Shown here piece after piece: positions 1-64,000 of a DNA stretch of 64,000 nucleotides; the first letter of the stretch is position 1; every line of letters begins with the position of its first letter. Source of the DNA: a virus. Where the stretch lies: IMG/VR virus record IMGVR_UViG_3300025276_000027, positions 13,789-77,788 of that record. One strand, 5' to 3'. Both the position numbers and the translations under genes were made by a program. The notes below the pieces were generated by a model, which was not told the DNA's origin, made no database searches, and saw only the letters and a list, made by a program, of their open reading frames with translations.

Positions 1-1
1 A

Positions 2-3000
2 CATTGCTGAAGAACCATAAAACACCGGCATGAAATCAACCCATTTAATATTCATTGCAGAATGATTATCTTGAGATGGTATTCTTACACCAAACATTTT
101 TGATATTGCTTCAGGCATAGTTGCTGAAGGTGTATTTTCAATTAAATCCATTACAGATTTATGGTGTGCTGGCATCATCATCTCAGTATACCTTTGACCT
201 GTAGGTTCACCATTAGAGTCATATTCCATTATACCATGTCTCAATCTATCTAATACAACAACTCCTTCTGGGCCAATATTTTCTTGTGTTAATGAATCAA
301 TGTTAAATAAGTCATTTTCAGTTCCTTGCCAAGCAGCTCTTCTTATAATTTCAGATCTAATTGGTACTCCATCTTTAATTTCAAATACTCTTCTATAAAC
401 TTTATTTCCAAAGTCTGATACTAAAGTAAGTCCTAATCCAGGAGTTCTTTCTGAGAAAACCCCTTTACTAAAATAAGATAAAAACAACTGTTCAAATTTT
501 CTTACTATTATTTGATTGTTCAGATTATAATTTGGTATTCCTTCAGTCATAGAAAAGAACTCTAGTATTTGACTGCTAGACTGAGAAGCCTTAAGACCAC
601 TTAATGCAAACTGTAAAAATGCAGCAAGTTTAGGTGTAATTTTACCAGAAGCTTGAGATATACTTAACTCATCCATTGCATTTTCAAAACTAAATATCAA
701 GTTCGTTTTATCATTAAATTTTAAAGTAACTCTTTGTGATATAGCTTTATTATATTCTGTTCTAATTTCCTTAACAGACATATTTAATGCTGGAACAAAT
801 TGTTTATCATTTTGTTCAGAAGTTAGTATCTGTTTTATTTGTGTAGGATCAATCTGCTCTAATTTATTAGATGGGTTTAATTGCTGAAGACCCATAAATC
901 TTGCATCCAATGTAGTAACACCGTTAGTGAATGGATCTGTATTATCTAATTCTTCAAGTAAATTAACACGTTGTTTCTTCATTTTAACTGCACTTAATGG
1001 CGCAGCAATTGCAATTGTTTCTTTTTCTTTCTCAATAGCTTCTAACTTCAATCTTAAATTATGAAGTGTTTCTTTTCCTGGTAGAGCAACCCAAGATTTT
1101 ATATCATCATTCCATTCAGACGTATATTGCGGTGTTAATGTAAATGCAGACATTTTAAGAAATGTACTACCATCACCATAAACAAGTTTTTTTGAATTTA
1201 ATAAAGCTTGCATCTTAGCATACCCTTCTGGTGTAGCCTCATTTCCAAATACTGAATCAGAGGTTATTGTTTGACCAGCTTCAATTCTATTAATAAATTC
1301 TGCTTGAGCTGCAGATAACTTTCCAAAACCAAACCACATGTACCTAAATGCTTTTGTTGTAATATACATTTGAGCATCAGCAAAATCAATCCCACTGTCT
1401 TGAGGCTCTGTTAATGTAACTAAGCTTATATCATCTACAGGATGTATTACTCCATGCTCTGGTGCTGTTATTGCTGAGTATGCGCTATAGTATGCACCAT
1501 TCTGCATTTTAGCTCTTTTAATTTGATCTACTGAATCTTTTAAAGAAACAGCCTGATCACCTAAGAGAATCTCATTTATAGAGTATGAATTTATAGCATC
1601 ATTAAAGAATATCTGTTTAAGGTTGTGCCTAAAGTTATTATTAAGATTCAGTAATGAAGCTGATTGTACAAGAGCTCCTCTACTAACTCCAGCTGCTATA
1701 ACGGGACCATTCTTAACTTGATTAGATATTTGATCTTCTATTTTTAATTCATCTATTAACTGTTCAAATACTTGAAAACGGCTTTCTAAATTATCAACTA
1801 AATTATTTCGTAATGCTGTCATTCCTGATACTTCATCAGTAACCTCACTAGTTTGTTGTGTAACTGTTCCTGCTAAAGCATCATCAAGAGTTATAATATT
1901 ACCTGCTTTACCAGCTTTGATTGCTGCGTTAATAAGAAAGGTCTGTTGTTCCACAGACATTAATGTCTTAGTATTAAAGAATGTAAGTGCTCTTCCGTCT
2001 GTATATCCTAATATATCTTCTTGAGTCTTTGTTATATCATTTGCTTCTCTGTTTATTCTAGCAAACTCAGTTCTAATTTTATCTATATATATATCTACAG
2101 CCTCTTCAGTTAAAACAGCTTCACCATTAACCATTTCTACAGTCTTAATTACAGGTAATGCAGCCATATCACCTGTATTAGATGCTTCCATTACTCTTAT
2201 AAGTATTGGTGCTAATGCTGAAATAATTTTATTACCTTCTCTATCTAAACTCTCTACTCTAGATACCTTATAACTTTTAGAATTTAAAAGAGCCCCATAA
2301 TTATTTATTAAGTTAAGAGCAAACTCTTGTGGAGTAAAGTCACCATATGTTGAGGTTTGTTTAATACCCTGTAAACCATCATTTAATTCTTCTTCTGTAG
2401 ATATTAAATCTCCTATCTTATTTCCTGCTACTCTTATTACTTGCAATCTTGATTCTAATGATAACTGTTTGAAAGCAGAACTATTCAATAAATAGTTATT
2501 TGCTAAATATGGATCAGACTCAAGAAGGTCTACTAAAGCTTCAGGGTTGTTTAACTGAGCAATCTTTTTTAAATGATATGTAGGTAATTGATGTGCATAA
2601 ATTAAATCCCCATTAGGATTTTTAAATACAGATGCTCCAATTGTTTCATCAAATGGTGCATTAGCTATAGACATATTTTTTAATCTACTGTCCATACCAT
2701 CTTTACCAACAGAAAATATATCTTCATTAGATTGTATCAACTGATTCATTAAAGCTATAGAGCTTTCTTTGTAAGCTGATCCATCTAAATCATGTGTCAG
2801 TGCTGCACTTTCATTTTTATTTAATTTTAGAAAAACGCTTTGGTCTTCCTTTAAATTAGTTCTGTTATACAGCATACTATACTGAAGAAATAATGGGCTA
2901 ATCTTAATACCAGAAAGCTCAAATAATTCTTGTGAATATTTCTTAGAATCTTTTTTAAGTTTAGCACTTGTAATTGCTTTATCTGTAGGTAAAATATCCT

Positions 3001-6000
3001 TTTGTATTTGTGAAAGTAAATTTATTAGTAAATCCTTTCTCTTAGGATCAATGATTAATTGTTTTCTTTTACTTATAAAACCTTGGTTCCATCTATCCAA
3101 TTGAGAATTTACATCATCTCTTTCAGATGCAGAGTATACTATAGTATTACCAGCATTATCTCTTTCATTAAATAAATAATCTACCCTAAAGTTTTCAAAA
3201 CCTTTAAGTATAGATTGAAATAAAAGAGGAGATTGTATTTCAGTAGGTATACCATTATCTTTTAATAACTGTTCTTTGGTTATTCCAACATCATTTAAAA
3301 TTCTTTGTACTATAGCTCCAGTTTCTGAATTGTCTTGTCCAAAGAAATACATACTTTGAAGTATCTGTTTAGGGTCAGTTAAATTCTTTACAGCTTTTAA
3401 TAAACCATTATATGCTTCTACAAAATCAACAGCTATTATTAATGGCTCACCATTTGTTAATTCTACATTTCCAAAGTAATCTGTTGCTTCTACAGAAGTT
3501 GTTGCAATATAAGCTCTAAGTTGACTAGATAGAGATCTAAAACCACCAATCATTGATGCATCCTTTTCATACTCTGTTGTAGATCTTATACCCGTTGCGT
3601 CTTCAAATTCTTCTACTTCATATCGTTCATTATCTGATTTGTCACTTATTTGATTTATGTATGCTATACTTTGTTCTCTTATTGTGGCACTATAATTATC
3701 AAACGCTGATTGTATTTCATTTAACTTCACCTTCTGCAGATCAGTCTTATTTTCATTAATTGGATTATCAATACTGTATAACCATTCAAAGTCATCCAAT
3801 ACAGAATCCATTTGATTTTTAGGGTTATAAGATTCTGTTAATTTAGATACACGTTGTAAAAACATAGCTGATATATTTCTGACTAATGGATCTGCTATAT
3901 CACTTTCTAAATAAATAAATCCTAAATTTCCTTTCTCAGTTATTGAGTTATAAGGTATTAATGCATTTGCTTCTATTGTAGCTCCAACGTTTAATGCTGT
4001 AGTAAATTCATTATTTGCTATTTGTGCTCCTTTAAATTTACCACTATCAATATTTTCAAATAGAGTACGCAATTCATTTTTTGAATATGAATTAAATACA
4101 GACTGAATCCAATCTAGAATTCTAGTAAATAAAGATTTAACACTTGCATCAGTATTGGTATTCTTAGGGTTTATTTTAAACTTGTTAAATTCATCTGCTA
4201 GATATTCTTCATAGTATTGATTCTCTAGTTCTTGCCTAGTCATGTTACTATATGTATCTGCAGAGTTTTTAAATTTCTGTAGTTCTTTCTCAAAGCTTTT
4301 TCCTTCAGCTCTAAGTTTAGCTCTTACTTCTTTTCTAGCAATATTTCTATATCTTTTTATTTCTTCATCACTAAGTAGCATTCTAAATACACCGTGAAAA
4401 GCTTCATGATATTTATAAGGAGAAAGTGCACCAGTATAAATAGTTCCAGATACCTTTTGTCCACCAGCCACATGATTTAACCCTAATACAAAGGCACCAA
4501 CACGTACACCCCCTGCTTTTAAATTATTACCTAATGTAGTTATATCAGATATATTCATATAACCAGGTAAGTTGTTTGCAGCCCAATCAGTAAAGACATC
4601 TATATCCTCTACATCTGTCAAACTAAAATCAGAAGAAGACATAATTTTATTAGCTTCTTTTTCAATTGCTTTTCTTTGAGCTAATAATTTTTGATACTCT
4701 TCACTTGTTCTAAGAGTCTTACCTCTATCTTTAGGTGCTACACCCTCTAATAGCTGCGTCTTAACAGTTTCAAGTTGTTGTTTTATATCTTCAAGATTAT
4801 TGATTTGTTGTGTTGCTGGCTGCTTACCGTCTCTAAACATTTGCCAGCTAGATTTATTATTTCCAACTTGTGGAATACTATCATCTAATCTATCTTGAAT
4901 ATAGTCAACTATGATACCCATTTTGTCCATAGTAAAATCATAGTTCTTGTTTATTCTATTCAGAACCATTTGTCTACCTACTTCTTGTGTTATCTTTCCG
5001 TTCTTTATGCTTTTCTCTATTATCTTTATGTAATTCTCTATAGAGTTATCTTCTTCAGCTTTTGCTTCTTTACCATAATATATGGTACTACCATCCACGT
5101 CTTTATTTTTAGTCTTAGTTCCAAGAGGTTGTGTACTATTACCTCTACTTGCAGCACGTTTTGCTTCATATAACTTAGTAATAAGACTCTGGAATTTAGC
5201 TCTATCTTTATCAGCAACCTCTGATGTAACAGGATCTCTTAAAGCTTGAATCTGTTCCTCAATAGTAGATACAGCATCATCAAACTTTTGATTTGGATTA
5301 GATGTTGAAACTTGCTCACTAGTGTTAAGTCCTAAGAAATTTTGAGCTTTAACTCCTAATTGATTTAATACAGCGTCTATTTCCTTCTGAGAAGTAGCAA
5401 GACCATTCATTTGGTTAGGTACTCCTTCAAACTTACCAATTAAAAAGAATTTTACAGATCCATCTGGACTTGTTGCTTTTATTATCTCGGATCCATTTTC
5501 ATTGTTTTTAATTATTTGATTTACAATACCTCCTTTTATGTTCTTTTGTTCAAAAGTATAAATACCTTCTACCCTAGAAAAAGCTTCAACCCCACTAGTT
5601 TGTTGTAAACCTTCTCCACCTCTTTGAGATACCATTACATTAATAGTAGCAGCTCTCATATTATAAACTTCTACTTCTCTTGATGTTAAATTATCTACAC
5701 CCTCTTTAACAATTTTATTTGCTATATGGTTAATAAATTCAGAAGGGAGTGTAAGGAAATCTTTAGCTGCAAATTCAGCAAATGCGAGATCACTTAAGTC
5801 TAATAAACTAAACTCTGCTTCTTCTGAAGTAAAATTAGATTCATCTATTTCAGTATTTTCTACTACATCTTCTTTTATATTACCCTTATCTATTTCAGCT
5901 TGAATAGCAGAAGACTCACCTGTAGCTCTAGCAGAACTATTTAATACTACTTCAGGTCTTACATTAGTTGTTGTTAAATCAATAATTTCATTAGCAGATG

Positions 6001-9000
6001 TTGCTGTAGGAAAAGATTCTCTAAAGTTCTTATTTGATAAAGTAACTTTTGTTGCTTTAATGTCGGCATCATTATTAAAATCTTTTATTAATGACTGTAT
6101 AAATCCAGTAGCAGAATTTTGATTTACAAAAGATGTACTATTTGCAGCAGGTATATCTATTGTAATGGTTTGACCTACTTGTTTAGAAGTATTTTTATCA
6201 AATAATTGTAACTGCAATTTACCCCACGGAGAAACTTGCAATGAAATATTATAATCAGAATTACTTGAAATAAAAACTTTATCTGGTACAGTAGTATCAT
6301 TGAAATCTCTATTATAAGCTTCATCTTTTACTTTACCATCTTTATCTAGATTTTCCTTTTTTGTTTTCTGTGCACGCTCTACAAGATCAACAGCTAAAGA
6401 ACCTCTTTGATCTTTAGTTAATGAACGTGCTTTTAAATTAATAGGTCTGTAAGATCCATCTGGTAATTGAACTATAGCCACATACCTATCTGAACCAGTT
6501 ATTATATTATCCCACATCAAATCCTTTTGTAATCTGGACTTTATTTTATTATATAGTTTAACATTTTCTTCTGCTGTAGTAATATATTCTATTGTTCTTG
6601 ACCCTTTTTTTCTCTTTAAATCAAATATAAAGTAGCTTCCATTTTCATCAGCATGCTCATAACGTAAATCTTTTAAAGATCTTGTATTACTATTATCAAT
6701 AGATCTACCACCCTTTTGTGTTATAAAGTTTAAACCAAAAGGTAATTGATTTATTCCAATCACAGATTTTGGATTACTATCTGCATAAGCAAGTAACAAT
6801 GCATTAAGTGCAAAATTATTTCTTACTAATTCTAAAGTTTGTTTTTGATCTAATGTAGCCTTAAGTTCAGGGCTTACAAAAATACTATTAAGAGCTTGTT
6901 CTCTTGACATATTAGCTAAAGAAGTAACGTCTTTTATTTGTATGTTACCATTAGGAATATATGCAAATATCCCATCTGCATTATCTGTGATAGGTACACC
7001 ATTATCTTTTAATATTTTATTAATTCTATTTTTTATCTTCCCGTTAGGAATAGAAAGCCCTATGCTATACTTAGATTGTACTATAGTAACATATGGGTTT
7101 TGTTCTTTACCTTTTATAACATAATTTCCAATATTGTTACCACCCTCATTATTAACATTTATAACAAGTTCTAAAGTATTAATCTCTTCTTGAGTTAAAT
7201 TATCTAGTATAATATTTAATCTATCATCCGCACCTTCATAATCTCTTTTACCATTTTCATCTGTATTAGCATGTGGATATACTTTATTAATATCAGTTAT
7301 ATTTACTCTAGCTACATTTGACGGTAGCAGATCAAATTTTATTTCTTGTGTAGTATATGAATTTTTAAATTGACCAGATTGTAATGTTACAGGTTTGCCC
7401 TCAAAATTATTAGGAACTAAACGCAGGTTTCCTCCTTGTACAAATTTTGGTGTACTTATAACTCTATATTCTTTACCATCACTATCATAAACCAATTGTC
7501 CCTGAAATAACATTACTCCATCAAAAGGAAAAGGAGTACTATCTGGAGCACGCTTATCTAACTTTCTCATACTTGCAATAGCAGTACCAGAATTATTAAA
7601 TGCATTACGGGTAATTCCTATTTGTAATAATAATTCTGGAGATACATTATTTCCATTTTTATCAACTAATTTAAAAAATGCTTCAACTTCACCCTGAGAA
7701 TTGAATGTTGTTATTTTTAATACATCTACTATAGTCCCCTCCTGAAAAACTCTAGGTTTTGGTGGATTAGCAGGATCTATATTATCTTCATCATCTTCAT
7801 TTGCAACTTTAGGTGTAACAAGAGTAGGATCAGATTTAACTGGCTCAGTATAATACATTTCATTTAATGGAATACCCGCTGCTTGAAGTATATCTCTTAC
7901 TAAAGGATTTTCTAAAACCTCTCTGCTTCTCAACCATTGATCAAAACCTGCTTCTGCTTTTATGTCTGCATCTGATAACTCAGTAAATATAGGATTACCT
8001 TTAGCATCCATAACAGGTAGCTTACCAGATATCCATAGTTTCTTTAATGCATTAAATGAATTTTGCCAGTTTAGACCTTCTGTATTTCTCCATTCCTCAA
8101 AAGTCTTAACTGTCTCACCAAGTACTGTCTGTGTTCCTGAATACTTTCTGTATTGTCTGTCCAATAATTTTTGTAATAATATACTATTATTTGCATCAGG
8201 TAATATAACATCTATATTTGCGTCTTCTAAAATTTCATCTTGATTATTTTTTGTCTCCTTTACTTCAACATCTTTACCCTTTTCTTCAGTTGTGTCTGTT
8301 GACTCATCAGTTTTTTCTGACATACTTCTGTACGTCTCAAGAAGTCTTTGGATTTGATCATACTTTACTTTATCTAAGTTAGGATCTATATCTCCCTGGT
8401 CATCATAAAAATTCTTTAATTCATTTACATTACCAGAAATTAGAAACTTCTTAACTTGTTCAGGATCACCAACATAACCAGCTTCAAATAACTTATTCAT
8501 TAATACATTAGCTTCTTTTATATTAATGTATTTTTCTATTTGTTGTTTATGTATTTTACTAAGGTTCTTATATATATTTTTATTAACCTCTATCTGTCTA
8601 TCTACAATATCACTAAGCCTTTGTGGATTATTTAAATACTCAATAGCTTTATCATATACTTTAGCTCTACCATTTAATGCTTTGTAATCTACTATTTCTT
8701 TAAGCGCATCTTGCATTTTTGATCTATCAACAAATGAATTAGTTGAATTTGCCATAAACTGCACATACTTTTCAAAAGCAGATGTTAATTTATTTATTTT
8801 TCTTCTATCAAATGAACCATCCTTAGTTAGGTTTTTTGGATCATTTAATATTTTTTCAATAGCACTAAGATTTTTTATTTTGTTTGTTGCTTTTTCTATA
8901 GCTTTTTTTCCTTCACTTGTTTCTTTATCTTGAACTGCAATATCTTGTAGTAATAATCCTATTTCATTATTTATAGAGTCTATATCTAATAATACTGTAA

Positions 9001-11446
9001 TATCATTAGCTGCCATTCCTTCAAATAATGGCTCATTACTCAACTTAGTATAAATACCAAGTTGTCTTTCTGTTGCACGTTTAAACCCGTCTTCAGTAAA
9101 CATTTGAAGATATGTAATATGTTCAAAAGCTTTTTCTTTAATAGCTTCAAGAATATATGCTCTAGAACCCTTATCATATTGTGTTCTATCATAAGGATTT
9201 GTAAATTTATCTTTATTTTTCTCAAAACTAAGTTCAAATTTATCTAGGTTATTGATCATCTTCTGAAGTCTTTCCCTAGCTTTACCATTTTTAATATCAC
9301 TTTTTGGACCAGGAAACGCTTGTCCTAATTCTTCATCACTCATTTGCATAAAATCTGTAAGCTGAGTTCTAAAATAATTAGATGTTCCGTTTGAAAAAAT
9401 TGTATAAAGCTGTTGAAACTTTCCAAAATCTTTTTCATCTGTAAAACCAAATCTATCTTGAGCAAAAGCATTTTCCTTCATTGCTCCAGCAACTTGTTTT
9501 TGAATTTTAAAGTTTAATTCATTTAGGTCAAACAAAGAAGAAGGATTATCAACTGAACTATTCCATGCTTCATTATGTACTTTAACTAAATCCTTTACAT
9601 AATTCTTCTTTGTTTCTTGATATTCTTTAAATGCCTTTGGATCACTAATTCTATTATATAAAGCCGGCATTCCTTGAAATACTAGTTTTTGAGGTCCTTG
9701 TACAATTCCCCCCATTAAAAATCCAGATAGGAATGTCTCTACACCTTGTCCACTAAATTGAGAGCCCATACCAGCACGTATCATATCATTTTGTAATGCT
9801 ATTCCACCTGATAACGGATCTTCCATTACAGTAGTATAGTAACCTTTAGTACCTACAGCAATAGCTTCTTGTCCTATTTCTTGTAAACCCTCAGCTACAT
9901 TCGCTGCAAAGTATCTTGCTGTTGCTGATATAGCCATTCCGGTATTACCTTTAATTCCACCAGCTTTTACTTTAGTCCACCAACCTCTAATCCCAGGTCC
10001 CGCATCTTCAAATACATCTTTGATTTTACCAGTAACAGCATCTTTTACACCTTTACCTTTAAACAATCTTCCGTTTAAACCTTTTTTAAATGTATCATTA
10101 AAAACTCTACCTAATGATCTATTAAATCCACCCATTGCATTTCCTAATACAATCTGATTACTTAGAAAAATTAATGGAGCATTAGTCATTGTAGTATAAA
10201 AAGCACCTTCTCCTGCTTGAGATTGTATAAGTGCCATTTGTTCAGGTGTAACATTACCTGTTTTTTTCTTTTGTATATCTACCCCTTCTCTTACAAGTTC
10301 ATTGTAGACCATACCACCTTCAAGCTTACTTTCAGCTAATGCTAAATTTACTGCTCTAAAGTCTCTATAAAATCCACCAAATCCTGCTTTTGCTTTTGCT
10401 AAATTGTTTGCATTTTGTGTAGCATTTTTAGCAGTCTTAAAGTTTTTAAGTGCAGAATAAGTTTGTGGTGTTAATATATTACCAACTACTTTAGTACCAG
10501 ACTTTGCTGCTGCCCAGAAAGATTTAGCTGCATCATAATTTTTTAATTGATTAAGCAATGCTCTTGTGCTAGCCTGCATATTTTTTATATTAAAAAAGTT
10601 TTTTGCACCTTTTACAATTCTACCAGCATTTTGTGCTGTTCTTACTGCAGCAAGCCCACTTGTAGCACCACCAGAAAGATATGTTGCACCAGCAAGTATC
10701 AATTCTTCTACAGCAATAGATCCAATTATACCAAATGTATAACCACTATTTAAAAGTAAATTATTTGTAAAAGCTAATGCACCGCCTCTTGTTGAATTAC
10801 CAATAGCCATAGCATCTTCAAACTCCATTGCAGAATCAATATCTGGTGCAGAAAAATATGCATCATCATCAAACATGTCTCCTAAAGATCTATATACACT
10901 TGAAAATCCAGAACCTACTAAACTACTAAACTCACCACGCATTCTAGACATATCATCCCAAATTGTAGAGTTTGCATTATAGTATCCTTCCATATCAGCA
11001 TAGGGTGTAAAACCTAGCTGAGCAAAATCAGGATGCTCATAGTATCTCATAAAATTACTTTGTCTAATATTTGCAAAACGTTTATCTACAACGTCTGCAG
11101 CAGGTCCTTTAGACTCAGCCTTTAAAATTTTAGAAACAGTATTATATGTATCTTGAGGAGGATTTTGTTGAGCAACTGGATCAAATGTACCAGTAGCTAA
11201 AGTTGGTCTTGCTACACCTAAACTTGCCATAGCAGGTATACCATATCTATCTATAGCTGATTTATATGCACCAACATTAGCAATTGCACCAGGATCAGTA
11301 GCTAATACATCAGCTATCTGAGTTTCTGGCCCATCAAACATTTCTTCAATAGGTATAAAGTTAAATCCATCAGTTGGAATTACAGATTCTTGTCTTTGAT
11401 TACTATTTACAGCATTTGTCAAAGATGTATTCGCTTGATTCTCCAT
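2..11446 (-). CDS. Giant virion RNA polymerase polyprotein (N-terminal ejection/TM-like region + zincin HExxH domain + crAss-type RNAP); 3' end lies outside the window
   Basis: Missing from the ORF track because there is no stop inside the window. ATG at 11446 (MENQANTSLTNAV...) lies 8 nt after the upstream stop. Manual translation found no stop, and the frame is consistent at anchors: HEAFH (4394-4408), EEYLADEF (4187-4210), DFADAQMYIT (~1358-1387), FLKMSAFTL, SAVK and GVRIPSQDNHS (RIPSQ 71-85). These are the motifs of crAss-like vRNAPs that precede the catalytic DxDxD. Confidence 0.88.
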   Translation of the reverse strand, partial: MENQANTSLTNAVNSNQRQESVIPTDGFNFIPIEEMFDGPETQIADVLATDPGAIANVGAYKSAIDRYGIPAMASLGVARPTLATGTFDPVAQQNPPQDTYNTVSKILKAESKGPAADVVDKRFANIRQSNFMRYYEHPDFAQLGFTPYADMEGYYNANSTIWDDMSRMRGEFSSLVGSGFSSVYRSLGDMFDDDAYFSAPDIDSAMEFEDAMAIGNSTRGGALAFTNNLLLNSGYTFGIIGSIAVEELILAGATYLSGGATSGLAAVRTAQNAGRIVKGAKNFFNIKNMQASTRALLNQLKNYDAAKSFWAAAKSGTKVVGNILTPQTYSALKNFKTAKNATQNANNLAKAKAGFGGFYRDFRAVNLALAESKLEGGMVYNELVREGVDIQKKKTGNVTPEQMALIQSQAGEGAFYTTMTNAPLIFLSNQIVLGNAMGGFNRSLGRVFNDTFKKGLNGRLFKGKGVKDAVTGKIKDVFEDAGPGIRGWWTKVKAGGIKGNTGMAISATARYFAANVAEGLQEIGQEAIAVGTKGYYTTVMEDPLSGGIALQNDMIRAGMGSQFSGQGVETFLSGFLMGGIVQGPQKLVFQGMPALYNRISDPKAFKEYQETKKNYVKDLVKVHNEAWNSSVDNPSSLFDLNELNFKIQKQVAGAMKENAFAQDRFGFTDEKDFGKFQQLYTIFSNGTSNYFRTQLTDFMQMSDEELGQAFPGPKSDIKNGKARERLQKMINNLDKFELSFEKNKDKFTNPYDRTQYDKGSRAYILEAIKEKAFEHITYLQMFTEDGFKRATERQLGIYTKLSNEPLFEGMAANDITVLLDIDSINNEIGLLLQDIAVQDKETSEGKKAIEKATNKIKNLSAIEKILNDPKNLTKDGSFDRRKINKLTSAFEKYVQFMANSTNSFVDRSKMQDALKEIVDYKALNGRAKVYDKAIEYLNNPQRLSDIVDRQIEVNKNIYKNLSKIHKQQIEKYINIKEANVLMNKLFEAGYVGDPEQVKKFLISGNVNELKNFYDDQGDIDPNLDKVKYDQIQRLLETYRSMSEKTDESTDTTEEKGKDVEVKETKNNQDEILEDANIDVILPDANNSILLQKLLDRQYRKYSGTQTVLGETVKTFEEWRNTEGLNWQNSFNALKKLWISGKLPVMDAKGNPIFTELSDADIKAEAGFDQWLRSREVLENPLVRDILQAAGIPLNEMYYTEPVKSDPTLVTPKVANEDDEDNIDPANPPKPRVFQEGTIVDVLKITTFNSQGEVEAFFKLVDKNGNNVSPELLLQIGITRNAFNNSGTAIASMRKLDKRAPDSTPFPFDGVMLFQGQLVYDSDGKEYRVISTPKFVQGGNLRLVPNNFEGKPVTLQSGQFKNSYTTQEIKFDLLPSNVARVNITDINKVYPHANTDENGKRDYEGADDRLNIILDNLTQEEINTLELVINVNNEGGNNIGNYVIKGKEQNPYVTIVQSKYSIGLSIPNGKIKNRINKILKDNGVPITDNADGIFAYIPNGNIQIKDVTSLANMSREQALNSIFVSPELKATLDQKQTLELVRNNFALNALLLAYADSNPKSVIGINQLPFGLNFITQKGGRSIDNSNTRSLKDLRYEHADENGSYFIFDLKRKKGSRTIEYITTAEENVKLYNKIKSRLQKDLMWDNIITGSDRYVAIVQLPDGSYRPINLKARSLTKDQRGSLAVDLVERAQKTKKENLDKDGKVKDEAYNRDFNDTTVPDKVFISSNSDYNISLQVSPWGKLQLQLFDKNTSKQVGQTITIDIPAANSTSFVNQNSATGFIQSLIKDFNNDADIKATKVTLSNKNFRESFPTATSANEIIDLTTTNVRPEVVLNSSARATGESSAIQAEIDKGNIKEDVVENTEIDESNFTSEEAEFSLLDLSDLAFAEFAAKDFLTLPSEFINHIANKIVKEGVDNLTSREVEVYNMRAATINVMVSQRGGEGLQQTSGVEAFSRVEGIYTFEQKNIKGGIVNQIIKNNENGSEIIKATSPDGSVKFFLIGKFEGVPNQMNGLATSQKEIDAVLNQLGVKAQNFLGLNTSEQVSTSNPNQKFDDAVSTIEEQIQALRDPVTSEVADKDRAKFQSLITKLYEAKRAASRGNSTQPLGTKTKNKDVDGSTIYYGKEAKAEEDNSIENYIKIIEKSIKNGKITQEVGRQMVLNRINKNYDFTMDKMGIIVDYIQDRLDDSIPQVGNNKSSWQMFRDGKQPATQQINNLEDIKQQLETVKTQLLEGVAPKDRGKTLRTSEEYQKLLAQRKAIEKEANKIMSSSDFSLTDVEDIDVFTDWAANNLPGYMNISDITTLGNNLKAGGVRVGAFVLGLNHVAGGQKVSGTIYTGALSPYKYHEAFHGVFRMLLSDEEIKRYRNIARKEVRAKLRAEGKSFEKELQKFKNSADTYSNMTRQELENQYYEEYLADEFNKFKINPKNTNTDASVKSLFTRILDWIQSVFNSYSKNELRTLFENIDSGKFKGAQIANNEFTTALNVGATIEANALIPYNSITEKGNLGFIYLESDIADPLVRNISAMFLQRVSKLTESYNPKNQMDSVLDDFEWLYSIDNPINENKTDLQKVKLNEIQSAFDNYSATIREQSIAYINQISDKSDNERYEVEEFEDATGIRSTTEYEKDASMIGGFRSLSSQLRAYIATTSVEATDYFGNVELTNGEPLIIAVDFVEAYNGLLKAVKNLTDPKQILQSMYFFGQDNSETGAIVQRILNDVGITKEQLLKDNGIPTEIQSPLLFQSILKGFENFRVDYLFNERDNAGNTIVYSASERDDVNSQLDRWNQGFISKRKQLIIDPKRKDLLINLLSQIQKDILPTDKAITSAKLKKDSKKYSQELFELSGIKISPLFLQYSMLYNRTNLKEDQSVFLKLNKNESAALTHDLDGSAYKESSIALMNQLIQSNEDIFSVGKDGMDSRLKNMSIANAPFDETIGASVFKNPNGDLIYAHQLPTYHLKKIAQLNNPEALVDLLESDPYLANNYLLNSSAFKQLSLESRLQVIRVAGNKIGDLISTEEELNDGLQGIKQTSTYGDFTPQEFALNLINNYGALLNSKSYKVSRVESLDREGNKIISALAPILIRVMEASNTGDMAALPVIKTVEMVNGEAVLTEEAVDIYIDKIRTEFARINREANDITKTQEDILGYTDGRALTFFNTKTLMSVEQQTFLINAAIKAGKAGNIITLDDALAGTVTQQTSEVTDEVSGMTALRNNLVDNLESRFQVFEQLIDELKIEDQISNQVKNGPVIAAGVSRGALVQSASLLNLNNNFRHNLKQIFFNDAINSYSINEILLGDQAVSLKDSVDQIKRAKMQNGAYYSAYSAITAPEHGVIHPVDDISLVTLTEPQDSGIDFADAQMYITTKAFRYMWFGFGKLSAAQAEFINRIEAGQTITSDSVFGNEATPEGYAKMQALLNSKKLVYGDGSTFLKMSAFTLTPQYTSEWNDDIKSWVALPGKETLHNLRLKLEAIEKEKETIAIAAPLSAVKMKKQRVNLLEELDNTDPFTNGVTTLDARFMGLQQLNPSNKLEQIDPTQIKQILTSEQNDKQFVPALNMSVKEIRTEYNKAISQRVTLKFNDKTNLIFSFENAMDELSISQASGKITPKLAAFLQFALSGLKASQSSSQILEFFSMTEGIPNYNLNNQIIVRKFEQLFLSYFSKGVFSERTPGLGLTLVSDFGNKVYRRVFEIKDGVPIRSEIIRRAAWQGTENDLFNIDSLTQENIGPEGVVVLDRLRHGIMEYDSNGEPTGQRYTEMMMPAHHKSVMDLIENTPSATMPEAISKMFGVRIPSQDNHSAMNIKWVDFMPVFYGSSAM

Positions 11447-11454
11447 TTAGTTTT

Positions 11455-14400
11455 TTATTTTATACCGTATTCCTTTTGATCTTTATCTCTAGCTAATCTG
11501 TTTTGTGTTCTTATACTTACAAAGTAATTATGTAATGAATTTATTTGAGAATCCATACCTCTTACTCCCAACTCCATATCTACAGGTTGTGTAAACTCAG
11601 AAGATGTGTATGTACCTCCTAATTTAGTTTCCGGATTATAAGGAACATATGTATTAACTGTATAATTAACCATATATTTATTATTATTTACTCTTGAAAC
11701 TCTATAGTTAGCTGTAGGTGTTATCATATCAGGAACTGTATAATCTGCATATCCATTTTCACTAGTTATTATATCTGTATTAATAGCAGAATAATAAGAA
11801 TTCCTTTCTGCCTTAACATTTATATCTTCTGATTGATTAAATAAAAATGTTATACCATCAGTACTCATTTTTGCAATATCATCTGTAGTTAATGCACCAT
11901 ATTGATCACTTACATCTGCACCTCCTTTTTTCTTTGAAGCTCCCCATTCTTTATTTGGCATAATTTTATATCCAAATGTTACTTTATTACCATCTTGAGA
12001 TCTACCAAGTATAGGTTTGTATTCAAATCTGCTTTTAGGTGTAGTTGCATTTGAATTAGATCTTTTAGGATTATTATAAGCAGTGTTTAAATCTTCTCTA
12101 TAAAGATTCCATATTTTTGTAGCAATAGGATCATCCTTAAATAATTCATCACTGTCTAAGTTATCTATAGAACCTGTAAAAAGACCATAAGGTTTTCCAG
12201 ATAAATCCATTTCTTTAATTTGATCTAATAAATTACCTAGCTCTGCATCTGCTTGTGGATTATTTACTAATGGATTAAGAGTATAACTATATGTAGGTGA
12301 CATTTGTAATCCATCTGAACTATCACCATAACCAGCTAATAAAGAATCTACTGTACCGGTAGCTAGATCTCCCTGTGTTCCTATTAATCCCTGTTGAAAT
12401 AAAGTATACAATTTATCATAGTATTCATTAGCTTCAGATCTAATTTCGTCTTCATCAAATCCTATCATGTGATTACCCTGAGCATCCGTTAGAGGAACTG
12501 TTAAAGTTGAAGTACTATAATTACTACCTGTATAATTTGGATTAGGTACTTCTTTATATAAATACTTTTTATATTTTTCATTTTCATTTCCATCCCATCC
12601 CCATAGATCTGGATTTTTTATTTCTCCAGCATCTATTCTTTCTTTTACTAATTCATAGTATTCTGCTTTGGGTATAATCTGATTTTGATCATTCATAATA
12701 GTTGGAAAACCAGCATCAGCAAGAATTTTAGCATTTTTATCAAATCCTGATTCACCTCTGCTTTCTAAATTAGCTTTCATAAGATCATATGTCTCCCTAT
12801 GATTTCCAAGTACTGTAGTCATTGCTGCATTTAATCCTAACATTTGAGTATTAGTACTATTTTCAGGACCAACCATATTATTATATAAATCTTGATATGG
12901 TGCAAATGATGCATCATTACCTGTTAAATTTGCATTTTGCTTAGTTTGGTTATATGTATTAATAAAAGCATCTCTAGTTTTAGTATATAAACCTGATACT
13001 AAAGATCTGTTTGCATACCCAGCAATTTTAGCATCTTCACCTTCACCTTCTATTATAGGTGCCATGAGTTTTTCTCTAATTTTCTCAATGGTTCCTCTAA
13101 ACTCCACTTCTTTACCATCTTGCATTATAGTAACACCCCATTTACCATCTTGAGCAGCATCATCACCTCTAGGGTTTATTATCATTTTAGCATCTAAAAT
13201 ATTATTTACTTGTCTTTCAAATAAACTATTATCTCTACGTAAAAATGCATCATTATTCATTATAGTAACATCAGTATCTGGATCAATTTCTCCTTTGCTA
13301 TCTACTGCTACCTGAAGTGAATCACTATCACCAAAACGTGTACTTGTTCCTTTTAATTTATTACCTATTGAGTTTGGATCTCCATCTACTATTTCTCCTT
13401 TTGCTGCTGCTAAAGCTCTAGCATCCTTAGCTTTTTGAGCTTGTAAGATCAATCCATTTCTTGCATTAGCTCTTATCTTAGCCATGTCATACATCTGTTG
13501 CTTTTCTTGTTTAGCATATTCATTGACCCTCATAGTATACTCTTGATCACGTGCACCAAAATTAACAGCTGCTTTTTTCATGTCACCACTTATATTGTAG
13601 TTCATTAACATGTTATATGCTTTATTAAGTGTTCCCTGTGAACTCTTTGATGGCGTATTACCAATACTTTGTAAATTTACCTTAGCATCTAATGCAGCTT
13701 GCATTGCTTCAGCAGCACTTAATTGTTCTTCCATTGCTTGTTCTAACTCAGAACCAGGAACAATACCATTATTTGCTTTATAATTTTGCCAATTTACATT
13801 AGCATTCTCTGCTTTTTTTAATTCTTTAGTTGCCTGTTGAATTAAAGGTTCATTTAATGTATTAATTCTTTCAATAGTTTCTTGTGCCCAGGTATCTTGT
13901 CCTTGTTGAACTGATGAAAATTGACCTGCTTGCATACCTTGTGCTGCAAAATTTCTACTTTTAACAAATGCATCTTCTTGATATGCTCTTTGAACTGTAG
14001 GATTATCTAATAATGCTGATTGTACAGCTTGTAATGCTGCTCCTGTAATTAATCTACCATTTTGTTCAGTTATAATCCAATCTGTATTTGCAGTACCATC
14101 TGCATTTTCCCCATAATGATCTACTTTCATTTTAAGAGGGGGATCCATACCTTCTAAATATTCGGTTGCTAACTCAAATAAGTCTGCATCTTGTATATAC
14201 TTTGGTAATTGTGCTTGTAAAGCTTGCTGCTCAGACCCATTTATAAAATCATTCATTCTATATTGCATTCCTTGTATACCAGTTTCCCAGTATTTTTCAT
14301 GCATTGCTGTGTCTGTAGAATCAAGCAATCTATTGGCATAAGCCATTTCATCTCTATATTTAGATGTAAACACAATATCCTTAACAGTTAAATCATCTTG

Positions 14401-14700
14401 ATAAAAAGGTGCAAATACACTTTGTGCACTAGCAGCATTTTGCTGTAATGATAAATCCATCCCTGATATCTTTTCTATTTGTGGTCCTATCTGATCTGCA
14501 AATTGATCTCTTCGTTCTTTTGTATCTTCTCTAGATAAATCTGCATATACAACTTTATTGTATATATCATTTGTTGCTTTAAAATTAGCATCATACTTAT
14601 CAGTTCTGGTTTCTAAAACAGCTGATAAAAATTTATAGTCTGGAGTAAACGGTTTAATATCCGGTACGTAAGATTTGCTTCCTTTAATGTATGTTGCCAT
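11455..14700 (-). CDS. Large head cargo / ejection protein (1081 aa)
   Basis: Largely helical N-half starting MATYIKGSKSYVPDIKPFTPD...KYD. Sits immediately upstream of the vRNAP gene in the cargo cluster, as in crAss-like phages. Confidence 0.6.
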   Translation of the reverse strand: MATYIKGSKSYVPDIKPFTPDYKFLSAVLETRTDKYDANFKATNDIYNKVVYADLSREDTKERRDQFADQIGPQIEKISGMDLSLQQNAASAQSVFAPFYQDDLTVKDIVFTSKYRDEMAYANRLLDSTDTAMHEKYWETGIQGMQYRMNDFINGSEQQALQAQLPKYIQDADLFELATEYLEGMDPPLKMKVDHYGENADGTANTDWIITEQNGRLITGAALQAVQSALLDNPTVQRAYQEDAFVKSRNFAAQGMQAGQFSSVQQGQDTWAQETIERINTLNEPLIQQATKELKKAENANVNWQNYKANNGIVPGSELEQAMEEQLSAAEAMQAALDAKVNLQSIGNTPSKSSQGTLNKAYNMLMNYNISGDMKKAAVNFGARDQEYTMRVNEYAKQEKQQMYDMAKIRANARNGLILQAQKAKDARALAAAKGEIVDGDPNSIGNKLKGTSTRFGDSDSLQVAVDSKGEIDPDTDVTIMNNDAFLRRDNSLFERQVNNILDAKMIINPRGDDAAQDGKWGVTIMQDGKEVEFRGTIEKIREKLMAPIIEGEGEDAKIAGYANRSLVSGLYTKTRDAFINTYNQTKQNANLTGNDASFAPYQDLYNNMVGPENSTNTQMLGLNAAMTTVLGNHRETYDLMKANLESRGESGFDKNAKILADAGFPTIMNDQNQIIPKAEYYELVKERIDAGEIKNPDLWGWDGNENEKYKKYLYKEVPNPNYTGSNYSTSTLTVPLTDAQGNHMIGFDEDEIRSEANEYYDKLYTLFQQGLIGTQGDLATGTVDSLLAGYGDSSDGLQMSPTYSYTLNPLVNNPQADAELGNLLDQIKEMDLSGKPYGLFTGSIDNLDSDELFKDDPIATKIWNLYREDLNTAYNNPKRSNSNATTPKSRFEYKPILGRSQDGNKVTFGYKIMPNKEWGASKKKGGADVSDQYGALTTDDIAKMSTDGITFLFNQSEDINVKAERNSYYSAINTDIITSENGYADYTVPDMITPTANYRVSRVNNNKYMVNYTVNTYVPYNPETKLGGTYTSSEFTQPVDMELGVRGMDSQINSLHNYFVSIRTQNRLARDKDQKEYGIK

Positions 14701-14759
14701 AATTCAAAATTAATATAATTTAATAAGTTTACAAAGTATTCATTATAAACTGTTTAAGT

Positions 14760-17700
14760 TTACATACCCATCTTTCCACTATAAAATGGAAATGATTTTG
14801 GTAACTTTTTTATTTCTTTTCCTTTTTTAAGCTGTACATTTGATCCAGGATATCCAGGAATACCACGTTGTTGCATATCAGCTTGACCCTTTGTAGTTCC
14901 AATAGCAGGTATACTACTATTACCTAAAGATAAATACCTATCTAAAAAAGCAGCATCTATCTTTTGATCTGCCGGTAAATTCTTTCTTAGCTTAGTATAT
15001 GCATTTAAAAAAGCTTCTTGTTGATCTACCTGATTTGATTTGTATAATTGCTGACCATTTTCAGTAAACTCTACATCACCATCCTCTTGTGGGTTAATAT
15101 TATAATAAGGATATAATGTGTTTAAATTATTAGTAGTTGATGCATTAGTTATCATTGCATTAAAGAGTTCATTGTTTTTAGCAATTTTTTCATTGTCAAA
15201 ATTTGTTTTATTTTGCAATGCTAACACTGTATCATCATATAAACCTTTGTCAATAGCCTTATTTCTCATATCTGTTTGTGCTTTCATTTGAGCATCCATA
15301 GATGCAGCACGGTTCATGAATTGAAGGTTTGTTCTGTTTGTTGTCTCCTGTGCTTGTGTTATAGCATTTAAACTTTTTCCTTGAACATTATTTCTTGCTA
15401 TTGCTTGAGGACCACCATAAGCGCCTAATGCATTTACCATAGTGTTTTGTGCTCCCATGATTGCATTAACTTTACCAGTATAATCATCTAATACATAATC
15501 AATTTTCTGTTCATCAAGTTTAGGTGACCAAGGTAAATACAAATCATCTTGTATAGCTGCTAAAGCCATTAAGTTATTTTGATCTTGTCTCCATACTTCT
15601 TTTACAGGACCAGGTGTATTTTCTATCTCTGTAGTTGTAATCTTTTCTGGTTCTTTAGGTAAATCAATAAAGCCTTCTTGTTCTGCTACAAAGTCTACAT
15701 CAAATCCAGGAGCATTAAATACTTTTGTTCCCGCTTTTCCATCAGCCTTAGATGCAGTTTCCCCACTTCCAAAATAAGATCTATACGGTGCACCTACTTT
15801 TTTATAGAATTTCTTTCTTTCTTCTTCATATAAATTTTGAAACTTTAACCATTGAGGGTCTTTCTTTCCTTTATTATAATCAAAGCCTTCTATTTTTGCA
15901 GCTATCTTACCATTCCTTCTCATCCAATCTTCCTTGGCTGCATCTGATGCATATGCGTCTGAACCATACCAACTATCCTGATTACCTGTAGAATATTGTT
16001 TTACAGGTATTTTACCATCAGCGTACATCCCATAATCAAAATAACCTATATCTGATGAATTAATTACATCACCAGCACCCCTTTCATCATCACTATATAT
16101 TGGATCTCCTATTTCAGATGAACCAATTATATCTATTGATGTAGTATCTTCATTACCTTTTTTACCTTCAAAGTTAGAAGATGGTCCTTTATAATATCTT
16201 AATTTACCATCATCAGTTACATTAAATGTAAACCCTTGAGATTGTTTTTGTTTAATAAGGTTATAGGTATCACTTCCTACTGGAAAATATGACAATGGAT
16301 CACCACTATTATTAGATGATGGTTTTTGTTTTATTTCTTCTATGTTATTATTAACTTCAGTTATTACTTCTTCAGACTGAGTATTATTAACGCTACTATA
16401 AGTTTCATTAAATACTTCTTCTGTAATGCTTAAATCTCCAGTAGTATTCCTATTTTTATCATCAAACACATCATAATCTTCTATATTAACTAAAGCTTTA
16501 CCATACATTTTAATCTCATCATCAGATAAACCTTCTATAAATTCTGAACTTACTTCACCATCAAAATTTCTATGCATGTTACCTCTAATCATTCTATCAA
16601 CATATGCAGCTCTATCAACAGGTTGCCCATTTATTTGATAGTTTGTATTACCGGTTAGTACTTGTGAACCATCTGATAAATTCATAACAGTATCAGATGC
16701 ATTATTATTTTCTCCTACTGTTTCTTCTTCTGTTTCTAAACCTTCTTGTATTTGAGGTCTAACCAGTTTACCTTCACTATCAAAAGTAACTTGTTCTATT
16801 TCAACATATTCACCATCTTTAAACTGATAACCTTGACCTGTGTTTTTATTTAGATAATACTTACCTTCTTCAGCTAGTCTAGTTGGAGGTATAAAATATG
16901 TACCAGGTTCAGTGTTAAGAACTCTGAAACGTGCATCTTCTTCATCTACTGTTTCATATACTATTTCTTCACCTGCTTGTGCTCTCTTTAAAAAGTCTGA
17001 CATTTCATTACCAAACCTAGCCATAGGCATTATATCATTATTTGCTTGAGCAAGTTGCATTTGATTAGCAGAATCTATTGGTGGTGCTTGCATATTTTGT
17101 GGAGGCATAACTTCCTGTTGTTCAGATTGAGATATCATCTGCTGTAACATCCTTAACTGATCTTGTTCTTCTTGTGGTAATTTATCTATTGCATTTTGTT
17201 GAGCTTGCTGCATAGATATTTGTTCAACACTAGCTGTAAACTCTAATGGATTTAAACCTTGAGATACTAAAAAAGGATGTGATGCTAAAGGAACACCATC
17301 CTCAAAATTCTTTTTTGCTTCTTGCATAAAAGATAATTTAGAAAGATCCTCCATGTTTTTCTTTAACATTAATTCAGCACTTCTAGAAGAAATGTTATCT
17401 GAAAATTGTGAATTTAGTTCACCATAAAAATCATTTAATCCAAACTTTTTAGAAATTTTAGCTGGTGTCTTTTTAGATCCACCCATATCAAACTCAGCCA
17501 TCTCATTTTTAGTAAATTTTAATTTAGGTGTATCAGAATAAATAAAAGACTGTTCAGGTAAAAACATAGGTACACCACCTTGTGAGTGTCTTGGACCTGT
17601 AATGTTATAAAGACCAAAGTCTCCATTGTTATTTAAATCAGATAAAACTGTTTCTCCACCTTCAGCTTCTATATTAGCCTCATCTCTTGGAACACTAGAT

Positions 17701-17900
17701 AAACTATGTCTAACAGATTCATCATTTGTATTATTAAACATTGTTTGTCCATAATATTCTTGTGGGGTTGTTACCAAACCATAATCAGCTTGATCACCAG
17801 ATCTTAAACTGCCACCATCTTGCATTACTTGATCTTCAACAACTTTGCCGTCAACAAGTTTAAATCCTTTTGGTAGTTTATTTATTTTAATCTTTGCCAT
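14760..17900 (-). CDS. Head cargo protein (1046 aa) with crAss-type EAEGGE...GPRHSQGGV...IYSD domain
   Basis: NIEAEGGETV / GPRHSQGGVPM / FIYSD motif set as seen in crAss-like virion proteins. Q-rich linkers, helical C-terminal region and xxGG motifs. Confidence 0.6.
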   Translation of the reverse strand: MAKIKINKLPKGFKLVDGKVVEDQVMQDGGSLRSGDQADYGLVTTPQEYYGQTMFNNTNDESVRHSLSSVPRDEANIEAEGGETVLSDLNNNGDFGLYNITGPRHSQGGVPMFLPEQSFIYSDTPKLKFTKNEMAEFDMGGSKKTPAKISKKFGLNDFYGELNSQFSDNISSRSAELMLKKNMEDLSKLSFMQEAKKNFEDGVPLASHPFLVSQGLNPLEFTASVEQISMQQAQQNAIDKLPQEEQDQLRMLQQMISQSEQQEVMPPQNMQAPPIDSANQMQLAQANNDIMPMARFGNEMSDFLKRAQAGEEIVYETVDEEDARFRVLNTEPGTYFIPPTRLAEEGKYYLNKNTGQGYQFKDGEYVEIEQVTFDSEGKLVRPQIQEGLETEEETVGENNNASDTVMNLSDGSQVLTGNTNYQINGQPVDRAAYVDRMIRGNMHRNFDGEVSSEFIEGLSDDEIKMYGKALVNIEDYDVFDDKNRNTTGDLSITEEVFNETYSSVNNTQSEEVITEVNNNIEEIKQKPSSNNSGDPLSYFPVGSDTYNLIKQKQSQGFTFNVTDDGKLRYYKGPSSNFEGKKGNEDTTSIDIIGSSEIGDPIYSDDERGAGDVINSSDIGYFDYGMYADGKIPVKQYSTGNQDSWYGSDAYASDAAKEDWMRRNGKIAAKIEGFDYNKGKKDPQWLKFQNLYEEERKKFYKKVGAPYRSYFGSGETASKADGKAGTKVFNAPGFDVDFVAEQEGFIDLPKEPEKITTTEIENTPGPVKEVWRQDQNNLMALAAIQDDLYLPWSPKLDEQKIDYVLDDYTGKVNAIMGAQNTMVNALGAYGGPQAIARNNVQGKSLNAITQAQETTNRTNLQFMNRAASMDAQMKAQTDMRNKAIDKGLYDDTVLALQNKTNFDNEKIAKNNELFNAMITNASTTNNLNTLYPYYNINPQEDGDVEFTENGQQLYKSNQVDQQEAFLNAYTKLRKNLPADQKIDAAFLDRYLSLGNSSIPAIGTTKGQADMQQRGIPGYPGSNVQLKKGKEIKKLPKSFPFYSGKMGM

Positions 17901-17902
17901 AA

Positions 17903-20900
17903 CTATAACATTTCTATATCAGCTCCCGCTGCAATTAATTTAGCTAACATTTTAGGATCTACATTTACTGTCTCTCCTCCTTTTTTTAACCCTTTCAATT
18001 TCATTGCTTGTCTAATACCAAATTTTGTTATTCCACTAGCATCATCATAAAAAGGTTGTTCATAAACATAATCTCTTACTTCTTCTTTATTTATACCTGA
18101 TTCTTCTAAATATTTTTTAATATCTCTTTTCTTAACGTTACTAAAGAAGTCTATACCTTCACTAATACTGCCAATATTCTGTGCTTCATTATAAATATTA
18201 ATAATTTCTTCCTCACTTCCAGGAGATAAGTTAAGTAATTTTTGCATCATAGGATTAGCCATCATACCACTACCTAATACAGTTGCTAAATTAGAACTAC
18301 CAGGTATTCCTCCCTGAGCTTTAGATAGTTCTCTTTGTATAACTTTATTTCTATTAGCTAAGTAAGCAGCCTCACCTCTTTCACCACCATATTCATTCTT
18401 TGGAAGCATCTTTAACTTAGATAAATTATCTTTTAAAGACATTTCAAGCGGCTCAATACCCATTGGTTCAAGAGTACTTATAGATTCAGGTGGTATAAAA
18501 AATTTACCAGAATCTAATTCAGATTGTAAACCAGCTAATTTATCATTTAAATTATTTGTTGAGCCAACATATCTTGTTACTCTTAGTCCTGAATTAGGAT
18601 CACTAGTATCTTGAATACCCTTTATTGCATTTAAAGATCTATAGTTAACACCACCATCTACTCTACCACCACTATTTTCCATCATTATAGGAGAACCACT
18701 TTCATCATAATCTCCAGTAAATATCATTGTGTGAGCATTTCCCTCTCCACCAGAAGTACTATAATTAGATACAATTCTATCACCCGGTTGTAAATCTGAA
18801 TATCCAGCATCCATCAATTGCATTTGTAATCCACCTCTATTATTTTCAATCATACCATTTAATTGACTGTTACCAGAAATAATTGGAATTGGTTTGCCAT
18901 CAGCAGTTGTTGCACCTGCTGATCTCATTATACCACAACCATAACTTGTACACCCATAACCAGCAGTTGTACCACTTTTTAACCAATTTCTAGTTACTGA
19001 AGGTACGGTATCTAACCCAGATACCTTGTCTCCATACTCGTCCACACTTACATCAAATATAGAACGTTTAATAGTACTATCATCTCCTAGTATCTCTGTT
19101 AGTTGCTTTTGAATTTCTTCATCATTTTCTCCTTCTTTACTAGTTATAAGTCCACGGTATATTTTATCAATGTTTGATTGATAGCTTAAAAGTCTTTCTT
19201 GTTCTGTAGTAAGCTGACCTTGTGTTGCTGCAATCTCTGCTTCAATCATTGCTTTAGTTCTACGATTATTTAGAGGCGTTTCACCTTTCACTTGATATTC
19301 TTCTAAATCACCTGTAAAAAGTTTTAATGGATTAAATGGATTACCACCCATTTGCATTCTTTTCTGAAAATTGTCTAACTCAAAGTTTTCAGACTGTGAT
19401 GGTAATTGCATTAGTTGTGAATTATTAAATAATCTAGTAACTAACATTTTATCATATGAAGAATCTTTCTTAAAGTTTGGTAATTGAAAATCTACTGATT
19501 GTTCTGCTAAAGATGTTAAGAATTCATACTGTGGAGTCATTGGTACAAACTCTATTTCATTAGCTCCTGTAATAGCATCTAATTGTGCTTTAGTTGGCAT
19601 ACCTGGTATCTGTTGTCCAGGAACACCCCCACGTTGCATGTTTTGTAATATGTTTGCTTGTGCTTCTGGGGGCAATGCTTTAAATCCAGCATTATTTGTA
19701 CCACCACCATACTTTGATAGTTGAGTATATCCAGTTACTTTATCTGCTTCAGGATATAGACCGCTGTTAATATCAGGGCCTTTACCTCTTTTAAATAAAG
19801 GATCGGTTGAAGTAGCATATGTGTTATCCGCATTTAAGTTGTTTAAAAAATTAATTGCTCTATCATCATCAATCTCATCTTCTAAATAATCATTAACGTT
19901 ACTTGCTGCTCTTACTGCAAAAGAACTACCTCTTTTTGCAGCTTTTGCAAACGCTGTATCTGGGAATCTAGATATTCCTCCTAGTATACCACCTGAATCA
20001 ATATCTATACTTGGAAAGTTTATATTACCAAATAATGAATCAGCACTCTCTTGATCTTCATCTTCACCTGTTTCCAAAACACTAAAAGTATTTACATATG
20101 CTTCATACTCTTGTGGTGCATTAGCACCAGTTCTCCTAACAGTATCTTGCATAACCCACTCTTTAAAAGTTAATGGTTGCCCACCATTTTGAGCCATGGG
20201 TATTGAACTAAAACCAGGAGTGTTAATTATAGCATCATATGTACTTTGTGCTGATGTACCTAATTTACTAAGATTTTCCTTAAGCCAATCTTTGCCTTTA
20301 TTTAGTTTGCTATTTATATCATTCTGATTAATCTGCACCTTATCTTTAAGGTTAGGTAAATTACCTCCGTTTGGATTTTCTATATTATATTGTGTTAAAT
20401 AATCATTTACAGCCTTTACATTTTCTTCTGAATCATCTACATTTATATTATAAACTGAATTAGCATATTTATTTGCTTGATTAGCTGCAGCATCTGCTGC
20501 TAAAGTATCAGGAGCACTTTGTATACCAGTAAATAATTCTCCTGCTAAACCAACTGCTTCACCAAAAGACCATCTTTTTCCACTATGAAACATATTAGGT
20601 GAAACATAAAAAGGATTTGTAACATCACCATTATCTACTTTTACCTCTTCTTTATTTATTACATCTCCCTTATTATTTTTTATAACAGTATTACCTTTGT
20701 TAGCAAATTGATTAGCTAAATCAAGTATTTCTTGGCCTGTTTCTGCTTTATCAGTATAGCCAGCTTCTTCAAGTCTAAGTTGTGTTTCTATATCCTTAGC
20801 TCTTATCTTTCTTTTACCCTTATACATAAAGCGTGGTTCAAACGCACCACCTGCTTTAAATTGAAGTTCTTCAGATTCAGGAGGAAATAATGGTTTATCT

Positions 20901-21826
20901 TTTTTTGATGGATTTATTAAAGGTAAATTTTTATAAACTTGTTTTAAAGAATCCACCTCAGATTGTCTAGGATATATATTGTCACTAAACATATTATTAT
21001 CTTTGTCTTCCCATTCACGCTTAAGGTTTTGTGCATTCCTCCAATTTTGATATTGTGTTGGAAATTGTTGTTCTTTACTTGCGTTATTTTGATTTATTAT
21101 ATTTTGTTCAGCATCAGTATTACCAAATTGATTTACTGCAGGTGAAGAACCACCTTGTTGTTTAAATCTTGGATCTAAAGTGTACTTTCTATTAGGGGCA
21201 TTATAAGAACCTTCTCTTTGTCTTACTCCTTCTGTATAGCCTGTTCCTCCACCTTCTTGTTTTTTAAACTTAGCAGCATTCTTTGCAAAATTAGCCATCT
21301 TAACTATAGATGGGGGGTATCTATCTTTATTAGACATAACCTTCCTAGCTGCTTCTTGAACGCTCATACCACGTGCCTTAGCCCATGCTGTAAACTTACC
21401 TTTATTTTCAGGTTTAATCTCTATCCCAGATTTAGCCATTTCAACAGGATCTATATTTATATCTAATCCTTCTTGTCCTTCTTGTATGTCTTGTTGTCTT
21501 GCTAACTGTTGAGGGTCTTGATTTATTTGTTGAGGTGTTGGATCAGCAGGTTGTTGTTGTTGTTGAATATTTTGAAATAAAAGTTCTAGATCTTTCTCTT
21601 GATAACCTATTGCCATAAGTGCTTGTACAATAGTATTTTGATCTACTTCTTGTTCAATTAACCCCATTACAACTTCTTCAGGTTTACCTCCTTGGTCAAT
21701 GGATTCTTTAAAAAACATGCTAATTTGTTGAATAGCAGGATCAACCTTTGGTTGTTGTTGCATACCAGGTTGTTGAGGAATCATTTGTCCACCTTGCTGT
21801 TTTACACTTTTTTTGTTTAAATCCAT
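17903..21826 (-). CDS. Modular head cargo protein (1307 aa) with NlpC/P60-like Cys-His domain and 11 xxGG motifs
   Basis: GCTSYGCGIM...LQPGDRIV...AHTMIFTG...MMENSGG (about 18560-18990). IKPENKGKFT...ANFAKNA basic module. Q-rich N-terminus. Confidence 0.65.
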   Translation of the reverse strand: MDLNKKSVKQQGGQMIPQQPGMQQQPKVDPAIQQISMFFKESIDQGGKPEEVVMGLIEQEVDQNTIVQALMAIGYQEKDLELLFQNIQQQQQPADPTPQQINQDPQQLARQQDIQEGQEGLDINIDPVEMAKSGIEIKPENKGKFTAWAKARGMSVQEAARKVMSNKDRYPPSIVKMANFAKNAAKFKKQEGGGTGYTEGVRQREGSYNAPNRKYTLDPRFKQQGGSSPAVNQFGNTDAEQNIINQNNASKEQQFPTQYQNWRNAQNLKREWEDKDNNMFSDNIYPRQSEVDSLKQVYKNLPLINPSKKDKPLFPPESEELQFKAGGAFEPRFMYKGKRKIRAKDIETQLRLEEAGYTDKAETGQEILDLANQFANKGNTVIKNNKGDVINKEEVKVDNGDVTNPFYVSPNMFHSGKRWSFGEAVGLAGELFTGIQSAPDTLAADAAANQANKYANSVYNINVDDSEENVKAVNDYLTQYNIENPNGGNLPNLKDKVQINQNDINSKLNKGKDWLKENLSKLGTSAQSTYDAIINTPGFSSIPMAQNGGQPLTFKEWVMQDTVRRTGANAPQEYEAYVNTFSVLETGEDEDQESADSLFGNINFPSIDIDSGGILGGISRFPDTAFAKAAKRGSSFAVRAASNVNDYLEDEIDDDRAINFLNNLNADNTYATSTDPLFKRGKGPDINSGLYPEADKVTGYTQLSKYGGGTNNAGFKALPPEAQANILQNMQRGGVPGQQIPGMPTKAQLDAITGANEIEFVPMTPQYEFLTSLAEQSVDFQLPNFKKDSSYDKMLVTRLFNNSQLMQLPSQSENFELDNFQKRMQMGGNPFNPLKLFTGDLEEYQVKGETPLNNRRTKAMIEAEIAATQGQLTTEQERLLSYQSNIDKIYRGLITSKEGENDEEIQKQLTEILGDDSTIKRSIFDVSVDEYGDKVSGLDTVPSVTRNWLKSGTTAGYGCTSYGCGIMRSAGATTADGKPIPIISGNSQLNGMIENNRGGLQMQLMDAGYSDLQPGDRIVSNYSTSGGEGNAHTMIFTGDYDESGSPIMMENSGGRVDGGVNYRSLNAIKGIQDTSDPNSGLRVTRYVGSTNNLNDKLAGLQSELDSGKFFIPPESISTLEPMGIEPLEMSLKDNLSKLKMLPKNEYGGERGEAAYLANRNKVIQRELSKAQGGIPGSSNLATVLGSGMMANPMMQKLLNLSPGSEEEIINIYNEAQNIGSISEGIDFFSNVKKRDIKKYLEESGINKEEVRDYVYEQPFYDDASGITKFGIRQAMKLKGLKKGGETVNVDPKMLAKLIAAGADIEML

Positions 21827-21845
21827 TTCACTAATATTATATTAT

Positions 21846-21856
21846 TAATATACAAA
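21846..21856 (-). promoter_or_regulatory. TTTGTATATTA putative late promoter
   Basis: Exact copy, 19 nt upstream of the 1307-aa gene start. Confidence 0.6.
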
Positions 21857-21887
21857 TTCTCTAGGAGATTTGCTAATCTTTAAAGGT

Positions 21888-23855
21888 TTAAGAGTTTGAA
21901 ATTATATAAGATGCAATAAAATTAGTAACACCAATTCCACGTTCTTTTGCATCTTTATAATACATTCTATTTAGTTTATCATATACTTTTTTAGCATACT
22001 GACTTTCATCTTCTCCATTTATATAATTCATGTATGTTTTACTTACATCTTCAGTTGATCCTCCATCTTGTTGAATTTGTATAAATCCATTACGTTGAAT
22101 TTGTGGTGAAAATTCTTCGGGAGGATCTGGTGCAAATACTTTACCATCTGCAAATACTCCTGATTTATATTTTTCTACTAATTTATTAATTGTATCTTTT
22201 TCATTTAAATTTTGATTCCCAACTAATGATCCTACATAATTATTATATATATCTTGTAGTGACTCTTTGCCTTTTATTGACCAAGGGCGTTCATCTTTTC
22301 CAATAGTTACTGCTTCATGACCTATTCCAGCTAAATTTGAACCAATAAACCCTGCTGCATTATCAACACCAAAAAAATCTAATACACCACCTACATAAGG
22401 AATATCTCTTACTTTTTGTTGTAGAACTTTAGATGTTTTTGCAGAAGATGATGAATGTCTTAATGGATCCATTCCTTCATTTATTAAATCTTTTGTTTCT
22501 TGATATATAGGATTTGCCACATTCCAATCTGCTTGTTGTTTTCTAAGTGCAACAACTCTTTTATCCATTTCAAAGTCCCTTCCCCTTTTCAAACCATTAT
22601 CATAATCTTTATCTCTATATTCTTGATAAATAGTAGCAATCTGGTTTTCTATATTTTCATCAAAATCATGAAATGTTTTCATTTGATCTTCTGAGAGTAT
22701 TTGGCCAATATTATTTATTTTACCCATACTATAACCTAACCACTCATTTACATCTTTTTCTGCATCTCTTAATGAATAATCATATGAACTACCTTTTTGT
22801 CCATCTAAGTTTATACTATCTTGAGCTTTAGGTAATGTTTTAACTTTACCGTTCTTAGTTCTAGCATATCTATTTGATTCTGTTTCCATGCTAGGAATAA
22901 GTGAACCTGAATATGATTTACCTTTCCATTTCCAACTTACTGAGCCACCTCCTTTTTTCTTTTGAATATATTTTCCTGAATCTTTATCTTTTTCTACATA
23001 TATTCTATCATATATTTCAAAAGGTTTAGTTAAACCTAATTTCTCACCAAAGTTTATATTACCACCTAAACCTCCGGCTTGGTCAAACTTATCATAATAA
23101 GATATATACATACCATTTTCATCTTCCCCAAATCCTGTAAAATAATTACCAATAGCATTTAATTGGTGATCATCAATATCATTTACTTCTTTATAGCCTG
23201 TAACTTTATAATTATTTTTATCTAGTTGTTTTTCATTATCATTTACATCCAGTATTAAATCAGGTTTAGTTTCATTGGTATAAAAATTTCCATTACTAAC
23301 TCTATTATAATTATCTATAACTTCTTGAACAAGTTGTTGATTTTTATTTAGTGATATATATTTAGCATCTGGATCTTTTGCTTTTGTAGGTTTAGTATTA
23401 CTAACTTGAAGAATATTATCTTCTAATGGTCTACCAGAATAGTATCTATATAAGTCAGCCAATCTACTGTTATGATGTTGATGATTTGCAAAATCTCCTG
23501 CAGCTAAAGCACTTAAAAAAGGAATACCTTTAAAATCTCTAAATTCTCCATTACCTCCCTGTGCCATAGGTATTTCAAGTACTTGATCTCCTGGAAAACT
23601 ATAATTTGTACCAGGTGTCATTACTTCTTTATTGCCTAAATTATCTATACCAAGTAAAGGTCCTTTTTTTAATGGGCTACCATCATTTTCACTCATGCTA
23701 ATATTACCTGACTCAATAAGATTAACTGAATTGTTTTTATCAGGACTATCATATCTATATCCCTCAACAGAAGCAATACCTGTAACATATGTTATATCTT
23801 CATTAGGTCCTCCGGGTAATCCACGGCTTTTTATGTAATTAAAATCTTCTCTCAT
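21888..23855 (-). CDS. Modular virion/cargo protein (655 aa) with C-terminal DUF6973-like (DxxRH...HE...DxxNN) domain
   Basis: N-terminal GYRYDSPD...GIDNLG...YSFPG..V.EIPM domain typical of crAss-like proteins. DPLRH / GHE / DIYNNYVG motifs. Start overlaps the upstream stop (TAATG at 23853-23857). Confidence 0.6.
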   Translation of the reverse strand: MREDFNYIKSRGLPGGPNEDITYVTGIASVEGYRYDSPDKNNSVNLIESGNISMSENDGSPLKKGPLLGIDNLGNKEVMTPGTNYSFPGDQVLEIPMAQGGNGEFRDFKGIPFLSALAAGDFANHQHHNSRLADLYRYYSGRPLEDNILQVSNTKPTKAKDPDAKYISLNKNQQLVQEVIDNYNRVSNGNFYTNETKPDLILDVNDNEKQLDKNNYKVTGYKEVNDIDDHQLNAIGNYFTGFGEDENGMYISYYDKFDQAGGLGGNINFGEKLGLTKPFEIYDRIYVEKDKDSGKYIQKKKGGGSVSWKWKGKSYSGSLIPSMETESNRYARTKNGKVKTLPKAQDSINLDGQKGSSYDYSLRDAEKDVNEWLGYSMGKINNIGQILSEDQMKTFHDFDENIENQIATIYQEYRDKDYDNGLKRGRDFEMDKRVVALRKQQADWNVANPIYQETKDLINEGMDPLRHSSSSAKTSKVLQQKVRDIPYVGGVLDFFGVDNAAGFIGSNLAGIGHEAVTIGKDERPWSIKGKESLQDIYNNYVGSLVGNQNLNEKDTINKLVEKYKSGVFADGKVFAPDPPEEFSPQIQRNGFIQIQQDGGSTEDVSKTYMNYINGEDESQYAKKVYDKLNRMYYKDAKERGIGVTNFIASYIISNS

Positions 23856-26800
23856 TACCTCATTGATAATTGTAGTTTAGTATTGTTTAATCTTAATAGC
23901 ATTTTTCTATTATCACCACCTTTAGTTATTGATCTATTTTTTCTCAATATAACATGATTTGAATAATGTCTAAATTTCTTACGTTGTGTTGCAGATTTTT
24001 GATAATTTAAATTAATAGGATTTAATGGTCTTATATACCCGTTACAATCAGTATTAAATATAGATTGTTCAGCATTAGTAAATTCACCTCTATCATTAGT
24101 AATATCCCAAAATTGATTAAACCTAAATTTATGCTCCACCTTTGAAACTTCTATATTAATATCATCAGTACCTATACTTGGATATTGTAAATTACCCCAA
24201 GGATCATTATACAATGCATTATTTAAAAGTAATAAACCAGATGTTTGATCATTATTATATACAATAGCTGCATCAAAATTATAATCTAAATCCTCCCATT
24301 TATCACCACCACACATGTTATATTGTGGATCTCCTTTGTATACATATGTTTCTAATTGATATTCAAAACTTCTTACAGTATTAACTGCTTGTCCTGTATT
24401 AGATATTAAATCTATTTCCCATGGATAATTAATATTATAAAAATTGGCATATGAATCACATCTTATATTATGTCTCCAGAATCCACCTACTTCAAAATTT
24501 GGTTGTGTACTCTCAAAAAAGAAATAATTACATCTTCTTGGATCTGGTTGTATAAATGCAGGATCTCCTATTTGATATATTAAAGGTGCTGAATCTGGAC
24601 ATGTACCAACAGCAGTCACAACTGTACCAGGAATTGTTACAGGTGGACAAGAGCAAGTTACCTTTTTACATATTGGTTGAAGTACATCATTACACTCACC
24701 TGATGACTCTGTATAATTAAATGTTGTTGGATTAGGATAAACTATTGTATAACCTGCAGGACATGCACAAACAAAATCTGTTCCACATACTGATCCACCA
24801 ATTGCTGTTGCAACAGGCGTTATAGTAGTTGGGTCTGCAGCATTAATTCCAAATTGATATGGATCAACATTTACAGGACCAGAAGTCATTGATATATGAC
24901 CTAACACATCAGCATCAGTAGGTGCAGAATTAGTAGCACCACAAAATATTGCATATAAAAATTGGTTTGCAGGTCCAAATCCAGTTCCAACTGTATTAGA
25001 TTGATATGGTCCACCCACTACACCTGGGTCAGTTGTTGTATCAGTAACAAATAATATTACTCTTCTATAGTTTGCGTTACCACTTCTATCACCTAATTCA
25101 GAAGCATTTGCAGCATTTAGTACACCTACAGCACCATTTAATCCAGCAACAACTTCAGTACCTGGATAACTACCCCAGTTATCATCATACCATTGATCTA
25201 CATATGCTATATTAATATTAGAAGACATACTAAAATTACCACCAGCACCATTTGGAAGAGGCACTGTTTCACTTCCAACTCCCCATTGAGTAAAACCAAT
25301 TTGCATTTGATCATTATTCATAAAAGTTTGAATTTGAGGATCATTTAAAAAACCATTTAAAAGAGCCAATTGTGCTCCTCTTCTTCCTGCCCGATCAGTA
25401 CTACCTGATGTATCCATAGCAAATACTACATCAACTAAACAATTTGTAGGCCCACCAGTTACTACTCCATCAGTAATAATATCTACTAATACTGTAGCAT
25501 CTTTAGTTTCATTATTTGCTATTTCACATAGTTCTGTAACAGGATTATAAGTATATCCAGGAGGACATTGTGGTATAGTAGTAGTTAAAGTTTTTGTAGT
25601 AAAGAAATGATTAATACTTGGTAAAGCTAACTCAGGATGCCAGTCATGAAAAGATATCCATGCTTTAACCTTTGGATCATAACTTATAGTCCATGAACAA
25701 TCATCAAAGTAAAGCGGATCTCCTATATCTATTGGAGCTGAAATACCTGTTAATGTATTAATAGTAATTGGCTTAATATCTCTATCTATAAATGTAGCTG
25801 TACTAATAAATTCTGGTTTAAGTTGGTAATCTTTCTTCATAAAATAAACAAGATCATCAACAGAATCATACATGACTTGACAACCAACACCAAATACGGG
25901 GTTATCTGTCCACACTGAAGTTTCTGAATTTGGAAATTGTTTTATAAATCTTGATGGTAAATACTTAGCAAACCACCATTTCATGCCTGCATTAGATATA
26001 GGGCTGAGCCCTTTACCACCGTATTGAAATATTTTACCTTGTTGTTGTGATATAAAAAATAAACCTACTGGTGTATTTATTACACCTCTTATACTTTCAC
26101 ATGATCCAAACTCAGTTGATATATCTGCATTAGCTACATTTTGAAATGGTTGACTAAATAATCCACCATCACCAATAGTTAATTTAGTATCTAATTGAGT
26201 TTTTAAAGTATCTAATCCTTGGAACATCTGTGGTGACAAATGTGGGAAAAATATTAGTGCACCACTTTTATTTATAGGTTTAATTACACTAACATCATTT
26301 TTAAAATCTTTATAATTATTATTTAAAAACACTCTCCAAAAATCTTTTCTGGATTCTTCTTGTGCTTGTAAAGAATATATAAGTCTCTTTGGATATGATA
26401 CAAAACAATTTTCTGCAACTAATGGATCATAATACGTAGGTTGTACTTGACCAAAAGAAGTTAATTGCGTAGCAAATTTAGAAGGACTTAATGACTCATC
26501 ATATTTATAAAAATTACCTTCTTTTTCTATTTTTGCATGAAAGAGTTCATCAATATCATTATAGTCATATACATTGTATATTCTTTTTGCAGGCTCATCT
26601 TTCCATTCTCTTTGGGTTAAATTTATTTCTGTTTCAACAAAGAAATCCGTTATGCCATTTACATGAGTATACATATATGCATACTCCATATTAAATGCAG
26701 GATTAGGATCAGATGAATTAAATATTGCAGCAAATCCAGATGAACATGAATCATTACCTCTATCTAAATAAAATAAATCATTTGGTATTAAGTTATCTAG

Positions 26801-29800
26801 AGCACTTGTATTAACAATTGATAAAGAAGCTATCTCTGAAGCTAGTGGGGTAATATCATATCTTTGTGAGTTTAACCAAAATCTTGGATATGGTATATTT
26901 ACATACAATGAATAATTATATGTAAAGTCATCAGGTTGTCCTAATAAATAATTTGTAAATATAGGCATGATAACTTTTTCAGTATATCTACATATAAATG
27001 TATCACCAGCAAAAATAGGATCACTACTATATAAATACTCATCCGGTTTAGTTGAATCTAAAAGTTCAACACAACCTCTAAGTTGTACTTGTTTTATTCC
27101 AGCAAGTTGACCATATTGATTATCAAAGTTAAATTTAAGAGCTCCGTATTTAGCGGATATATTTGTTTTTCTTGTTTGTCTTGGATCTAATAAATATTGA
27201 TCACTAAATTCATTTACAACAGATTGATCTACATTAGTAAATTCACCATCTGCATTTAAATTTAATGACATGTCTCCACCAATTACATATCTTGATTCAT
27301 CAATTACAGATGGATCTCTAAGAGGATTTTCTAGACTTACAGCTACTGTCTCAGGTCTAAATAAATTATTTATTTTATATTGTCCACTATCAAATGTTTG
27401 GAATGAAGCACCTATATAATTAGATGCGTTATTTTTAATTCTCCATAAACCATTTGTTTGATTTGAAAAATCTGAAAAGAAACCTAAAGAATTATGTTTC
27501 CAAACAAAATCTGAATGATTAATCATATTATAAAACAGATCAATAATTTCATTTCCCCCTATAGCTATATTTGCTTGTAAAGTAAATATACTTGTAAGTG
27601 TTCTAAATACCTGTGGTAAGTTTGTTTCAGATGAATCTCTATCTCTGTTAGTTTCCAAGGCACCTGAATTAACACCAGGAATTCTTCCTTTTAATCCTTC
27701 TGCTGTTGTTGCAGCTTTTTCAGTTATAGCCGTAGCTAATCCACCAGTATATAAATCTACTATTCCACCTAAAGTATCTAGCAAAATACTTATTACTGTA
27801 CTAGTTGTTGCTGAAGTAGTAGTAGCTGCACCTGCGGCTGCTACATATGCTGTTTGTTTAGAAGCCCACGGTTGTTTCCAATCACCACCTCTTATTGCTC
27901 CACCAGATCTACCATTTAAGTTTACAGTAGCAACACCAGGTGGTACGGTTAGAGAAATAAATCCTCCACCACCACCTTGTGCATCACCATCAATTTCTTC
28001 CCCTATTCCAGACTGACTAGTTAAATTACCAGTTGAATAAGTTTGTTTACGGGAAGTTGTTCCTTTTAGTTTATGACAGGCATAACCAAAACCTATGATA
28101 GCTCCAATCCATGCACCACCACCTCTTAATAATTTAAATTGCGGATGATCTTCTGATGGTTTAAAAAACCCAGATGCTGCTCCACTTACCTCTCCATATA
28201 TTCTAGATTCATATGCATTTAAGAAAGGTTGAGTAAACATTAAATCTGGTGAGTGAAATGTAAATACTTTTCTTGAAAATCCTGTTGGCTCACCATCTAC
28301 ATCAACTCTATCACCTAAAGGCTTAAAATAATCACAAGACTCTTGAAAAGTATTACAGCCATCTGTTCTATTTAAAGCATCACCATTTATACCATCATGA
28401 AAATATACATCTGGTCTCAAATCATTATAAGGATAGTTAGGATATAACCCCTGTACATCTCCACCTATTAAGTTTTCAGTATCAGGAATAGTATACTTAC
28501 GCATATTTTTAAATAAACCTTTTGCCAATATAGACTTTGCTCCTAATCTTGATCCTTTTAATATTTCATAACCAACAACATTTTGAATAAATGAACCATC
28601 ATTATATTTTGGACGTGCTATATTATCAAATTGTACACCAAGGATGTTTATTAAATCTCCTGATGTATTACTTATATTTAATGGTGAACCAATAGATTCA
28701 TCCGGCATCTTATGATGCCTTATTGGAACACCACATAAGTCTCCCCATATATCTGGTCTATTTGATGGATATCTTTCAGTAGATTCCCAATATCCCATCT
28801 TCCCTTTTGCTATTATATTAGTACCATCCCCAAGTGGTTCAGAAGCTACTGAAGTTATTGATGCAGTATTATAAACTTTAAATAAAGGGTCTCCAGAAGA
28901 ATCTAATACATTTGAACCAAATATATCTGCATTTTCTAATTCTATTGAACCATTCGGTAATGTATAATTTTGTGGAGCTCTACCTGGTATATGATATGAG
29001 GATGATCTTTCTCCAGTGTTATATATCCATCTTATAAAAAATGCATATTGTTCATCTCTCAAGAAATTCATTTTATTACCCCCTTTAGAATAATAATCAT
29101 CTTGAACACTATTAATACACCAATTTACTTGAATGTTATTAGCATCTGGTTGATAGTTAAAATCAAATTGTTCGGTTGGTCCTTGTCTTATTAACCAATC
29201 ATTCACAACAAACATTGATTCAGATTTTTCATATGCAGGACTACGTAAAGGTATTTGTACTAAATCTATAGCTATTAATGATTCATCTATATAATCAATA
29301 TTAATATTCTTTTGTTGTGTGTTATAAATCCCTAATCTTTTTGCAGATGTTTGTCCCTGGTTTCTTCTAAGTATTACTAATTCATAAAATTCATAATCTT
29401 TATCTAAATTTGAAATAGATATATCAAGTGAACCGGCTGTACCATCAATATTCCATAATGTTTGAATATTAGATATACCTATATAGTCAGTTACTTTAAT
29501 TTCATTTTCAGTATATGCAATAAATGCTTGATATGCTCCATTAGCTAACATACCACCATCAGTTGCTTTACTTAATGCAACACATGGTGTATCAACTAAT
29601 GGTGCTAATCTAATTTGTTCACAATCTAATCGTTTAGGTTGTTGATCTTCATATACAACACATGGGTCACCATCAATATCTGGCCCCGATATCTGTATTT
29701 GTTTATATGGTATTTTATCTATATTTAATGCTCTTGATGGATTGTTACCATCATCCCAATATACTTCCCAAGTACAATCAAAGTTTTCTTTTGCTGCACC

Positions 29801-30208
29801 GGTAATTAAATACTTTCTATTAAAACTTAAACAAGTGTCATTAACTAATGTAGTATATTTACATTGGCTATCATCAAATGTTCCTATTTCTGAATTAATA
29901 TCATCTGTAGAATATATTATCCATTCATCACCATATCTATGTATAGCTCCAATAACTGTATATGGTATTACACCACATTGTAAATTTGATGGCTCATTAC
30001 CTACAACACCTAAGTCTCCATCTAAAGAATTGTTTACTAAATTTCGTGCATGCCACCATGATTGGTTACTTTCCAAAGATGGAGTAATATCCTTATTCAT
30101 TCCTTTACTAAAGGAATTTGTTTGTATAGATGAACTGCTTTGGGATCTAGGACTTCTCCTGGATCCCTTACGGTTACTATTAGAAGAAGAGTTTCTCTTT
30201 TTAGCCAT
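23855..30208 (-). CDS. Tail stabilisation / muzzle-like protein (P22 gp10-like, crAss type) with inserted vWA domain (2117 aa)
   Basis: SFSKGMNKD start of the beta-propeller region, FLRDEQYAFFIRW, IRHHKMP, WTISYD...WISFHDW and FWRHN motifs. Follows the tail ring genes. vWA MIDAS DTSGS at about 25400-25414. Confidence 0.8.
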   Translation of the reverse strand: MAKKRNSSSNSNRKGSRRSPRSQSSSSIQTNSFSKGMNKDITPSLESNQSWWHARNLVNNSLDGDLGVVGNEPSNLQCGVIPYTVIGAIHRYGDEWIIYSTDDINSEIGTFDDSQCKYTTLVNDTCLSFNRKYLITGAAKENFDCTWEVYWDDGNNPSRALNIDKIPYKQIQISGPDIDGDPCVVYEDQQPKRLDCEQIRLAPLVDTPCVALSKATDGGMLANGAYQAFIAYTENEIKVTDYIGISNIQTLWNIDGTAGSLDISISNLDKDYEFYELVILRRNQGQTSAKRLGIYNTQQKNINIDYIDESLIAIDLVQIPLRSPAYEKSESMFVVNDWLIRQGPTEQFDFNYQPDANNIQVNWCINSVQDDYYSKGGNKMNFLRDEQYAFFIRWIYNTGERSSSYHIPGRAPQNYTLPNGSIELENADIFGSNVLDSSGDPLFKVYNTASITSVASEPLGDGTNIIAKGKMGYWESTERYPSNRPDIWGDLCGVPIRHHKMPDESIGSPLNISNTSGDLINILGVQFDNIARPKYNDGSFIQNVVGYEILKGSRLGAKSILAKGLFKNMRKYTIPDTENLIGGDVQGLYPNYPYNDLRPDVYFHDGINGDALNRTDGCNTFQESCDYFKPLGDRVDVDGEPTGFSRKVFTFHSPDLMFTQPFLNAYESRIYGEVSGAASGFFKPSEDHPQFKLLRGGGAWIGAIIGFGYACHKLKGTTSRKQTYSTGNLTSQSGIGEEIDGDAQGGGGGFISLTVPPGVATVNLNGRSGGAIRGGDWKQPWASKQTAYVAAAGAATTTSATTSTVISILLDTLGGIVDLYTGGLATAITEKAATTAEGLKGRIPGVNSGALETNRDRDSSETNLPQVFRTLTSIFTLQANIAIGGNEIIDLFYNMINHSDFVWKHNSLGFFSDFSNQTNGLWRIKNNASNYIGASFQTFDSGQYKINNLFRPETVAVSLENPLRDPSVIDESRYVIGGDMSLNLNADGEFTNVDQSVVNEFSDQYLLDPRQTRKTNISAKYGALKFNFDNQYGQLAGIKQVQLRGCVELLDSTKPDEYLYSSDPIFAGDTFICRYTEKVIMPIFTNYLLGQPDDFTYNYSLYVNIPYPRFWLNSQRYDITPLASEIASLSIVNTSALDNLIPNDLFYLDRGNDSCSSGFAAIFNSSDPNPAFNMEYAYMYTHVNGITDFFVETEINLTQREWKDEPAKRIYNVYDYNDIDELFHAKIEKEGNFYKYDESLSPSKFATQLTSFGQVQPTYYDPLVAENCFVSYPKRLIYSLQAQEESRKDFWRVFLNNNYKDFKNDVSVIKPINKSGALIFFPHLSPQMFQGLDTLKTQLDTKLTIGDGGLFSQPFQNVANADISTEFGSCESIRGVINTPVGLFFISQQQGKIFQYGGKGLSPISNAGMKWWFAKYLPSRFIKQFPNSETSVWTDNPVFGVGCQVMYDSVDDLVYFMKKDYQLKPEFISTATFIDRDIKPITINTLTGISAPIDIGDPLYFDDCSWTISYDPKVKAWISFHDWHPELALPSINHFFTTKTLTTTIPQCPPGYTYNPVTELCEIANNETKDATVLVDIITDGVVTGGPTNCLVDVVFAMDTSGSTDRAGRRGAQLALLNGFLNDPQIQTFMNNDQMQIGFTQWGVGSETVPLPNGAGGNFSMSSNINIAYVDQWYDDNWGSYPGTEVVAGLNGAVGVLNAANASELGDRSGNANYRRVILFVTDTTTDPGVVGGPYQSNTVGTGFGPANQFLYAIFCGATNSAPTDADVLGHISMTSGPVNVDPYQFGINAADPTTITPVATAIGGSVCGTDFVCACPAGYTIVYPNPTTFNYTESSGECNDVLQPICKKVTCSCPPVTIPGTVVTAVGTCPDSAPLIYQIGDPAFIQPDPRRCNYFFFESTQPNFEVGGFWRHNIRCDSYANFYNINYPWEIDLISNTGQAVNTVRSFEYQLETYVYKGDPQYNMCGGDKWEDLDYNFDAAIVYNNDQTSGLLLLNNALYNDPWGNLQYPSIGTDDINIEVSKVEHKFRFNQFWDITNDRGEFTNAEQSIFNTDCNGYIRPLNPINLNYQKSATQRKKFRHYSNHVILRKNRSITKGGDNRKMLLRLNNTKLQLSMR

Positions 30209-30222
30209 AATAGATTACGTAT

Positions 30223-31176
30223 TTAACAAGTTGTGGATGTAGATGAAGAAGTTGTATTCCCTGTTAAGTTAGGAGCTGAAACAACTCTTGGTTGAACTGG
30301 TGCATAACTTAAAAACATATTATAATAATTATGATATTGAGCTCTTCTGTTCATAGTCCACACTTTTCTCATTTCAGCAAAGTCTGGTGTATTTACAAAA
30401 GTAAGTGCATTGTTTCTTGCACCCCTTAATCTAGTTTCAATTAAATTTAATTGTTGAGAAACATTTTCACCTTGCCAAACCATATTTTCTAATATCCTTT
30501 GTTTTACTGCATATTCATAATACTCATTACAGTATGGATGATCTAAAACTAATAGATCCCCAAAGGTATCTTCCATAGCTCCTTGAAAACTTAAATATAC
30601 TTTACCTGTTTTAAATGTTGTTATTAAATAACCATCTTTTACTTCTGCAATATCTAATGCTTGAGCTCCTAAACTTGGACAATAACATACTGCATCATTT
30701 ACATCTCTTATACGTAATTGTGTCCAGTTTTCAAAAGATCTAAATTGATTGGGTCCTATTCTTTGTACCAATTGATAACTGTTTTTGTCATCACATGTTT
30801 TAATAACACATACATCTTTACATGTATCATCTTTACTACATGGAGATTTTTCTCCAGGAGCTGGTACATAAGGAACATCATTAAATGTTTCTACATGTGT
30901 ACCTGATGGCATAGTATTATTTATTGTATAACTACCACATCTAAATGCATAATTTACATATTTAAAATCTGTAGGTAATTGACCACGTCCATGCTCAATA
31001 TCTATAATAACTTGTTTAGTCCTATGTATTTTTAAACCTAAATCATAATTAACTCTTTGAGCAACTTTAATAAGTTGTTGTGGTTCTATCATACCCTCAA
31101 GAGCATATGTAGAAAAATCAATTGATACATCATCCATCAATTGACTAAACGTTCTATATTTTTGTGAAACTCCCAT
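30223..31176 (-). CDS. Tail ring / tail tubular protein (317 aa)
   Basis: Position between ring and muzzle genes. QLPTDF, GYLITTFKTGKVYLSFQG pattern of crAss ring proteins. Confidence 0.6.
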   Translation of the reverse strand: MGVSQKYRTFSQLMDDVSIDFSTYALEGMIEPQQLIKVAQRVNYDLGLKIHRTKQVIIDIEHGRGQLPTDFKYVNYAFRCGSYTINNTMPSGTHVETFNDVPYVPAPGEKSPCSKDDTCKDVCVIKTCDDKNSYQLVQRIGPNQFRSFENWTQLRIRDVNDAVCYCPSLGAQALDIAEVKDGYLITTFKTGKVYLSFQGAMEDTFGDLLVLDHPYCNEYYEYAVKQRILENMVWQGENVSQQLNLIETRLRGARNNALTFVNTPDFAEMRKVWTMNRRAQYHNYYNMFLSYAPVQPRVVSAPNLTGNTTSSSTSTTC

Positions 31177-31847
31177 TATTGTCTATTTATATTACGTTTA
31201 TTATCAGAATCTTCTGATGGAATCTGCATAGTACCCATCATAGTTTGAATAACTTGACTCTCTATTTCTGCAAATAAAGCTTCAGGTATAAATATTTGTT
31301 GTTCATATCTGGGTGTACAATTGTTTTCTGTATCACAATCCCATGCTGTAATATCTGAATCAAATACACCTTCTACTTTAATTGCATCCCATGCTATGTT
31401 TGGACAATAAATATATCCATCCAACCACCAAAAATATAATGTATTATTATATTTAAAAGTAGTTGTTTTAGTCATAGATGTATATGTACCAGGTTGAGTT
31501 GCTTGCATTTCTTGTGAACTATCAATAGAACTTACTGTACGAATTAATGGTCCCCAATAACCTTCAAACATGGAAGGGAGTTTAGTTTTTGTACGTTTAA
31601 TTGTACAACCACTCTGAATACCTGAACAATGTGCTTCTACTTTATCTACTTCAATTAATTCTACATAAGGTAATGTTTTCCATACTGAATTAAATTTCAT
31701 AAGTTTATTTGCATAGTCTTGTCTTCTCATTAAAAATTGAGCATACTTTTCTATTAAACTATATATATATCTATCTGTAACAAAAGCATCTTGAACCTCA
31801 GCTTTAACTTGACCTCTTATCCTAGATATTGTTTCTGCTATTGTCAT
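31176..31847 (-). CDS. Tail ring / tail tubular protein (223 aa)
   Basis: MTIAETISRIR...RTKTKLP...YFWWLDGYIY...D.EDSDN pattern and synteny with crAss ring genes. Confidence 0.6.
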   Translation of the reverse strand: MTIAETISRIRGQVKAEVQDAFVTDRYIYSLIEKYAQFLMRRQDYANKLMKFNSVWKTLPYVELIEVDKVEAHCSGIQSGCTIKRTKTKLPSMFEGYWGPLIRTVSSIDSSQEMQATQPGTYTSMTKTTTFKYNNTLYFWWLDGYIYCPNIAWDAIKVEGVFDSDITAWDCDTENNCTPRYEQQIFIPEALFAEIESQVIQTMMGTMQIPSEDSDNKRNINRQ

Positions 31848-31852
31848 TTTTT

Positions 31853-32419
31853 TTATTTTTCAAATTCATTATAATATTTTAAAGCTTTGTTGGTCTCTTC
31901 AAAGTTTTCATCATATAAATGAGCAACTCTATATTTATTTTTCATTACTACATACTTTGTCCAATTGGTAGGATATTGTTTAGCTACTGATCTTTTAAAA
32001 TCTCTACATGCTACAAAACGCCACAATTCTCTATTTTTAAATCTATATTTTGTAGAGTAGTTTGTATAAAATATCTTTCCTAAATTACCATCTGTTTCCC
32101 AATTTTTATTTTGTAACACTTTACCATATTCTTTTGATAATGCATAATCTGTATTAACTGTCCTTGAAGGTTTACATGTTCCTATAAATAAAAATCCAAG
32201 TGAGTCAGGTAATTCTACACCATTTCTATTTTGTATAACTGTATTCCAAATTTTTGTATTATATAATTTTATTATCTTTTTTAACTTTGCATTATCAATA
32301 TCAGAATACATAGGTTTTTTATCCTTAAATTCTTTTATTGTTTTCTCATTTAATAACCCTAATCTTTTTTGCCTATACCTAGGAGCATTAAGATTAGGCT
32401 TTTTAAAATTATTAATCAT
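31853..32419 (-). CDS. HU/IHF-like DNA-binding protein (crAss IHF-like family)
   Basis: Two helices followed by GVELPDSLGFLFI beta-arm and WRFVACRDFKRSV. Basic. Conserved position before the tail ring genes. Confidence 0.6.
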   Translation of the reverse strand: MINNFKKPNLNAPRYRQKRLGLLNEKTIKEFKDKKPMYSDIDNAKLKKIIKLYNTKIWNTVIQNRNGVELPDSLGFLFIGTCKPSRTVNTDYALSKEYGKVLQNKNWETDGNLGKIFYTNYSTKYRFKNRELWRFVACRDFKRSVAKQYPTNWTKYVVMKNKYRVAHLYDENFEETNKALKYYNEFEK

Positions 32420-32432
32420 ATGTCTACATTTA

Positions 32433-32443
32433 TAATTTACAAA
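32433..32443 (-). promoter_or_regulatory. TTTGTAAATTA putative late promoter (1 mismatch)
   Basis: Upstream of the HU/ring/muzzle block. Confidence 0.5.
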
Positions 32444-32477
32444 AAAAACCCCATTAAATGAAATTTAACAGGTGTCT

Positions 32478-33698
32478 TTATAATACTTGATGTGCAAATT
32501 CAGCTATATTACCCAAAGTAGGATGCTGAAGTTCTAATTTTCCTGTTCTTCTATTACCTACAAATTTGTTAGAATAGTGATAATAATCAGTTTTACCTAA
32601 ACTAGGTAATGTTTTTTCTATAAAACCTGCTGTCTCATTAGATGTCATATATTCTACTTTTCTATCTGTATGTATATGACCTTTAAATAATGTTCTGTTT
32701 ACTGTGTTACCCCATTGTTTTGGATATTCACTAGCATAAATTAATGGATTATTTTTACTTTTTTTATCTCCATGTTCAAATGCATTAAAATTATTATGCC
32801 ATACGTGTACCTTACGTTCTTCATATTTTATATCCCAACTTATTTCTTTACTCTCTATTGATTGAGATAATGCATGTACTAAATGAAATGAAGATAACCT
32901 GTCATGATTACCAGGAACATATACTATTACTAATTCAACGCAAAACCTCTTTATATACCCAATAGCCCAGTGCATTGCATTAAATGCCTGTACGTAAGCC
33001 TCAGTAGCCGTCATGCAGTTGTCTAATGGTGTTCCTGATGTTGTTGTACCATCAAAGGTATCCATGTTGATTAAATCACCTCCTATTACAAAAAACATTT
33101 TTTGAATGCTATGTGATGGAGTTGCACGCTCAAGTAAGTTTATAATTGTTTCTTCAAAATCATTATCTATTGTTTGATTACCTTGCTTTCCAAAATGTAT
33201 ATCTTGTAAAGACATGACTCCGCAAACCTTTTCTCCTTTATTAGATAATTTAGTTTTTGGTAACTTATATGTTTTAGGTTTCCAGTTACTCAATAAATCT
33301 TCAAAATGTTTTTCATCAAAGTTTTTAATCTGTGAAATTAATGCAGATACTCTCCAATGATCACCCATTTGTTTATTCCAATATTGTGATAGTTTCCATT
33401 TTTTAGTATCTATCTTTAATAATGAAATAATTTCTTCAGGGCTTTTAGGTTCATGGTCAAACGTACCAGATATCTTTCCTTGACCTTTTTCTAAATCAAT
33501 TGACTCAACTAATTGAGAATTATCTGCTGCTTTTTTAAAAAACCCACTTATTTTTTTTTCTTTCTTTCTTTCTTTTAATATTTGTTTTTTTAATTTGATA
33601 TACTCTTCTTCAGAAATACCCACTCTTGATGCAGATATGCTTGGATGTTTTTTCCATTTAAGAGATTCAATAATTCTTTGTTTTAAGGTATTTGACAT
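32478..33698 (-). CDS. Calcineurin-like metallophosphoesterase with N-terminal HTH-like extension
   Basis: Full metal-binding set: DIHFG, GGDLINMD, PGNHD, HGD, GHIH. Confidence 0.85.
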   Translation of the reverse strand: MSNTLKQRIIESLKWKKHPSISASRVGISEEEYIKLKKQILKERKKEKKISGFFKKAADNSQLVESIDLEKGQGKISGTFDHEPKSPEEIISLLKIDTKKWKLSQYWNKQMGDHWRVSALISQIKNFDEKHFEDLLSNWKPKTYKLPKTKLSNKGEKVCGVMSLQDIHFGKQGNQTIDNDFEETIINLLERATPSHSIQKMFFVIGGDLINMDTFDGTTTSGTPLDNCMTATEAYVQAFNAMHWAIGYIKRFCVELVIVYVPGNHDRLSSFHLVHALSQSIESKEISWDIKYEERKVHVWHNNFNAFEHGDKKSKNNPLIYASEYPKQWGNTVNRTLFKGHIHTDRKVEYMTSNETAGFIEKTLPSLGKTDYYHYSNKFVGNRRTGKLELQHPTLGNIAEFAHQVL

Positions 33699-33761
33699 AA
33701 GAAATCTTTTTGTGGTTCTCGTAAAAATAAGTATAAATAATTAAAAACCAGTGTGTTTAAT

Positions 33762-33792
33762 AAAAAAAAGAGACTGAGTTGCCCCAGTCTCT
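33762..33792 (-). terminator. Rho-independent terminator after the FN3 gene
   Basis: Minus-strand AGAGACUG-GG-GCAA-CU-CAGUCUCU stem with GNRA loop, followed by a U-tract. Confidence 0.85.
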
Positions 33793-33841
33793 CCCAACGT
33801 TTGTAGTAGAAAAACCAACAAACCACCACCTGTTGTTTCTT

Positions 33842-34405
33842 TTAACTAGCCGCTAATGTAGAAAATAATATTTCTATTGGTTTACAAGCAGCACTATTAC
33901 CATTATCAACTACCTTAACTTTATACGCAGTTGATGCTGTTAAATTAGTTATCTTATAATTAAATACAGTTGTTACTATTGGAGTACTATTAGCTAATGT
34001 CCATCCTGATGGAGATATCTGTGTATCAAAATAAATATTAATACCAGTACTTGAACTCCATATACTATTCCATAATATTTCAGCAGTTGAACTTGTTATA
34101 GTAGTTGCATATACATTATATGGATCATGTTGTAAATCATTAGAAGTACATGCACCTAATCCATTAGATAGTATCATAGCATACTTTTGTATAATTGAAT
34201 CTAAACGTTCACCAGAAGTTATAACTATTTGACTACCAGCTGCACCAATTTGAAAAGATGTTCCTGTATAACTCACACATGCTGCGCTTTGTATATCATC
34301 ACATCTCTCACTACCTACACTACAATCAGTGTATGTACATGGATTGGTTAATGCTGTATCAGCACAACTACATTTTTCACTACATTTTGTACAATTACAT
34401 GCCAT
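33842..34405 (-). CDS. Cys-rich virion protein with C-terminal fibronectin type III-like domain (187 aa)
   Basis: 9 Cys in the first 43 aa, CVSYTG motif, and TSSTAEILW...YKITNLTASTAYKVKV FN3 signature. Confidence 0.65.
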   Translation of the reverse strand: MACNCTKCSEKCSCADTALTNPCTYTDCSVGSERCDDIQSAACVSYTGTSFQIGAAGSQIVITSGERLDSIIQKYAMILSNGLGACTSNDLQHDPYNVYATTITSSTAEILWNSIWSSSTGINIYFDTQISPSGWTLANSTPIVTTVFNYKITNLTASTAYKVKVVDNGNSAACKPIEILFSTLAAS

Positions 34406-34424
34406 TCTTTTAATTTTTAATTTA

Positions 34425-36635
34425 TTAACAAGCAGATGTTATTTCCGCCTGTATATTAGCTGCATCAAAGGTATTATTATAATTTCCACCAGTTGTTGTT
34501 GCTAAATATCTCCATGGATAAACTAATGATCCACCTGGAGGAGTATAACCTGCATCAACACCTGGGCCTAATATAAATATCTTAACTCCTTGAGTTAAAG
34601 CTTGAGTTGCTAATGTTTGAATAAATGTCCAATCATTTGCATCAAACTTTCCATCATCACCACCTGGTAATACATCTGTTCCTACAATTATAAATCTAGC
34701 AACACCCACTCTCCATATTCCAGTAAAATTGTTATTCAATACTCTATTAATAGCTTGATCTGTACATTCTGGTCCGGTAGATCCACCATACCCAATTTGT
34801 ACACATGTTCCTACTCCACCTGGGCTATTTAATAAATTTAATTGTGTTGTTGCAGTTGTTGCATTGTTAGTTTGAAACATTTCCCATGCAGAAATAAATA
34901 ATTGATGACCACTATTTCCTGGATAATTTAATCTTTGTGCTGCTGGTAAACTTGTATATTCTGTACAAGCATTATAATTAGGTGTAACACCAAAATTATC
35001 TTCATCAGCTGTTGTAATAGATATTCTATATTCATTTCCAGCTGAAACTTGATTTTGTATAGTAGTAATTAAACTTGCAAAACCAGTTTTAAGAGCATTA
35101 ATTGAAGTACCCATACTACCTGAATAATCCATAATAAATGCTACGTCCATTCCATCATCACAGGCAGCTGCTGCAGATGTTGTTTTAAAGTTTGTTTTAG
35201 CAGTACACACTTCTACTACACCTCCAAATGTATTTGTTATTCTTACATCATATGATGTTCCAGGTGTTAAGCCTGTAAATGTATGACTTGGTGTAGGAGT
35301 TGGATTAGTTAAAGTAGTTGTTGCTACAACAACTGCACCATCTAAAATATCTACTATATAAGTTGCTGTTGTTCCTAATGTATTTGTTAATGTTACTGTT
35401 GCTTGAGTACTTGTTATTGCACTTACAACAACTGCTGGACATGGTACTATACCACCTACAACACTACTTTGATCATTTTGACAAGTATTTACACCATCAG
35501 TAAAACTATATGAGACAGCTATATTTATATTCCCAGAAGTATTTAATGATCCTGTACTAAATAAATATCCGCCTGCATTATTTTGTAGAGATGATATACT
35601 AACTGTTGTTGTTAAACTACTTCCAAGTGAATCTGTTATTGTTATATTACTAAAACCAGATGAGTCACTATATGTAGCAGGTATACTTGAACCTGTAAAA
35701 TTAAACAAAATACCATTTATTGTTCCGTTAGCTGCTAATGATTTAGATGTTGTATAATTATATACTATAGCATCACATGCACCAGGGCAACAATTTGTTT
35801 GTATAGCCGCAACTGCAGTATATAAATCATCAATTACCACCCATGCATTTTGAACTGATTGAGCTAAATTAGATGGGGAATTATTATATCCTGCAATTGA
35901 TCCATAAGATACTGCAGAATTTGTTAAAGTTAAATATGAACCTGTAATTACTGTTTGAGCAATTGCAGATGAAATAGCTGATGGTGTTCCCACAGCTGTT
36001 TGCAATGCACAAAATGCACTTTCAAGTGCTGTAACTACTACTGATACATTTGTTAGTTGACCTATCGTACTTGTTACACAAGTTGGTACAATTTGAACTT
36101 CTGTTATAGCTCCACTACAAGGTAATACACATGCTTCTAATACATCTATTCTAGTATCTAAACTAGTTAATGTTGTATTGATTGTTGTTATACTTGCTAA
36201 ATTTGTACATACCTGATTTGCTATAAGTAAAGCAAAAGCATCTAAACGTAACTCAGTTACTGGATTACCACTTGCATCATTATATTTCAAACATGCAGGT
36301 AATGTCATCATTGGTAGTGGAGTACTAGGACCAAGTGATGAAATGCTATTAGCACAAATTTGAGTAACCATAGCCTGTAATACAGGAACTAAAGTTGTAG
36401 GAGTTGTACCTTGAATGTTTAAACATGATAAATCTAACCCTGTAAGACTTGGGTTAGCTGATACTCCGTCTGTTATTATTTTACAAACTTTATCACCAAT
36501 CTTTTTAGTAACTTCACTGATTGTATCACCAGTACAAAGCTCTATACATGCAATGTCCGGCCCTTGCCATATTACACAATTAGATGATATGTTATTACAT
36601 CCATTTGTAGTTATACTTGAATTCGTTGGGATCAT
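34425..36635 (-). CDS. Cys-rich fibre/appendage protein with FN3 and C-terminal vWA domains (736 aa)
   Basis: CVIWQG N-terminal motif, repeated helix-Cys segments, FTGLTPGTSYDVRI (FN3), and MDVAFIMDYSGSM...FIIVGTD (vWA MIDAS). Confidence 0.72.
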   Translation of the reverse strand: MIPTNSSITTNGCNNISSNCVIWQGPDIACIELCTGDTISEVTKKIGDKVCKIITDGVSANPSLTGLDLSCLNIQGTTPTTLVPVLQAMVTQICANSISSLGPSTPLPMMTLPACLKYNDASGNPVTELRLDAFALLIANQVCTNLASITTINTTLTSLDTRIDVLEACVLPCSGAITEVQIVPTCVTSTIGQLTNVSVVVTALESAFCALQTAVGTPSAISSAIAQTVITGSYLTLTNSAVSYGSIAGYNNSPSNLAQSVQNAWVVIDDLYTAVAAIQTNCCPGACDAIVYNYTTSKSLAANGTINGILFNFTGSSIPATYSDSSGFSNITITDSLGSSLTTTVSISSLQNNAGGYLFSTGSLNTSGNINIAVSYSFTDGVNTCQNDQSSVVGGIVPCPAVVVSAITSTQATVTLTNTLGTTATYIVDILDGAVVVATTTLTNPTPTPSHTFTGLTPGTSYDVRITNTFGGVVEVCTAKTNFKTTSAAAACDDGMDVAFIMDYSGSMGTSINALKTGFASLITTIQNQVSAGNEYRISITTADEDNFGVTPNYNACTEYTSLPAAQRLNYPGNSGHQLFISAWEMFQTNNATTATTQLNLLNSPGGVGTCVQIGYGGSTGPECTDQAINRVLNNNFTGIWRVGVARFIIVGTDVLPGGDDGKFDANDWTFIQTLATQALTQGVKIFILGPGVDAGYTPPGGSLVYPWRYLATTTGGNYNNTFDAANIQAEITSAC

Positions 36636-36686
36636 AAATATTTTATTTAATTATAATGCACTGATTGGTTAAAGACTGTACAATTA

Positions 36687-36697
36687 TAATATACAAA
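36687..36697 (-). promoter_or_regulatory. TTTGTATATTA putative late promoter
   Basis: Exact copy upstream of the 736-aa vWA gene. Confidence 0.6.
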
Positions 36698-36766
36698 AAT
36701 TTTTAAAACCAAACAAGAAAGTGAAGTCTTAAAAATTTTTGAAAATATTTATATAAGTAAGAAAGT

Positions 36767-37015
36767 TTATCCTTCTTGCACTTCTAATTCTTTTATTTCT
36801 CCTGATGCTAAATCAACATTAACTCTACCATAAACTTCCTCCAATGCTTTTGCATTTTCATTCCATCTTTCTTGGATTTCTAAATGTTTAGATAAGAGTT
36901 GAGACTTAACTACTTCCGCATTACCCAATTGACCAAGTATGTTGTTTACTTCTTGTTGTAATTCTGTAAGAGTTTCTAATTCTTTTTTAGAAATCTTTTT
37001 TGTTTTTTTTGCCAT
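36767..37015 (-). CDS. Small coiled-coil protein (82 aa), possible fibre assembly chaperone
   Basis: Heptad-like helix and YGRVNVDLASGEI end. Lies directly downstream of the long fibre gene. Confidence 0.5.
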   Translation of the reverse strand: MAKKTKKISKKELETLTELQQEVNNILGQLGNAEVVKSQLLSKHLEIQERWNENAKALEEVYGRVNVDLASGEIKELEVQEG

Positions 37016-37049
37016 GGTTTTAATTTTAAAATTATATATATATATTATA

Positions 37050-37057
37050 CAAATATA
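37050..37057 (-). promoter_or_regulatory. Bacteroidota sigma-A-type -7 box TATATTTG
   Basis: Matches TAnnTTTG, upstream of the 82-aa gene. No clear -33 TTTG. Confidence 0.4.
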
Positions 37058-37095
37058 ATAAAATAATATTAATTGTTATTGTTATTTTTATTTAT

Positions 37096-40000
37096 TTAAA
37101 AAGTTGCAGTATCCCAAACTCTGTATCTAAGTTTTATTCTTATTGATGTAACGGCTGTGGATATATTCAAGCTGGAAGAAACTCTTCTGAGTGTAGTTTC
37201 CTTATCAGGTCTGTAAGTTCTATTTAAAGTAGATCGGCCAGTGTCATTTTCATACATTCCAGAACTATAAGCACTAGCAGCACCATTTGCATAAGTTATA
37301 CTGTTTAATGTTTCTCCAGTTATATAAGCTACAAGATCCGCATCATTAGCGTCATTTGAATCCTGATCAATTTCATACCGTTGATTTATTGATGTTTGAT
37401 TTGTGTTGTAACTATAGTTTACTAAAAAAGTAGCTTTTTCTACTATAACATATTTATTTGTTCCTGGTGATTTTAAAAGTGTAATTCCACTACCATTTGC
37501 TGTAGGTAGGGCATTCATTTCAGCTCTAGTAAATTCAAATGTTGCCTCTTGAGCTGTTCTTACTACATTACCATTTGCCATCGTACCTAAATCAGATGTA
37601 GTATCTGACATATTACCACCTGATGGACTAAAGTTTTGAATTGGTCCTACTCCTGAATTGGGAGTACTTGAAGTATTTGTTGCTATATAACCGTTTAAAA
37701 GTAAATTACTAGAACAACCTAAAGTACCTAATGAATTAATTATATTACCTCTAAGAGTTCCCTCTACATTTACGTTTTGTACATATGATGCAGGAGCTCC
37801 AAAGTATATGGTGTTCCCTGAAGCTCCTCCTTGAATAAAAGCATATCCAGATGATTTATAAATAGTTAAATAGTTGGTTCCAGCATCTTGTATAGTTAAT
37901 GAACCTGTATTTCCCTCTCCTATTGTCATAGAACCACCCAGGTTTAAATTACCTGCAAATTTACTATTAGAATTAGTATCTATAGAATAAGTCGTACTAT
38001 TATTCATAAACAGACTACCACCTTTTGTTTTTCTTAAATCCCAAGAAGCCCAATTAGCATTTAAAAAACCATAGTCAGTACCAGCTCCATATATTTGCCA
38101 AACGTGATTACCATTTCCTGCAAATGCAGAAAACCCAGCATCTGAACTTGAGCCACCAGCTTGATAATAAAGATTTTGAACAGTATTTCCTTTTGCTAAA
38201 TAACCTTGAGTATTGCCTCCAATTTGTACATACCCGGCTGTTGTAAGATTCCCACCTGTAGTCATATTTCCTGAAAGGTCTATATCTCCAGCTGTACTAA
38301 TAGTTAATCTTTTTATACCGGTACTTGCTGTTCCAGAAGAAGCTGGTCCAGTATATATCTCAAATGCTCCAGCAATAAACCTAATATATGTTTGTCCTTG
38401 TGCTGCAACTTTTCTTCCGTAATAAGGAGAACCCGCTATATTTGCACCAATACCAGAGCCATTATATGTTACACCAGGCTCAGAACACCACATGTCTATA
38501 AAAGCTTTACGGTCATCAAGAGCATCATTATAAAATAAATTAAATCGTGATGTACTATGACCACCTTCTAATGTAAGAAGTGTTGAAGGACTGGCAGTTC
38601 CAATACCTAATCTATTATTACTATCATCCCAGTATAGAGCAGCATCTGCACTTAAAGAAGTAGTTCCACTCCAAAAAGCAACTCTTGTAGCAACACCAGA
38701 ACCTGTCAATGTACCTGTATTTGTAGTATAACCTTGATTTTTTACAAATGCTGTAGTAGCTAAATAAGTAGAGCTATCTGCTGTTGATCTTGTTACAGAT
38801 ATTGGCGTTGTTGTAAATGTTTTTGCTCCTGCTATAGATTGCGTACCTGAAGTTCTAACAACTGTACTGTCTACTAATAATCCTGTAGATGATTGTGATA
38901 ATCCATCACCTGCTCCTACAGTTAAAGTACCAGTTGAAGTTATTGTACCACCTGATATTCCGTTACCAGTTGCAACTGATGTTACACCTGAACTACTTGA
39001 AGTACCAGCTCCAATTAGACTTCTTACTTCTGCGGCTGAAATACCTGTATTTAACGAAGGTAATGAACCGTCACTTAATATTGCAGCTGTTGATGTACCA
39101 TCACCACCTCCACCTCCAGAACTTACATTTGGTATTTTTATTAAAACCCAGGCTGCAGAGCTAAAATCAACTCCACCTTGCATGTTATTAGTTTCACTTG
39201 GATACTCATCAAAGAATCCATATATGTTATCATCATTACCAAACCCAGCAGTTTCAAAACTATCTTGCCCACTAAAAGTTCTTGTAGCAGTAACAGTTAT
39301 TTTTGCATCATCTGCAGTATCCCAAGCAAAGGCACTTGCAGTTGCTGTTGTATAAGCTGCAGATGGATTTGTAACATTAGCATCTGACATACCCACAGAC
39401 GTTTGAAGAGGATTTATCCATCTTCCAAAACCATCATAACTACCATTTATATTCCAACCAAATTTATTATTACCACTATGGTTAGGGCCAACAGATGTCA
39501 TACCATTTGTTGCTCCACCACTAAAAAAGAATTTCCATTTTCTACCTTGTGGAACACCATAAATAAAATCAATTGTTCTAGTATCTCTCCATCTAGAAAA
39601 ATCAGTAGCACCCATTATTCTAACTTCTGTAGGAAAACTATCACCAAAATCAGCTGAAAATGAAGTTGTTTCATTTTGTGCTGTACCCAAAGATAATCCA
39701 CTTACAGAACCCCATGTACCATTTAGTGCTATAGTATTCATTGCACTAGCAGCAAATCTACCTACTAAAATCCATTCACCATAATCATCTGTAATTACTC
39801 TACATTTTTGTAAACCTCCATTAGGTGTATCTATTAATCTAACTGAAGATGTATATACACCAAAACTTTTTACAGTAGCTACAGCTTCAAGATTGCTTTC
39901 AGGAGTTGTTATATTGTTTGTAAAAGTTGCAGGGCCATCAGCTGCTATAGTTAATCTTGTACCAAATCCAGCTGAACCATTTTGTGTTTGAAAAACTAAA

Positions 40001-43000
40001 GAACCTTTATCATCTGCCCCATCCCTAAAGCCTGCTACTGTTGCTACACTATCACCATTATTACTAAATATTATTTCTCCAAATGCACCATTTGTACCAT
40101 TTGTTCTTTTACCATACATAATCATAGTAGCTACTGAAGATGTAGTGCCTACACTTGATACAGTTAAATTAGCATCTATTGTAGTATTTCCATTTAAATA
40201 ACTTGTACCATTGTTGTAAAAATCATAACTTGTATTTGCTGCTCCTACATATACTCCTGGAGCTACTATATCTCCTAGAAAAGCTGCACCTTGATTAAAA
40301 CTAAAAGCACTTCCAGCATTTATATTACCATCTGTTATAGTAATAGTATTATTAAAATATCCAAAATTCCATCTTTTGGTTGATCCACCAAGTGTTGAAG
40401 CAGCATCCGCTGCGGGTAAAATATCTCCTTGAAAAGTTACAGTAGCACTGCCATATCCATATCTAAATACTTCACTATTAGTTCCTGCTTCTCTACGGTA
40501 AAAAGAAATTGTATCTGTTGTACTATTTCCAAAAGCAGGACTACCGTCACCATTGTAAACTATACCACCCCCATAAGTTGTAGATTGCCCTACGTAAACT
40601 ACACCAGTTCCTTGTGAATCTCCATAAGCTTCTAAACTTGCTTGATAGCTATCTCCAGCCAAAGATCTAATAGCTCTATTTTGAGTAGCTGATGTTGTTC
40701 CAGCCTCTAAGTCTGCACCTGAAGTAATAAATACACTCGTTGATGATATATTATTAAGGCCTGTCCAAACTGCAACACCTCTTGTTGTCAAACGTTGACC
40801 TTGCACATTACCTACTTGTGTATTGTCAATTTTTTGCCATGTGTCTGTAGCTAAATCTGCCCTTATACACCAATCTCCAACTGCCCAAACATTAGGTGTT
40901 GTACCATTACCATTTGGTGCAGAACTACCAGCAACACTTACTATATAATAATTACCTGGTATATGTGTTGCTACAGCTTGTAAATCTGGAGATCCACCAC
41001 CACTAATACCTGAAGCATCCCATTCACTTACAAATTTTACAGCTCCTGTTGTAGCTGTATCAATAGCTGTTTGTATTTGCGCTCCCGTTGCTAAATTAGC
41101 AGAAGATGAACTTACCGTACCAGTTATAGCTGATACTACACGAGCAGTTGATGAACCACTTACGTTTATTGTACTTCCTCCGTCATCACTAACACTTGTA
41201 ACTCCTGAACTACTAGATGTTCCTGCACCTATTAAAGTTCTAACTTCAAGACCTGTAATTCCACTGTTTAAAGTAGGAGTACTTCCATTAGAAATTATTG
41301 CAGGAGTTTCTCCTGAACCATCATTAGTTGTTAAGTTTCTATATTGAGTAGTATCACCTCCTGAGTACACAGGTCCAGTAGTTACAATACCACCTTGATC
41401 TACTTGATCTAAATCTACTTGTCCTGCTGTTGTAAAACTTGCCCATGCTGCTGCTGATATACCTCCGGGAGGATCAGCGTCTGGAGTAAAATCTTCTCTT
41501 ACCCAACCATTAGATTGGAAGTCATCTCCAAGTATTGCAATATTAAGATTGTTTGTAGCATCATCAATATATACTTGAAGTGCAGCCCCCTGATATGTAG
41601 TATCATCTTTAATTCTTAGGTATCTAAGAACTGATGTACCAAATCTATTGTTGGCTAAAACTGTAATTGTGTTTGAACCATCTGTTCCAAACATATGACC
41701 TGCATAAAAAATAACAGATTGATGTCTTGAACTTGCTGTATCCCATAACCCAAATCTACCAATTGCTCTGTCTCCACCATTTGTTGCTATAGTATACCAT
41801 CCAATTGCTGTATTATCAATTGAATCTTTTTGAACATAGCCTCTTTCCAAAAAGGTTTCTATGTTTACAGTATCTAAACCTGTAACATGACCAAACCCAT
41901 CTAATGTTACATCTTGTATTACTACTCCATTTGATCCATTCACGGAACCTTGACTTGATGTATCTGCGTGAGATAAACTTCCCGTACTTGTTATTGTACC
42001 ACCTGTTAAACCTGCTCCAGATCCTACAGCAGTTACTGTACCTGTACCAACACCTGAAGTAACAGAAGTTATATTACCAGAAGCATCAGAACGTAAAGTA
42101 CCTGCACCATAAGTGTTAAATCTAATAGCACCAGCTGTAGAAACTCCAAATCTTGGTTGTCCGCTTGTTTCAAGTTGAAAAGGAACATAAGAGCCAGTAC
42201 TTCCATAAGTAACTGCAAGATTACCTACAGTATCATTAACTGCCATTAATATTTGATTATCATTAGTGCCAGTATTATCTAAAGCTGCAATTTCTCCTTT
42301 TACTAATAACTCTCTACCAAGTGCAGGACCTGTGCCAATACCAACGCTTTTAGAAAAGTAATTACCTATACCAGTTTCTCCCCATGACCATAGCCCTGTT
42401 GAGCTGGCTTCTATACCTCTCCAGTCTGTAGCTCCACCGCCACTCATGTATATTCTTTCGTTACCCCCTCTTATATATAAACTTGAATTAACATACAAAT
42501 CACCTGTTAGTGGTTTTGTATTTCCAGCTGTTAGTGGTAAGAAAACTCCGTCACCTGGCGTAAGAGCATCAGCATATGCTTTGGTGACAAAGTTAGCAGC
42601 AGCAGTAGGGGTAATACCAGATACTAAACCTGTAAAAGTTGCGTTTTGTGATGTGTCAATTGTTAACGCTTTAATACTATTTGTGTCAAAAACTAAATCA
42701 TGATTTGAATAAGTTCCAACGTGTGCGTTTCCATCTTGTGCATAAAGCAATAATTTAACATTATTAGTCGTATCTTGTATTGTTAATATTGGGGTACCTG
42801 CACTTATTAAACTAACATTTCCTGCAAAAGTTGAGAGTGCTTGCTGATTTATAAATAAAGCGTTGGTAGTTGTTGATCCGTTTGTTATTTGAAAATTATA
42901 TTGACCCGTACTATTAGTACCACCTCTTGATTTAAAAACAGAAGTTGAACCAGATTGCTTTATTACAAGTTGTAAGTCACTTGCAACAGTGTCGTTTATT

Positions 43001-43092
43001 GTTAGTTCAGGTTGGTTTTTAGTTATTGTTATATTTCCAGCAATAGTTGCACTACCTGTTACATTAAGACCATTATAAAACTGTATTGCCAT
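37096..43092 (-). CDS. Long modular tail fibre / receptor-binding protein (1998 aa)
   Basis: Gly/Ser/Thr-rich beta repeats, TKAYAD, GTVTAV...GLTGG, WDDSNNRLGIGT motifs. Fibrinogen-C-like segment (TDDYGEWILVGRF). Duplicated 39-aa module. Confidence 0.8.
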   Translation of the reverse strand: MAIQFYNGLNVTGSATIAGNITITKNQPELTINDTVASDLQLVIKQSGSTSVFKSRGGTNSTGQYNFQITNGSTTTNALFINQQALSTFAGNVSLISAGTPILTIQDTTNNVKLLLYAQDGNAHVGTYSNHDLVFDTNSIKALTIDTSQNATFTGLVSGITPTAAANFVTKAYADALTPGDGVFLPLTAGNTKPLTGDLYVNSSLYIRGGNERIYMSGGGATDWRGIEASSTGLWSWGETGIGNYFSKSVGIGTGPALGRELLVKGEIAALDNTGTNDNQILMAVNDTVGNLAVTYGSTGSYVPFQLETSGQPRFGVSTAGAIRFNTYGAGTLRSDASGNITSVTSGVGTGTVTAVGSGAGLTGGTITSTGSLSHADTSSQGSVNGSNGVVIQDVTLDGFGHVTGLDTVNIETFLERGYVQKDSIDNTAIGWYTIATNGGDRAIGRFGLWDTASSRHQSVIFYAGHMFGTDGSNTITVLANNRFGTSVLRYLRIKDDTTYQGAALQVYIDDATNNLNIAILGDDFQSNGWVREDFTPDADPPGGISAAAWASFTTAGQVDLDQVDQGGIVTTGPVYSGGDTTQYRNLTTNDGSGETPAIISNGSTPTLNSGITGLEVRTLIGAGTSSSSGVTSVSDDGGSTINVSGSSTARVVSAITGTVSSSSANLATGAQIQTAIDTATTGAVKFVSEWDASGISGGGSPDLQAVATHIPGNYYIVSVAGSSAPNGNGTTPNVWAVGDWCIRADLATDTWQKIDNTQVGNVQGQRLTTRGVAVWTGLNNISSTSVFITSGADLEAGTTSATQNRAIRSLAGDSYQASLEAYGDSQGTGVVYVGQSTTYGGGIVYNGDGSPAFGNSTTDTISFYRREAGTNSEVFRYGYGSATVTFQGDILPAADAASTLGGSTKRWNFGYFNNTITITDGNINAGSAFSFNQGAAFLGDIVAPGVYVGAANTSYDFYNNGTSYLNGNTTIDANLTVSSVGTTSSVATMIMYGKRTNGTNGAFGEIIFSNNGDSVATVAGFRDGADDKGSLVFQTQNGSAGFGTRLTIAADGPATFTNNITTPESNLEAVATVKSFGVYTSSVRLIDTPNGGLQKCRVITDDYGEWILVGRFAASAMNTIALNGTWGSVSGLSLGTAQNETTSFSADFGDSFPTEVRIMGATDFSRWRDTRTIDFIYGVPQGRKWKFFFSGGATNGMTSVGPNHSGNNKFGWNINGSYDGFGRWINPLQTSVGMSDANVTNPSAAYTTATASAFAWDTADDAKITVTATRTFSGQDSFETAGFGNDDNIYGFFDEYPSETNNMQGGVDFSSAAWVLIKIPNVSSGGGGGDGTSTAAILSDGSLPSLNTGISAAEVRSLIGAGTSSSSGVTSVATGNGISGGTITSTGTLTVGAGDGLSQSSTGLLVDSTVVRTSGTQSIAGAKTFTTTPISVTRSTADSSTYLATTAFVKNQGYTTNTGTLTGSGVATRVAFWSGTTSLSADAALYWDDSNNRLGIGTASPSTLLTLEGGHSTSRFNLFYNDALDDRKAFIDMWCSEPGVTYNGSGIGANIAGSPYYGRKVAAQGQTYIRFIAGAFEIYTGPASSGTASTGIKRLTISTAGDIDLSGNMTTGGNLTTAGYVQIGGNTQGYLAKGNTVQNLYYQAGGSSSDAGFSAFAGNGNHVWQIYGAGTDYGFLNANWASWDLRKTKGGSLFMNNSTTYSIDTNSNSKFAGNLNLGGSMTIGEGNTGSLTIQDAGTNYLTIYKSSGYAFIQGGASGNTIYFGAPASYVQNVNVEGTLRGNIINSLGTLGCSSNLLLNGYIATNTSSTPNSGVGPIQNFSPSGGNMSDTTSDLGTMANGNVVRTAQEATFEFTRAEMNALPTANGSGITLLKSPGTNKYVIVEKATFLVNYSYNTNQTSINQRYEIDQDSNDANDADLVAYITGETLNSITYANGAASAYSSGMYENDTGRSTLNRTYRPDKETTLRRVSSSLNISTAVTSIRIKLRYRVWDTATF
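38974..41307 (-). repeat. Duplicated 39-codon module within the long fibre (38974-39090 and 41191-41307)
   Basis: TAAILSDGSLPSLNTGISAAEVRSLIGAGTSSSSGVTSV versus TPAIISNGSTPTLNSGITGLEVRTLIGAGTSSSSGVTSV. Confidence 0.85.
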
Positions 43093-43128
43093 TTTTAATA
43101 AATTAAGTTACTATATGTTAGAAACTGC

Positions 43129-43139
43129 TAATATACAAA
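43129..43139 (-). promoter_or_regulatory. TTTGTATATTA putative late promoter
   Basis: Exact copy upstream of the 1998-aa fibre gene. Confidence 0.6.
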
Positions 43140-43149
43140 TATCCATTAA

Positions 43150-45078
43150 CTACCCAACATATGTAAGTAACACTTTATGTGTACTATCACCAATTGTTCC
43201 ATTAAATTGAACAATTAAATCAGCAGAAGATCTTGAAATACCTGCATATACAGTTTCACCTGCGTTAGTTATAACTTCACATTTTACATCTATGGCATTT
43301 GCTCCAGAAAATGATGTAGTAACATCATATTTAAATGTAGTTACTCCACTTGCAGTAACACCACCTGTTAAAGCTACATTATCTCCTGTAACTCCTTGTT
43401 CTACACTAGTAATTGTTATTGTGTCTGTACCGTTTGATGCTAATGTAATACCTGTTCCTTCTGCTAATTTAACAGTACTATCTGCACCACCATCTGTTCC
43501 ATCTAAAAATATTGGAACATTTATTCCAGATTTTGCTTGAGCTTTTAATTCATACTTAGCATCTGAATTATTAGTATAAAAAGGTACAGCCCATTTATTA
43601 TCTTTAGTTAAAAATTTAGTTGCTGATCCGGATATCCCATCAACAGCTGTTAAATCTACATCTCCTATATTTATACTTCCTGCTTGTGCACTAAATGTAG
43701 TTTCATAAGCTACATAAGTACCACCATTTTTATTAGTAAAATCAGTGACACCTTCATCAGACTGTACAACTGACCAATCAGCAACAAGTGAAGCATTAGC
43801 TGCTCTAACTACTGTAGCTATAATTGAATCACCTATATCTAACACAGGACCAGAACAATAAAAAGATCCAGCAGTTGCAACTACATAGTAATCTCCAATA
43901 GCTACAGCAACTCTAGTTCCTGCACCACCTGGACAGTTATATAAATTAGATCCTGAATTACTTCCTGATACAATAGCACCAGTGGAAGCATTAAATGTTC
44001 CTTTAAACGTTAGACCACCTGAAACTAAACCATCAACATATCCTTTTGAAGCTGCATCTGTTGATGCTAAAGGTGTTCCTGGAATTGTTACTTGATATCC
44101 AAAAGAAGATCTAGTTGCTGCTCCTCCTGAATTAACCACTAAACTAGTTGTAACTGCTATATCATTCGGTAAACCAAATACATATGCATCTTCCGCTGTA
44201 CCTGTTACTGTTACTTGACTTCCTGTTCCACTAAATGATATTGTATCTTGAGTTGTACCATTAGCTGATAATATTAAATCAGTTGAACCTGCTGCTTTAT
44301 CTAAAGCATATGTAGTATTTACATTTGGATTAGATGGCAATGTAAATGTTGTTTCCTTATGGCCTGTAACGTGTCCTGTTGCATTGGTTGTTACGTCTGT
44401 ATACGCATCAAATGTTCCCCCAAACGCTAAAGTAGCAGTATCTGTAGTTCCTGTATCAGTTTGAGTGGCGTGACCTATAGTTACATCGCCAGATGATCCA
44501 CCACCAGTAATTGGAGCTGTAACTAAAACAGCTGTAATATCACCTTGCGGTATTGCTGGAAAACCAACTAAATCTCCTTGACCATTTATATATTGTGTAA
44601 CTGCACCATTCATTGTTATATCAACAGATGGGTTAACTGAAGCTACATTTCCAATAGCTGCAGTAAATGCATTACCAGCATGTGTAGCTGCTACTGAAGT
44701 AACAGTACCAGCTGCTGAATCAGTTCCTGTAACTGTAAGTGTATTTCCACTCCTTGTTACTCCTACTGTACCTGCACCAACTACTAATACATCATCGTGA
44801 TTACTTGTCCCTGTTTCAGTTAATCTTACACCTGCTGTTCCATTTGTAGAACCAACACCTGTAAGGTCATATAATGTATCATTATCACTTGTTGCTATTG
44901 TAACCCATGATGAACCATTATACAATTTTAAAGCATTACTAGCTGAATTATAATAAACTCTACCAGAAATACCAGCAGGATCAGAACCCAATGGTTGAAC
45001 TATAAAGTTTTGTAATTGGTTCTCATTTAAATTTACATTCCCTGTAACATTTAAACCTGTTAAAAATTGTATTGCCAT
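43150..45078 (-). CDS. Tail fibre protein (642 aa), paralogous to the 1998-aa fibre
   Basis: Shared MAIQF..GLNVTG N-terminus, GRVYYNSASNALKLYNGSSW, DAASKGYVD, FKGTFNAS...GDYYVV module. Confidence 0.75.
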   Translation of the reverse strand: MAIQFLTGLNVTGNVNLNENQLQNFIVQPLGSDPAGISGRVYYNSASNALKLYNGSSWVTIATSDNDTLYDLTGVGSTNGTAGVRLTETGTSNHDDVLVVGAGTVGVTRSGNTLTVTGTDSAAGTVTSVAATHAGNAFTAAIGNVASVNPSVDITMNGAVTQYINGQGDLVGFPAIPQGDITAVLVTAPITGGGSSGDVTIGHATQTDTGTTDTATLAFGGTFDAYTDVTTNATGHVTGHKETTFTLPSNPNVNTTYALDKAAGSTDLILSANGTTQDTISFSGTGSQVTVTGTAEDAYVFGLPNDIAVTTSLVVNSGGAATRSSFGYQVTIPGTPLASTDAASKGYVDGLVSGGLTFKGTFNASTGAIVSGSNSGSNLYNCPGGAGTRVAVAIGDYYVVATAGSFYCSGPVLDIGDSIIATVVRAANASLVADWSVVQSDEGVTDFTNKNGGTYVAYETTFSAQAGSINIGDVDLTAVDGISGSATKFLTKDNKWAVPFYTNNSDAKYELKAQAKSGINVPIFLDGTDGGADSTVKLAEGTGITLASNGTDTITITSVEQGVTGDNVALTGGVTASGVTTFKYDVTTSFSGANAIDVKCEVITNAGETVYAGISRSSADLIVQFNGTIGDSTHKVLLTYVG

Positions 45079-45099
45079 TTTATTTTATTTTATATTTTT

Positions 45100-45645
45100 T
45101 TAATTTAAATAAACACAACCTGAAAATGCTGCATTAAACGTTATAACTAATTGTTGTGAACTTTTATAATCTACATTCCCTATAACTACAGTATTTCCAC
45201 TATCTACTACAGTTACTGAAGGATATCCTCCTAAGTTATGAGTTACTGTCCATACACTAGATGCAACTTCAAAGCACTCAGCATATGTTCCATCATCTGC
45301 TAATATGTCTTCTAAATCTATTATAGTACAAACATTAGATGGTGTAGCAGGACAACTCATGCTTGCTTTAGCATTTATTTTTGCTAAAGGTTCTACAAAT
45401 ACTCCTGGAGTTTCTGTAGCTACTACAACATTACTGCTTGCTCCATTTTGCCAATCACATAATTCTTTCTCAATTACAGCATCTGCAAAATCCGTATAAC
45501 AACATGAAGCAATTCCAAACCTAATTGATTTAAAATTAGCATAAGCTTGTTTTGCAAAATTTTGCTCAACTTTAATCCGCTTTAACAATTTTATTTCTTT
45601 TTGTTGAGCAGTGTTAGATGTAGCCACTATTGTTGATGATGCCAT
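45100..45645 (-). CDS. Putative fibre-anchoring/virion protein (181 aa)
   Basis: C-terminal WTVTHNLGGYPSVTVVD...ITFNAAFSG domain common in phage fibre-associated proteins. Confidence 0.55.
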   Translation of the reverse strand: MASSTIVATSNTAQQKEIKLLKRIKVEQNFAKQAYANFKSIRFGIASCCYTDFADAVIEKELCDWQNGASSNVVVATETPGVFVEPLAKINAKASMSCPATPSNVCTIIDLEDILADDGTYAECFEVASSVWTVTHNLGGYPSVTVVDSGNTVVIGNVDYKSSQQLVITFNAAFSGCVYLN

Positions 45646-45652
45646 ATTTTAC

Positions 45653-45832
45653 TTACTTATTTCTTAAATCTTGTATCTGTTGTTTAGCTAATTCTAGATT
45701 CAAATCTCTTGGTGTGGATACATTTGCTTCAGCTAAAGCTTTACAATTTTTACACACAATAACCCCATTCCCCATACTAGCTTTTTGACATCCACAAGAA
45801 AATACTCTATTACAATGAGCACAATTTGCCAT
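45653..45832 (-). CDS. Small Zn-finger-like protein (59 aa; start re-called at MANCAHC)
   Basis: CxxC...CGC...CxxC. The ATG at 45832 has an A-rich leader and avoids the 31-nt overlap of the track start at 45874. Confidence 0.55.
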   Translation of the reverse strand: MANCAHCNRVFSCGCQKASMGNGVIVCKNCKALAEANVSTPRDLNLELAKQQIQDLRNK

Positions 45833-45843
45833 TTTATGTTGGT

Positions 45844-46419
45844 TTAAATTAAATATTTTGAACTTGATCCGCAATTCCCTGAAGGACAGCTTACCTTATT
45901 CAATCTTTGTTTAGCATAACTATAAAGTTGCATACCTTGAGCAGATGATTGACAGTATTCTACATTAGCTACTGCTGCATCAATCATTGTCTTAATGTAA
46001 TACATCTCTGATAGTAATTCTTGTTTATCTGAATCTGGTTGACATGCCTGTACATTTAAATCACATAATACTTCATAATATGTAGTAAGTAATTTAGTTA
46101 CTCTTAAGTGATTATATTCTACATAAACTTTAGAGTTAGGAGATACACTATATTTAATAATATATATTCCATCAGGTATGTTAGATTGTTTTGTTCCACA
46201 ATCTACAGTTTGTAATGCCATAGTACATGCAGTAAGACACATGTCAAAATTTTTATCAACTTTAATTAGAACTGGAACAGAATATCCCGGTAATGTAATT
46301 AAAAGCTCTTCACAATCTACAGCTAACTCTTTGGAATATTGACTTGTATCCTTAATACACAATAAATCACAGTTAGATACTGTAGGTATTTCTAAACTTA
46401 ATATATGTCTGCTTGCCAT
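45844..46419 (-). CDS. Cys-rich structural protein (191 aa), possible tail hub/fibre adaptor
   Basis: IPDGIYIIKYSV motif. Located in the structural block and preceded by the TTTGTATATTA motif. Confidence 0.5.
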   Translation of the reverse strand: MASRHILSLEIPTVSNCDLLCIKDTSQYSKELAVDCEELLITLPGYSVPVLIKVDKNFDMCLTACTMALQTVDCGTKQSNIPDGIYIIKYSVSPNSKVYVEYNHLRVTKLLTTYYEVLCDLNVQACQPDSDKQELLSEMYYIKTMIDAAVANVEYCQSSAQGMQLYSYAKQRLNKVSCPSGNCGSSSKYLI

Positions 46420-46449
46420 TTTTCTATTTACTTTAATACACTATATAGA

Positions 46450-46460
46450 TAATATACAAA
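46450..46460 (-). promoter_or_regulatory. TTTGTATATTA putative late promoter
   Basis: Exact copy directly after a terminator and upstream of the 191-aa gene. Confidence 0.65.
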
Positions 46461-46481
46461 AAAAACAAGAATATATAAAAT

Positions 46482-46512
46482 AAAAAGAGCAGGAGTTTGA
46501 TACCCCTGCTCT
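46482..46512 (-). terminator. Rho-independent terminator after the accessory capsid gene
   Basis: AGAGCAGG/CCTGCTCT inverted repeat (46486-46512) followed by a U-rich tract on the minus strand. Confidence 0.8.
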
Positions 46513-46542
46513 AATTAATTATTTAAGATATTAAACTATATC

Positions 46543-48081
46543 TTACCAGTAAATATTTGTATCTTCAAATACAACTTTATTACCATTGTCACCAGCCCAT
46601 GCTTCTAGAGCTTCCATAAGATCTACAACTAGAAGTTGAACAGCAGCATCACTACATTTTGCGTAGATTTTATAAACATACTGGTCATTGTCAAATACAC
46701 CAGTTGGATTATTAAATCTTGGTACAGAATGTTGAATATAATAAGCTCTATAAGTAGCCGTTCTATCAACTGCAGCTAAAAGTTCATCAGACATTTCAAT
46801 TTCTCTGATTCTAGCACTGTCAGCATTTCCTTGGTTATAAGGAGATTGACGGTATCTTTCAGACATAATTAATTCTCTAATTACTTCTTCACCTTGAGTT
46901 TGTTGCATTGAACCAGGACTTTGCGTTGCAACACCACAGTCATTACATGGGTTACCAGTTTCATCCAATTGAGAAACAATGATTTCAACAGGCTCAGCAT
47001 TATAATGATCTCTTGTATCAAAAGAACAGTTACCAAACGTAGTATCTACATAAGCTCCTACAAATTCAACTCTAGCACTTACCTTAGTAGCTCCATTAGG
47101 ATCAGTTGAAGGAACATAAGCTCCTGCACCTTTACCTTTAGCTTGTGCTATACTATATACTGCATTAGTTACTACAGCACCGGTTGTTTTAGTTATAACA
47201 ACACCACCAGCAGTTAAACCTGCAGCAGCAACAGTTAATGTAGCATCCGTAGTTGCAGCAGCATCTATAACAGTTATAACATCACCTACTTTGTATTTTT
47301 CCCCTGCTTGAGCAATATCAAAAGTAAGTATTACTCCAGTACCACTTATAGTTAATACACTAACTTCTGCATCAACAAAACCTGTACGGCTTGAAGCTGT
47401 AATAGCAGTTCCTAATGAATCAACAGCAGATGTTTTATGCTGTGCTACAGTATAACCTACTCCAGCAGATAATGTTAAACCAGCTCCTTCAAGAAGCCCG
47501 TCAATATCACCTTCAGCTACAAATGGTTTGATTAATGGATCTGTAAGAGCCATATCAGCCATAGTTGCTAAAACAACAGCAGGATCAATATATTCTTGTC
47601 CATCAATACAACATACATTTGCTGAATCAGCAATTGCATATGCATTGTGGTTTAAGAATCTTAGTGCAGGTGAACCCTTCACGTCAATTCTCATAAATTG
47701 TGTTTTACCACATGGAGCACAATCAGAAGCCAATGAAAGACTTGCTGTTGCTTGACTTGCGTCAAAGCAATTTGCAGCCCATAATCTAGTAATATATCTA
47801 GGGTTAATACCTTTAGATTTTACTGATTCTTTGTACCCACCATGTCCAGGATTGTTACCAATTGTATCTTTAGTATAAAAAGATCCTTCAACAACGTAAG
47901 CTAATGAGCCTGCTGCTATTGCTGGTACAGCTCCACCACCGGCTACGGCTACAGAGTTCCAGTCAGATCCTTGAACTAAAGCTAATTGTCCTGCGGTAAG
48001 AGCACTTGATGCAGTTCCTCCAGCTGCGTCAACTGAAGCTACAACAAACGTCTTGTTAAACGCATTATTAAAATAAGCCAT
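46543..48081 (-). CDS. Accessory (auxiliary) capsid protein (512 aa; start re-called at MAYFNNAF)
   Basis: Position two to three genes after the MCP, followed by a strong terminator. YYIQHSVPRFNNP C-terminal motif. The ATG at 48081 is more plausible than the non-ATG track start at 48117. Confidence 0.55.
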   Translation of the reverse strand: MAYFNNAFNKTFVVASVDAAGGTASSALTAGQLALVQGSDWNSVAVAGGGAVPAIAAGSLAYVVEGSFYTKDTIGNNPGHGGYKESVKSKGINPRYITRLWAANCFDASQATASLSLASDCAPCGKTQFMRIDVKGSPALRFLNHNAYAIADSANVCCIDGQEYIDPAVVLATMADMALTDPLIKPFVAEGDIDGLLEGAGLTLSAGVGYTVAQHKTSAVDSLGTAITASSRTGFVDAEVSVLTISGTGVILTFDIAQAGEKYKVGDVITVIDAAATTDATLTVAAAGLTAGGVVITKTTGAVVTNAVYSIAQAKGKGAGAYVPSTDPNGATKVSARVEFVGAYVDTTFGNCSFDTRDHYNAEPVEIIVSQLDETGNPCNDCGVATQSPGSMQQTQGEEVIRELIMSERYRQSPYNQGNADSARIREIEMSDELLAAVDRTATYRAYYIQHSVPRFNNPTGVFDNDQYVYKIYAKCSDAAVQLLVVDLMEALEAWAGDNGNKVVFEDTNIYW

Positions 48082-48176
48082 AATAAAAAAAATTTGTGTG
48101 AGGACCATTACCCCCACTAGTTATAAATAAATGATTTAATCAGTTTACTCTGTTCGTGACGTCATTGTCACTATAA

Positions 48177-48187
48177 TAATATACAAC
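48177..48187 (-). promoter_or_regulatory. GTTGTATATTA putative late promoter
   Basis: Upstream of the accessory capsid gene. Confidence 0.55.
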
Positions 48188-48212
48188 AAAATAAATAACA
48201 TTATATTATATA

Positions 48213-48917
48213 TTAATTATTTCTTTCTGCTGCTTGAGTGCCTCTTTGTTGCTGATATATATTTTCTATATCACCAGCAATTAATGCAGCTGTATCATCA
48301 AGCATAACTTCTACTAAATCATCTTTAAATTCACAATTTACATTGGTAGTACTTACCAAACCTGTATATGGATTTACACAATTTAATACTTGTATCAATA
48401 TTGGTTTTCTATAATATGTTAATACAGGATTTACAATAGTAAACTTAGTATTCCTATAGATCCTAATAGTATTATTTAACATAGTACAAAATGTTTCACC
48501 CCATTCAAAATCTGGATTTTTTAACGGATCCCTTAATAGTAATGGAACATTTGCTTCTTCAGCTAAATAAACTGTCATAGATCTAGGCTCACAACAGTCA
48601 TCTTTTGCTTGTGTACCAACTCTTTTAAATTCTAAATATTCATCAACTGGAAAATTATCAGTCTGAAAGTATGTATCTGTACTTGTTCCAGTTAATGATA
48701 ATTCAATAAGTAAAGGTTGGAGATCATCTATTCTTTTTTTAGATAGCTCATCTCCTTCCTTATACATATTACCACCATGTAGATTACGTCTACACCACTC
48801 TATTTGTGCTTTATTAAAAGCCTCAATAAATTGCCAACACTCAATATTATCATAATCATTGCTATCAAGTTTGTTTAACCTTTGCTTAAGTTTTATTAAG
48901 AGTGTATTATTTTCCAT
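48213..48917 (-). CDS. Head-tail ring/adaptor protein (234 aa)
   Basis: LNKLDSN...FNKAQ...KRIDDLQPL...LTYYRKP...CEF pattern of the crAss conserved gene downstream of the MCP. Confidence 0.6.
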   Translation of the reverse strand: MENNTLLIKLKQRLNKLDSNDYDNIECWQFIEAFNKAQIEWCRRNLHGGNMYKEGDELSKKRIDDLQPLLIELSLTGTSTDTYFQTDNFPVDEYLEFKRVGTQAKDDCCEPRSMTVYLAEEANVPLLLRDPLKNPDFEWGETFCTMLNNTIRIYRNTKFTIVNPVLTYYRKPILIQVLNCVNPYTGLVSTTNVNCEFKDDLVEVMLDDTAALIAGDIENIYQQQRGTQAAERNN

Positions 48918-48926
48918 TTTTATATA

Positions 48927-49946
48927 TTATGCATTCCAATATGGTTCAATTTTATCTAATAAAGATAATAGCACTTCTTCATTTGCAGGATCTTTTAAAA
49001 ACTCCAAACATTCATTAGGTCTTTTACCTAGTCTAACACCGCTATCCATAGGTTCAATCCATCCTCCTGCTTTAGTTAATAGAAATCTATAGTATAATGA
49101 ATCTTTTACTAAAGCTCTAAGCTTTAATTCTTCCATATCTAATGCAGAAACATCTAAAAAGTTTTGTGCAGCACGTTTTTTATTACTTTCTGCTCCATCA
49201 CCAACAATATAAACATCCATATTTTCATACATGATATCATTAGGTGTATTTTTAGTATATTGTACACTATCTATATCTACAACTTTAGCAACATACATTA
49301 ACTTAGTTGTATTTGTATCATACAACTTTTGCAATTGTGAAATTGATTTATTTTTTAATTTAGTAAATTCTGTTCTAGTACTTAATGTTTCTTGTACAGT
49401 ATCTAAATAAAACTTTGGTTGAGTTTGTAACTTTTTTGCTACTGCAAGTGATTTAGCTACAATAGAAAATCCACCAGCCTTTATTGCATATATTTTTATT
49501 TTGTCATATGGATCAACATCTGGTTCTAAAAATACAGGATCATTCCCACATCTTAATTCAATCTTATCCCAAAATTTAGAATTATCAGGTTTCATAACAG
49601 TTAGTTTATTCCAAAAATCTTTATCCTTTGGATCTACTACATTAGCTGCTAAATCAGCTTCTAATTCAGAAACTACTTTTCTGATTTCTGCAATTTTTGC
49701 CTTTTTCTTATCTGGAGGTAACATCTTTACATCAGGTGCAAATTCATTAAGTCCTGTTAAGTATCTCTTTACCCCATTCATTTCTAAACAAGCTAAACTT
49801 TCTTGATGCCATACCCCATCATGTAAAGATAGTCCATATGATTCTAACCCCATATTTTCTATATCTTGGTTAAAGTAAGGGCGTATAGCTATTGAGCTAT
49901 TTTTTTTTGTGTGTTGATACTTTTCAACAATAGTGTAATCTTCCAT
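48927..49946 (-). CDS. Conserved crAss-like capsid-module protein (339 aa), possible portal-vertex protein
   Basis: YLTGL, NSKFWD..LR, P.D.I.Y motifs and synteny immediately after the MCP. Confidence 0.55.
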   Translation of the reverse strand: MEDYTIVEKYQHTKKNSSIAIRPYFNQDIENMGLESYGLSLHDGVWHQESLACLEMNGVKRYLTGLNEFAPDVKMLPPDKKKAKIAEIRKVVSELEADLAANVVDPKDKDFWNKLTVMKPDNSKFWDKIELRCGNDPVFLEPDVDPYDKIKIYAIKAGGFSIVAKSLAVAKKLQTQPKFYLDTVQETLSTRTEFTKLKNKSISQLQKLYDTNTTKLMYVAKVVDIDSVQYTKNTPNDIMYENMDVYIVGDGAESNKKRAAQNFLDVSALDMEELKLRALVKDSLYYRFLLTKAGGWIEPMDSGVRLGKRPNECLEFLKDPANEEVLLSLLDKIEPYWNA

Positions 49947-50066
49947 TTTGTGGTTTTTAAAAATTAATAATTATTACTCAAGTCAAATAATGCAAACTAA
50001 TGCACATTTTATTATTACTAATATTTCTTAAGCAAGGTTTTACCCTTGCAAAGTTTTTGACTTTTA

Positions 50067-50261
50067 TTACACTACAACCTTCAAATCTCCTGTGGAATGA
50101 TATAGATCACCTTTAACTAAGCCTGCTGTAACTGCTGCAGCATTATTTGCATAGTCTCTGACTAATATATCTTTTCCAACTGATTTTGAAGAGATAATTT
50201 TAGACACACTTGAGTTTGAAAACTCATATGTTTTATTTGCTAATTTTATATCTAGTCCCAT
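50067..50261 (-). CDS. Small protein (64 aa) consisting mainly of a fibre-tip-like YANNAAA.AGL..GDLY motif
   Basis: ORF with an A-rich leader between the MCP terminator and the next gene. The motif usually closes phage fibre proteins. Confidence 0.55.
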   Translation of the reverse strand: MGLDIKLANKTYEFSNSSVSKIISSKSVGKDILVRDYANNAAAVTAGLVKGDLYHSTGDLKVVV

Positions 50262-50281
50262 GATTATTTGTTTTAAAGATT

Positions 50282-50317
50282 AAAATAAAAAGGGAGGAAG
50301 TTTAACCCCTCCCCTTT
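50282..50317 (-). terminator. Rho-independent terminator after the major capsid gene
   Basis: GGGAGG/CCTCCC stem (50292-50313) followed by UUUUUAUUUU on the minus strand. Confidence 0.8.
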
Positions 50318-50328
50318 AATTATTTGTT

Positions 50329-51948
50329 CTAGAATGATCCTCCTGTAATAGGGTTTCTCATTACAATTTTTAGAACTTTAGTTGGATCCTTAACCCAAAT
50401 AGCTGGCATGGTCTGAGTCATATAAACTCTATATCCATTGAATTGTCCAGTAGAAGCAAACCCTTGAGTTCTTCCCATGTAGTCCATAGTACCATTTTGG
50501 TAGAACCACTTAAGTTGATTATCCCAAGAAAGCTTCAATAAATGGATGTTGTCATTTCCTTCATCTGTTACATCAAATATGATGAAACTAAATGAACTTA
50601 ATGGACGACCATCAATTAATGGATTCTCAATATCATTTGTGTTTAAGTTATCAAATGCAGGATTTAATACAAACTTAACGTTAGCTAAGAATGGAATAGT
50701 AAAGCTTGTGTAAGCAAAACCATAATCTAAATCCATACCAGAACCTTTAACAGCTCCAATATCTGATGCATTTTGTACTAAACCAGAACCATATACTTCA
50801 TCAGCAATTGCTTTGTTGATAAGTTGCATACCTCCAATACCTGTTTGTACAACAAGTGATCTTTGTGGGTCCGGCCCTTTAAATTCAACTTTACCTTGGT
50901 AGAAGTTGTAAAGTTCAGACTTAAACATATCAAGAGTGAATGAAGACTTGTTATATACTCTTTTGAAAGAGTTGTCTAACTGTGCCCATAAACCTACAGA
51001 TAATCTAATATCATCTGGTCCATCTTGTTTAATTCTACCACCTTTACCCCACATTAGGTAAGTTTCAATATCCGTAGCAATTTTAGATAAGTGAGCTGCT
51101 TCCATATTTGTAATGAAAGTTCTTGTAAGAGTTCCATTTTCAAATGCTTCTCTAGCACCAGCTTTACCCATGTTTGCAACAAGTCCTTCAATACTAGGTA
51201 CTGATGGATTGTTTGGATCTGTATTAAAGTTTCTCCAAATTTCAGTAACAGGTACAGTACCATCAGCGTTTAATCCGCCTTTGATCATTAAATCTGCTCT
51301 TGAAGAAATTGAATAGTGTACATGTGCTTCTGCTCCTCCTACAAAGTTGTAGAATTCACGGAAACCAGAACCAGTTTCAATATCAGAGAATCTTTCTCCG
51401 TACTCACCTCTTGCAGAACCTTTTCTGAAGAACTTTGTACCTTTTGCTAAATATTTATTGTCTAAAATAGCACTGTTGTTATTGTTAACTAACTGTACTG
51501 TATAAACAAAACCATCACCTGCAGGAATAATATCATCCGCTGTAATGTATAATTCAAGACCATTATACTTGTCATAAGTAATAATATCACCGTGACCAAA
51601 TGTTCTTTTGTTGATCTTAATTTTGAAGTAGGTTCCATCAATACCTTTGTTAGCGTTAGCTGGTTCAATGTCTGCCACTACATAAGGAAGATCTTGTGCA
51701 ATAGGAGTTTGCCACTTGTACTCACCTCTAGCATTGTCCACCATGATAGTATTCTTACCACCGAAAGAAGCCATTTGATATAAAGGCATTTCTACCTTTT
51801 GGGTCATTGCCCAAAGATCAATTGGTCCCATATCCATAGGCTCAGGGTTACCAAGCATTTGGGTAAGGTGATACGAATCAACATGAGAACTAGCTTTGTA
51901 GCTTGTATCACGTAGGAAAATCCCATTATTTAAAACTGGAGTTGCCAT
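50329..51948 (-). CDS. Major capsid protein (crAss-like, HK97 fold)
   Basis: Portal-scaffold-MCP order, strongly biased codon usage, EYKW, LMWG, GLWAQL, TGIGG, P.FD and IWVKDPTK motifs. Followed by a terminator. Confidence 0.9.
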   Translation of the reverse strand: MATPVLNNGIFLRDTSYKASSHVDSYHLTQMLGNPEPMDMGPIDLWAMTQKVEMPLYQMASFGGKNTIMVDNARGEYKWQTPIAQDLPYVVADIEPANANKGIDGTYFKIKINKRTFGHGDIITYDKYNGLELYITADDIIPAGDGFVYTVQLVNNNNSAILDNKYLAKGTKFFRKGSARGEYGERFSDIETGSGFREFYNFVGGAEAHVHYSISSRADLMIKGGLNADGTVPVTEIWRNFNTDPNNPSVPSIEGLVANMGKAGAREAFENGTLTRTFITNMEAAHLSKIATDIETYLMWGKGGRIKQDGPDDIRLSVGLWAQLDNSFKRVYNKSSFTLDMFKSELYNFYQGKVEFKGPDPQRSLVVQTGIGGMQLINKAIADEVYGSGLVQNASDIGAVKGSGMDLDYGFAYTSFTIPFLANVKFVLNPAFDNLNTNDIENPLIDGRPLSSFSFIIFDVTDEGNDNIHLLKLSWDNQLKWFYQNGTMDYMGRTQGFASTGQFNGYRVYMTQTMPAIWVKDPTKVLKIVMRNPITGGSF

Positions 51949-52028
51949 AATTTTGATTGTTTTTAATTGTTAATAATTGTTTTACTCTGTTATATTTAAT
52001 CTATCTAATTAAATTCTTTTAAATACTT

Positions 52029-53318
52029 TTACATTCTTTTAAAAATGTTTGTTGGTCTGGCTAATTTTTTTCTAGAACTTTTCTTTTCTGCTTCAGCTCT
52101 ATTAACACCTAATGATGCTCCTCCAGCATTTGCTTGTTCTGTCTTCAGTTTTCTAACTGTTTTCTCTACACTTTGTTGAGCTCCTTTATCCATGATTTTT
52201 GCTTTGTATCCTGTAGGATCCTGTAATAACCATAGAGCTTCAGATATTAATCCATAATTTGGCTCAACAAATTGATACTTTTCTAGTAAGTGACCTAATA
52301 GATTAGTATTAGTTCCACTAACGGATGGGTAATTAGGTTGTACTAAACCATTATATAACATAGCTTGAGTTTTTCTATCTACTTTGACATCTCCTAGTTT
52401 ACCATCTTTTAATGTATCATATACATTTTTCATATATGCTTTAGATGCATTTTCTTGTTGCTTCTTCTTAAGCTCTTGCTCTTGAAGTTTTTGTGCAACA
52501 ACTTTTTCTTGCATCTTATCTAACTTAGGTTTAAACTTATTAGCTTGTTGTTCTAACTTACCTAAGTCTTTCCATATTTCAATTTCTTCTTGAATCTCTT
52601 CTTGAGTACCGTAACCAGTAGCTCCTAAGTATTCGGATATAATTTTTTCTTGATCATTAGCTTTTTTAACATCAAGACTTTTACTTTCTTCAACATGTGA
52701 TAATGTTGAAAATAATGCTTTAAGGTCTTTACCTCCATCAGCAACATATTTAGCTGCTATTTGTAATTCTTCTGGTAAAGATTGAAAAAACTGCTTAGGT
52801 GTTTCACGTCTTACTTGATTAGCTTTTTCATCTAAATTAGCTTGAATTAACTCTTCCCAATCCTTTGCACTATATTCTGATAAATCTTTATCATCATCAA
52901 AAGGAACAATTTTATCTTCTTTAATTAATTTAGAAAATACATCAGATATACCTGAAATTGCTTTTCTTCCTTTTTTAGGTTTCAAATTAGAATCATCTTC
53001 TGCATCATCTTCTGATGACCCATCTAATGTATCTAAAATGCTATCCACATTTTCTTCTTCTGCTTCAGGTTGAGGTATCTCTTCTTCCTTCTCAGATTTT
53101 TCTTCTGCTTTAGAAGTTATATCATCTACTCCATCATTATCTGGATCTGCAAATGACATATCTGCTTTCTCATTTAAACCACTAAAAATATTTTTAGGTT
53201 TATTTGAGTCTGGTGAAATTATATCAGCACCACTTGGAGCAGCATTGAATATTTCATCTAAATTAACGTCTACTTGTTCTACGTTACTTTTCACTGATTC
53301 TGTTTGAGTTGTACTCAT
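52029..53318 (-). CDS. Capsid scaffolding-like protein (429 aa)
   Basis: Very acidic disordered N-terminus, coiled coil and basic C-terminus. Located between portal and MCP. Confidence 0.7.
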   Translation of the reverse strand: MSTTQTESVKSNVEQVDVNLDEIFNAAPSGADIISPDSNKPKNIFSGLNEKADMSFADPDNDGVDDITSKAEEKSEKEEEIPQPEAEEENVDSILDTLDGSSEDDAEDDSNLKPKKGRKAISGISDVFSKLIKEDKIVPFDDDKDLSEYSAKDWEELIQANLDEKANQVRRETPKQFFQSLPEELQIAAKYVADGGKDLKALFSTLSHVEESKSLDVKKANDQEKIISEYLGATGYGTQEEIQEEIEIWKDLGKLEQQANKFKPKLDKMQEKVVAQKLQEQELKKKQQENASKAYMKNVYDTLKDGKLGDVKVDRKTQAMLYNGLVQPNYPSVSGTNTNLLGHLLEKYQFVEPNYGLISEALWLLQDPTGYKAKIMDKGAQQSVEKTVRKLKTEQANAGGASLGVNRAEAEKKSSRKKLARPTNIFKRM

Positions 53319-53357
53319 AATTATGTTGGTTTTAATAATTAATATTCCTTACATATA

Positions 53358-53368
53358 TAATATACGTA
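53358..53368 (-). promoter_or_regulatory. TACGTATATTA putative late promoter
   Basis: Core GTATATTA upstream of the scaffold-MCP block. Confidence 0.5.
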
Positions 53369-53438
53369 AACTTTATATTATAAACTTAAAATATTTGTGG
53401 AAAAAGTAAAATAATTAGCAGTATATAGCTAACGCTAA

Positions 53439-56186
53439 TTATTTTTTATCTGATTCTTTAGAATCATATTTATTTTTGTTTTCTTTAGCTATTTGGAGTT
53501 TTGTATTTGCTACTTCCTTTTGAGCATTAATCTTTTCTCTTTCAACTTGAAGTCTAGAATTTTCCATCATAGATTTTGTACTATTCTCTTGACGTTTCAT
53601 ATTCATTTGCTCACGGTATTGAGTTGTCTGCCTAATATCCTTCATAGCATCTTGAAAATCAGATACTTGATTTTGATTTATATCAGCTTGAGAACCAAAT
53701 CCTGCTGATCTAATCTCTGCAATTGTAACATCATTTTGTCTATCTTTAGCATTTTCACCCATTTCAACTTCAAGTTTTTGTTGCTCCTCTTGTGCTTTAG
53801 CTTGTAGTTGTTGTTCTTGCATTTGACGTTGTTGTTGCATATCTTGTTCTCTCTGTGCTTGTATTCTTGTTTCAGAATCTTTAAGTATATCAGTTACTTC
53901 AGCAATTGAGTCTGCTTTAACAATATTTCCAAGTTCATATATACTTGCACCAGTAGTATTATTTGTTAAAGCCATTTGTTTAAGGTTTTCAAGAATGGCT
54001 CTGTGATTAGTTTTAGTAGTTGCAAATACATTAAAATCTCTAAGTAATAGTTCAGTACCATTAATAGCAAAATTAACCGTCTCAGCTTCTGTAGAGATAT
54101 ATTGTAATCTTAAACTTGGATTAGTACTATAATAAAATTGTGCTAAATCAGTTCTCATTTGATGCACCCTTGGCATTAAATGGTCTGAATGTTGTACAAA
54201 ATACATTTCTGTTTGTGCATATGACTGTTGCATAGCTTGAACAACTCCTGTAGCTGTTTGTGCAGATACAGCACCACCAAGACGTTGTGGATTAATACCA
54301 ATTGCATCAAAACATTGTTGTTTAAAATAATTAGCTAATTGAATTCTAGACATTAACCTATTAGTTTGCTCCATATTTAGAGTTTGATAATGGTTAAAGT
54401 TAGTAGCATTCTCAGTATTAGTAATAGATGTATCTAATGGTAGCATTTGAAAATCTTTCATAGCTACAAATGCTTTTGCATAATTGTTTTTACCCCAGTC
54501 TTCTCCCATTGAATGACGTGGTAATGCATTTTGATCAAACATTATTACTGTTCCTAATTCATCTATTAAAATATCAGCAATCTGGTTATTAACCATATTG
54601 TATCCAACTTGATAAGCTTTCATTAAATCTACTAAAGATGTAGATCTAGTATTTCTATCAGAGAATACTCTACCTTCTACAGGAAGTTTACATCCATAAA
54701 GTGTATTATTCCCTTTAAATTGAAAAGGTAATCTACCAGGTTTAGTTCTATTTATACCAATATAAATTGGATTAATATTATCTCCCATAGTTGATTGCCA
54801 CATAGCAGGTAAATTTGGACCAATTTTAACACCACCCCAAACTTCATTTATCCAAATCCATTCTATATGTTCTCCCTCTAATAAATTTTCTTTTGTTTTT
54901 TGTTTAAATATTGACGTATCATATACTGCTTTTTTAGAAATCTTAAATGTTTCATCAACTATTTCTTGAGTAACTTCTCCGTCTGATTCTATCTTAGTTA
55001 AGTGACCTATTCTACGTTGTGTCTTCCAATATATTGTAGCAATACGCATAAGGTTACCTTCACCCCACATAGATATATCTTCATTTTCATCTAGTATCTC
55101 ACTTAAAATATCACCTCCATTGGCTGGATCATTATGATAGTTACTTGTAAATTGTCTGTATGCTAAACCTGGCATGTTTGTATTCCACTCATGAGATCTT
55201 GTAGCATCATAATAAGCACCATCATTTTGATAACCATTTACTTGATACTGTGCTGATCTAGCTGGATATATTTTTTGTAAGGATTTTAATTGTTTCTCAT
55301 CCATTAAATAACCATATCTATCTACTACATCTGATACAGTCATTAGATCTACTTTACCAGCATAATTTGAGTCTGCTATATATCTTTGATCTGGAGATTT
55401 TTGATAAAAAGTTAATACTGGATTCCACAACTCTACATCATAGTCATCTTCTAACATACGGAAATGCCAAAATTCTCTATCTGCAATAAGCATATCACGG
55501 AAACCTCTTTCTTCAAGTTCTTGCATTTTAAATCTTTCTTCATCTACTGCAAGTTGGTGGGATGCCCACTCTTCAACCATACTTCTATAAGACTTACTAA
55601 AAAAATCTTCTATCTCTGGTAATGATTTTAATCCTTCTGGTGATAATTGTTGTTGAGCTTCTTCTGAAGCAGGGTCCATACCCATCTCAATCATCTTACG
55701 TACTAAGTTAGCTTCTGCATCTGCTAATAATGCTTCTTCAACTTGTATCTTTTTTTGTTCTAACATCTCATTATAAGATGCATCATCTACTGCTCTAAAT
55801 TGTACTTTTGTATACCTCTTAGAAAATTCACCTGTTAAAACATTTATAACATTAGGTACAATAGGATAAAACTTTAATTCTAAAGCTGAATCATTTTCAG
55901 CTGTAAGAGTATCCATAAGATCTTTATACTCATTATCTGGCTCAACAATATAATCAGTTTTATCAATTACGCCTTTTGCAAGTTTATAATTTTTAAGTAA
56001 TCTTCTTGAATTTACCTTTAAGAATTCAATACCTTGGAGTTCTAACCAATCTAAATTCCAAGCAGCCCAACTATCAGTTTTTTCTTTGTAAGGTAAAAAT
56101 TGAACTGGCTGGGTTAAACTAGAAAATGTAGGCCCGCTTTCAGCTTTTGCCCCATTTTTCATTTGCATGGCGTTTAATACTCTCAT
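53439..56186 (-). CDS. Portal protein (915 aa)
   Basis: YPIVPNVINVLTGE, WIWINEVWGGVKIG, GINPQRLG motifs and Q-rich C-terminal coil. Follows TerL. Confidence 0.9.
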   Translation of the reverse strand: MRVLNAMQMKNGAKAESGPTFSSLTQPVQFLPYKEKTDSWAAWNLDWLELQGIEFLKVNSRRLLKNYKLAKGVIDKTDYIVEPDNEYKDLMDTLTAENDSALELKFYPIVPNVINVLTGEFSKRYTKVQFRAVDDASYNEMLEQKKIQVEEALLADAEANLVRKMIEMGMDPASEEAQQQLSPEGLKSLPEIEDFFSKSYRSMVEEWASHQLAVDEERFKMQELEERGFRDMLIADREFWHFRMLEDDYDVELWNPVLTFYQKSPDQRYIADSNYAGKVDLMTVSDVVDRYGYLMDEKQLKSLQKIYPARSAQYQVNGYQNDGAYYDATRSHEWNTNMPGLAYRQFTSNYHNDPANGGDILSEILDENEDISMWGEGNLMRIATIYWKTQRRIGHLTKIESDGEVTQEIVDETFKISKKAVYDTSIFKQKTKENLLEGEHIEWIWINEVWGGVKIGPNLPAMWQSTMGDNINPIYIGINRTKPGRLPFQFKGNNTLYGCKLPVEGRVFSDRNTRSTSLVDLMKAYQVGYNMVNNQIADILIDELGTVIMFDQNALPRHSMGEDWGKNNYAKAFVAMKDFQMLPLDTSITNTENATNFNHYQTLNMEQTNRLMSRIQLANYFKQQCFDAIGINPQRLGGAVSAQTATGVVQAMQQSYAQTEMYFVQHSDHLMPRVHQMRTDLAQFYYSTNPSLRLQYISTEAETVNFAINGTELLLRDFNVFATTKTNHRAILENLKQMALTNNTTGASIYELGNIVKADSIAEVTDILKDSETRIQAQREQDMQQQRQMQEQQLQAKAQEEQQKLEVEMGENAKDRQNDVTIAEIRSAGFGSQADINQNQVSDFQDAMKDIRQTTQYREQMNMKRQENSTKSMMENSRLQVEREKINAQKEVANTKLQIAKENKNKYDSKESDKK

Positions 56187-56196
56187 GTTGTTTTAT

Positions 56197-58386
56197 CTAT
56201 TTAATATTTTTAAATCCTGATCTTCTTATTTTTGATCCCCCCAGACTTTTTTTACGCCCAATATTTTTAAACGGACTACTATACTTTAATTTACTTATTT
56301 TTTCTGAGTTTACCAAGGAATTGTTGTCTGATTCACGCCTTTTAGAGTATCCTCTATTTGATTGTTGTATTTTAGCAAATGCTATTAAAGCTCCGAATGT
56401 AACTAATCTATCTACGTTCAATCCTGGATAATAAGCTAACATTTCCTTTATAAGCATTGGGTCAGGTATTCTTTCTACCCCTAATGTTTGAGACATAACA
56501 GCTCCATGTTCATCTGTTTCTTCATGAATACTTTCTCTTAAGAACTCAATTGCATAAGAAATCAAATGACTTTTAAATAATGTTCCGGTATTCTTCCATC
56601 CATATTCTGCAAATACAGTTCTGTTAGATCCTAAATCTTTTAGGAAAAGTATTTGTTGTTTAGGTACTAAATACTTTTGTTTTTTTCTAGCAATCATATG
56701 CTGAATAAATAATGAAATATTATTCTCAACAATAGTCCAAGCATTATACCATTCAATTAATAATTCTAATCTTTCATGTGTTTTATTAATATCATCAAAT
56801 CTACCACACCATGCTGCAACAATTTTATCTCTTTCTATAAATTGCTCAACATCTCCAGCACCTATCTCTCTTGTTACTTCAGTAGCATTTTTATAAATAT
56901 ATATACTACATAATGAATCTGATGTAGTTGTTTTACCTTCTGACACAGGATCAATAGAACCATAATATGCACCAAAGCCTGGTTTATCTACTGGTCTTTC
57001 CCATACTACTATACTTCCTGTTTTATCTTGTTGTTTTTTATTTACTGGAAAATCACTAATGGGTAATTTTGTTGTACGTTTAGCAACAATGCCTGTTTGA
57101 TCTCTGTCAAGTTCAATAAGCTCATAAGGATATTCTTTTTCTTCAATCTTTTTTAATTGCTTACTTAATATACCTTGTGGAAATACAGATTCTTTTCTAT
57201 AAGCAAATGCTTCAGCAATGTTAAGTGGTTTTTGTGAAATTCTTAATTGGTATTGTTCTCCACTTAATTCATTTTTCCATCTTGATCTTTCATTATTAAT
57301 TGCTATTATTGCTTCTTCTATTTCTGAGTTACCAAATCTATCTATATAAGGAGGCATAGACCATTGTTCAGGAATAAATAAGCCTGCCATACCAATAGTG
57401 CCATCAGCATCCATTAGATTCGTTTCTACAGCATATATATCATTTGCATTAGGATTTAGTATCATATCCTTTAATGGATTGCATTGTTCTAAATCACCCA
57501 CTGAACCAGCAGCAATAAATTGACCTGTTGTCATCATACCAGAAGACATAGCAGGACGCAAGTACTCATAGGTCTGCATCATATTTTTAGCAATACCAGC
57601 CTCCTCATGAAAAAAATATGTACATGGTCCCCCTACTCCTGTGGTGGCATTCTTTTCAAAAGAAGCACCTTGTATCTTTGATTTAAGACCTCTTGATGTT
57701 TTTCTGTTGTTTATTTTTACTTCAATCTGTTGTTGCCAAAGTAAAACCTTCTCAGGATTGCTAGGTCTATACCATGCAGTGTGTTCATTAAGAAAAGTTT
57801 TATATTCTTCTAAAAATTTCCATGAACCTTTATCATTTATATAATCTTTTAATGATGCACCAATTTTACATATAGAACCTTCTTCAAACCAATATTGATT
57901 AAGAAGTTTTGCCATATGAAAATAAGAAGAAGCTATTTGCCTTTTTTTAAGTATTGCTACATGTTGATTATTTAATTCAGCAATAATTTCATATAATGCC
58001 ATGTGGTATTGTGCATCTCTTACTTTTGCAAACCCATACTTTTTTTCTTCTTTGTCAAAAATTGGTAAAAAATTAAGCCACATATAGTAATCTCTAGTGA
58101 GATACCAAGTATTATTCTTTACTTTGTATATTACACCAGTTCTACATTTGTTTTTTTGATCTTCCCAATAAGCAGTAAAATCTTTAGATCTAAAAGGAGC
58201 ACTACAGTAGTTACCTTCTGCATTAAACCTTTTTGCTTCTTCATTAAAAAGCCAAGCAGTAGTATCAAAATTATACTGACCAGGCTCTTTAAATATAGAT
58301 TCTAAAAATTCTCTGAATTCATTATCTGAAGCAAACTCTATAGTTGACCACTTATGATTTTCAAATAAGGGTACAATTCTACTCAT
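56197..58386 (-). CDS. terL: Terminase large subunit
   Basis: Walker A-like LKKRQIASSY, Walker B FFHEEAG, RNase H-like nuclease GSIDPV, VENN and NVDRL. Confidence 0.93.
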   Translation of the reverse strand: MSRIVPLFENHKWSTIEFASDNEFREFLESIFKEPGQYNFDTTAWLFNEEAKRFNAEGNYCSAPFRSKDFTAYWEDQKNKCRTGVIYKVKNNTWYLTRDYYMWLNFLPIFDKEEKKYGFAKVRDAQYHMALYEIIAELNNQHVAILKKRQIASSYFHMAKLLNQYWFEEGSICKIGASLKDYINDKGSWKFLEEYKTFLNEHTAWYRPSNPEKVLLWQQQIEVKINNRKTSRGLKSKIQGASFEKNATTGVGGPCTYFFHEEAGIAKNMMQTYEYLRPAMSSGMMTTGQFIAAGSVGDLEQCNPLKDMILNPNANDIYAVETNLMDADGTIGMAGLFIPEQWSMPPYIDRFGNSEIEEAIIAINNERSRWKNELSGEQYQLRISQKPLNIAEAFAYRKESVFPQGILSKQLKKIEEKEYPYELIELDRDQTGIVAKRTTKLPISDFPVNKKQQDKTGSIVVWERPVDKPGFGAYYGSIDPVSEGKTTTSDSLCSIYIYKNATEVTREIGAGDVEQFIERDKIVAAWCGRFDDINKTHERLELLIEWYNAWTIVENNISLFIQHMIARKKQKYLVPKQQILFLKDLGSNRTVFAEYGWKNTGTLFKSHLISYAIEFLRESIHEETDEHGAVMSQTLGVERIPDPMLIKEMLAYYPGLNVDRLVTFGALIAFAKIQQSNRGYSKRRESDNNSLVNSEKISKLKYSSPFKNIGRKKSLGGSKIRRSGFKNIK

Positions 58387-58654
58387 CTCTTATAATAGCA
58401 TATACATCTCCTAATTGTAATAATAAATGTTCTTCACCTTGGTGAGTCATTGGAGTTGGCATAGCATGTTCTGCATATCTTACTACATCCCCAATTCCTA
58501 TTTCATTTATACCTTCTCCTTTGCCTACTACTCTTCCTTCATAAGTTGTTTTCTGTGCTATTGTAGGAATAATAAGTCCTGAAGCAGTTTTAGTTGCTGC
58601 TTTAATTTCTTTAATTAATAATTTCTGTCCTACTGGAATAATTTTTTGTGCCAT
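58379..58654 (-). CDS. groES: Co-chaperonin GroES (Cpn10)
   Basis: IPVGQKLLIK, mobile loop KTASGLIIP, GRVVGKG, GDVVRY, DVYAII. Confidence 0.93.
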   Translation of the reverse strand: MAQKIIPVGQKLLIKEIKAATKTASGLIIPTIAQKTTYEGRVVGKGEGINEIGIGDVVRYAEHAMPTPMTHQGEEHLLLQLGDVYAIIRDE

Positions 58655-58666
58655 AATTTTTGATTT

Positions 58667-59185
58667 TTATAATTGGTCATAAGCTAAACCTGCACCACCA
58701 CGTACAGAGCTATCCTGTTCTTGTCTCATATCTGTAAATGCACCTTTGTATGATTGCCTTATCTGTTCAAATTTAGCAGCTGCATTAACCATTGAATTAA
58801 TATTTCCATCTCTACCATGTTCAATTGCTGTTACTTCCATGTACTTAGCTAATCTATCTAGCATAGATTTTATACCTACATAAGCTCTATATGTTGGTGT
58901 TTGATACATTTTTTCACACATTGCTTTAGCATATCTTATTGATGGATCTTCCGTTGATTCTTCAAGTTTTATCTCTTCAATAATAATATCTTCCTTTTCA
59001 TGTTCCGGTAAATTAAAGAAAGGATTTAAATCTGGGTTAGGACATGTCATATAAAACAAATATTTATATACAGCCATATGTGTCTCCGGATATTCATCCA
59101 TAAGTTTCTTTAAAAAAGGTAATGCATAGCAATGTTCTGTTACTACTAATTCACTATTTTCTATATCAAATAATCTTACTATCAT
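58667..59185 (-). CDS. Conserved helical protein (172 aa), candidate terminase small subunit
   Basis: Helical protein ending SVRGG, two genes upstream of TerL. Function inferred from synteny only. Confidence 0.4.
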   Translation of the reverse strand: MIVRLFDIENSELVVTEHCYALPFLKKLMDEYPETHMAVYKYLFYMTCPNPDLNPFFNLPEHEKEDIIIEEIKLEESTEDPSIRYAKAMCEKMYQTPTYRAYVGIKSMLDRLAKYMEVTAIEHGRDGNINSMVNAAAKFEQIRQSYKGAFTDMRQEQDSSVRGGAGLAYDQL

Positions 59186-59994
59186 TTATTGTCTTTTATC
59201 CACATTATTAAAGACCTTACTTCATCTTTTAAATATGGTAATTCATAAAGTTTTATTGTATCTAAAACTGGTTCTCCATTAACGTGTTCATTAATTGGAT
59301 AGCCAAATTTGTCTTCTCCAACTTGTTTAAATTTAACATGTTGAATTGTCATTTTGCCTATTTTAAGTTTAGGGTTATGCTTTTTAATAATATACATGTA
59401 TATACTTAATTGTAAATTATAGTGGTTAATATTACAATCATCTAAATGACCAATTGGTTTATACATTTTATTTGTTATACCTTCCCAATTTGTAAAACCT
59501 TTTTCCTTTATTTCTTTATTTGTTTTATAATCATTTATATTTATTACCCCATCTACTACTTCTACAACATCAGCCTGACCACATAATCCAACAGATTTTA
59601 AATATACTAAATGTTCAGGATATAATCCATTTTCTAACTTTTGATCTGGAGAAAATTTAACACCATTCTCATCTATTAAAGGTTTAATAATAGGTACTTC
59701 TACACCATTACGCTCTATTGTTTTAAAATCAAGCATATCAGCTTCTCTTTGGTTATGATAGAAATTACCTAAAGTTATAGCTCTATCTGTTTCACCGTCC
59801 CATGCTGCAATAATTTCTTTTGGAGTCATACCATACCACTTAGACCTTTTATTCTTTGATGACTTTTTTGCTTGTCCATCTCTATCAAATTTAGGTTTAA
59901 ACTTACCTATAAAAGATGTTACACCAGTCCATTGAATCTTATCTTGATCTATACTTTCATATATGTGACCTTCTTCTTGAAATTTTATTGCCAT
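59182..59994 (-). CDS. PD-(D/E)XK exonuclease
   Basis: GNFYH, PEHLVY, GLCGQADVV, INDYKTNK and YNLQLSIY motifs. Confidence 0.85.
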   Translation of the reverse strand: MAIKFQEEGHIYESIDQDKIQWTGVTSFIGKFKPKFDRDGQAKKSSKNKRSKWYGMTPKEIIAAWDGETDRAITLGNFYHNQREADMLDFKTIERNGVEVPIIKPLIDENGVKFSPDQKLENGLYPEHLVYLKSVGLCGQADVVEVVDGVININDYKTNKEIKEKGFTNWEGITNKMYKPIGHLDDCNINHYNLQLSIYMYIIKKHNPKLKIGKMTIQHVKFKQVGEDKFGYPINEHVNGEPVLDTIKLYELPYLKDEVRSLIMWIKDNK

Positions 59995-59998
59995 AGTA

Positions 59999-60088
59999 TT
60001 ATGTTATTGTGGTATACCACCAACTACTTTCATCATTAGTGTTTACCGTTGTTACTTCTTTATTTAGATGATAATTAATTTGTATCAT
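59999..60088 (-). CDS. Small ORF (29 aa) MIQINYHLNKEVTTVNTNDESSWWYTTIT
   Basis: Below the track cutoff. ATG overlaps the end of the upstream gene and the TAA ends 4 nt before the nuclease ATG, exactly filling the gap. Confidence 0.4.
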   Translation of the reverse strand: MIQINYHLNKEVTTVNTNDESSWWYTTIT

Positions 60089-60404
60089 TATTGTTTATTA
60101 AATTATTAATTAATTCTTCTTCTTCTTCAGATGTTAATGCATCCCAAAAACCTTTTGGACATTCAGAAGATAATGATCTAACCTTAAATCCTAAACTGCA
60201 ACCACAATCTGAACAACATGGTTGAGTACCTGGAGCTAAACAATCTTTACCTTGAGCATCAAACAAAGAACATTTAATACATGTTTGAAATCTATCTGTA
60301 GCTACAGCTTCAACATGTTCTTTTTTAAAAATGTTATTTTTAATACCTTCAGCAATCTTATCACCATTTTTAAATATAGATAAATATTTAGTCCATGTTT
60401 TCAT
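60075..60404 (-). CDS. Zn-binding Cys-rich protein (DUF6171-like), 109 aa
   Basis: R..C..C...C..CGC...K......CP.G.W pattern. Confidence 0.6.
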   Translation of the reverse strand: MKTWTKYLSIFKNGDKIAEGIKNNIFKKEHVEAVATDRFQTCIKCSLFDAQGKDCLAPGTQPCCSDCGCSLGFKVRSLSSECPKGFWDALTSEEEEELINNLINNNDTN

Positions 60405-60759
60405 TATGCTTTTCTTTAAATAATTTTTTATTTAAAATATCTTTTTCCATTTGCATTAAAGCAGATTCCATTTGAGTAACATTTTTATTTATTTCTTGAC
60501 TTTTAGCAAAACCTACATATGTTCTTTTGGCTAAATTACCCAATATGCTTTTATTTTTTTTTATTGCCTTTTCAAGTTTATTTTTTCTTAAATAAAATGT
60601 TCCCAATCCATCTACTTGTATTCTTGGAAAATCTATATCAGATAACTTTCTTCTTAACTTACTATAATAAAAAGTTATAAATTCATCTACCACTGAATGA
60701 TGTACACCTACTTCATCAGCTATTCCATTTTTAAGTTCTTTATGACTCTTGGGATTCAT
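60388..60759 (-). CDS. HU/IHF-like DNA-binding protein (123 aa)
   Basis: KELKNGIADEVGV...V...I...RIQVDGLGTFYLR, the HU signature. Confidence 0.7.
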   Translation of the reverse strand: MNPKSHKELKNGIADEVGVHHSVVDEFITFYYSKLRRKLSDIDFPRIQVDGLGTFYLRKNKLEKAIKKNKSILGNLAKRTYVGFAKSQEINKNVTQMESALMQMEKDILNKKLFKEKHNENMD

Positions 60760-61111
60760 TACCTAATATTTTATAATCAAGTAAAACTAAACCACTTGTT
60801 TGTACATTAATTACTTTTTTTAATGATATTGTTTTTTTATTATTTCCTTTTTTGTCTACCAAGTTTTTTCTCTCTGCTTTAGTTATTGCATTTCTTGCAG
60901 ATTGAGGGCTTTTAAATATTTTATCCTCAACCATTTTTAAACAAAATTTTGTTAATTCAATATTGTCATTTTTAGATAACTCTGTTAAAAATTTCATATC
61001 TGAATTACTAATAAGTATATCATTAAAAAAACAATAAGTCATTATTTGATATTGTATTGTTTTATCAATATCCACTTTCATTTTTAAATCTACTTTATTT
61101 ACTAGTGCCAT
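60740..61111 (-). CDS. Putative winged-helix DNA-binding protein (123 aa)
   Basis: KSPQSARNAITKAERKNLV.K.G helix plus wing pattern. Confidence 0.45.
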   Translation of the reverse strand: MALVNKVDLKMKVDIDKTIQYQIMTYCFFNDILISNSDMKFLTELSKNDNIELTKFCLKMVEDKIFKSPQSARNAITKAERKNLVDKKGNNKKTISLKKVINVQTSGLVLLDYKILGNESQES

Positions 61112-61112
61112 A

Positions 61113-62033
61113 TTATAAACTTAATATCATATCTACTAAATCAGGATGAGGATAACAATCTGATTTATCTTTCCTAACGTTTGTATGTGTTAATAATCCT
61201 TTTACTTTACCTAAATGTGCATCAAGATTAAATCCAAATCCTTTGATAGGTCCATGTTTTTGTATAAGTTGTTTTAAACCTAACCTAATATCAATTTGAT
61301 CTCTTTCTCCTACATATTTTATCCATTTTTCAGTTGCTTTAATTTGAGCATCTGAATAACTATGCCATTTATTATATCCATTAAATGATTCTTCTAATGT
61401 AATCACTTGATTTTCTTGACACAATGAATTAACATATGTTTTGTTGCTATGAGTTAGATATCCCATAGAACAAATTTCTAAACCTACTGAATGACGGTTC
61501 ATATAACCTGAACCAGTTTTTCCTAAGTGCCATCCTTGTGCACCTGTTGGAAAAGCTTGAACCATTGTACCATCATGCTCATTGTTTCCATTCCTATGGT
61601 CAATCCCCCCTAATACAAATTCAGTAGCTATACGCCCACGTGAATCTCTACCCCACATATCTACACAAGCATATGGATTAGCATGTCCTGCTGTATGGTG
61701 TAAAATTACATATTCATTACTAATTGGACCTTCAAGATATTCTCCTTTTGGTAAAAAATGTTTATGTATTATTTGTTCATAATTTGTTTTGTAGTATTGA
61801 CCTTGTAAGTCTGTATCTTCATCAATTTCTAATGATTTTGTTTCTTGTAAGTTCATTAACAAAACCCACATATCATTATCAACTAATCCTGTAACTTGTA
61901 AATTATGTGTGAGTTGAAATCTCTTTACATATTTTTCAGTATTAGGGCCAAAAATTCCATCAGATTTTAACCCTAATTTATTTTGAAGTGTTGCTACATC
62001 ATTACCTGTAGATCCTTTCTTTAAAAGTCTCAT
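61113..62033 (-). CDS. Endolysin: peptidoglycan-binding domain + N-acetylmuramoyl-L-alanine amidase (Amidase_2)
   Basis: LKKGSTGNDV..LQ...DGIFGPNT...FQ...GL binding domain. LHHTAG, WHLG, SVGLEI, THTNV..KSDC Zn-amidase motifs. Confidence 0.88.
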   Translation of the reverse strand: MRLLKKGSTGNDVATLQNKLGLKSDGIFGPNTEKYVKRFQLTHNLQVTGLVDNDMWVLLMNLQETKSLEIDEDTDLQGQYYKTNYEQIIHKHFLPKGEYLEGPISNEYVILHHTAGHANPYACVDMWGRDSRGRIATEFVLGGIDHRNGNNEHDGTMVQAFPTGAQGWHLGKTGSGYMNRHSVGLEICSMGYLTHSNKTYVNSLCQENQVITLEESFNGYNKWHSYSDAQIKATEKWIKYVGERDQIDIRLGLKQLIQKHGPIKGFGFNLDAHLGKVKGLLTHTNVRKDKSDCYPHPDLVDMILSL

Positions 62034-62333
62034 TTATTCAGGGTTCATAGCATTTTTCATAGCAGCTTTAAATTCATCTGCTTCAGGAGTTGATGGTTCT
62101 CCTCCTTCTTTTTGTGCAGCATATTGCTGTGCCATAAACATTTGAGCTTGCATTCTTTCTGCTCTTGCCTTTTCAATAGCTGCAAGAAGCGTTTCATAAT
62201 CAGCTTGTACTTCTAAGTGTGGAATATTATCTTTATAGAAAGATGTAATTTCATCCCTACGTGCAGCAAGTTCTTCTTTACTAAGTTTAGGATCTTTTTC
62301 AGATAATTCTGGGTTGGTTTTTGCGTTTGCCAT
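62034..62333 (-). CDS. Hypothetical helical protein (99 aa)
   Basis: ORF with an A-rich leader and upstream TATATTTG box. Abuts the endolysin start. Confidence 0.6.
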   Translation of the reverse strand: MANAKTNPELSEKDPKLSKEELAARRDEITSFYKDNIPHLEVQADYETLLAAIEKARAERMQAQMFMAQQYAAQKEGGEPSTPEADEFKAAMKNAMNPE

Positions 62334-62358
62334 TTTTATATATTTAGATTAATAATGT

Positions 62359-62366
62359 CAAATATA
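62359..62366 (-). promoter_or_regulatory. Bacteroidota sigma-A-type -7 box TATATTTG
   Basis: Matches TAnnTTTG, upstream of the 99-aa/endolysin/packaging block. Confidence 0.45.
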
Positions 62367-62394
62367 TAAAAAATGTTTAAATTAAAAAAGTTTA

Positions 62395-62649
62395 TTAAAG
62401 TTTATTACGTTCTAACAATGTAATTAGATCCTTTACATCTGATATATTAGTAAATTGTATATTTCCTTCCAATATCTCAACAATCCAAGATTCTTCTTGT
62501 AGATTATCATGGCTATTAGATATTAATTCTATTTTTCCTACTTTATATGCATAAAAATAAAAAGCAGTATCACCTGATGTCTTTTCAGATACATACACTT
62601 TTTTAAATCCTAATTTTTTTATACTTGACTCTGTCATGATTTCTACCAT
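62395..62649 (-). CDS. Hypothetical protein (about 80-84 aa)
   Basis: MTE...KLGF...FYFY pattern. The real start may be the internal Met (MTESSI). Confidence 0.55.
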   Translation of the reverse strand: MVEIMTESSIKKLGFKKVYVSEKTSGDTAFYFYAYKVGKIELISNSHDNLQEESWIVEILEGNIQFTNISDVKDLITLLERNKL

Positions 62650-62933
62650 TTAACTCTGTCTGCCCAATAAGCAGCTGACATTTTACCTTTCTTTATATTT
62701 TTACCATGCCTGGCTTTAAAAGATTTACGTTTTGCTTTCATTTTAGCTGACTCACCTGCTTTAGGTTTACCAGCTGTACTTGCACCTTGTTCTCCAAAGC
62801 GTATTGTTTTAACTTTATCCCCTTGCTTAGCAACTACAACATGTGACTTCTTTGGATGTGATGGGGTACGTTTAGGTTTATTAAATCCAGCTACCCCAGC
62901 TCTTGCCAATCTTGAATCTTTTTTCTTTGCCAT
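62643..62933 (-). CDS. Small very basic protein (96 aa), DUF5754-like
   Basis: KPKRTPSHPKKSHVV...KTIRFG.QG...RKSFKARH...SAAYWA...W. Rich in K and R. Confidence 0.65.
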   Translation of the reverse strand: MAKKKDSRLARAGVAGFNKPKRTPSHPKKSHVVVAKQGDKVKTIRFGEQGASTAGKPKAGESAKMKAKRKSFKARHGKNIKKGKMSAAYWADRVKW

Positions 62934-62936
62934 GAC

Positions 62937-63179
62937 TTATCTTTTCTTTCCTTTATGTAAACCATGACTAGCATGTTGTTTACCTTTTTTAGTAGCAGCA
63001 CGCTTTTTTTTATTTGCTGCAGCTAATTTAGCCTTACCTTTTTTGGTACTCTTTAATTTAGCAATAGTTTTCTTAGGTGCATAAACCTCACCTGTATCAG
63101 AACTTTTTTTGCCAGATGCAGTAGTCCATTTCTGTTTAGTCCACCTGGTAAGACTTTTTTGCTGCTTAGTCTTAGCCAT
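62937..63179 (-). CDS. Small very basic protein (80 aa), C-terminal half of DUF5872-like family
   Basis: QKSLTRWTKQKWTT.SGK.S..TGE.Y.PKK...KKGKQ. Confidence 0.65.
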   Translation of the reverse strand: MAKTKQQKSLTRWTKQKWTTASGKKSSDTGEVYAPKKTIAKLKSTKKGKAKLAAANKKKRAATKKGKQHASHGLHKGKKR

Positions 63180-63370
63180 TACTTTTTATTTTTCTTCATA
63201 TTTGTGGATGTTAACTTCTTTAGTGCTGTATCAGATAAATCCTTTAAATGAACTAATGGTTTACTAGTTTTTGTATGTGTCTTACCAGTATGTAATTTAC
63301 CATTAGACATTTTGTGACTAGCACCTTTCCATTCTGTTCCATTTTTTAAATAGTGTCTTACTCCTTTCAT
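63179..63370 (-). CDS. Small basic His-rich protein (63 aa)
   Basis: HY.K.G..W.G..HKM.NG.LH.GKTH. Translationally coupled on both sides (TAATG overlaps). Confidence 0.6.
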   Translation of the reverse strand: MKGVRHYLKNGTEWKGASHKMSNGKLHTGKTHTKTSKPLVHLKDLSDTALKKLTSTNMKKNKK

Positions 63371-63561
63371 TATTTCTTAGTTTTATAACCTCCACCGTTA
63401 GCTTTGTAACGTTTTGCTAGCATTTGAGCTTTACGTGCAGACCATTGTCCAGCACCTCCACCCTTGCTTCCGGCTTTAATTGAATTAAATAATCTTTTAC
63501 GCATTCCCGGTTTTGTGTAGTTTCCACTACTATTTACCGTACTTTTTTTCTTTGTTGCCAT
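63370..63561 (-). CDS. Small very basic protein (63 aa), N-terminal half of DUF5872-like family
   Basis: NYTKPGMRKRLF..IKAG.KGG..GQWSARKAQMLAKRYK..GGGY. Confidence 0.7.
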   Translation of the reverse strand: MATKKKSTVNSSGNYTKPGMRKRLFNSIKAGSKGGGAGQWSARKAQMLAKRYKANGGGYKTKK

Positions 63562-63564
63562 ATA

Positions 63565-63999
63565 TTATGAGTCAGCTACTTGAGATGATGAAAGAACTAT
63601 CCAATTAGTACCATCAGACCAAATTGTCACTGATGCATATACTTTCTCTAATACAAAATTAGCTCCACCATTAATTGTTTCTGATCCTTGTGCATCAAGT
63701 GTAAGTGGTTTTGCTGCTGTAGTTGTACCATCAGTAACAATAGTTATTTTTCTGTATTGCCAGTTCTCTGTTCCAGCTGCCGGAGGTAACTGAAGTGTTC
63801 CTGCTCCATCTGCTCCTGTTCTAGCAACAAGAAATAATTGACCTGGTGAGTTAGTATTTATTACTGTAGTAGCACCAGTTGCAACACTTAAAGCAGTAGA
63901 GTTTACAAATTCTTTGGTATCCTTACGGTCCATGTCTGCTGTAATAGCAGTACCTCCTACTCTAGTTAGAGTTAGTAAATCAGTGGCTCCATCATATGA
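63565..63999 (-). CDS. Fibre/decoration protein, C-terminal part (5' end outside the window)
   Basis: The frame stays open upstream of the track start (SYDGATDLLTLTRVGGTAITAD-MDRK...). TLQLP.A...ETING...Y.SVTIWSDGTNW domain typical of phage fibres. Confidence 0.6.
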   Translation of the reverse strand, partial: SYDGATDLLTLTRVGGTAITADMDRKDTKEFVNSTALSVATGATTVINTNSPGQLFLVARTGADGAGTLQLPPAAGTENWQYRKITIVTDGTTTAAKPLTLDAQGSETINGGANFVLEKVYASVTIWSDGTNWIVLSSSQVADS

Positions 64000-64000
64000 T

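Follow-up and report, generated by a model that had tools for sequence, protein, structure and literature searches.

Gly-Gly Seams Between Interchangeable Modules in Cargo-Type Proteins of a crAss-like Phage

The Locus and Its Modules

The analysed window comprises 64,000 nucleotides (positions 13,789 to 77,788) of the 77.8-kb virus record IMGVR_UViG_3300025276_000027. The first three genes past the muzzle gene encode proteins of 655, 1307, and 1046 amino acids (Table 1). Two or three of these proteins of a marine crAss-like phage are chains of small interchangeable modules, probably carried in the particle and injected. A short conserved peptide ending in Gly-Gly joins the modules of the cargo-type proteins, and these joints, referred to here as seams, are real. 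No earlier description of Gly-Gly joints in crassvirus cargo was found in the literature searched.

Table 1. Features of the locus; positions are those of the window
Feature	Position	Strand	Remarks
655-aa protein	21888..23855	-	First gene past the muzzle gene, the genomic position of crAss001 C1
1307-aa cargo-type protein	17903..21826	-	Second gene past the muzzle gene; main carrier of seams
N-terminal 13-residue leader MDLNKKSVKQQ-GG	21788..21826	-	Predicted disordered
57-aa KGKFT module, aa 135-194	21245..21424	-	Between seams ending in MAKSG and KKQEGGG; matches phrog_20603
32-aa mini-module TGYTEGVRQREGSYNAPNRKYTLDPRFKQQ-GG, aa 195-226	21149..21244	-	About 25 homologues, length tightly kept
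~40-aa module AFEPRFMYKGKRK..., aa 328-367	20726..20845	-	GG ahead of it in 41/41 distinct contexts
One-helix mini-module TNNAGFKALPPEAQANILQNMQR-GG, aa 710-734	19625..19699	-	Flanked on both sides by GG(G)
94-aa module VPGQQIPGMPTK...KRMQM-GG, aa 735-828	19343..19624	-	One to three tandem copies in homologues
Papain-like CHAP/NlpC-P60-type domain, aa ~921-1106 (GYGCTSYGC ... HTMIF)	18509..19066	-	
One-helix mini-module ERGEAAYLANRNKVIQRELSKAQ-GG, aa 1149-1173	18308..18382	-	Repeated in some homologues
C-terminal 23-aa module ETVNVDPKMLAKLIAAGADIEML	17906..17974	-	In 118/120 homologues
1046-aa protein	14760..17900	-	
HEAFH zincin-type motif, aa 2347 of the neighbouring 4775-aa giant protein	4394..4408	-	

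The KGKFT module of the 1307-aa protein is 58% identical, from seam to seam, to residues 84–142 of the C1 protein of Rudgehvirus jaberico, a cultured gut crassvirus, and 38% identical to residues 364–423 of crAss001 gp45. Tandem duplicates of the one-helix TNNAGFKALPPEAQANILQNMQR unit occur in some relatives (L080, L081), and among homologues the VPGQQIPGMPTK module is present in one to three tandem copies, each ending in MxMGG. The papain-like domain, found in 24 of 119 homologues, has four intradomain GGs and no match to Pfam NLPC_P60. It is probably a cell-wall hydrolase used at entry.

Motif Counts

A sequence-only reading of this DNA had listed 16 motifs in the three proteins; all of the coordinates are correct, each pointing to the final base of the second Gly codon as read on the minus strand. 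Against 2000 shuffles per protein, the 1307-aa protein has 19 GG runs where 9.7 are expected (p = 0.0005). With motifs defined post hoc, after the data had been seen, QxGG occurs six times (0.8 expected) and [MK]QxGG five times (0.1 expected), counts that no shuffle reached. The GG runs of the 655-aa protein (7 vs. 5.6 expected, p = 0.32) and the 1046-aa protein (5 vs. 6.0, p = 0.76) are at chance, and among the remaining proteins of the record only the muzzle protein shows any enrichment, a weak one (p = 0.014). The excess is also found across about 60 non-redundant homologues. Family-wide, seam-type motifs are enriched 5.0-fold (1307), 3.6-fold (655), 2.2-fold (1046), 0.9-fold (1081), and 1.6-fold (muzzle). 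The enrichment that had been suspected thus stands for the 1307-aa protein and for all three families but not for this genome's own 655- and 1046-aa members.

Eleven of the 19 GG runs of the 1307-aa protein had been listed, and they are not arbitrary picks. Most of them coincide with coverage steps or breakpoints among homologues or with a predicted helix end or disorder-to-order transition. The GG of the N-terminal leader (residues 12–13) lies at neither a breakpoint nor a fold boundary; of the 48 distinct leaders in the family, 41 retain a GG among their first 20 residues. Unlisted runs are found within folded domains (46, 998, 1026, 1053, 1058) or in low-confidence regions (487, 612, 616). 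The residues three to five before GG are biased (K/M, Q/K, Q/E/Y). The residue three before GG and the one after it are very variable.

Module Exchange at Seams

About 120 homologues and 80 related crassvirus loci were compared. Among them, modules are gained, lost, duplicated, and swapped at GGs, with some copied one to three times or deleted exactly there, and different cargo proteins contain the same modules. Each module type has a GG directly ahead of it in 94–100% of distinct contexts (78 of 81 for ETVNVDPKMLAKLIAAGADIEML). Among 18,336 internal HSP ends, 47.8% fall within 3 aa of a GG, as against 7% for random positions; for the window's proteins, the fractions are 0.51 vs. 0.10 and 0.48 vs. 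0.07 expected. The muzzle protein, taken as a control, displays no such link (0.10 vs. 0.07). When the breakpoints of the 1307-aa protein are grouped into distinct clusters, only 7 of the 35 coincide with a GG (3.5 expected); the heavily used breakpoints are the GG ones. Both termini are strictly conserved, and no open reading frame ends at a seam in the 80 loci.

The idea of strings of modules delimited by xxxGG therefore holds for the 1307-aa family, whose motifs lie at module boundaries where indels and swaps occur, and partly for the 655-aa family. In the 655-aa protein, MAQGG (aa 97–101; 31 of 64 internal HSP ends) and QQDGG (aa 595–599; 22 HSP starts) are family breakpoints, but KKKGG is almost without breakpoint support. 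In a 1307-family homologue, the module behind KKKGG (SVSWxWKGKSYS) again has a GG in front of it. The N-terminal GLPGG-P (aa 12–17) of the 655-aa protein is a conserved GG followed by Pro. The boundaries proposed in the 1046-aa protein fell: MQDGG, which ends a conserved 30-residue N-terminal leader (MAKIKINKLPKGF...MQDGG), and FDMGG, conserved within a domain like EAEGGE and HSQGGV, are positionally fixed in a conserved N-terminal region and coincide with none of 36 breakpoints. The only clear seam of this protein is the degenerate KRAQAG-EE near aa 306–310; RAQAG (residue 310), already suspected as a degenerate copy, is the main breakpoint of the family. MAKSG, suspected likewise, proved to be the N-terminal seam of the KGKFT module.

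Predicted Structure

In the AlphaFold model of the 1307-aa protein, helix ends abut the seams, stopping one to two residues before GG and restarting one to five after it. The predicted helix 1149–1171 exactly fills the space between GG 1147–8 and GG 1172–3, and seams 192, 326, and 548 are steps from disorder to confident modules. The AFEPRFMYKGKRK module is predicted as a beta-hairpin plus helix (pLDDT 75–85). About half of the protein has pLDDT below 50. One seam-like pattern, IDQ-GG-KPEE (GG at residues 46–47), is predicted to form a helix-turn-helix inside a confident domain.

Comparison with C1 of crAss001

C1 (gp45) of Bacteroides phage crAss001 (Bayfield et al. 2023, PMC10172136; PDB 7QOG, 7QOI, 7QOJ, 7QOL, 8CKB; Pfam crAss_CARG1 PF25725) docks with helix 214–245 on the tail rings and with domain 425–552 on the portal. 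According to that study's proposal, the protein is stored in extended form, reaching from capsid to tail, and leaves the particle first (PMC10172136). We count 20 GG runs in gp45, where 11.6 are expected (p = 0.001), and its resolved pieces lie between GG seams. It also resembles the proteins described here in that its gene lies just past the muzzle gene and in the common KGKFT module, GG-bounded on both sides. Unlike C1, however, the modules here are spread over two or three genes, and apart from the one module, there is no overall sequence similarity; PF25725 has no match in this record. Gene order and this single shared module suggest that the window's proteins may be packaged in the virion. 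The literature searched makes no mention of a GG pattern or of module exchange.

Cutting, Recognition, or Chance

On balance, the seams look more like uncut structural joints than like sites of protease cutting; cutting or docking at the seams is possible. Cutting after Gly-Gly at some or all of the seams might take place inside the maturing head or, once the protein has been ejected, in the host. It would free small peptides, the CHAP-like lysin, and other modules from a polyprotein. The host could supply the protease, or the phage could, as the zincin of the giant protein or as an enzyme of unrecognised type. Such cutting is rather unlikely. Several observations speak for it. Both glycines are kept in 94–100% of contexts ahead of module types, which, together with the biased positions three to five before GG, is more than a plain flexible linker needs. 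All three proteins have short N-terminal leaders ending in GG, and several units of 20–40 residues have GG at either end, which resembles the processed core peptides of viruses. Besides the CHAP-like domain, the record shows a single protease-like signature, HEAFH (HExxH) in the giant neighbour, which has no Pfam support. The twelve gp45 copies in the crAss001 tail and on the portal, about 420 Å apart, would be explained by cutting as easily as by threading. A weak point in the same direction is that gp45 (90.8 kDa) has no above-chance match in the published crAss001 MALDI lists for gel bands of ~58 to >300 kDa, where the portal was matched; the bands are faint, and bands 11–13 are missing from the lists.

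Nevertheless, the cryo-EM model of gp45 is unbroken over 425–552, across GG 427–8, 434–5, and 447–8 (PMC10172136), the first of which is the seam behind the homologous KGKFT module. There is no depletion of Pro in the position right after GG (0.8x and 1.9x); examples at seam-type sites are VKQD-GG-PSH and MAY-GG-PKGE. The identical motif sits inside a predicted folded helical domain; since IDQ-GG-KPEE lies within a confident fold, cutting there would be senseless. No gene is split at a seam in the 80 loci. No GG-specific or prohead protease family was found among Pfam C48 and C39, searched in this record and five complete relatives, and S78, searched in the five relatives. In crAss001 gels, the large RNA polymerase cargo proteins gp47, gp49, and gp50 are full length by our own peptide-mass matching. 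The proposal that the motifs are cleavage sites is accordingly not supported. The NlpC/P60-like domain, named earlier as one candidate partner of the motif, resembles a cell-wall hydrolase, and about 80% of the homologues that retain seams lack it.

Clan CE proteases process viral core polyproteins at GG-X, namely the adenovirus protease at (M/L/I)xGG-X and pS273R of ASFV. MQRGG and MQMGG fit (M/L/I)xGG, small peptides are likewise fenced by GG, and the proteins probably lie inside the particle. In contrast, the seams here tolerate Pro after GG and lack evidence of cutting, and a search for Ulp1/C48-type proteases in this record and five complete relatives found none. In T4, capsid-targeting leaders of internal proteins are removed by the gp21 prohead protease, and head proteins of phiKZ/SPN3US-type phages are also processed. 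These phages encode a dedicated prohead protease, and the sites are (L/I)xE or (S/A/G)xE. Short conserved N-terminal leaders on proteins that are packed in the head and injected, as is probable here, are common to both systems, but the sites there are not GG, and the search for the S78 type in the five complete relatives found none. The Tal proteins of lactococcal phages Tuc2009 and TP901-1 reportedly cut themselves at a glycine-rich stretch. The tape measure protein pb2 of phage T5 is cut after R1127, between a hydrophobic stretch and a muralytic domain (PMC10038345). In both cases, a virion protein with a cell-wall hydrolase module is cleaved at one specific joint, either before infection or in its course; however, there is a single cut there, after Arg in T5, and a repeated seam here. 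Polyvalent proteins of phages and conjugative elements also combine many unrelated domains per polypeptide, including a cell-wall-attacking one, and are delivered with DNA; zincin-like peptidases were proposed to self-process them (Iyer, Burroughs, Anand, de Souza, and Aravind 2017, PMC5512222). That paper gives no junction motif, and its text contains neither "glycine" nor "linker". The modules here differ in being mostly tiny (11–60 aa) and non-enzymatic, and the zincin-type motif is in a neighbouring gene, not in the seam proteins.

Less probable still is that a virion or assembly component, for example the scaffold, portal, muzzle, or ring proteins, binds the seam peptide as such ([K/M]-Q-x-G-G, or [L/I]P-x-A-Q-x-GG as a related tag), with repeated copies loading the protein into the procapsid or setting the order of ejection. 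The sequence specificity does extend beyond GG, and the 1307-aa protein has the tag IPMAQ(N)GG in common with the 655-aa protein, in whose family LPKAQxGG turns up repeatedly. The enrichment is also confined to the first three genes past the muzzle, and the terminal peptides are conserved. However, the residue three before GG and the residue after it vary greatly, and the seams are predicted to be disordered or at helix ends. The resolved bound parts of gp45 are modules between seams, not seam peptides (PMC10172136). The earlier suggestion of repeated docking tags came closer than cleavage, although docking in crAss001 is by the inter-seam modules rather than by the GG peptide. That the motifs arose by chance in Gly- and Gln-rich, partly disordered proteins and were picked by eye is highly improbable and, for the 1307-aa family, refuted: the chance-level counts of the other two proteins, the two 1046-aa motifs that are no boundaries, and the modest count of distinct clusters fit it, but the shuffle counts, the excess in homologues, the coincidence of heavily used breakpoints with GG against a negative muzzle control, and the conservation of GG do not.

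A Proposed Role: Seams as Joints in Ejected Proteins

In the 1307-aa protein, and at some of their positions in the 655-aa protein, the xxxGG motifs may well be conserved structural seams, that is, uncut joints between autonomous modules of ejected proteins, a reading that we hold tentatively. Each seam would consist of a helix-end cap ([K/M]-[Q/K]-x), then Gly-Gly, and then usually an acidic or small helix-start residue. Seams would link autonomously folding or single-helix modules of 11 to ~300 residues each into one long polypeptide. Because the codons of the seam GG vary freely, selection acts on the protein and not on the DNA. Like C1 and C2 of crAss001, the 1307-aa-type protein is probably a virion component that leaves the particle ahead of the DNA. 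The glycine pair may leave the chain free to turn or to stay extended between modules, so that single modules could dock to different internal surfaces, such as the portal, tail rings, and muzzle, and the chain could thread its way through the narrow channel of portal and tail. Since each module brings its own seam, whole modules could be inserted, deleted, duplicated, or exchanged between cargo proteins with their neighbours undisturbed.

Genome Setting of the Putative Cargo Proteins

The 77.8-kb IMG/VR virus record that contains the 64-kb window is estimated to be 68% complete, and its source is a divergent, marine-type crassvirus. The genes for the Crass_capsid major capsid protein, CrAss_Ring_1, Ring_2, the portal, and the large terminase (TerL) all lie on the minus strand. 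On this strand, the gene order is Ring 2, Ring 1, a 2117-aa protein, and then proteins of 655, 1307, 1046, 1081, 4775, and 1890 aa. The 2117-aa protein is a phrog virion structural protein that occupies the muzzle position, and the 655-aa gene lies directly downstream of it in the crassvirus structural block. In Bacteroides phage crAss001, the genes after the muzzle (gp44) likewise encode cargo protein C1 (gp45), C2 (gp46), and, beyond these, the RNA-polymerase-associated giants (PMC10172136), an order that the window mirrors. C1 of crAss001 is a virion protein, parts of which are bound to the portal and the tail rings. By analogy, from this synteny and a shared module (KGKFT, described below), we infer that the window's proteins may be present in the virion of this uncultured phage.

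The 1307-aa and 1046-aa genes form a fixed pair: in nearly all related loci, 3 bases separate the stop of the first from the start of the second. Proteins of the 1046-aa family begin, without exception, with MAKIKINKLPxGF. The five giant proteins have no Pfam match (E ≤ 0.01 for the 655-, 1307-, and 1046-aa proteins), PDB sequence searches with the latter three returned nothing significant, and PHROGs matched the giants nowhere except at the KGKFT module (phrog_20603). No Pfam match at E ≤ 0.01 was found for the 3815 residues of the 4775-aa protein that lie inside the window; in its first 600 residues, eight GG runs lie in glycine/alanine-rich hydrophobic stretches. Elsewhere in the window, the 1998-aa product is a probable tail fibre or receptor-binding protein, and the 306-aa protein gives the phage a lysis enzyme distinct from the CHAP-like cargo module discussed below.

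Coordinates of the cargo-type genes, their modules, and other features in the window and in related IMG/VR loci (L) and records (G)
Feature	Coordinates	Remarks
655-aa protein	window 21888-23855, minus strand	
1307-aa protein	window 17903-21826, minus strand	
Confident islands, 1307-aa protein	residues 30-95; 141-185 (KGKFT); 331-360; 551-580; 854-1114	AlphaFold2
1046-aa protein	window 14760-17900, minus strand	
Conserved block, 1046-aa protein	aa 70-125	ANIEAEGGETVL...GPRHSxGGVPMFLPEQ, in all homologues sampled
4775-aa ORF	window 2-11446 (its aa 961-4775)	giant, single ORF; HEAFH at aa 2347
406-aa protein	window 32478-33698	DNA repair exonuclease family match (phrog_704, E=8e-38), in the middle of the tail/ring gene block
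1998-aa protein	window 37096-43092	13.4% glycine, GG count at chance; BppL_N (lower baseplate protein N-terminal) match at aa 1407-1430
306-aa protein	window 61113-62033	endolysin-type, PG_binding_1 + Amidase_2
1075-aa protein	L080:1830-5057	dense unit string in first 400 residues
1216-aa protein	L081:9638-13288	dense unit string in first 400 residues; record is a complete 105.8-kb crassvirus
Small KGKFT protein	L075:2895-3782	one of L074-L079
Crass_capsid gene of the L075 record	G005:5106-6461	

Glycine-Pair Seams and Module Exchange

The sequence-only reading described the cargo proteins as strings of modules delimited by xxxGG motifs, here called seams. Every motif coordinate that it listed proved correct. 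The description itself holds for the 1307-aa family, holds in part for the 655-aa family, and for the most part fails for the 1046-aa protein. Against 2000 shuffles of each protein, the 1307-aa protein has 19 GG runs (9.7 expected, p=0.0005), six QxGG motifs (0.8 expected), and five [MK]QxGG motifs (0.1 expected), and neither the 655-aa nor the 1046-aa protein has a GG count above chance. By family, the seam-type motif is enriched 5.0-fold (1307 aa), 3.6-fold (655 aa), 2.2-fold (1046 aa), 0.9-fold (1081 aa), and 1.6-fold (muzzle). The motif was defined after the data had been seen, and for this reason the relatives are the test that matters.

A search over 5.8 billion proteins yielded 250 homologues, mostly from marine metagenomes, each of which contains three to six QxGG motifs where about 0.6 would be expected. 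The same module types recur in varied order and copy number with GG at every joint. NILQNMQ-GGG-VPGQQIPGMPTK has between one and three copies, GG-E(A)AYLANRDRVI has one or two, GG-EFKPHFMYKG is recurrent, and the C-terminus of the 1307-aa family is always GG-ETVNVDxxMLAKLIAAGADIEML. The 1307-aa protein comprises at least ten module types, each found in other arrangements among the homologues. The segments between GG runs fall into families of tight length (22–23, 20–26, 29–32, and 39–40 aa), with a leader of 11–14 aa and a C-terminal segment of 23 aa in 118 of 120 homologues. Four module types are preceded by GG in 94–100% of their distinct contexts, as is the C-terminal module in 78 of 81 cases; after the KGKFT module the pair is kept in 76%, the remainder being mostly a single Gly, often [E/D/N]-G.

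Alignment ends point to the same joints. When all sequences were compared with one another by BLAST, 18,336 internal alignment ends were obtained, of which 47.8% fell within three residues of a GG-run end, compared with 7% of random positions; the relatedness of the sequences means that these counts are not independent. The proposal that boundaries and indels in homologues coincide with the motif was assessed for the window's proteins against 80 IMG/VR loci. It was borne out for the 1307-aa protein (fraction of breakpoints at GG 0.51 vs 0.10 expected) and, at two sites only, for the 655-aa protein (0.48 vs 0.07), and it failed for the 1046-aa protein (0 of 36); the muzzle, used as a control, gave 0.10 vs 0.07. 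When distinct breakpoint clusters are counted, only 7 of 35 in the 1307-aa protein lie at GG (3.5 expected). The breakpoints that coincide with GG are thus the heavily used ones. A DNA recombination signal was rejected: the GG hexanucleotides vary freely with ordinary codon usage, and the constraint therefore acts on the protein.

The most extreme seam case in this analysis is provided by the two proteins from the related loci L080 and L081. Their first 400 residues form a dense string of 10–40-residue units ending in [M/Y]-x-[M/D]-GG(G), including ANMAMGG, SNMSMGG, EYADGGG, and MYAMGGG.

The KGKFT Module Links Marine and Gut Crassviruses

The 57-aa KGKFT module (aa 135–194 of the 1307-aa protein) recurs, at 66–80% identity, in other crassviruses, where the proteins around it are quite different. 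It matches residues 84–142 of C1 from the cultured gut crassvirus Rudgehvirus jaberico at 58% identity, exactly seam to seam, and residues 364–423 of crAss001 gp45 at 38% identity. Both gut proteins are rich in GG runs (13 vs 4.1 expected in R. jaberico C1; 20 vs 11.6, p=0.001, in gp45). Together, the homology and the glycine pairs show that the seam is shared by several crassvirus lineages of both sea and gut. The gut crassviruses were matched only when the module was queried alone; the whole 1307-aa protein found no match by tblastn against 50,697 phage records. The idea that the phenomenon extends beyond crass-like phages was dropped, as all five of the other KGKFT-carrying records tested contain a Crass_capsid gene. 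No description of the motif was found in the literature searched.

In another crassvirus lineage (L074–L079, IMG/VR contigs of 5–15 kb), the module is carried by a small protein of 151–367 aa, flanked by KGG on one side and KKKGG on the other. In the L075 record, about 1.3 kb separates this protein from the Crass_capsid gene downstream, which places the protein in the head-gene block, not after the muzzle.

Predicted Structure of the Modules

AlphaFold2 models built with family alignments were of low confidence overall (mean pLDDT values of 50 and 61), with confident islands in the 1307-aa protein (see the table). The seams at 192, 326, and 548 mark where disorder gives way to a confident module. 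A helix at 720–731 is followed by GG 733-4, a helix at 818–825 by GG 827-8 and a further helix at 832, and the gap from GG 1147-8 to GG 1172-3 is exactly filled by helix 1149–1171. Inside a confident domain, IDQ-GG-KPEE (glycines 46-47) forms a helix-turn-helix. Seams prefer K/M and Q/K before the glycines and E after them. Together, the predicted helix ends and the residue preferences are consistent with a helix capped at its C-terminus, then a glycine pair, and then the start of a helix.

The last island contains a predicted papain-like domain of alpha+beta fold, with pLDDT 85–96 over most of its length. Its best VIA-align matches were PlyGRCS (Z 8.4, 130 residues aligned, rmsd 3.2), the LysGH15 CHAP domain (Z 8.3), Lys2972 (Z 8.2), and MepS (Z 7.5); values near 8 are no more than moderate. 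The best matches, from Z 8.4 down to about 6, were CHAP endolysins and NlpC/P60 hydrolases, enzymes of papain-like fold, which also make up most of the non-helical hits in the top 50; the ComA C39 peptidase domain scored lower (Z 6.1) than the CHAP endolysins (Z 8.1–8.4). Foldseek against the PDB had no match at E ≤ 0.001, so the CHAP assignment rests on VIA-align, and the domain has no Pfam NLPC_P60 match at E ≤ 1. It is present in only 24 of 119 homologues, all of which conserve GYGCTSYGC and HTMIF. Transglutaminase-type cross-linking of the K/Q-rich seam by this domain is unlikely, as 80% of the homologues lack it.

C1 of crAss001 carries a portal-binding domain (PF25725, crAss_CARG1), whereas a six-frame search of the window's own record gave no match to it at E ≤ 10. 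The conserved N-terminal block of the 1046-aa protein may be a portal-docking domain. A 14-residue match between this N-terminus and the C1 portal-binding region (E=0.046) is only a lead.

Are the Seams Cut?

Tentatively, we regard the seams as structural joints that stay uncut and connect autonomous modules of ejected proteins, a reading that is quite possibly correct. That they are instead cutting sites is rather unlikely, and the evidence from crAss001 bears on this only indirectly. Residues 425–552 of gp45 have clear density on the portal (PMC10172136); by sequence, this stretch starts AFGGW and crosses GG 427-8, 434-5, and 447-8, the first of which is the seam after the homologous KGKFT module. 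The modelled chain is thus unbroken across three glycine pairs. Additionally, Pro directly after GG is not depleted and occurs at seam-type sites, no ORF ends at a seam in the 80 loci, as gene fission would leave it, and both termini of the 1307-aa family are strictly conserved. Peptide-mass matching of the published crAss001 MALDI lists, which also assigns the portal, gp26, gp22, gp25, and gp23 to bands, finds gp47/gp50 and gp49 at full size. In favour of cutting, gp45 was not seen at its intact size, being above chance in none of the stored bands (1–10) whereas the portal is matched, a weak point since the bands are faint and keratin-rich and the stored lists omit bands 11–13. The gp45 peptides quoted in PMC10172136 all have tryptic ends and are therefore uninformative on cuts at GG. 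Cutting would explain the twelve copies of gp45 pieces in tail and capsid as easily as threading. The glycine pair is also very strongly conserved, and some units are short peptides with GG at both ends.

Cleavage at GG-X, which the sequence-only reading proposed as one option, found no backing in the protease families searched. In clan CE GG-X systems (adenain, ASFV pS273R, Ulp1-like), the virus codes for a cysteine protease, but Pfam Peptidase_C48, the one family of this clan searched for separately, was absent at E ≤ 1 from the window's own record and at E ≤ 0.1 from five relatives that are 99–100% complete. All three cargo proteins begin with leaders ending in GG, which speaks for cutting; the conserved ones measure 13 residues in the 1307-aa protein and 30 in the 1046-aa protein, compared with about 15–30 in double-glycine/C39 systems, but by eye they lack the LSxxELxxIxGG consensus, and Pfam C39 was found neither in the own record nor in the five relatives. 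HK97 S78-type systems have a prohead protease in the head module, and no Peptidase_S78 match occurred in those relatives, where the S78 type was the prohead protease family searched. The only enzyme-like module is the CHAP/NlpC-P60-like one. Also in favour of cutting, a zincin-type HEAFH motif, though without Pfam support, lies in the neighbouring 4775-aa protein, and polyvalent proteins offer a precedent for self-processing (PMC5512222). These proteins of phages and conjugative elements combine 2–15 distinct domains per polypeptide (Iyer et al. 2017), which the 1307-aa protein matches; their zincin-like metallopeptidase (MPTase) or other effector enzyme domains are in the same protein, and HEAFH here is in a neighbour.

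In a further reading, which is unlikely, the seams would be truly processed and would belong to a virion polyprotein system known so far from Crassvirales alone. In such a system, an unrecognised protease, possibly the zincin of the giant RNA-polymerase protein, would cut after Gly-Gly, either post-packaging or post-ejection. The products would be peptides of 20–60 residues, a CHAP-like lysin, and docking domains, and cutting at the seams would also account for the pieces of one cargo protein that crAss001 shows in its tail as well as in its capsid. That the seams act as recognition handles, the docking tags of the sequence-only reading, is quite unlikely.

Significance

Crassviruses are among the most abundant gut phages and are widespread in marine waters too. 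They have to pack, order, and eject a large load of internal proteins. The conserved joint supplies a rule for dividing cargo proteins that otherwise defy annotation into units for structure prediction and functional tests, and it explains how modules are traded between lineages. Whether the joint is cut bears directly on the crAss001 model of one protein spanning capsid to tail. If it is cut, it would represent, to our knowledge, a new phage polyprotein system. If it is uncut, the joints would be a design principle for proteins that are threaded through a narrow channel.
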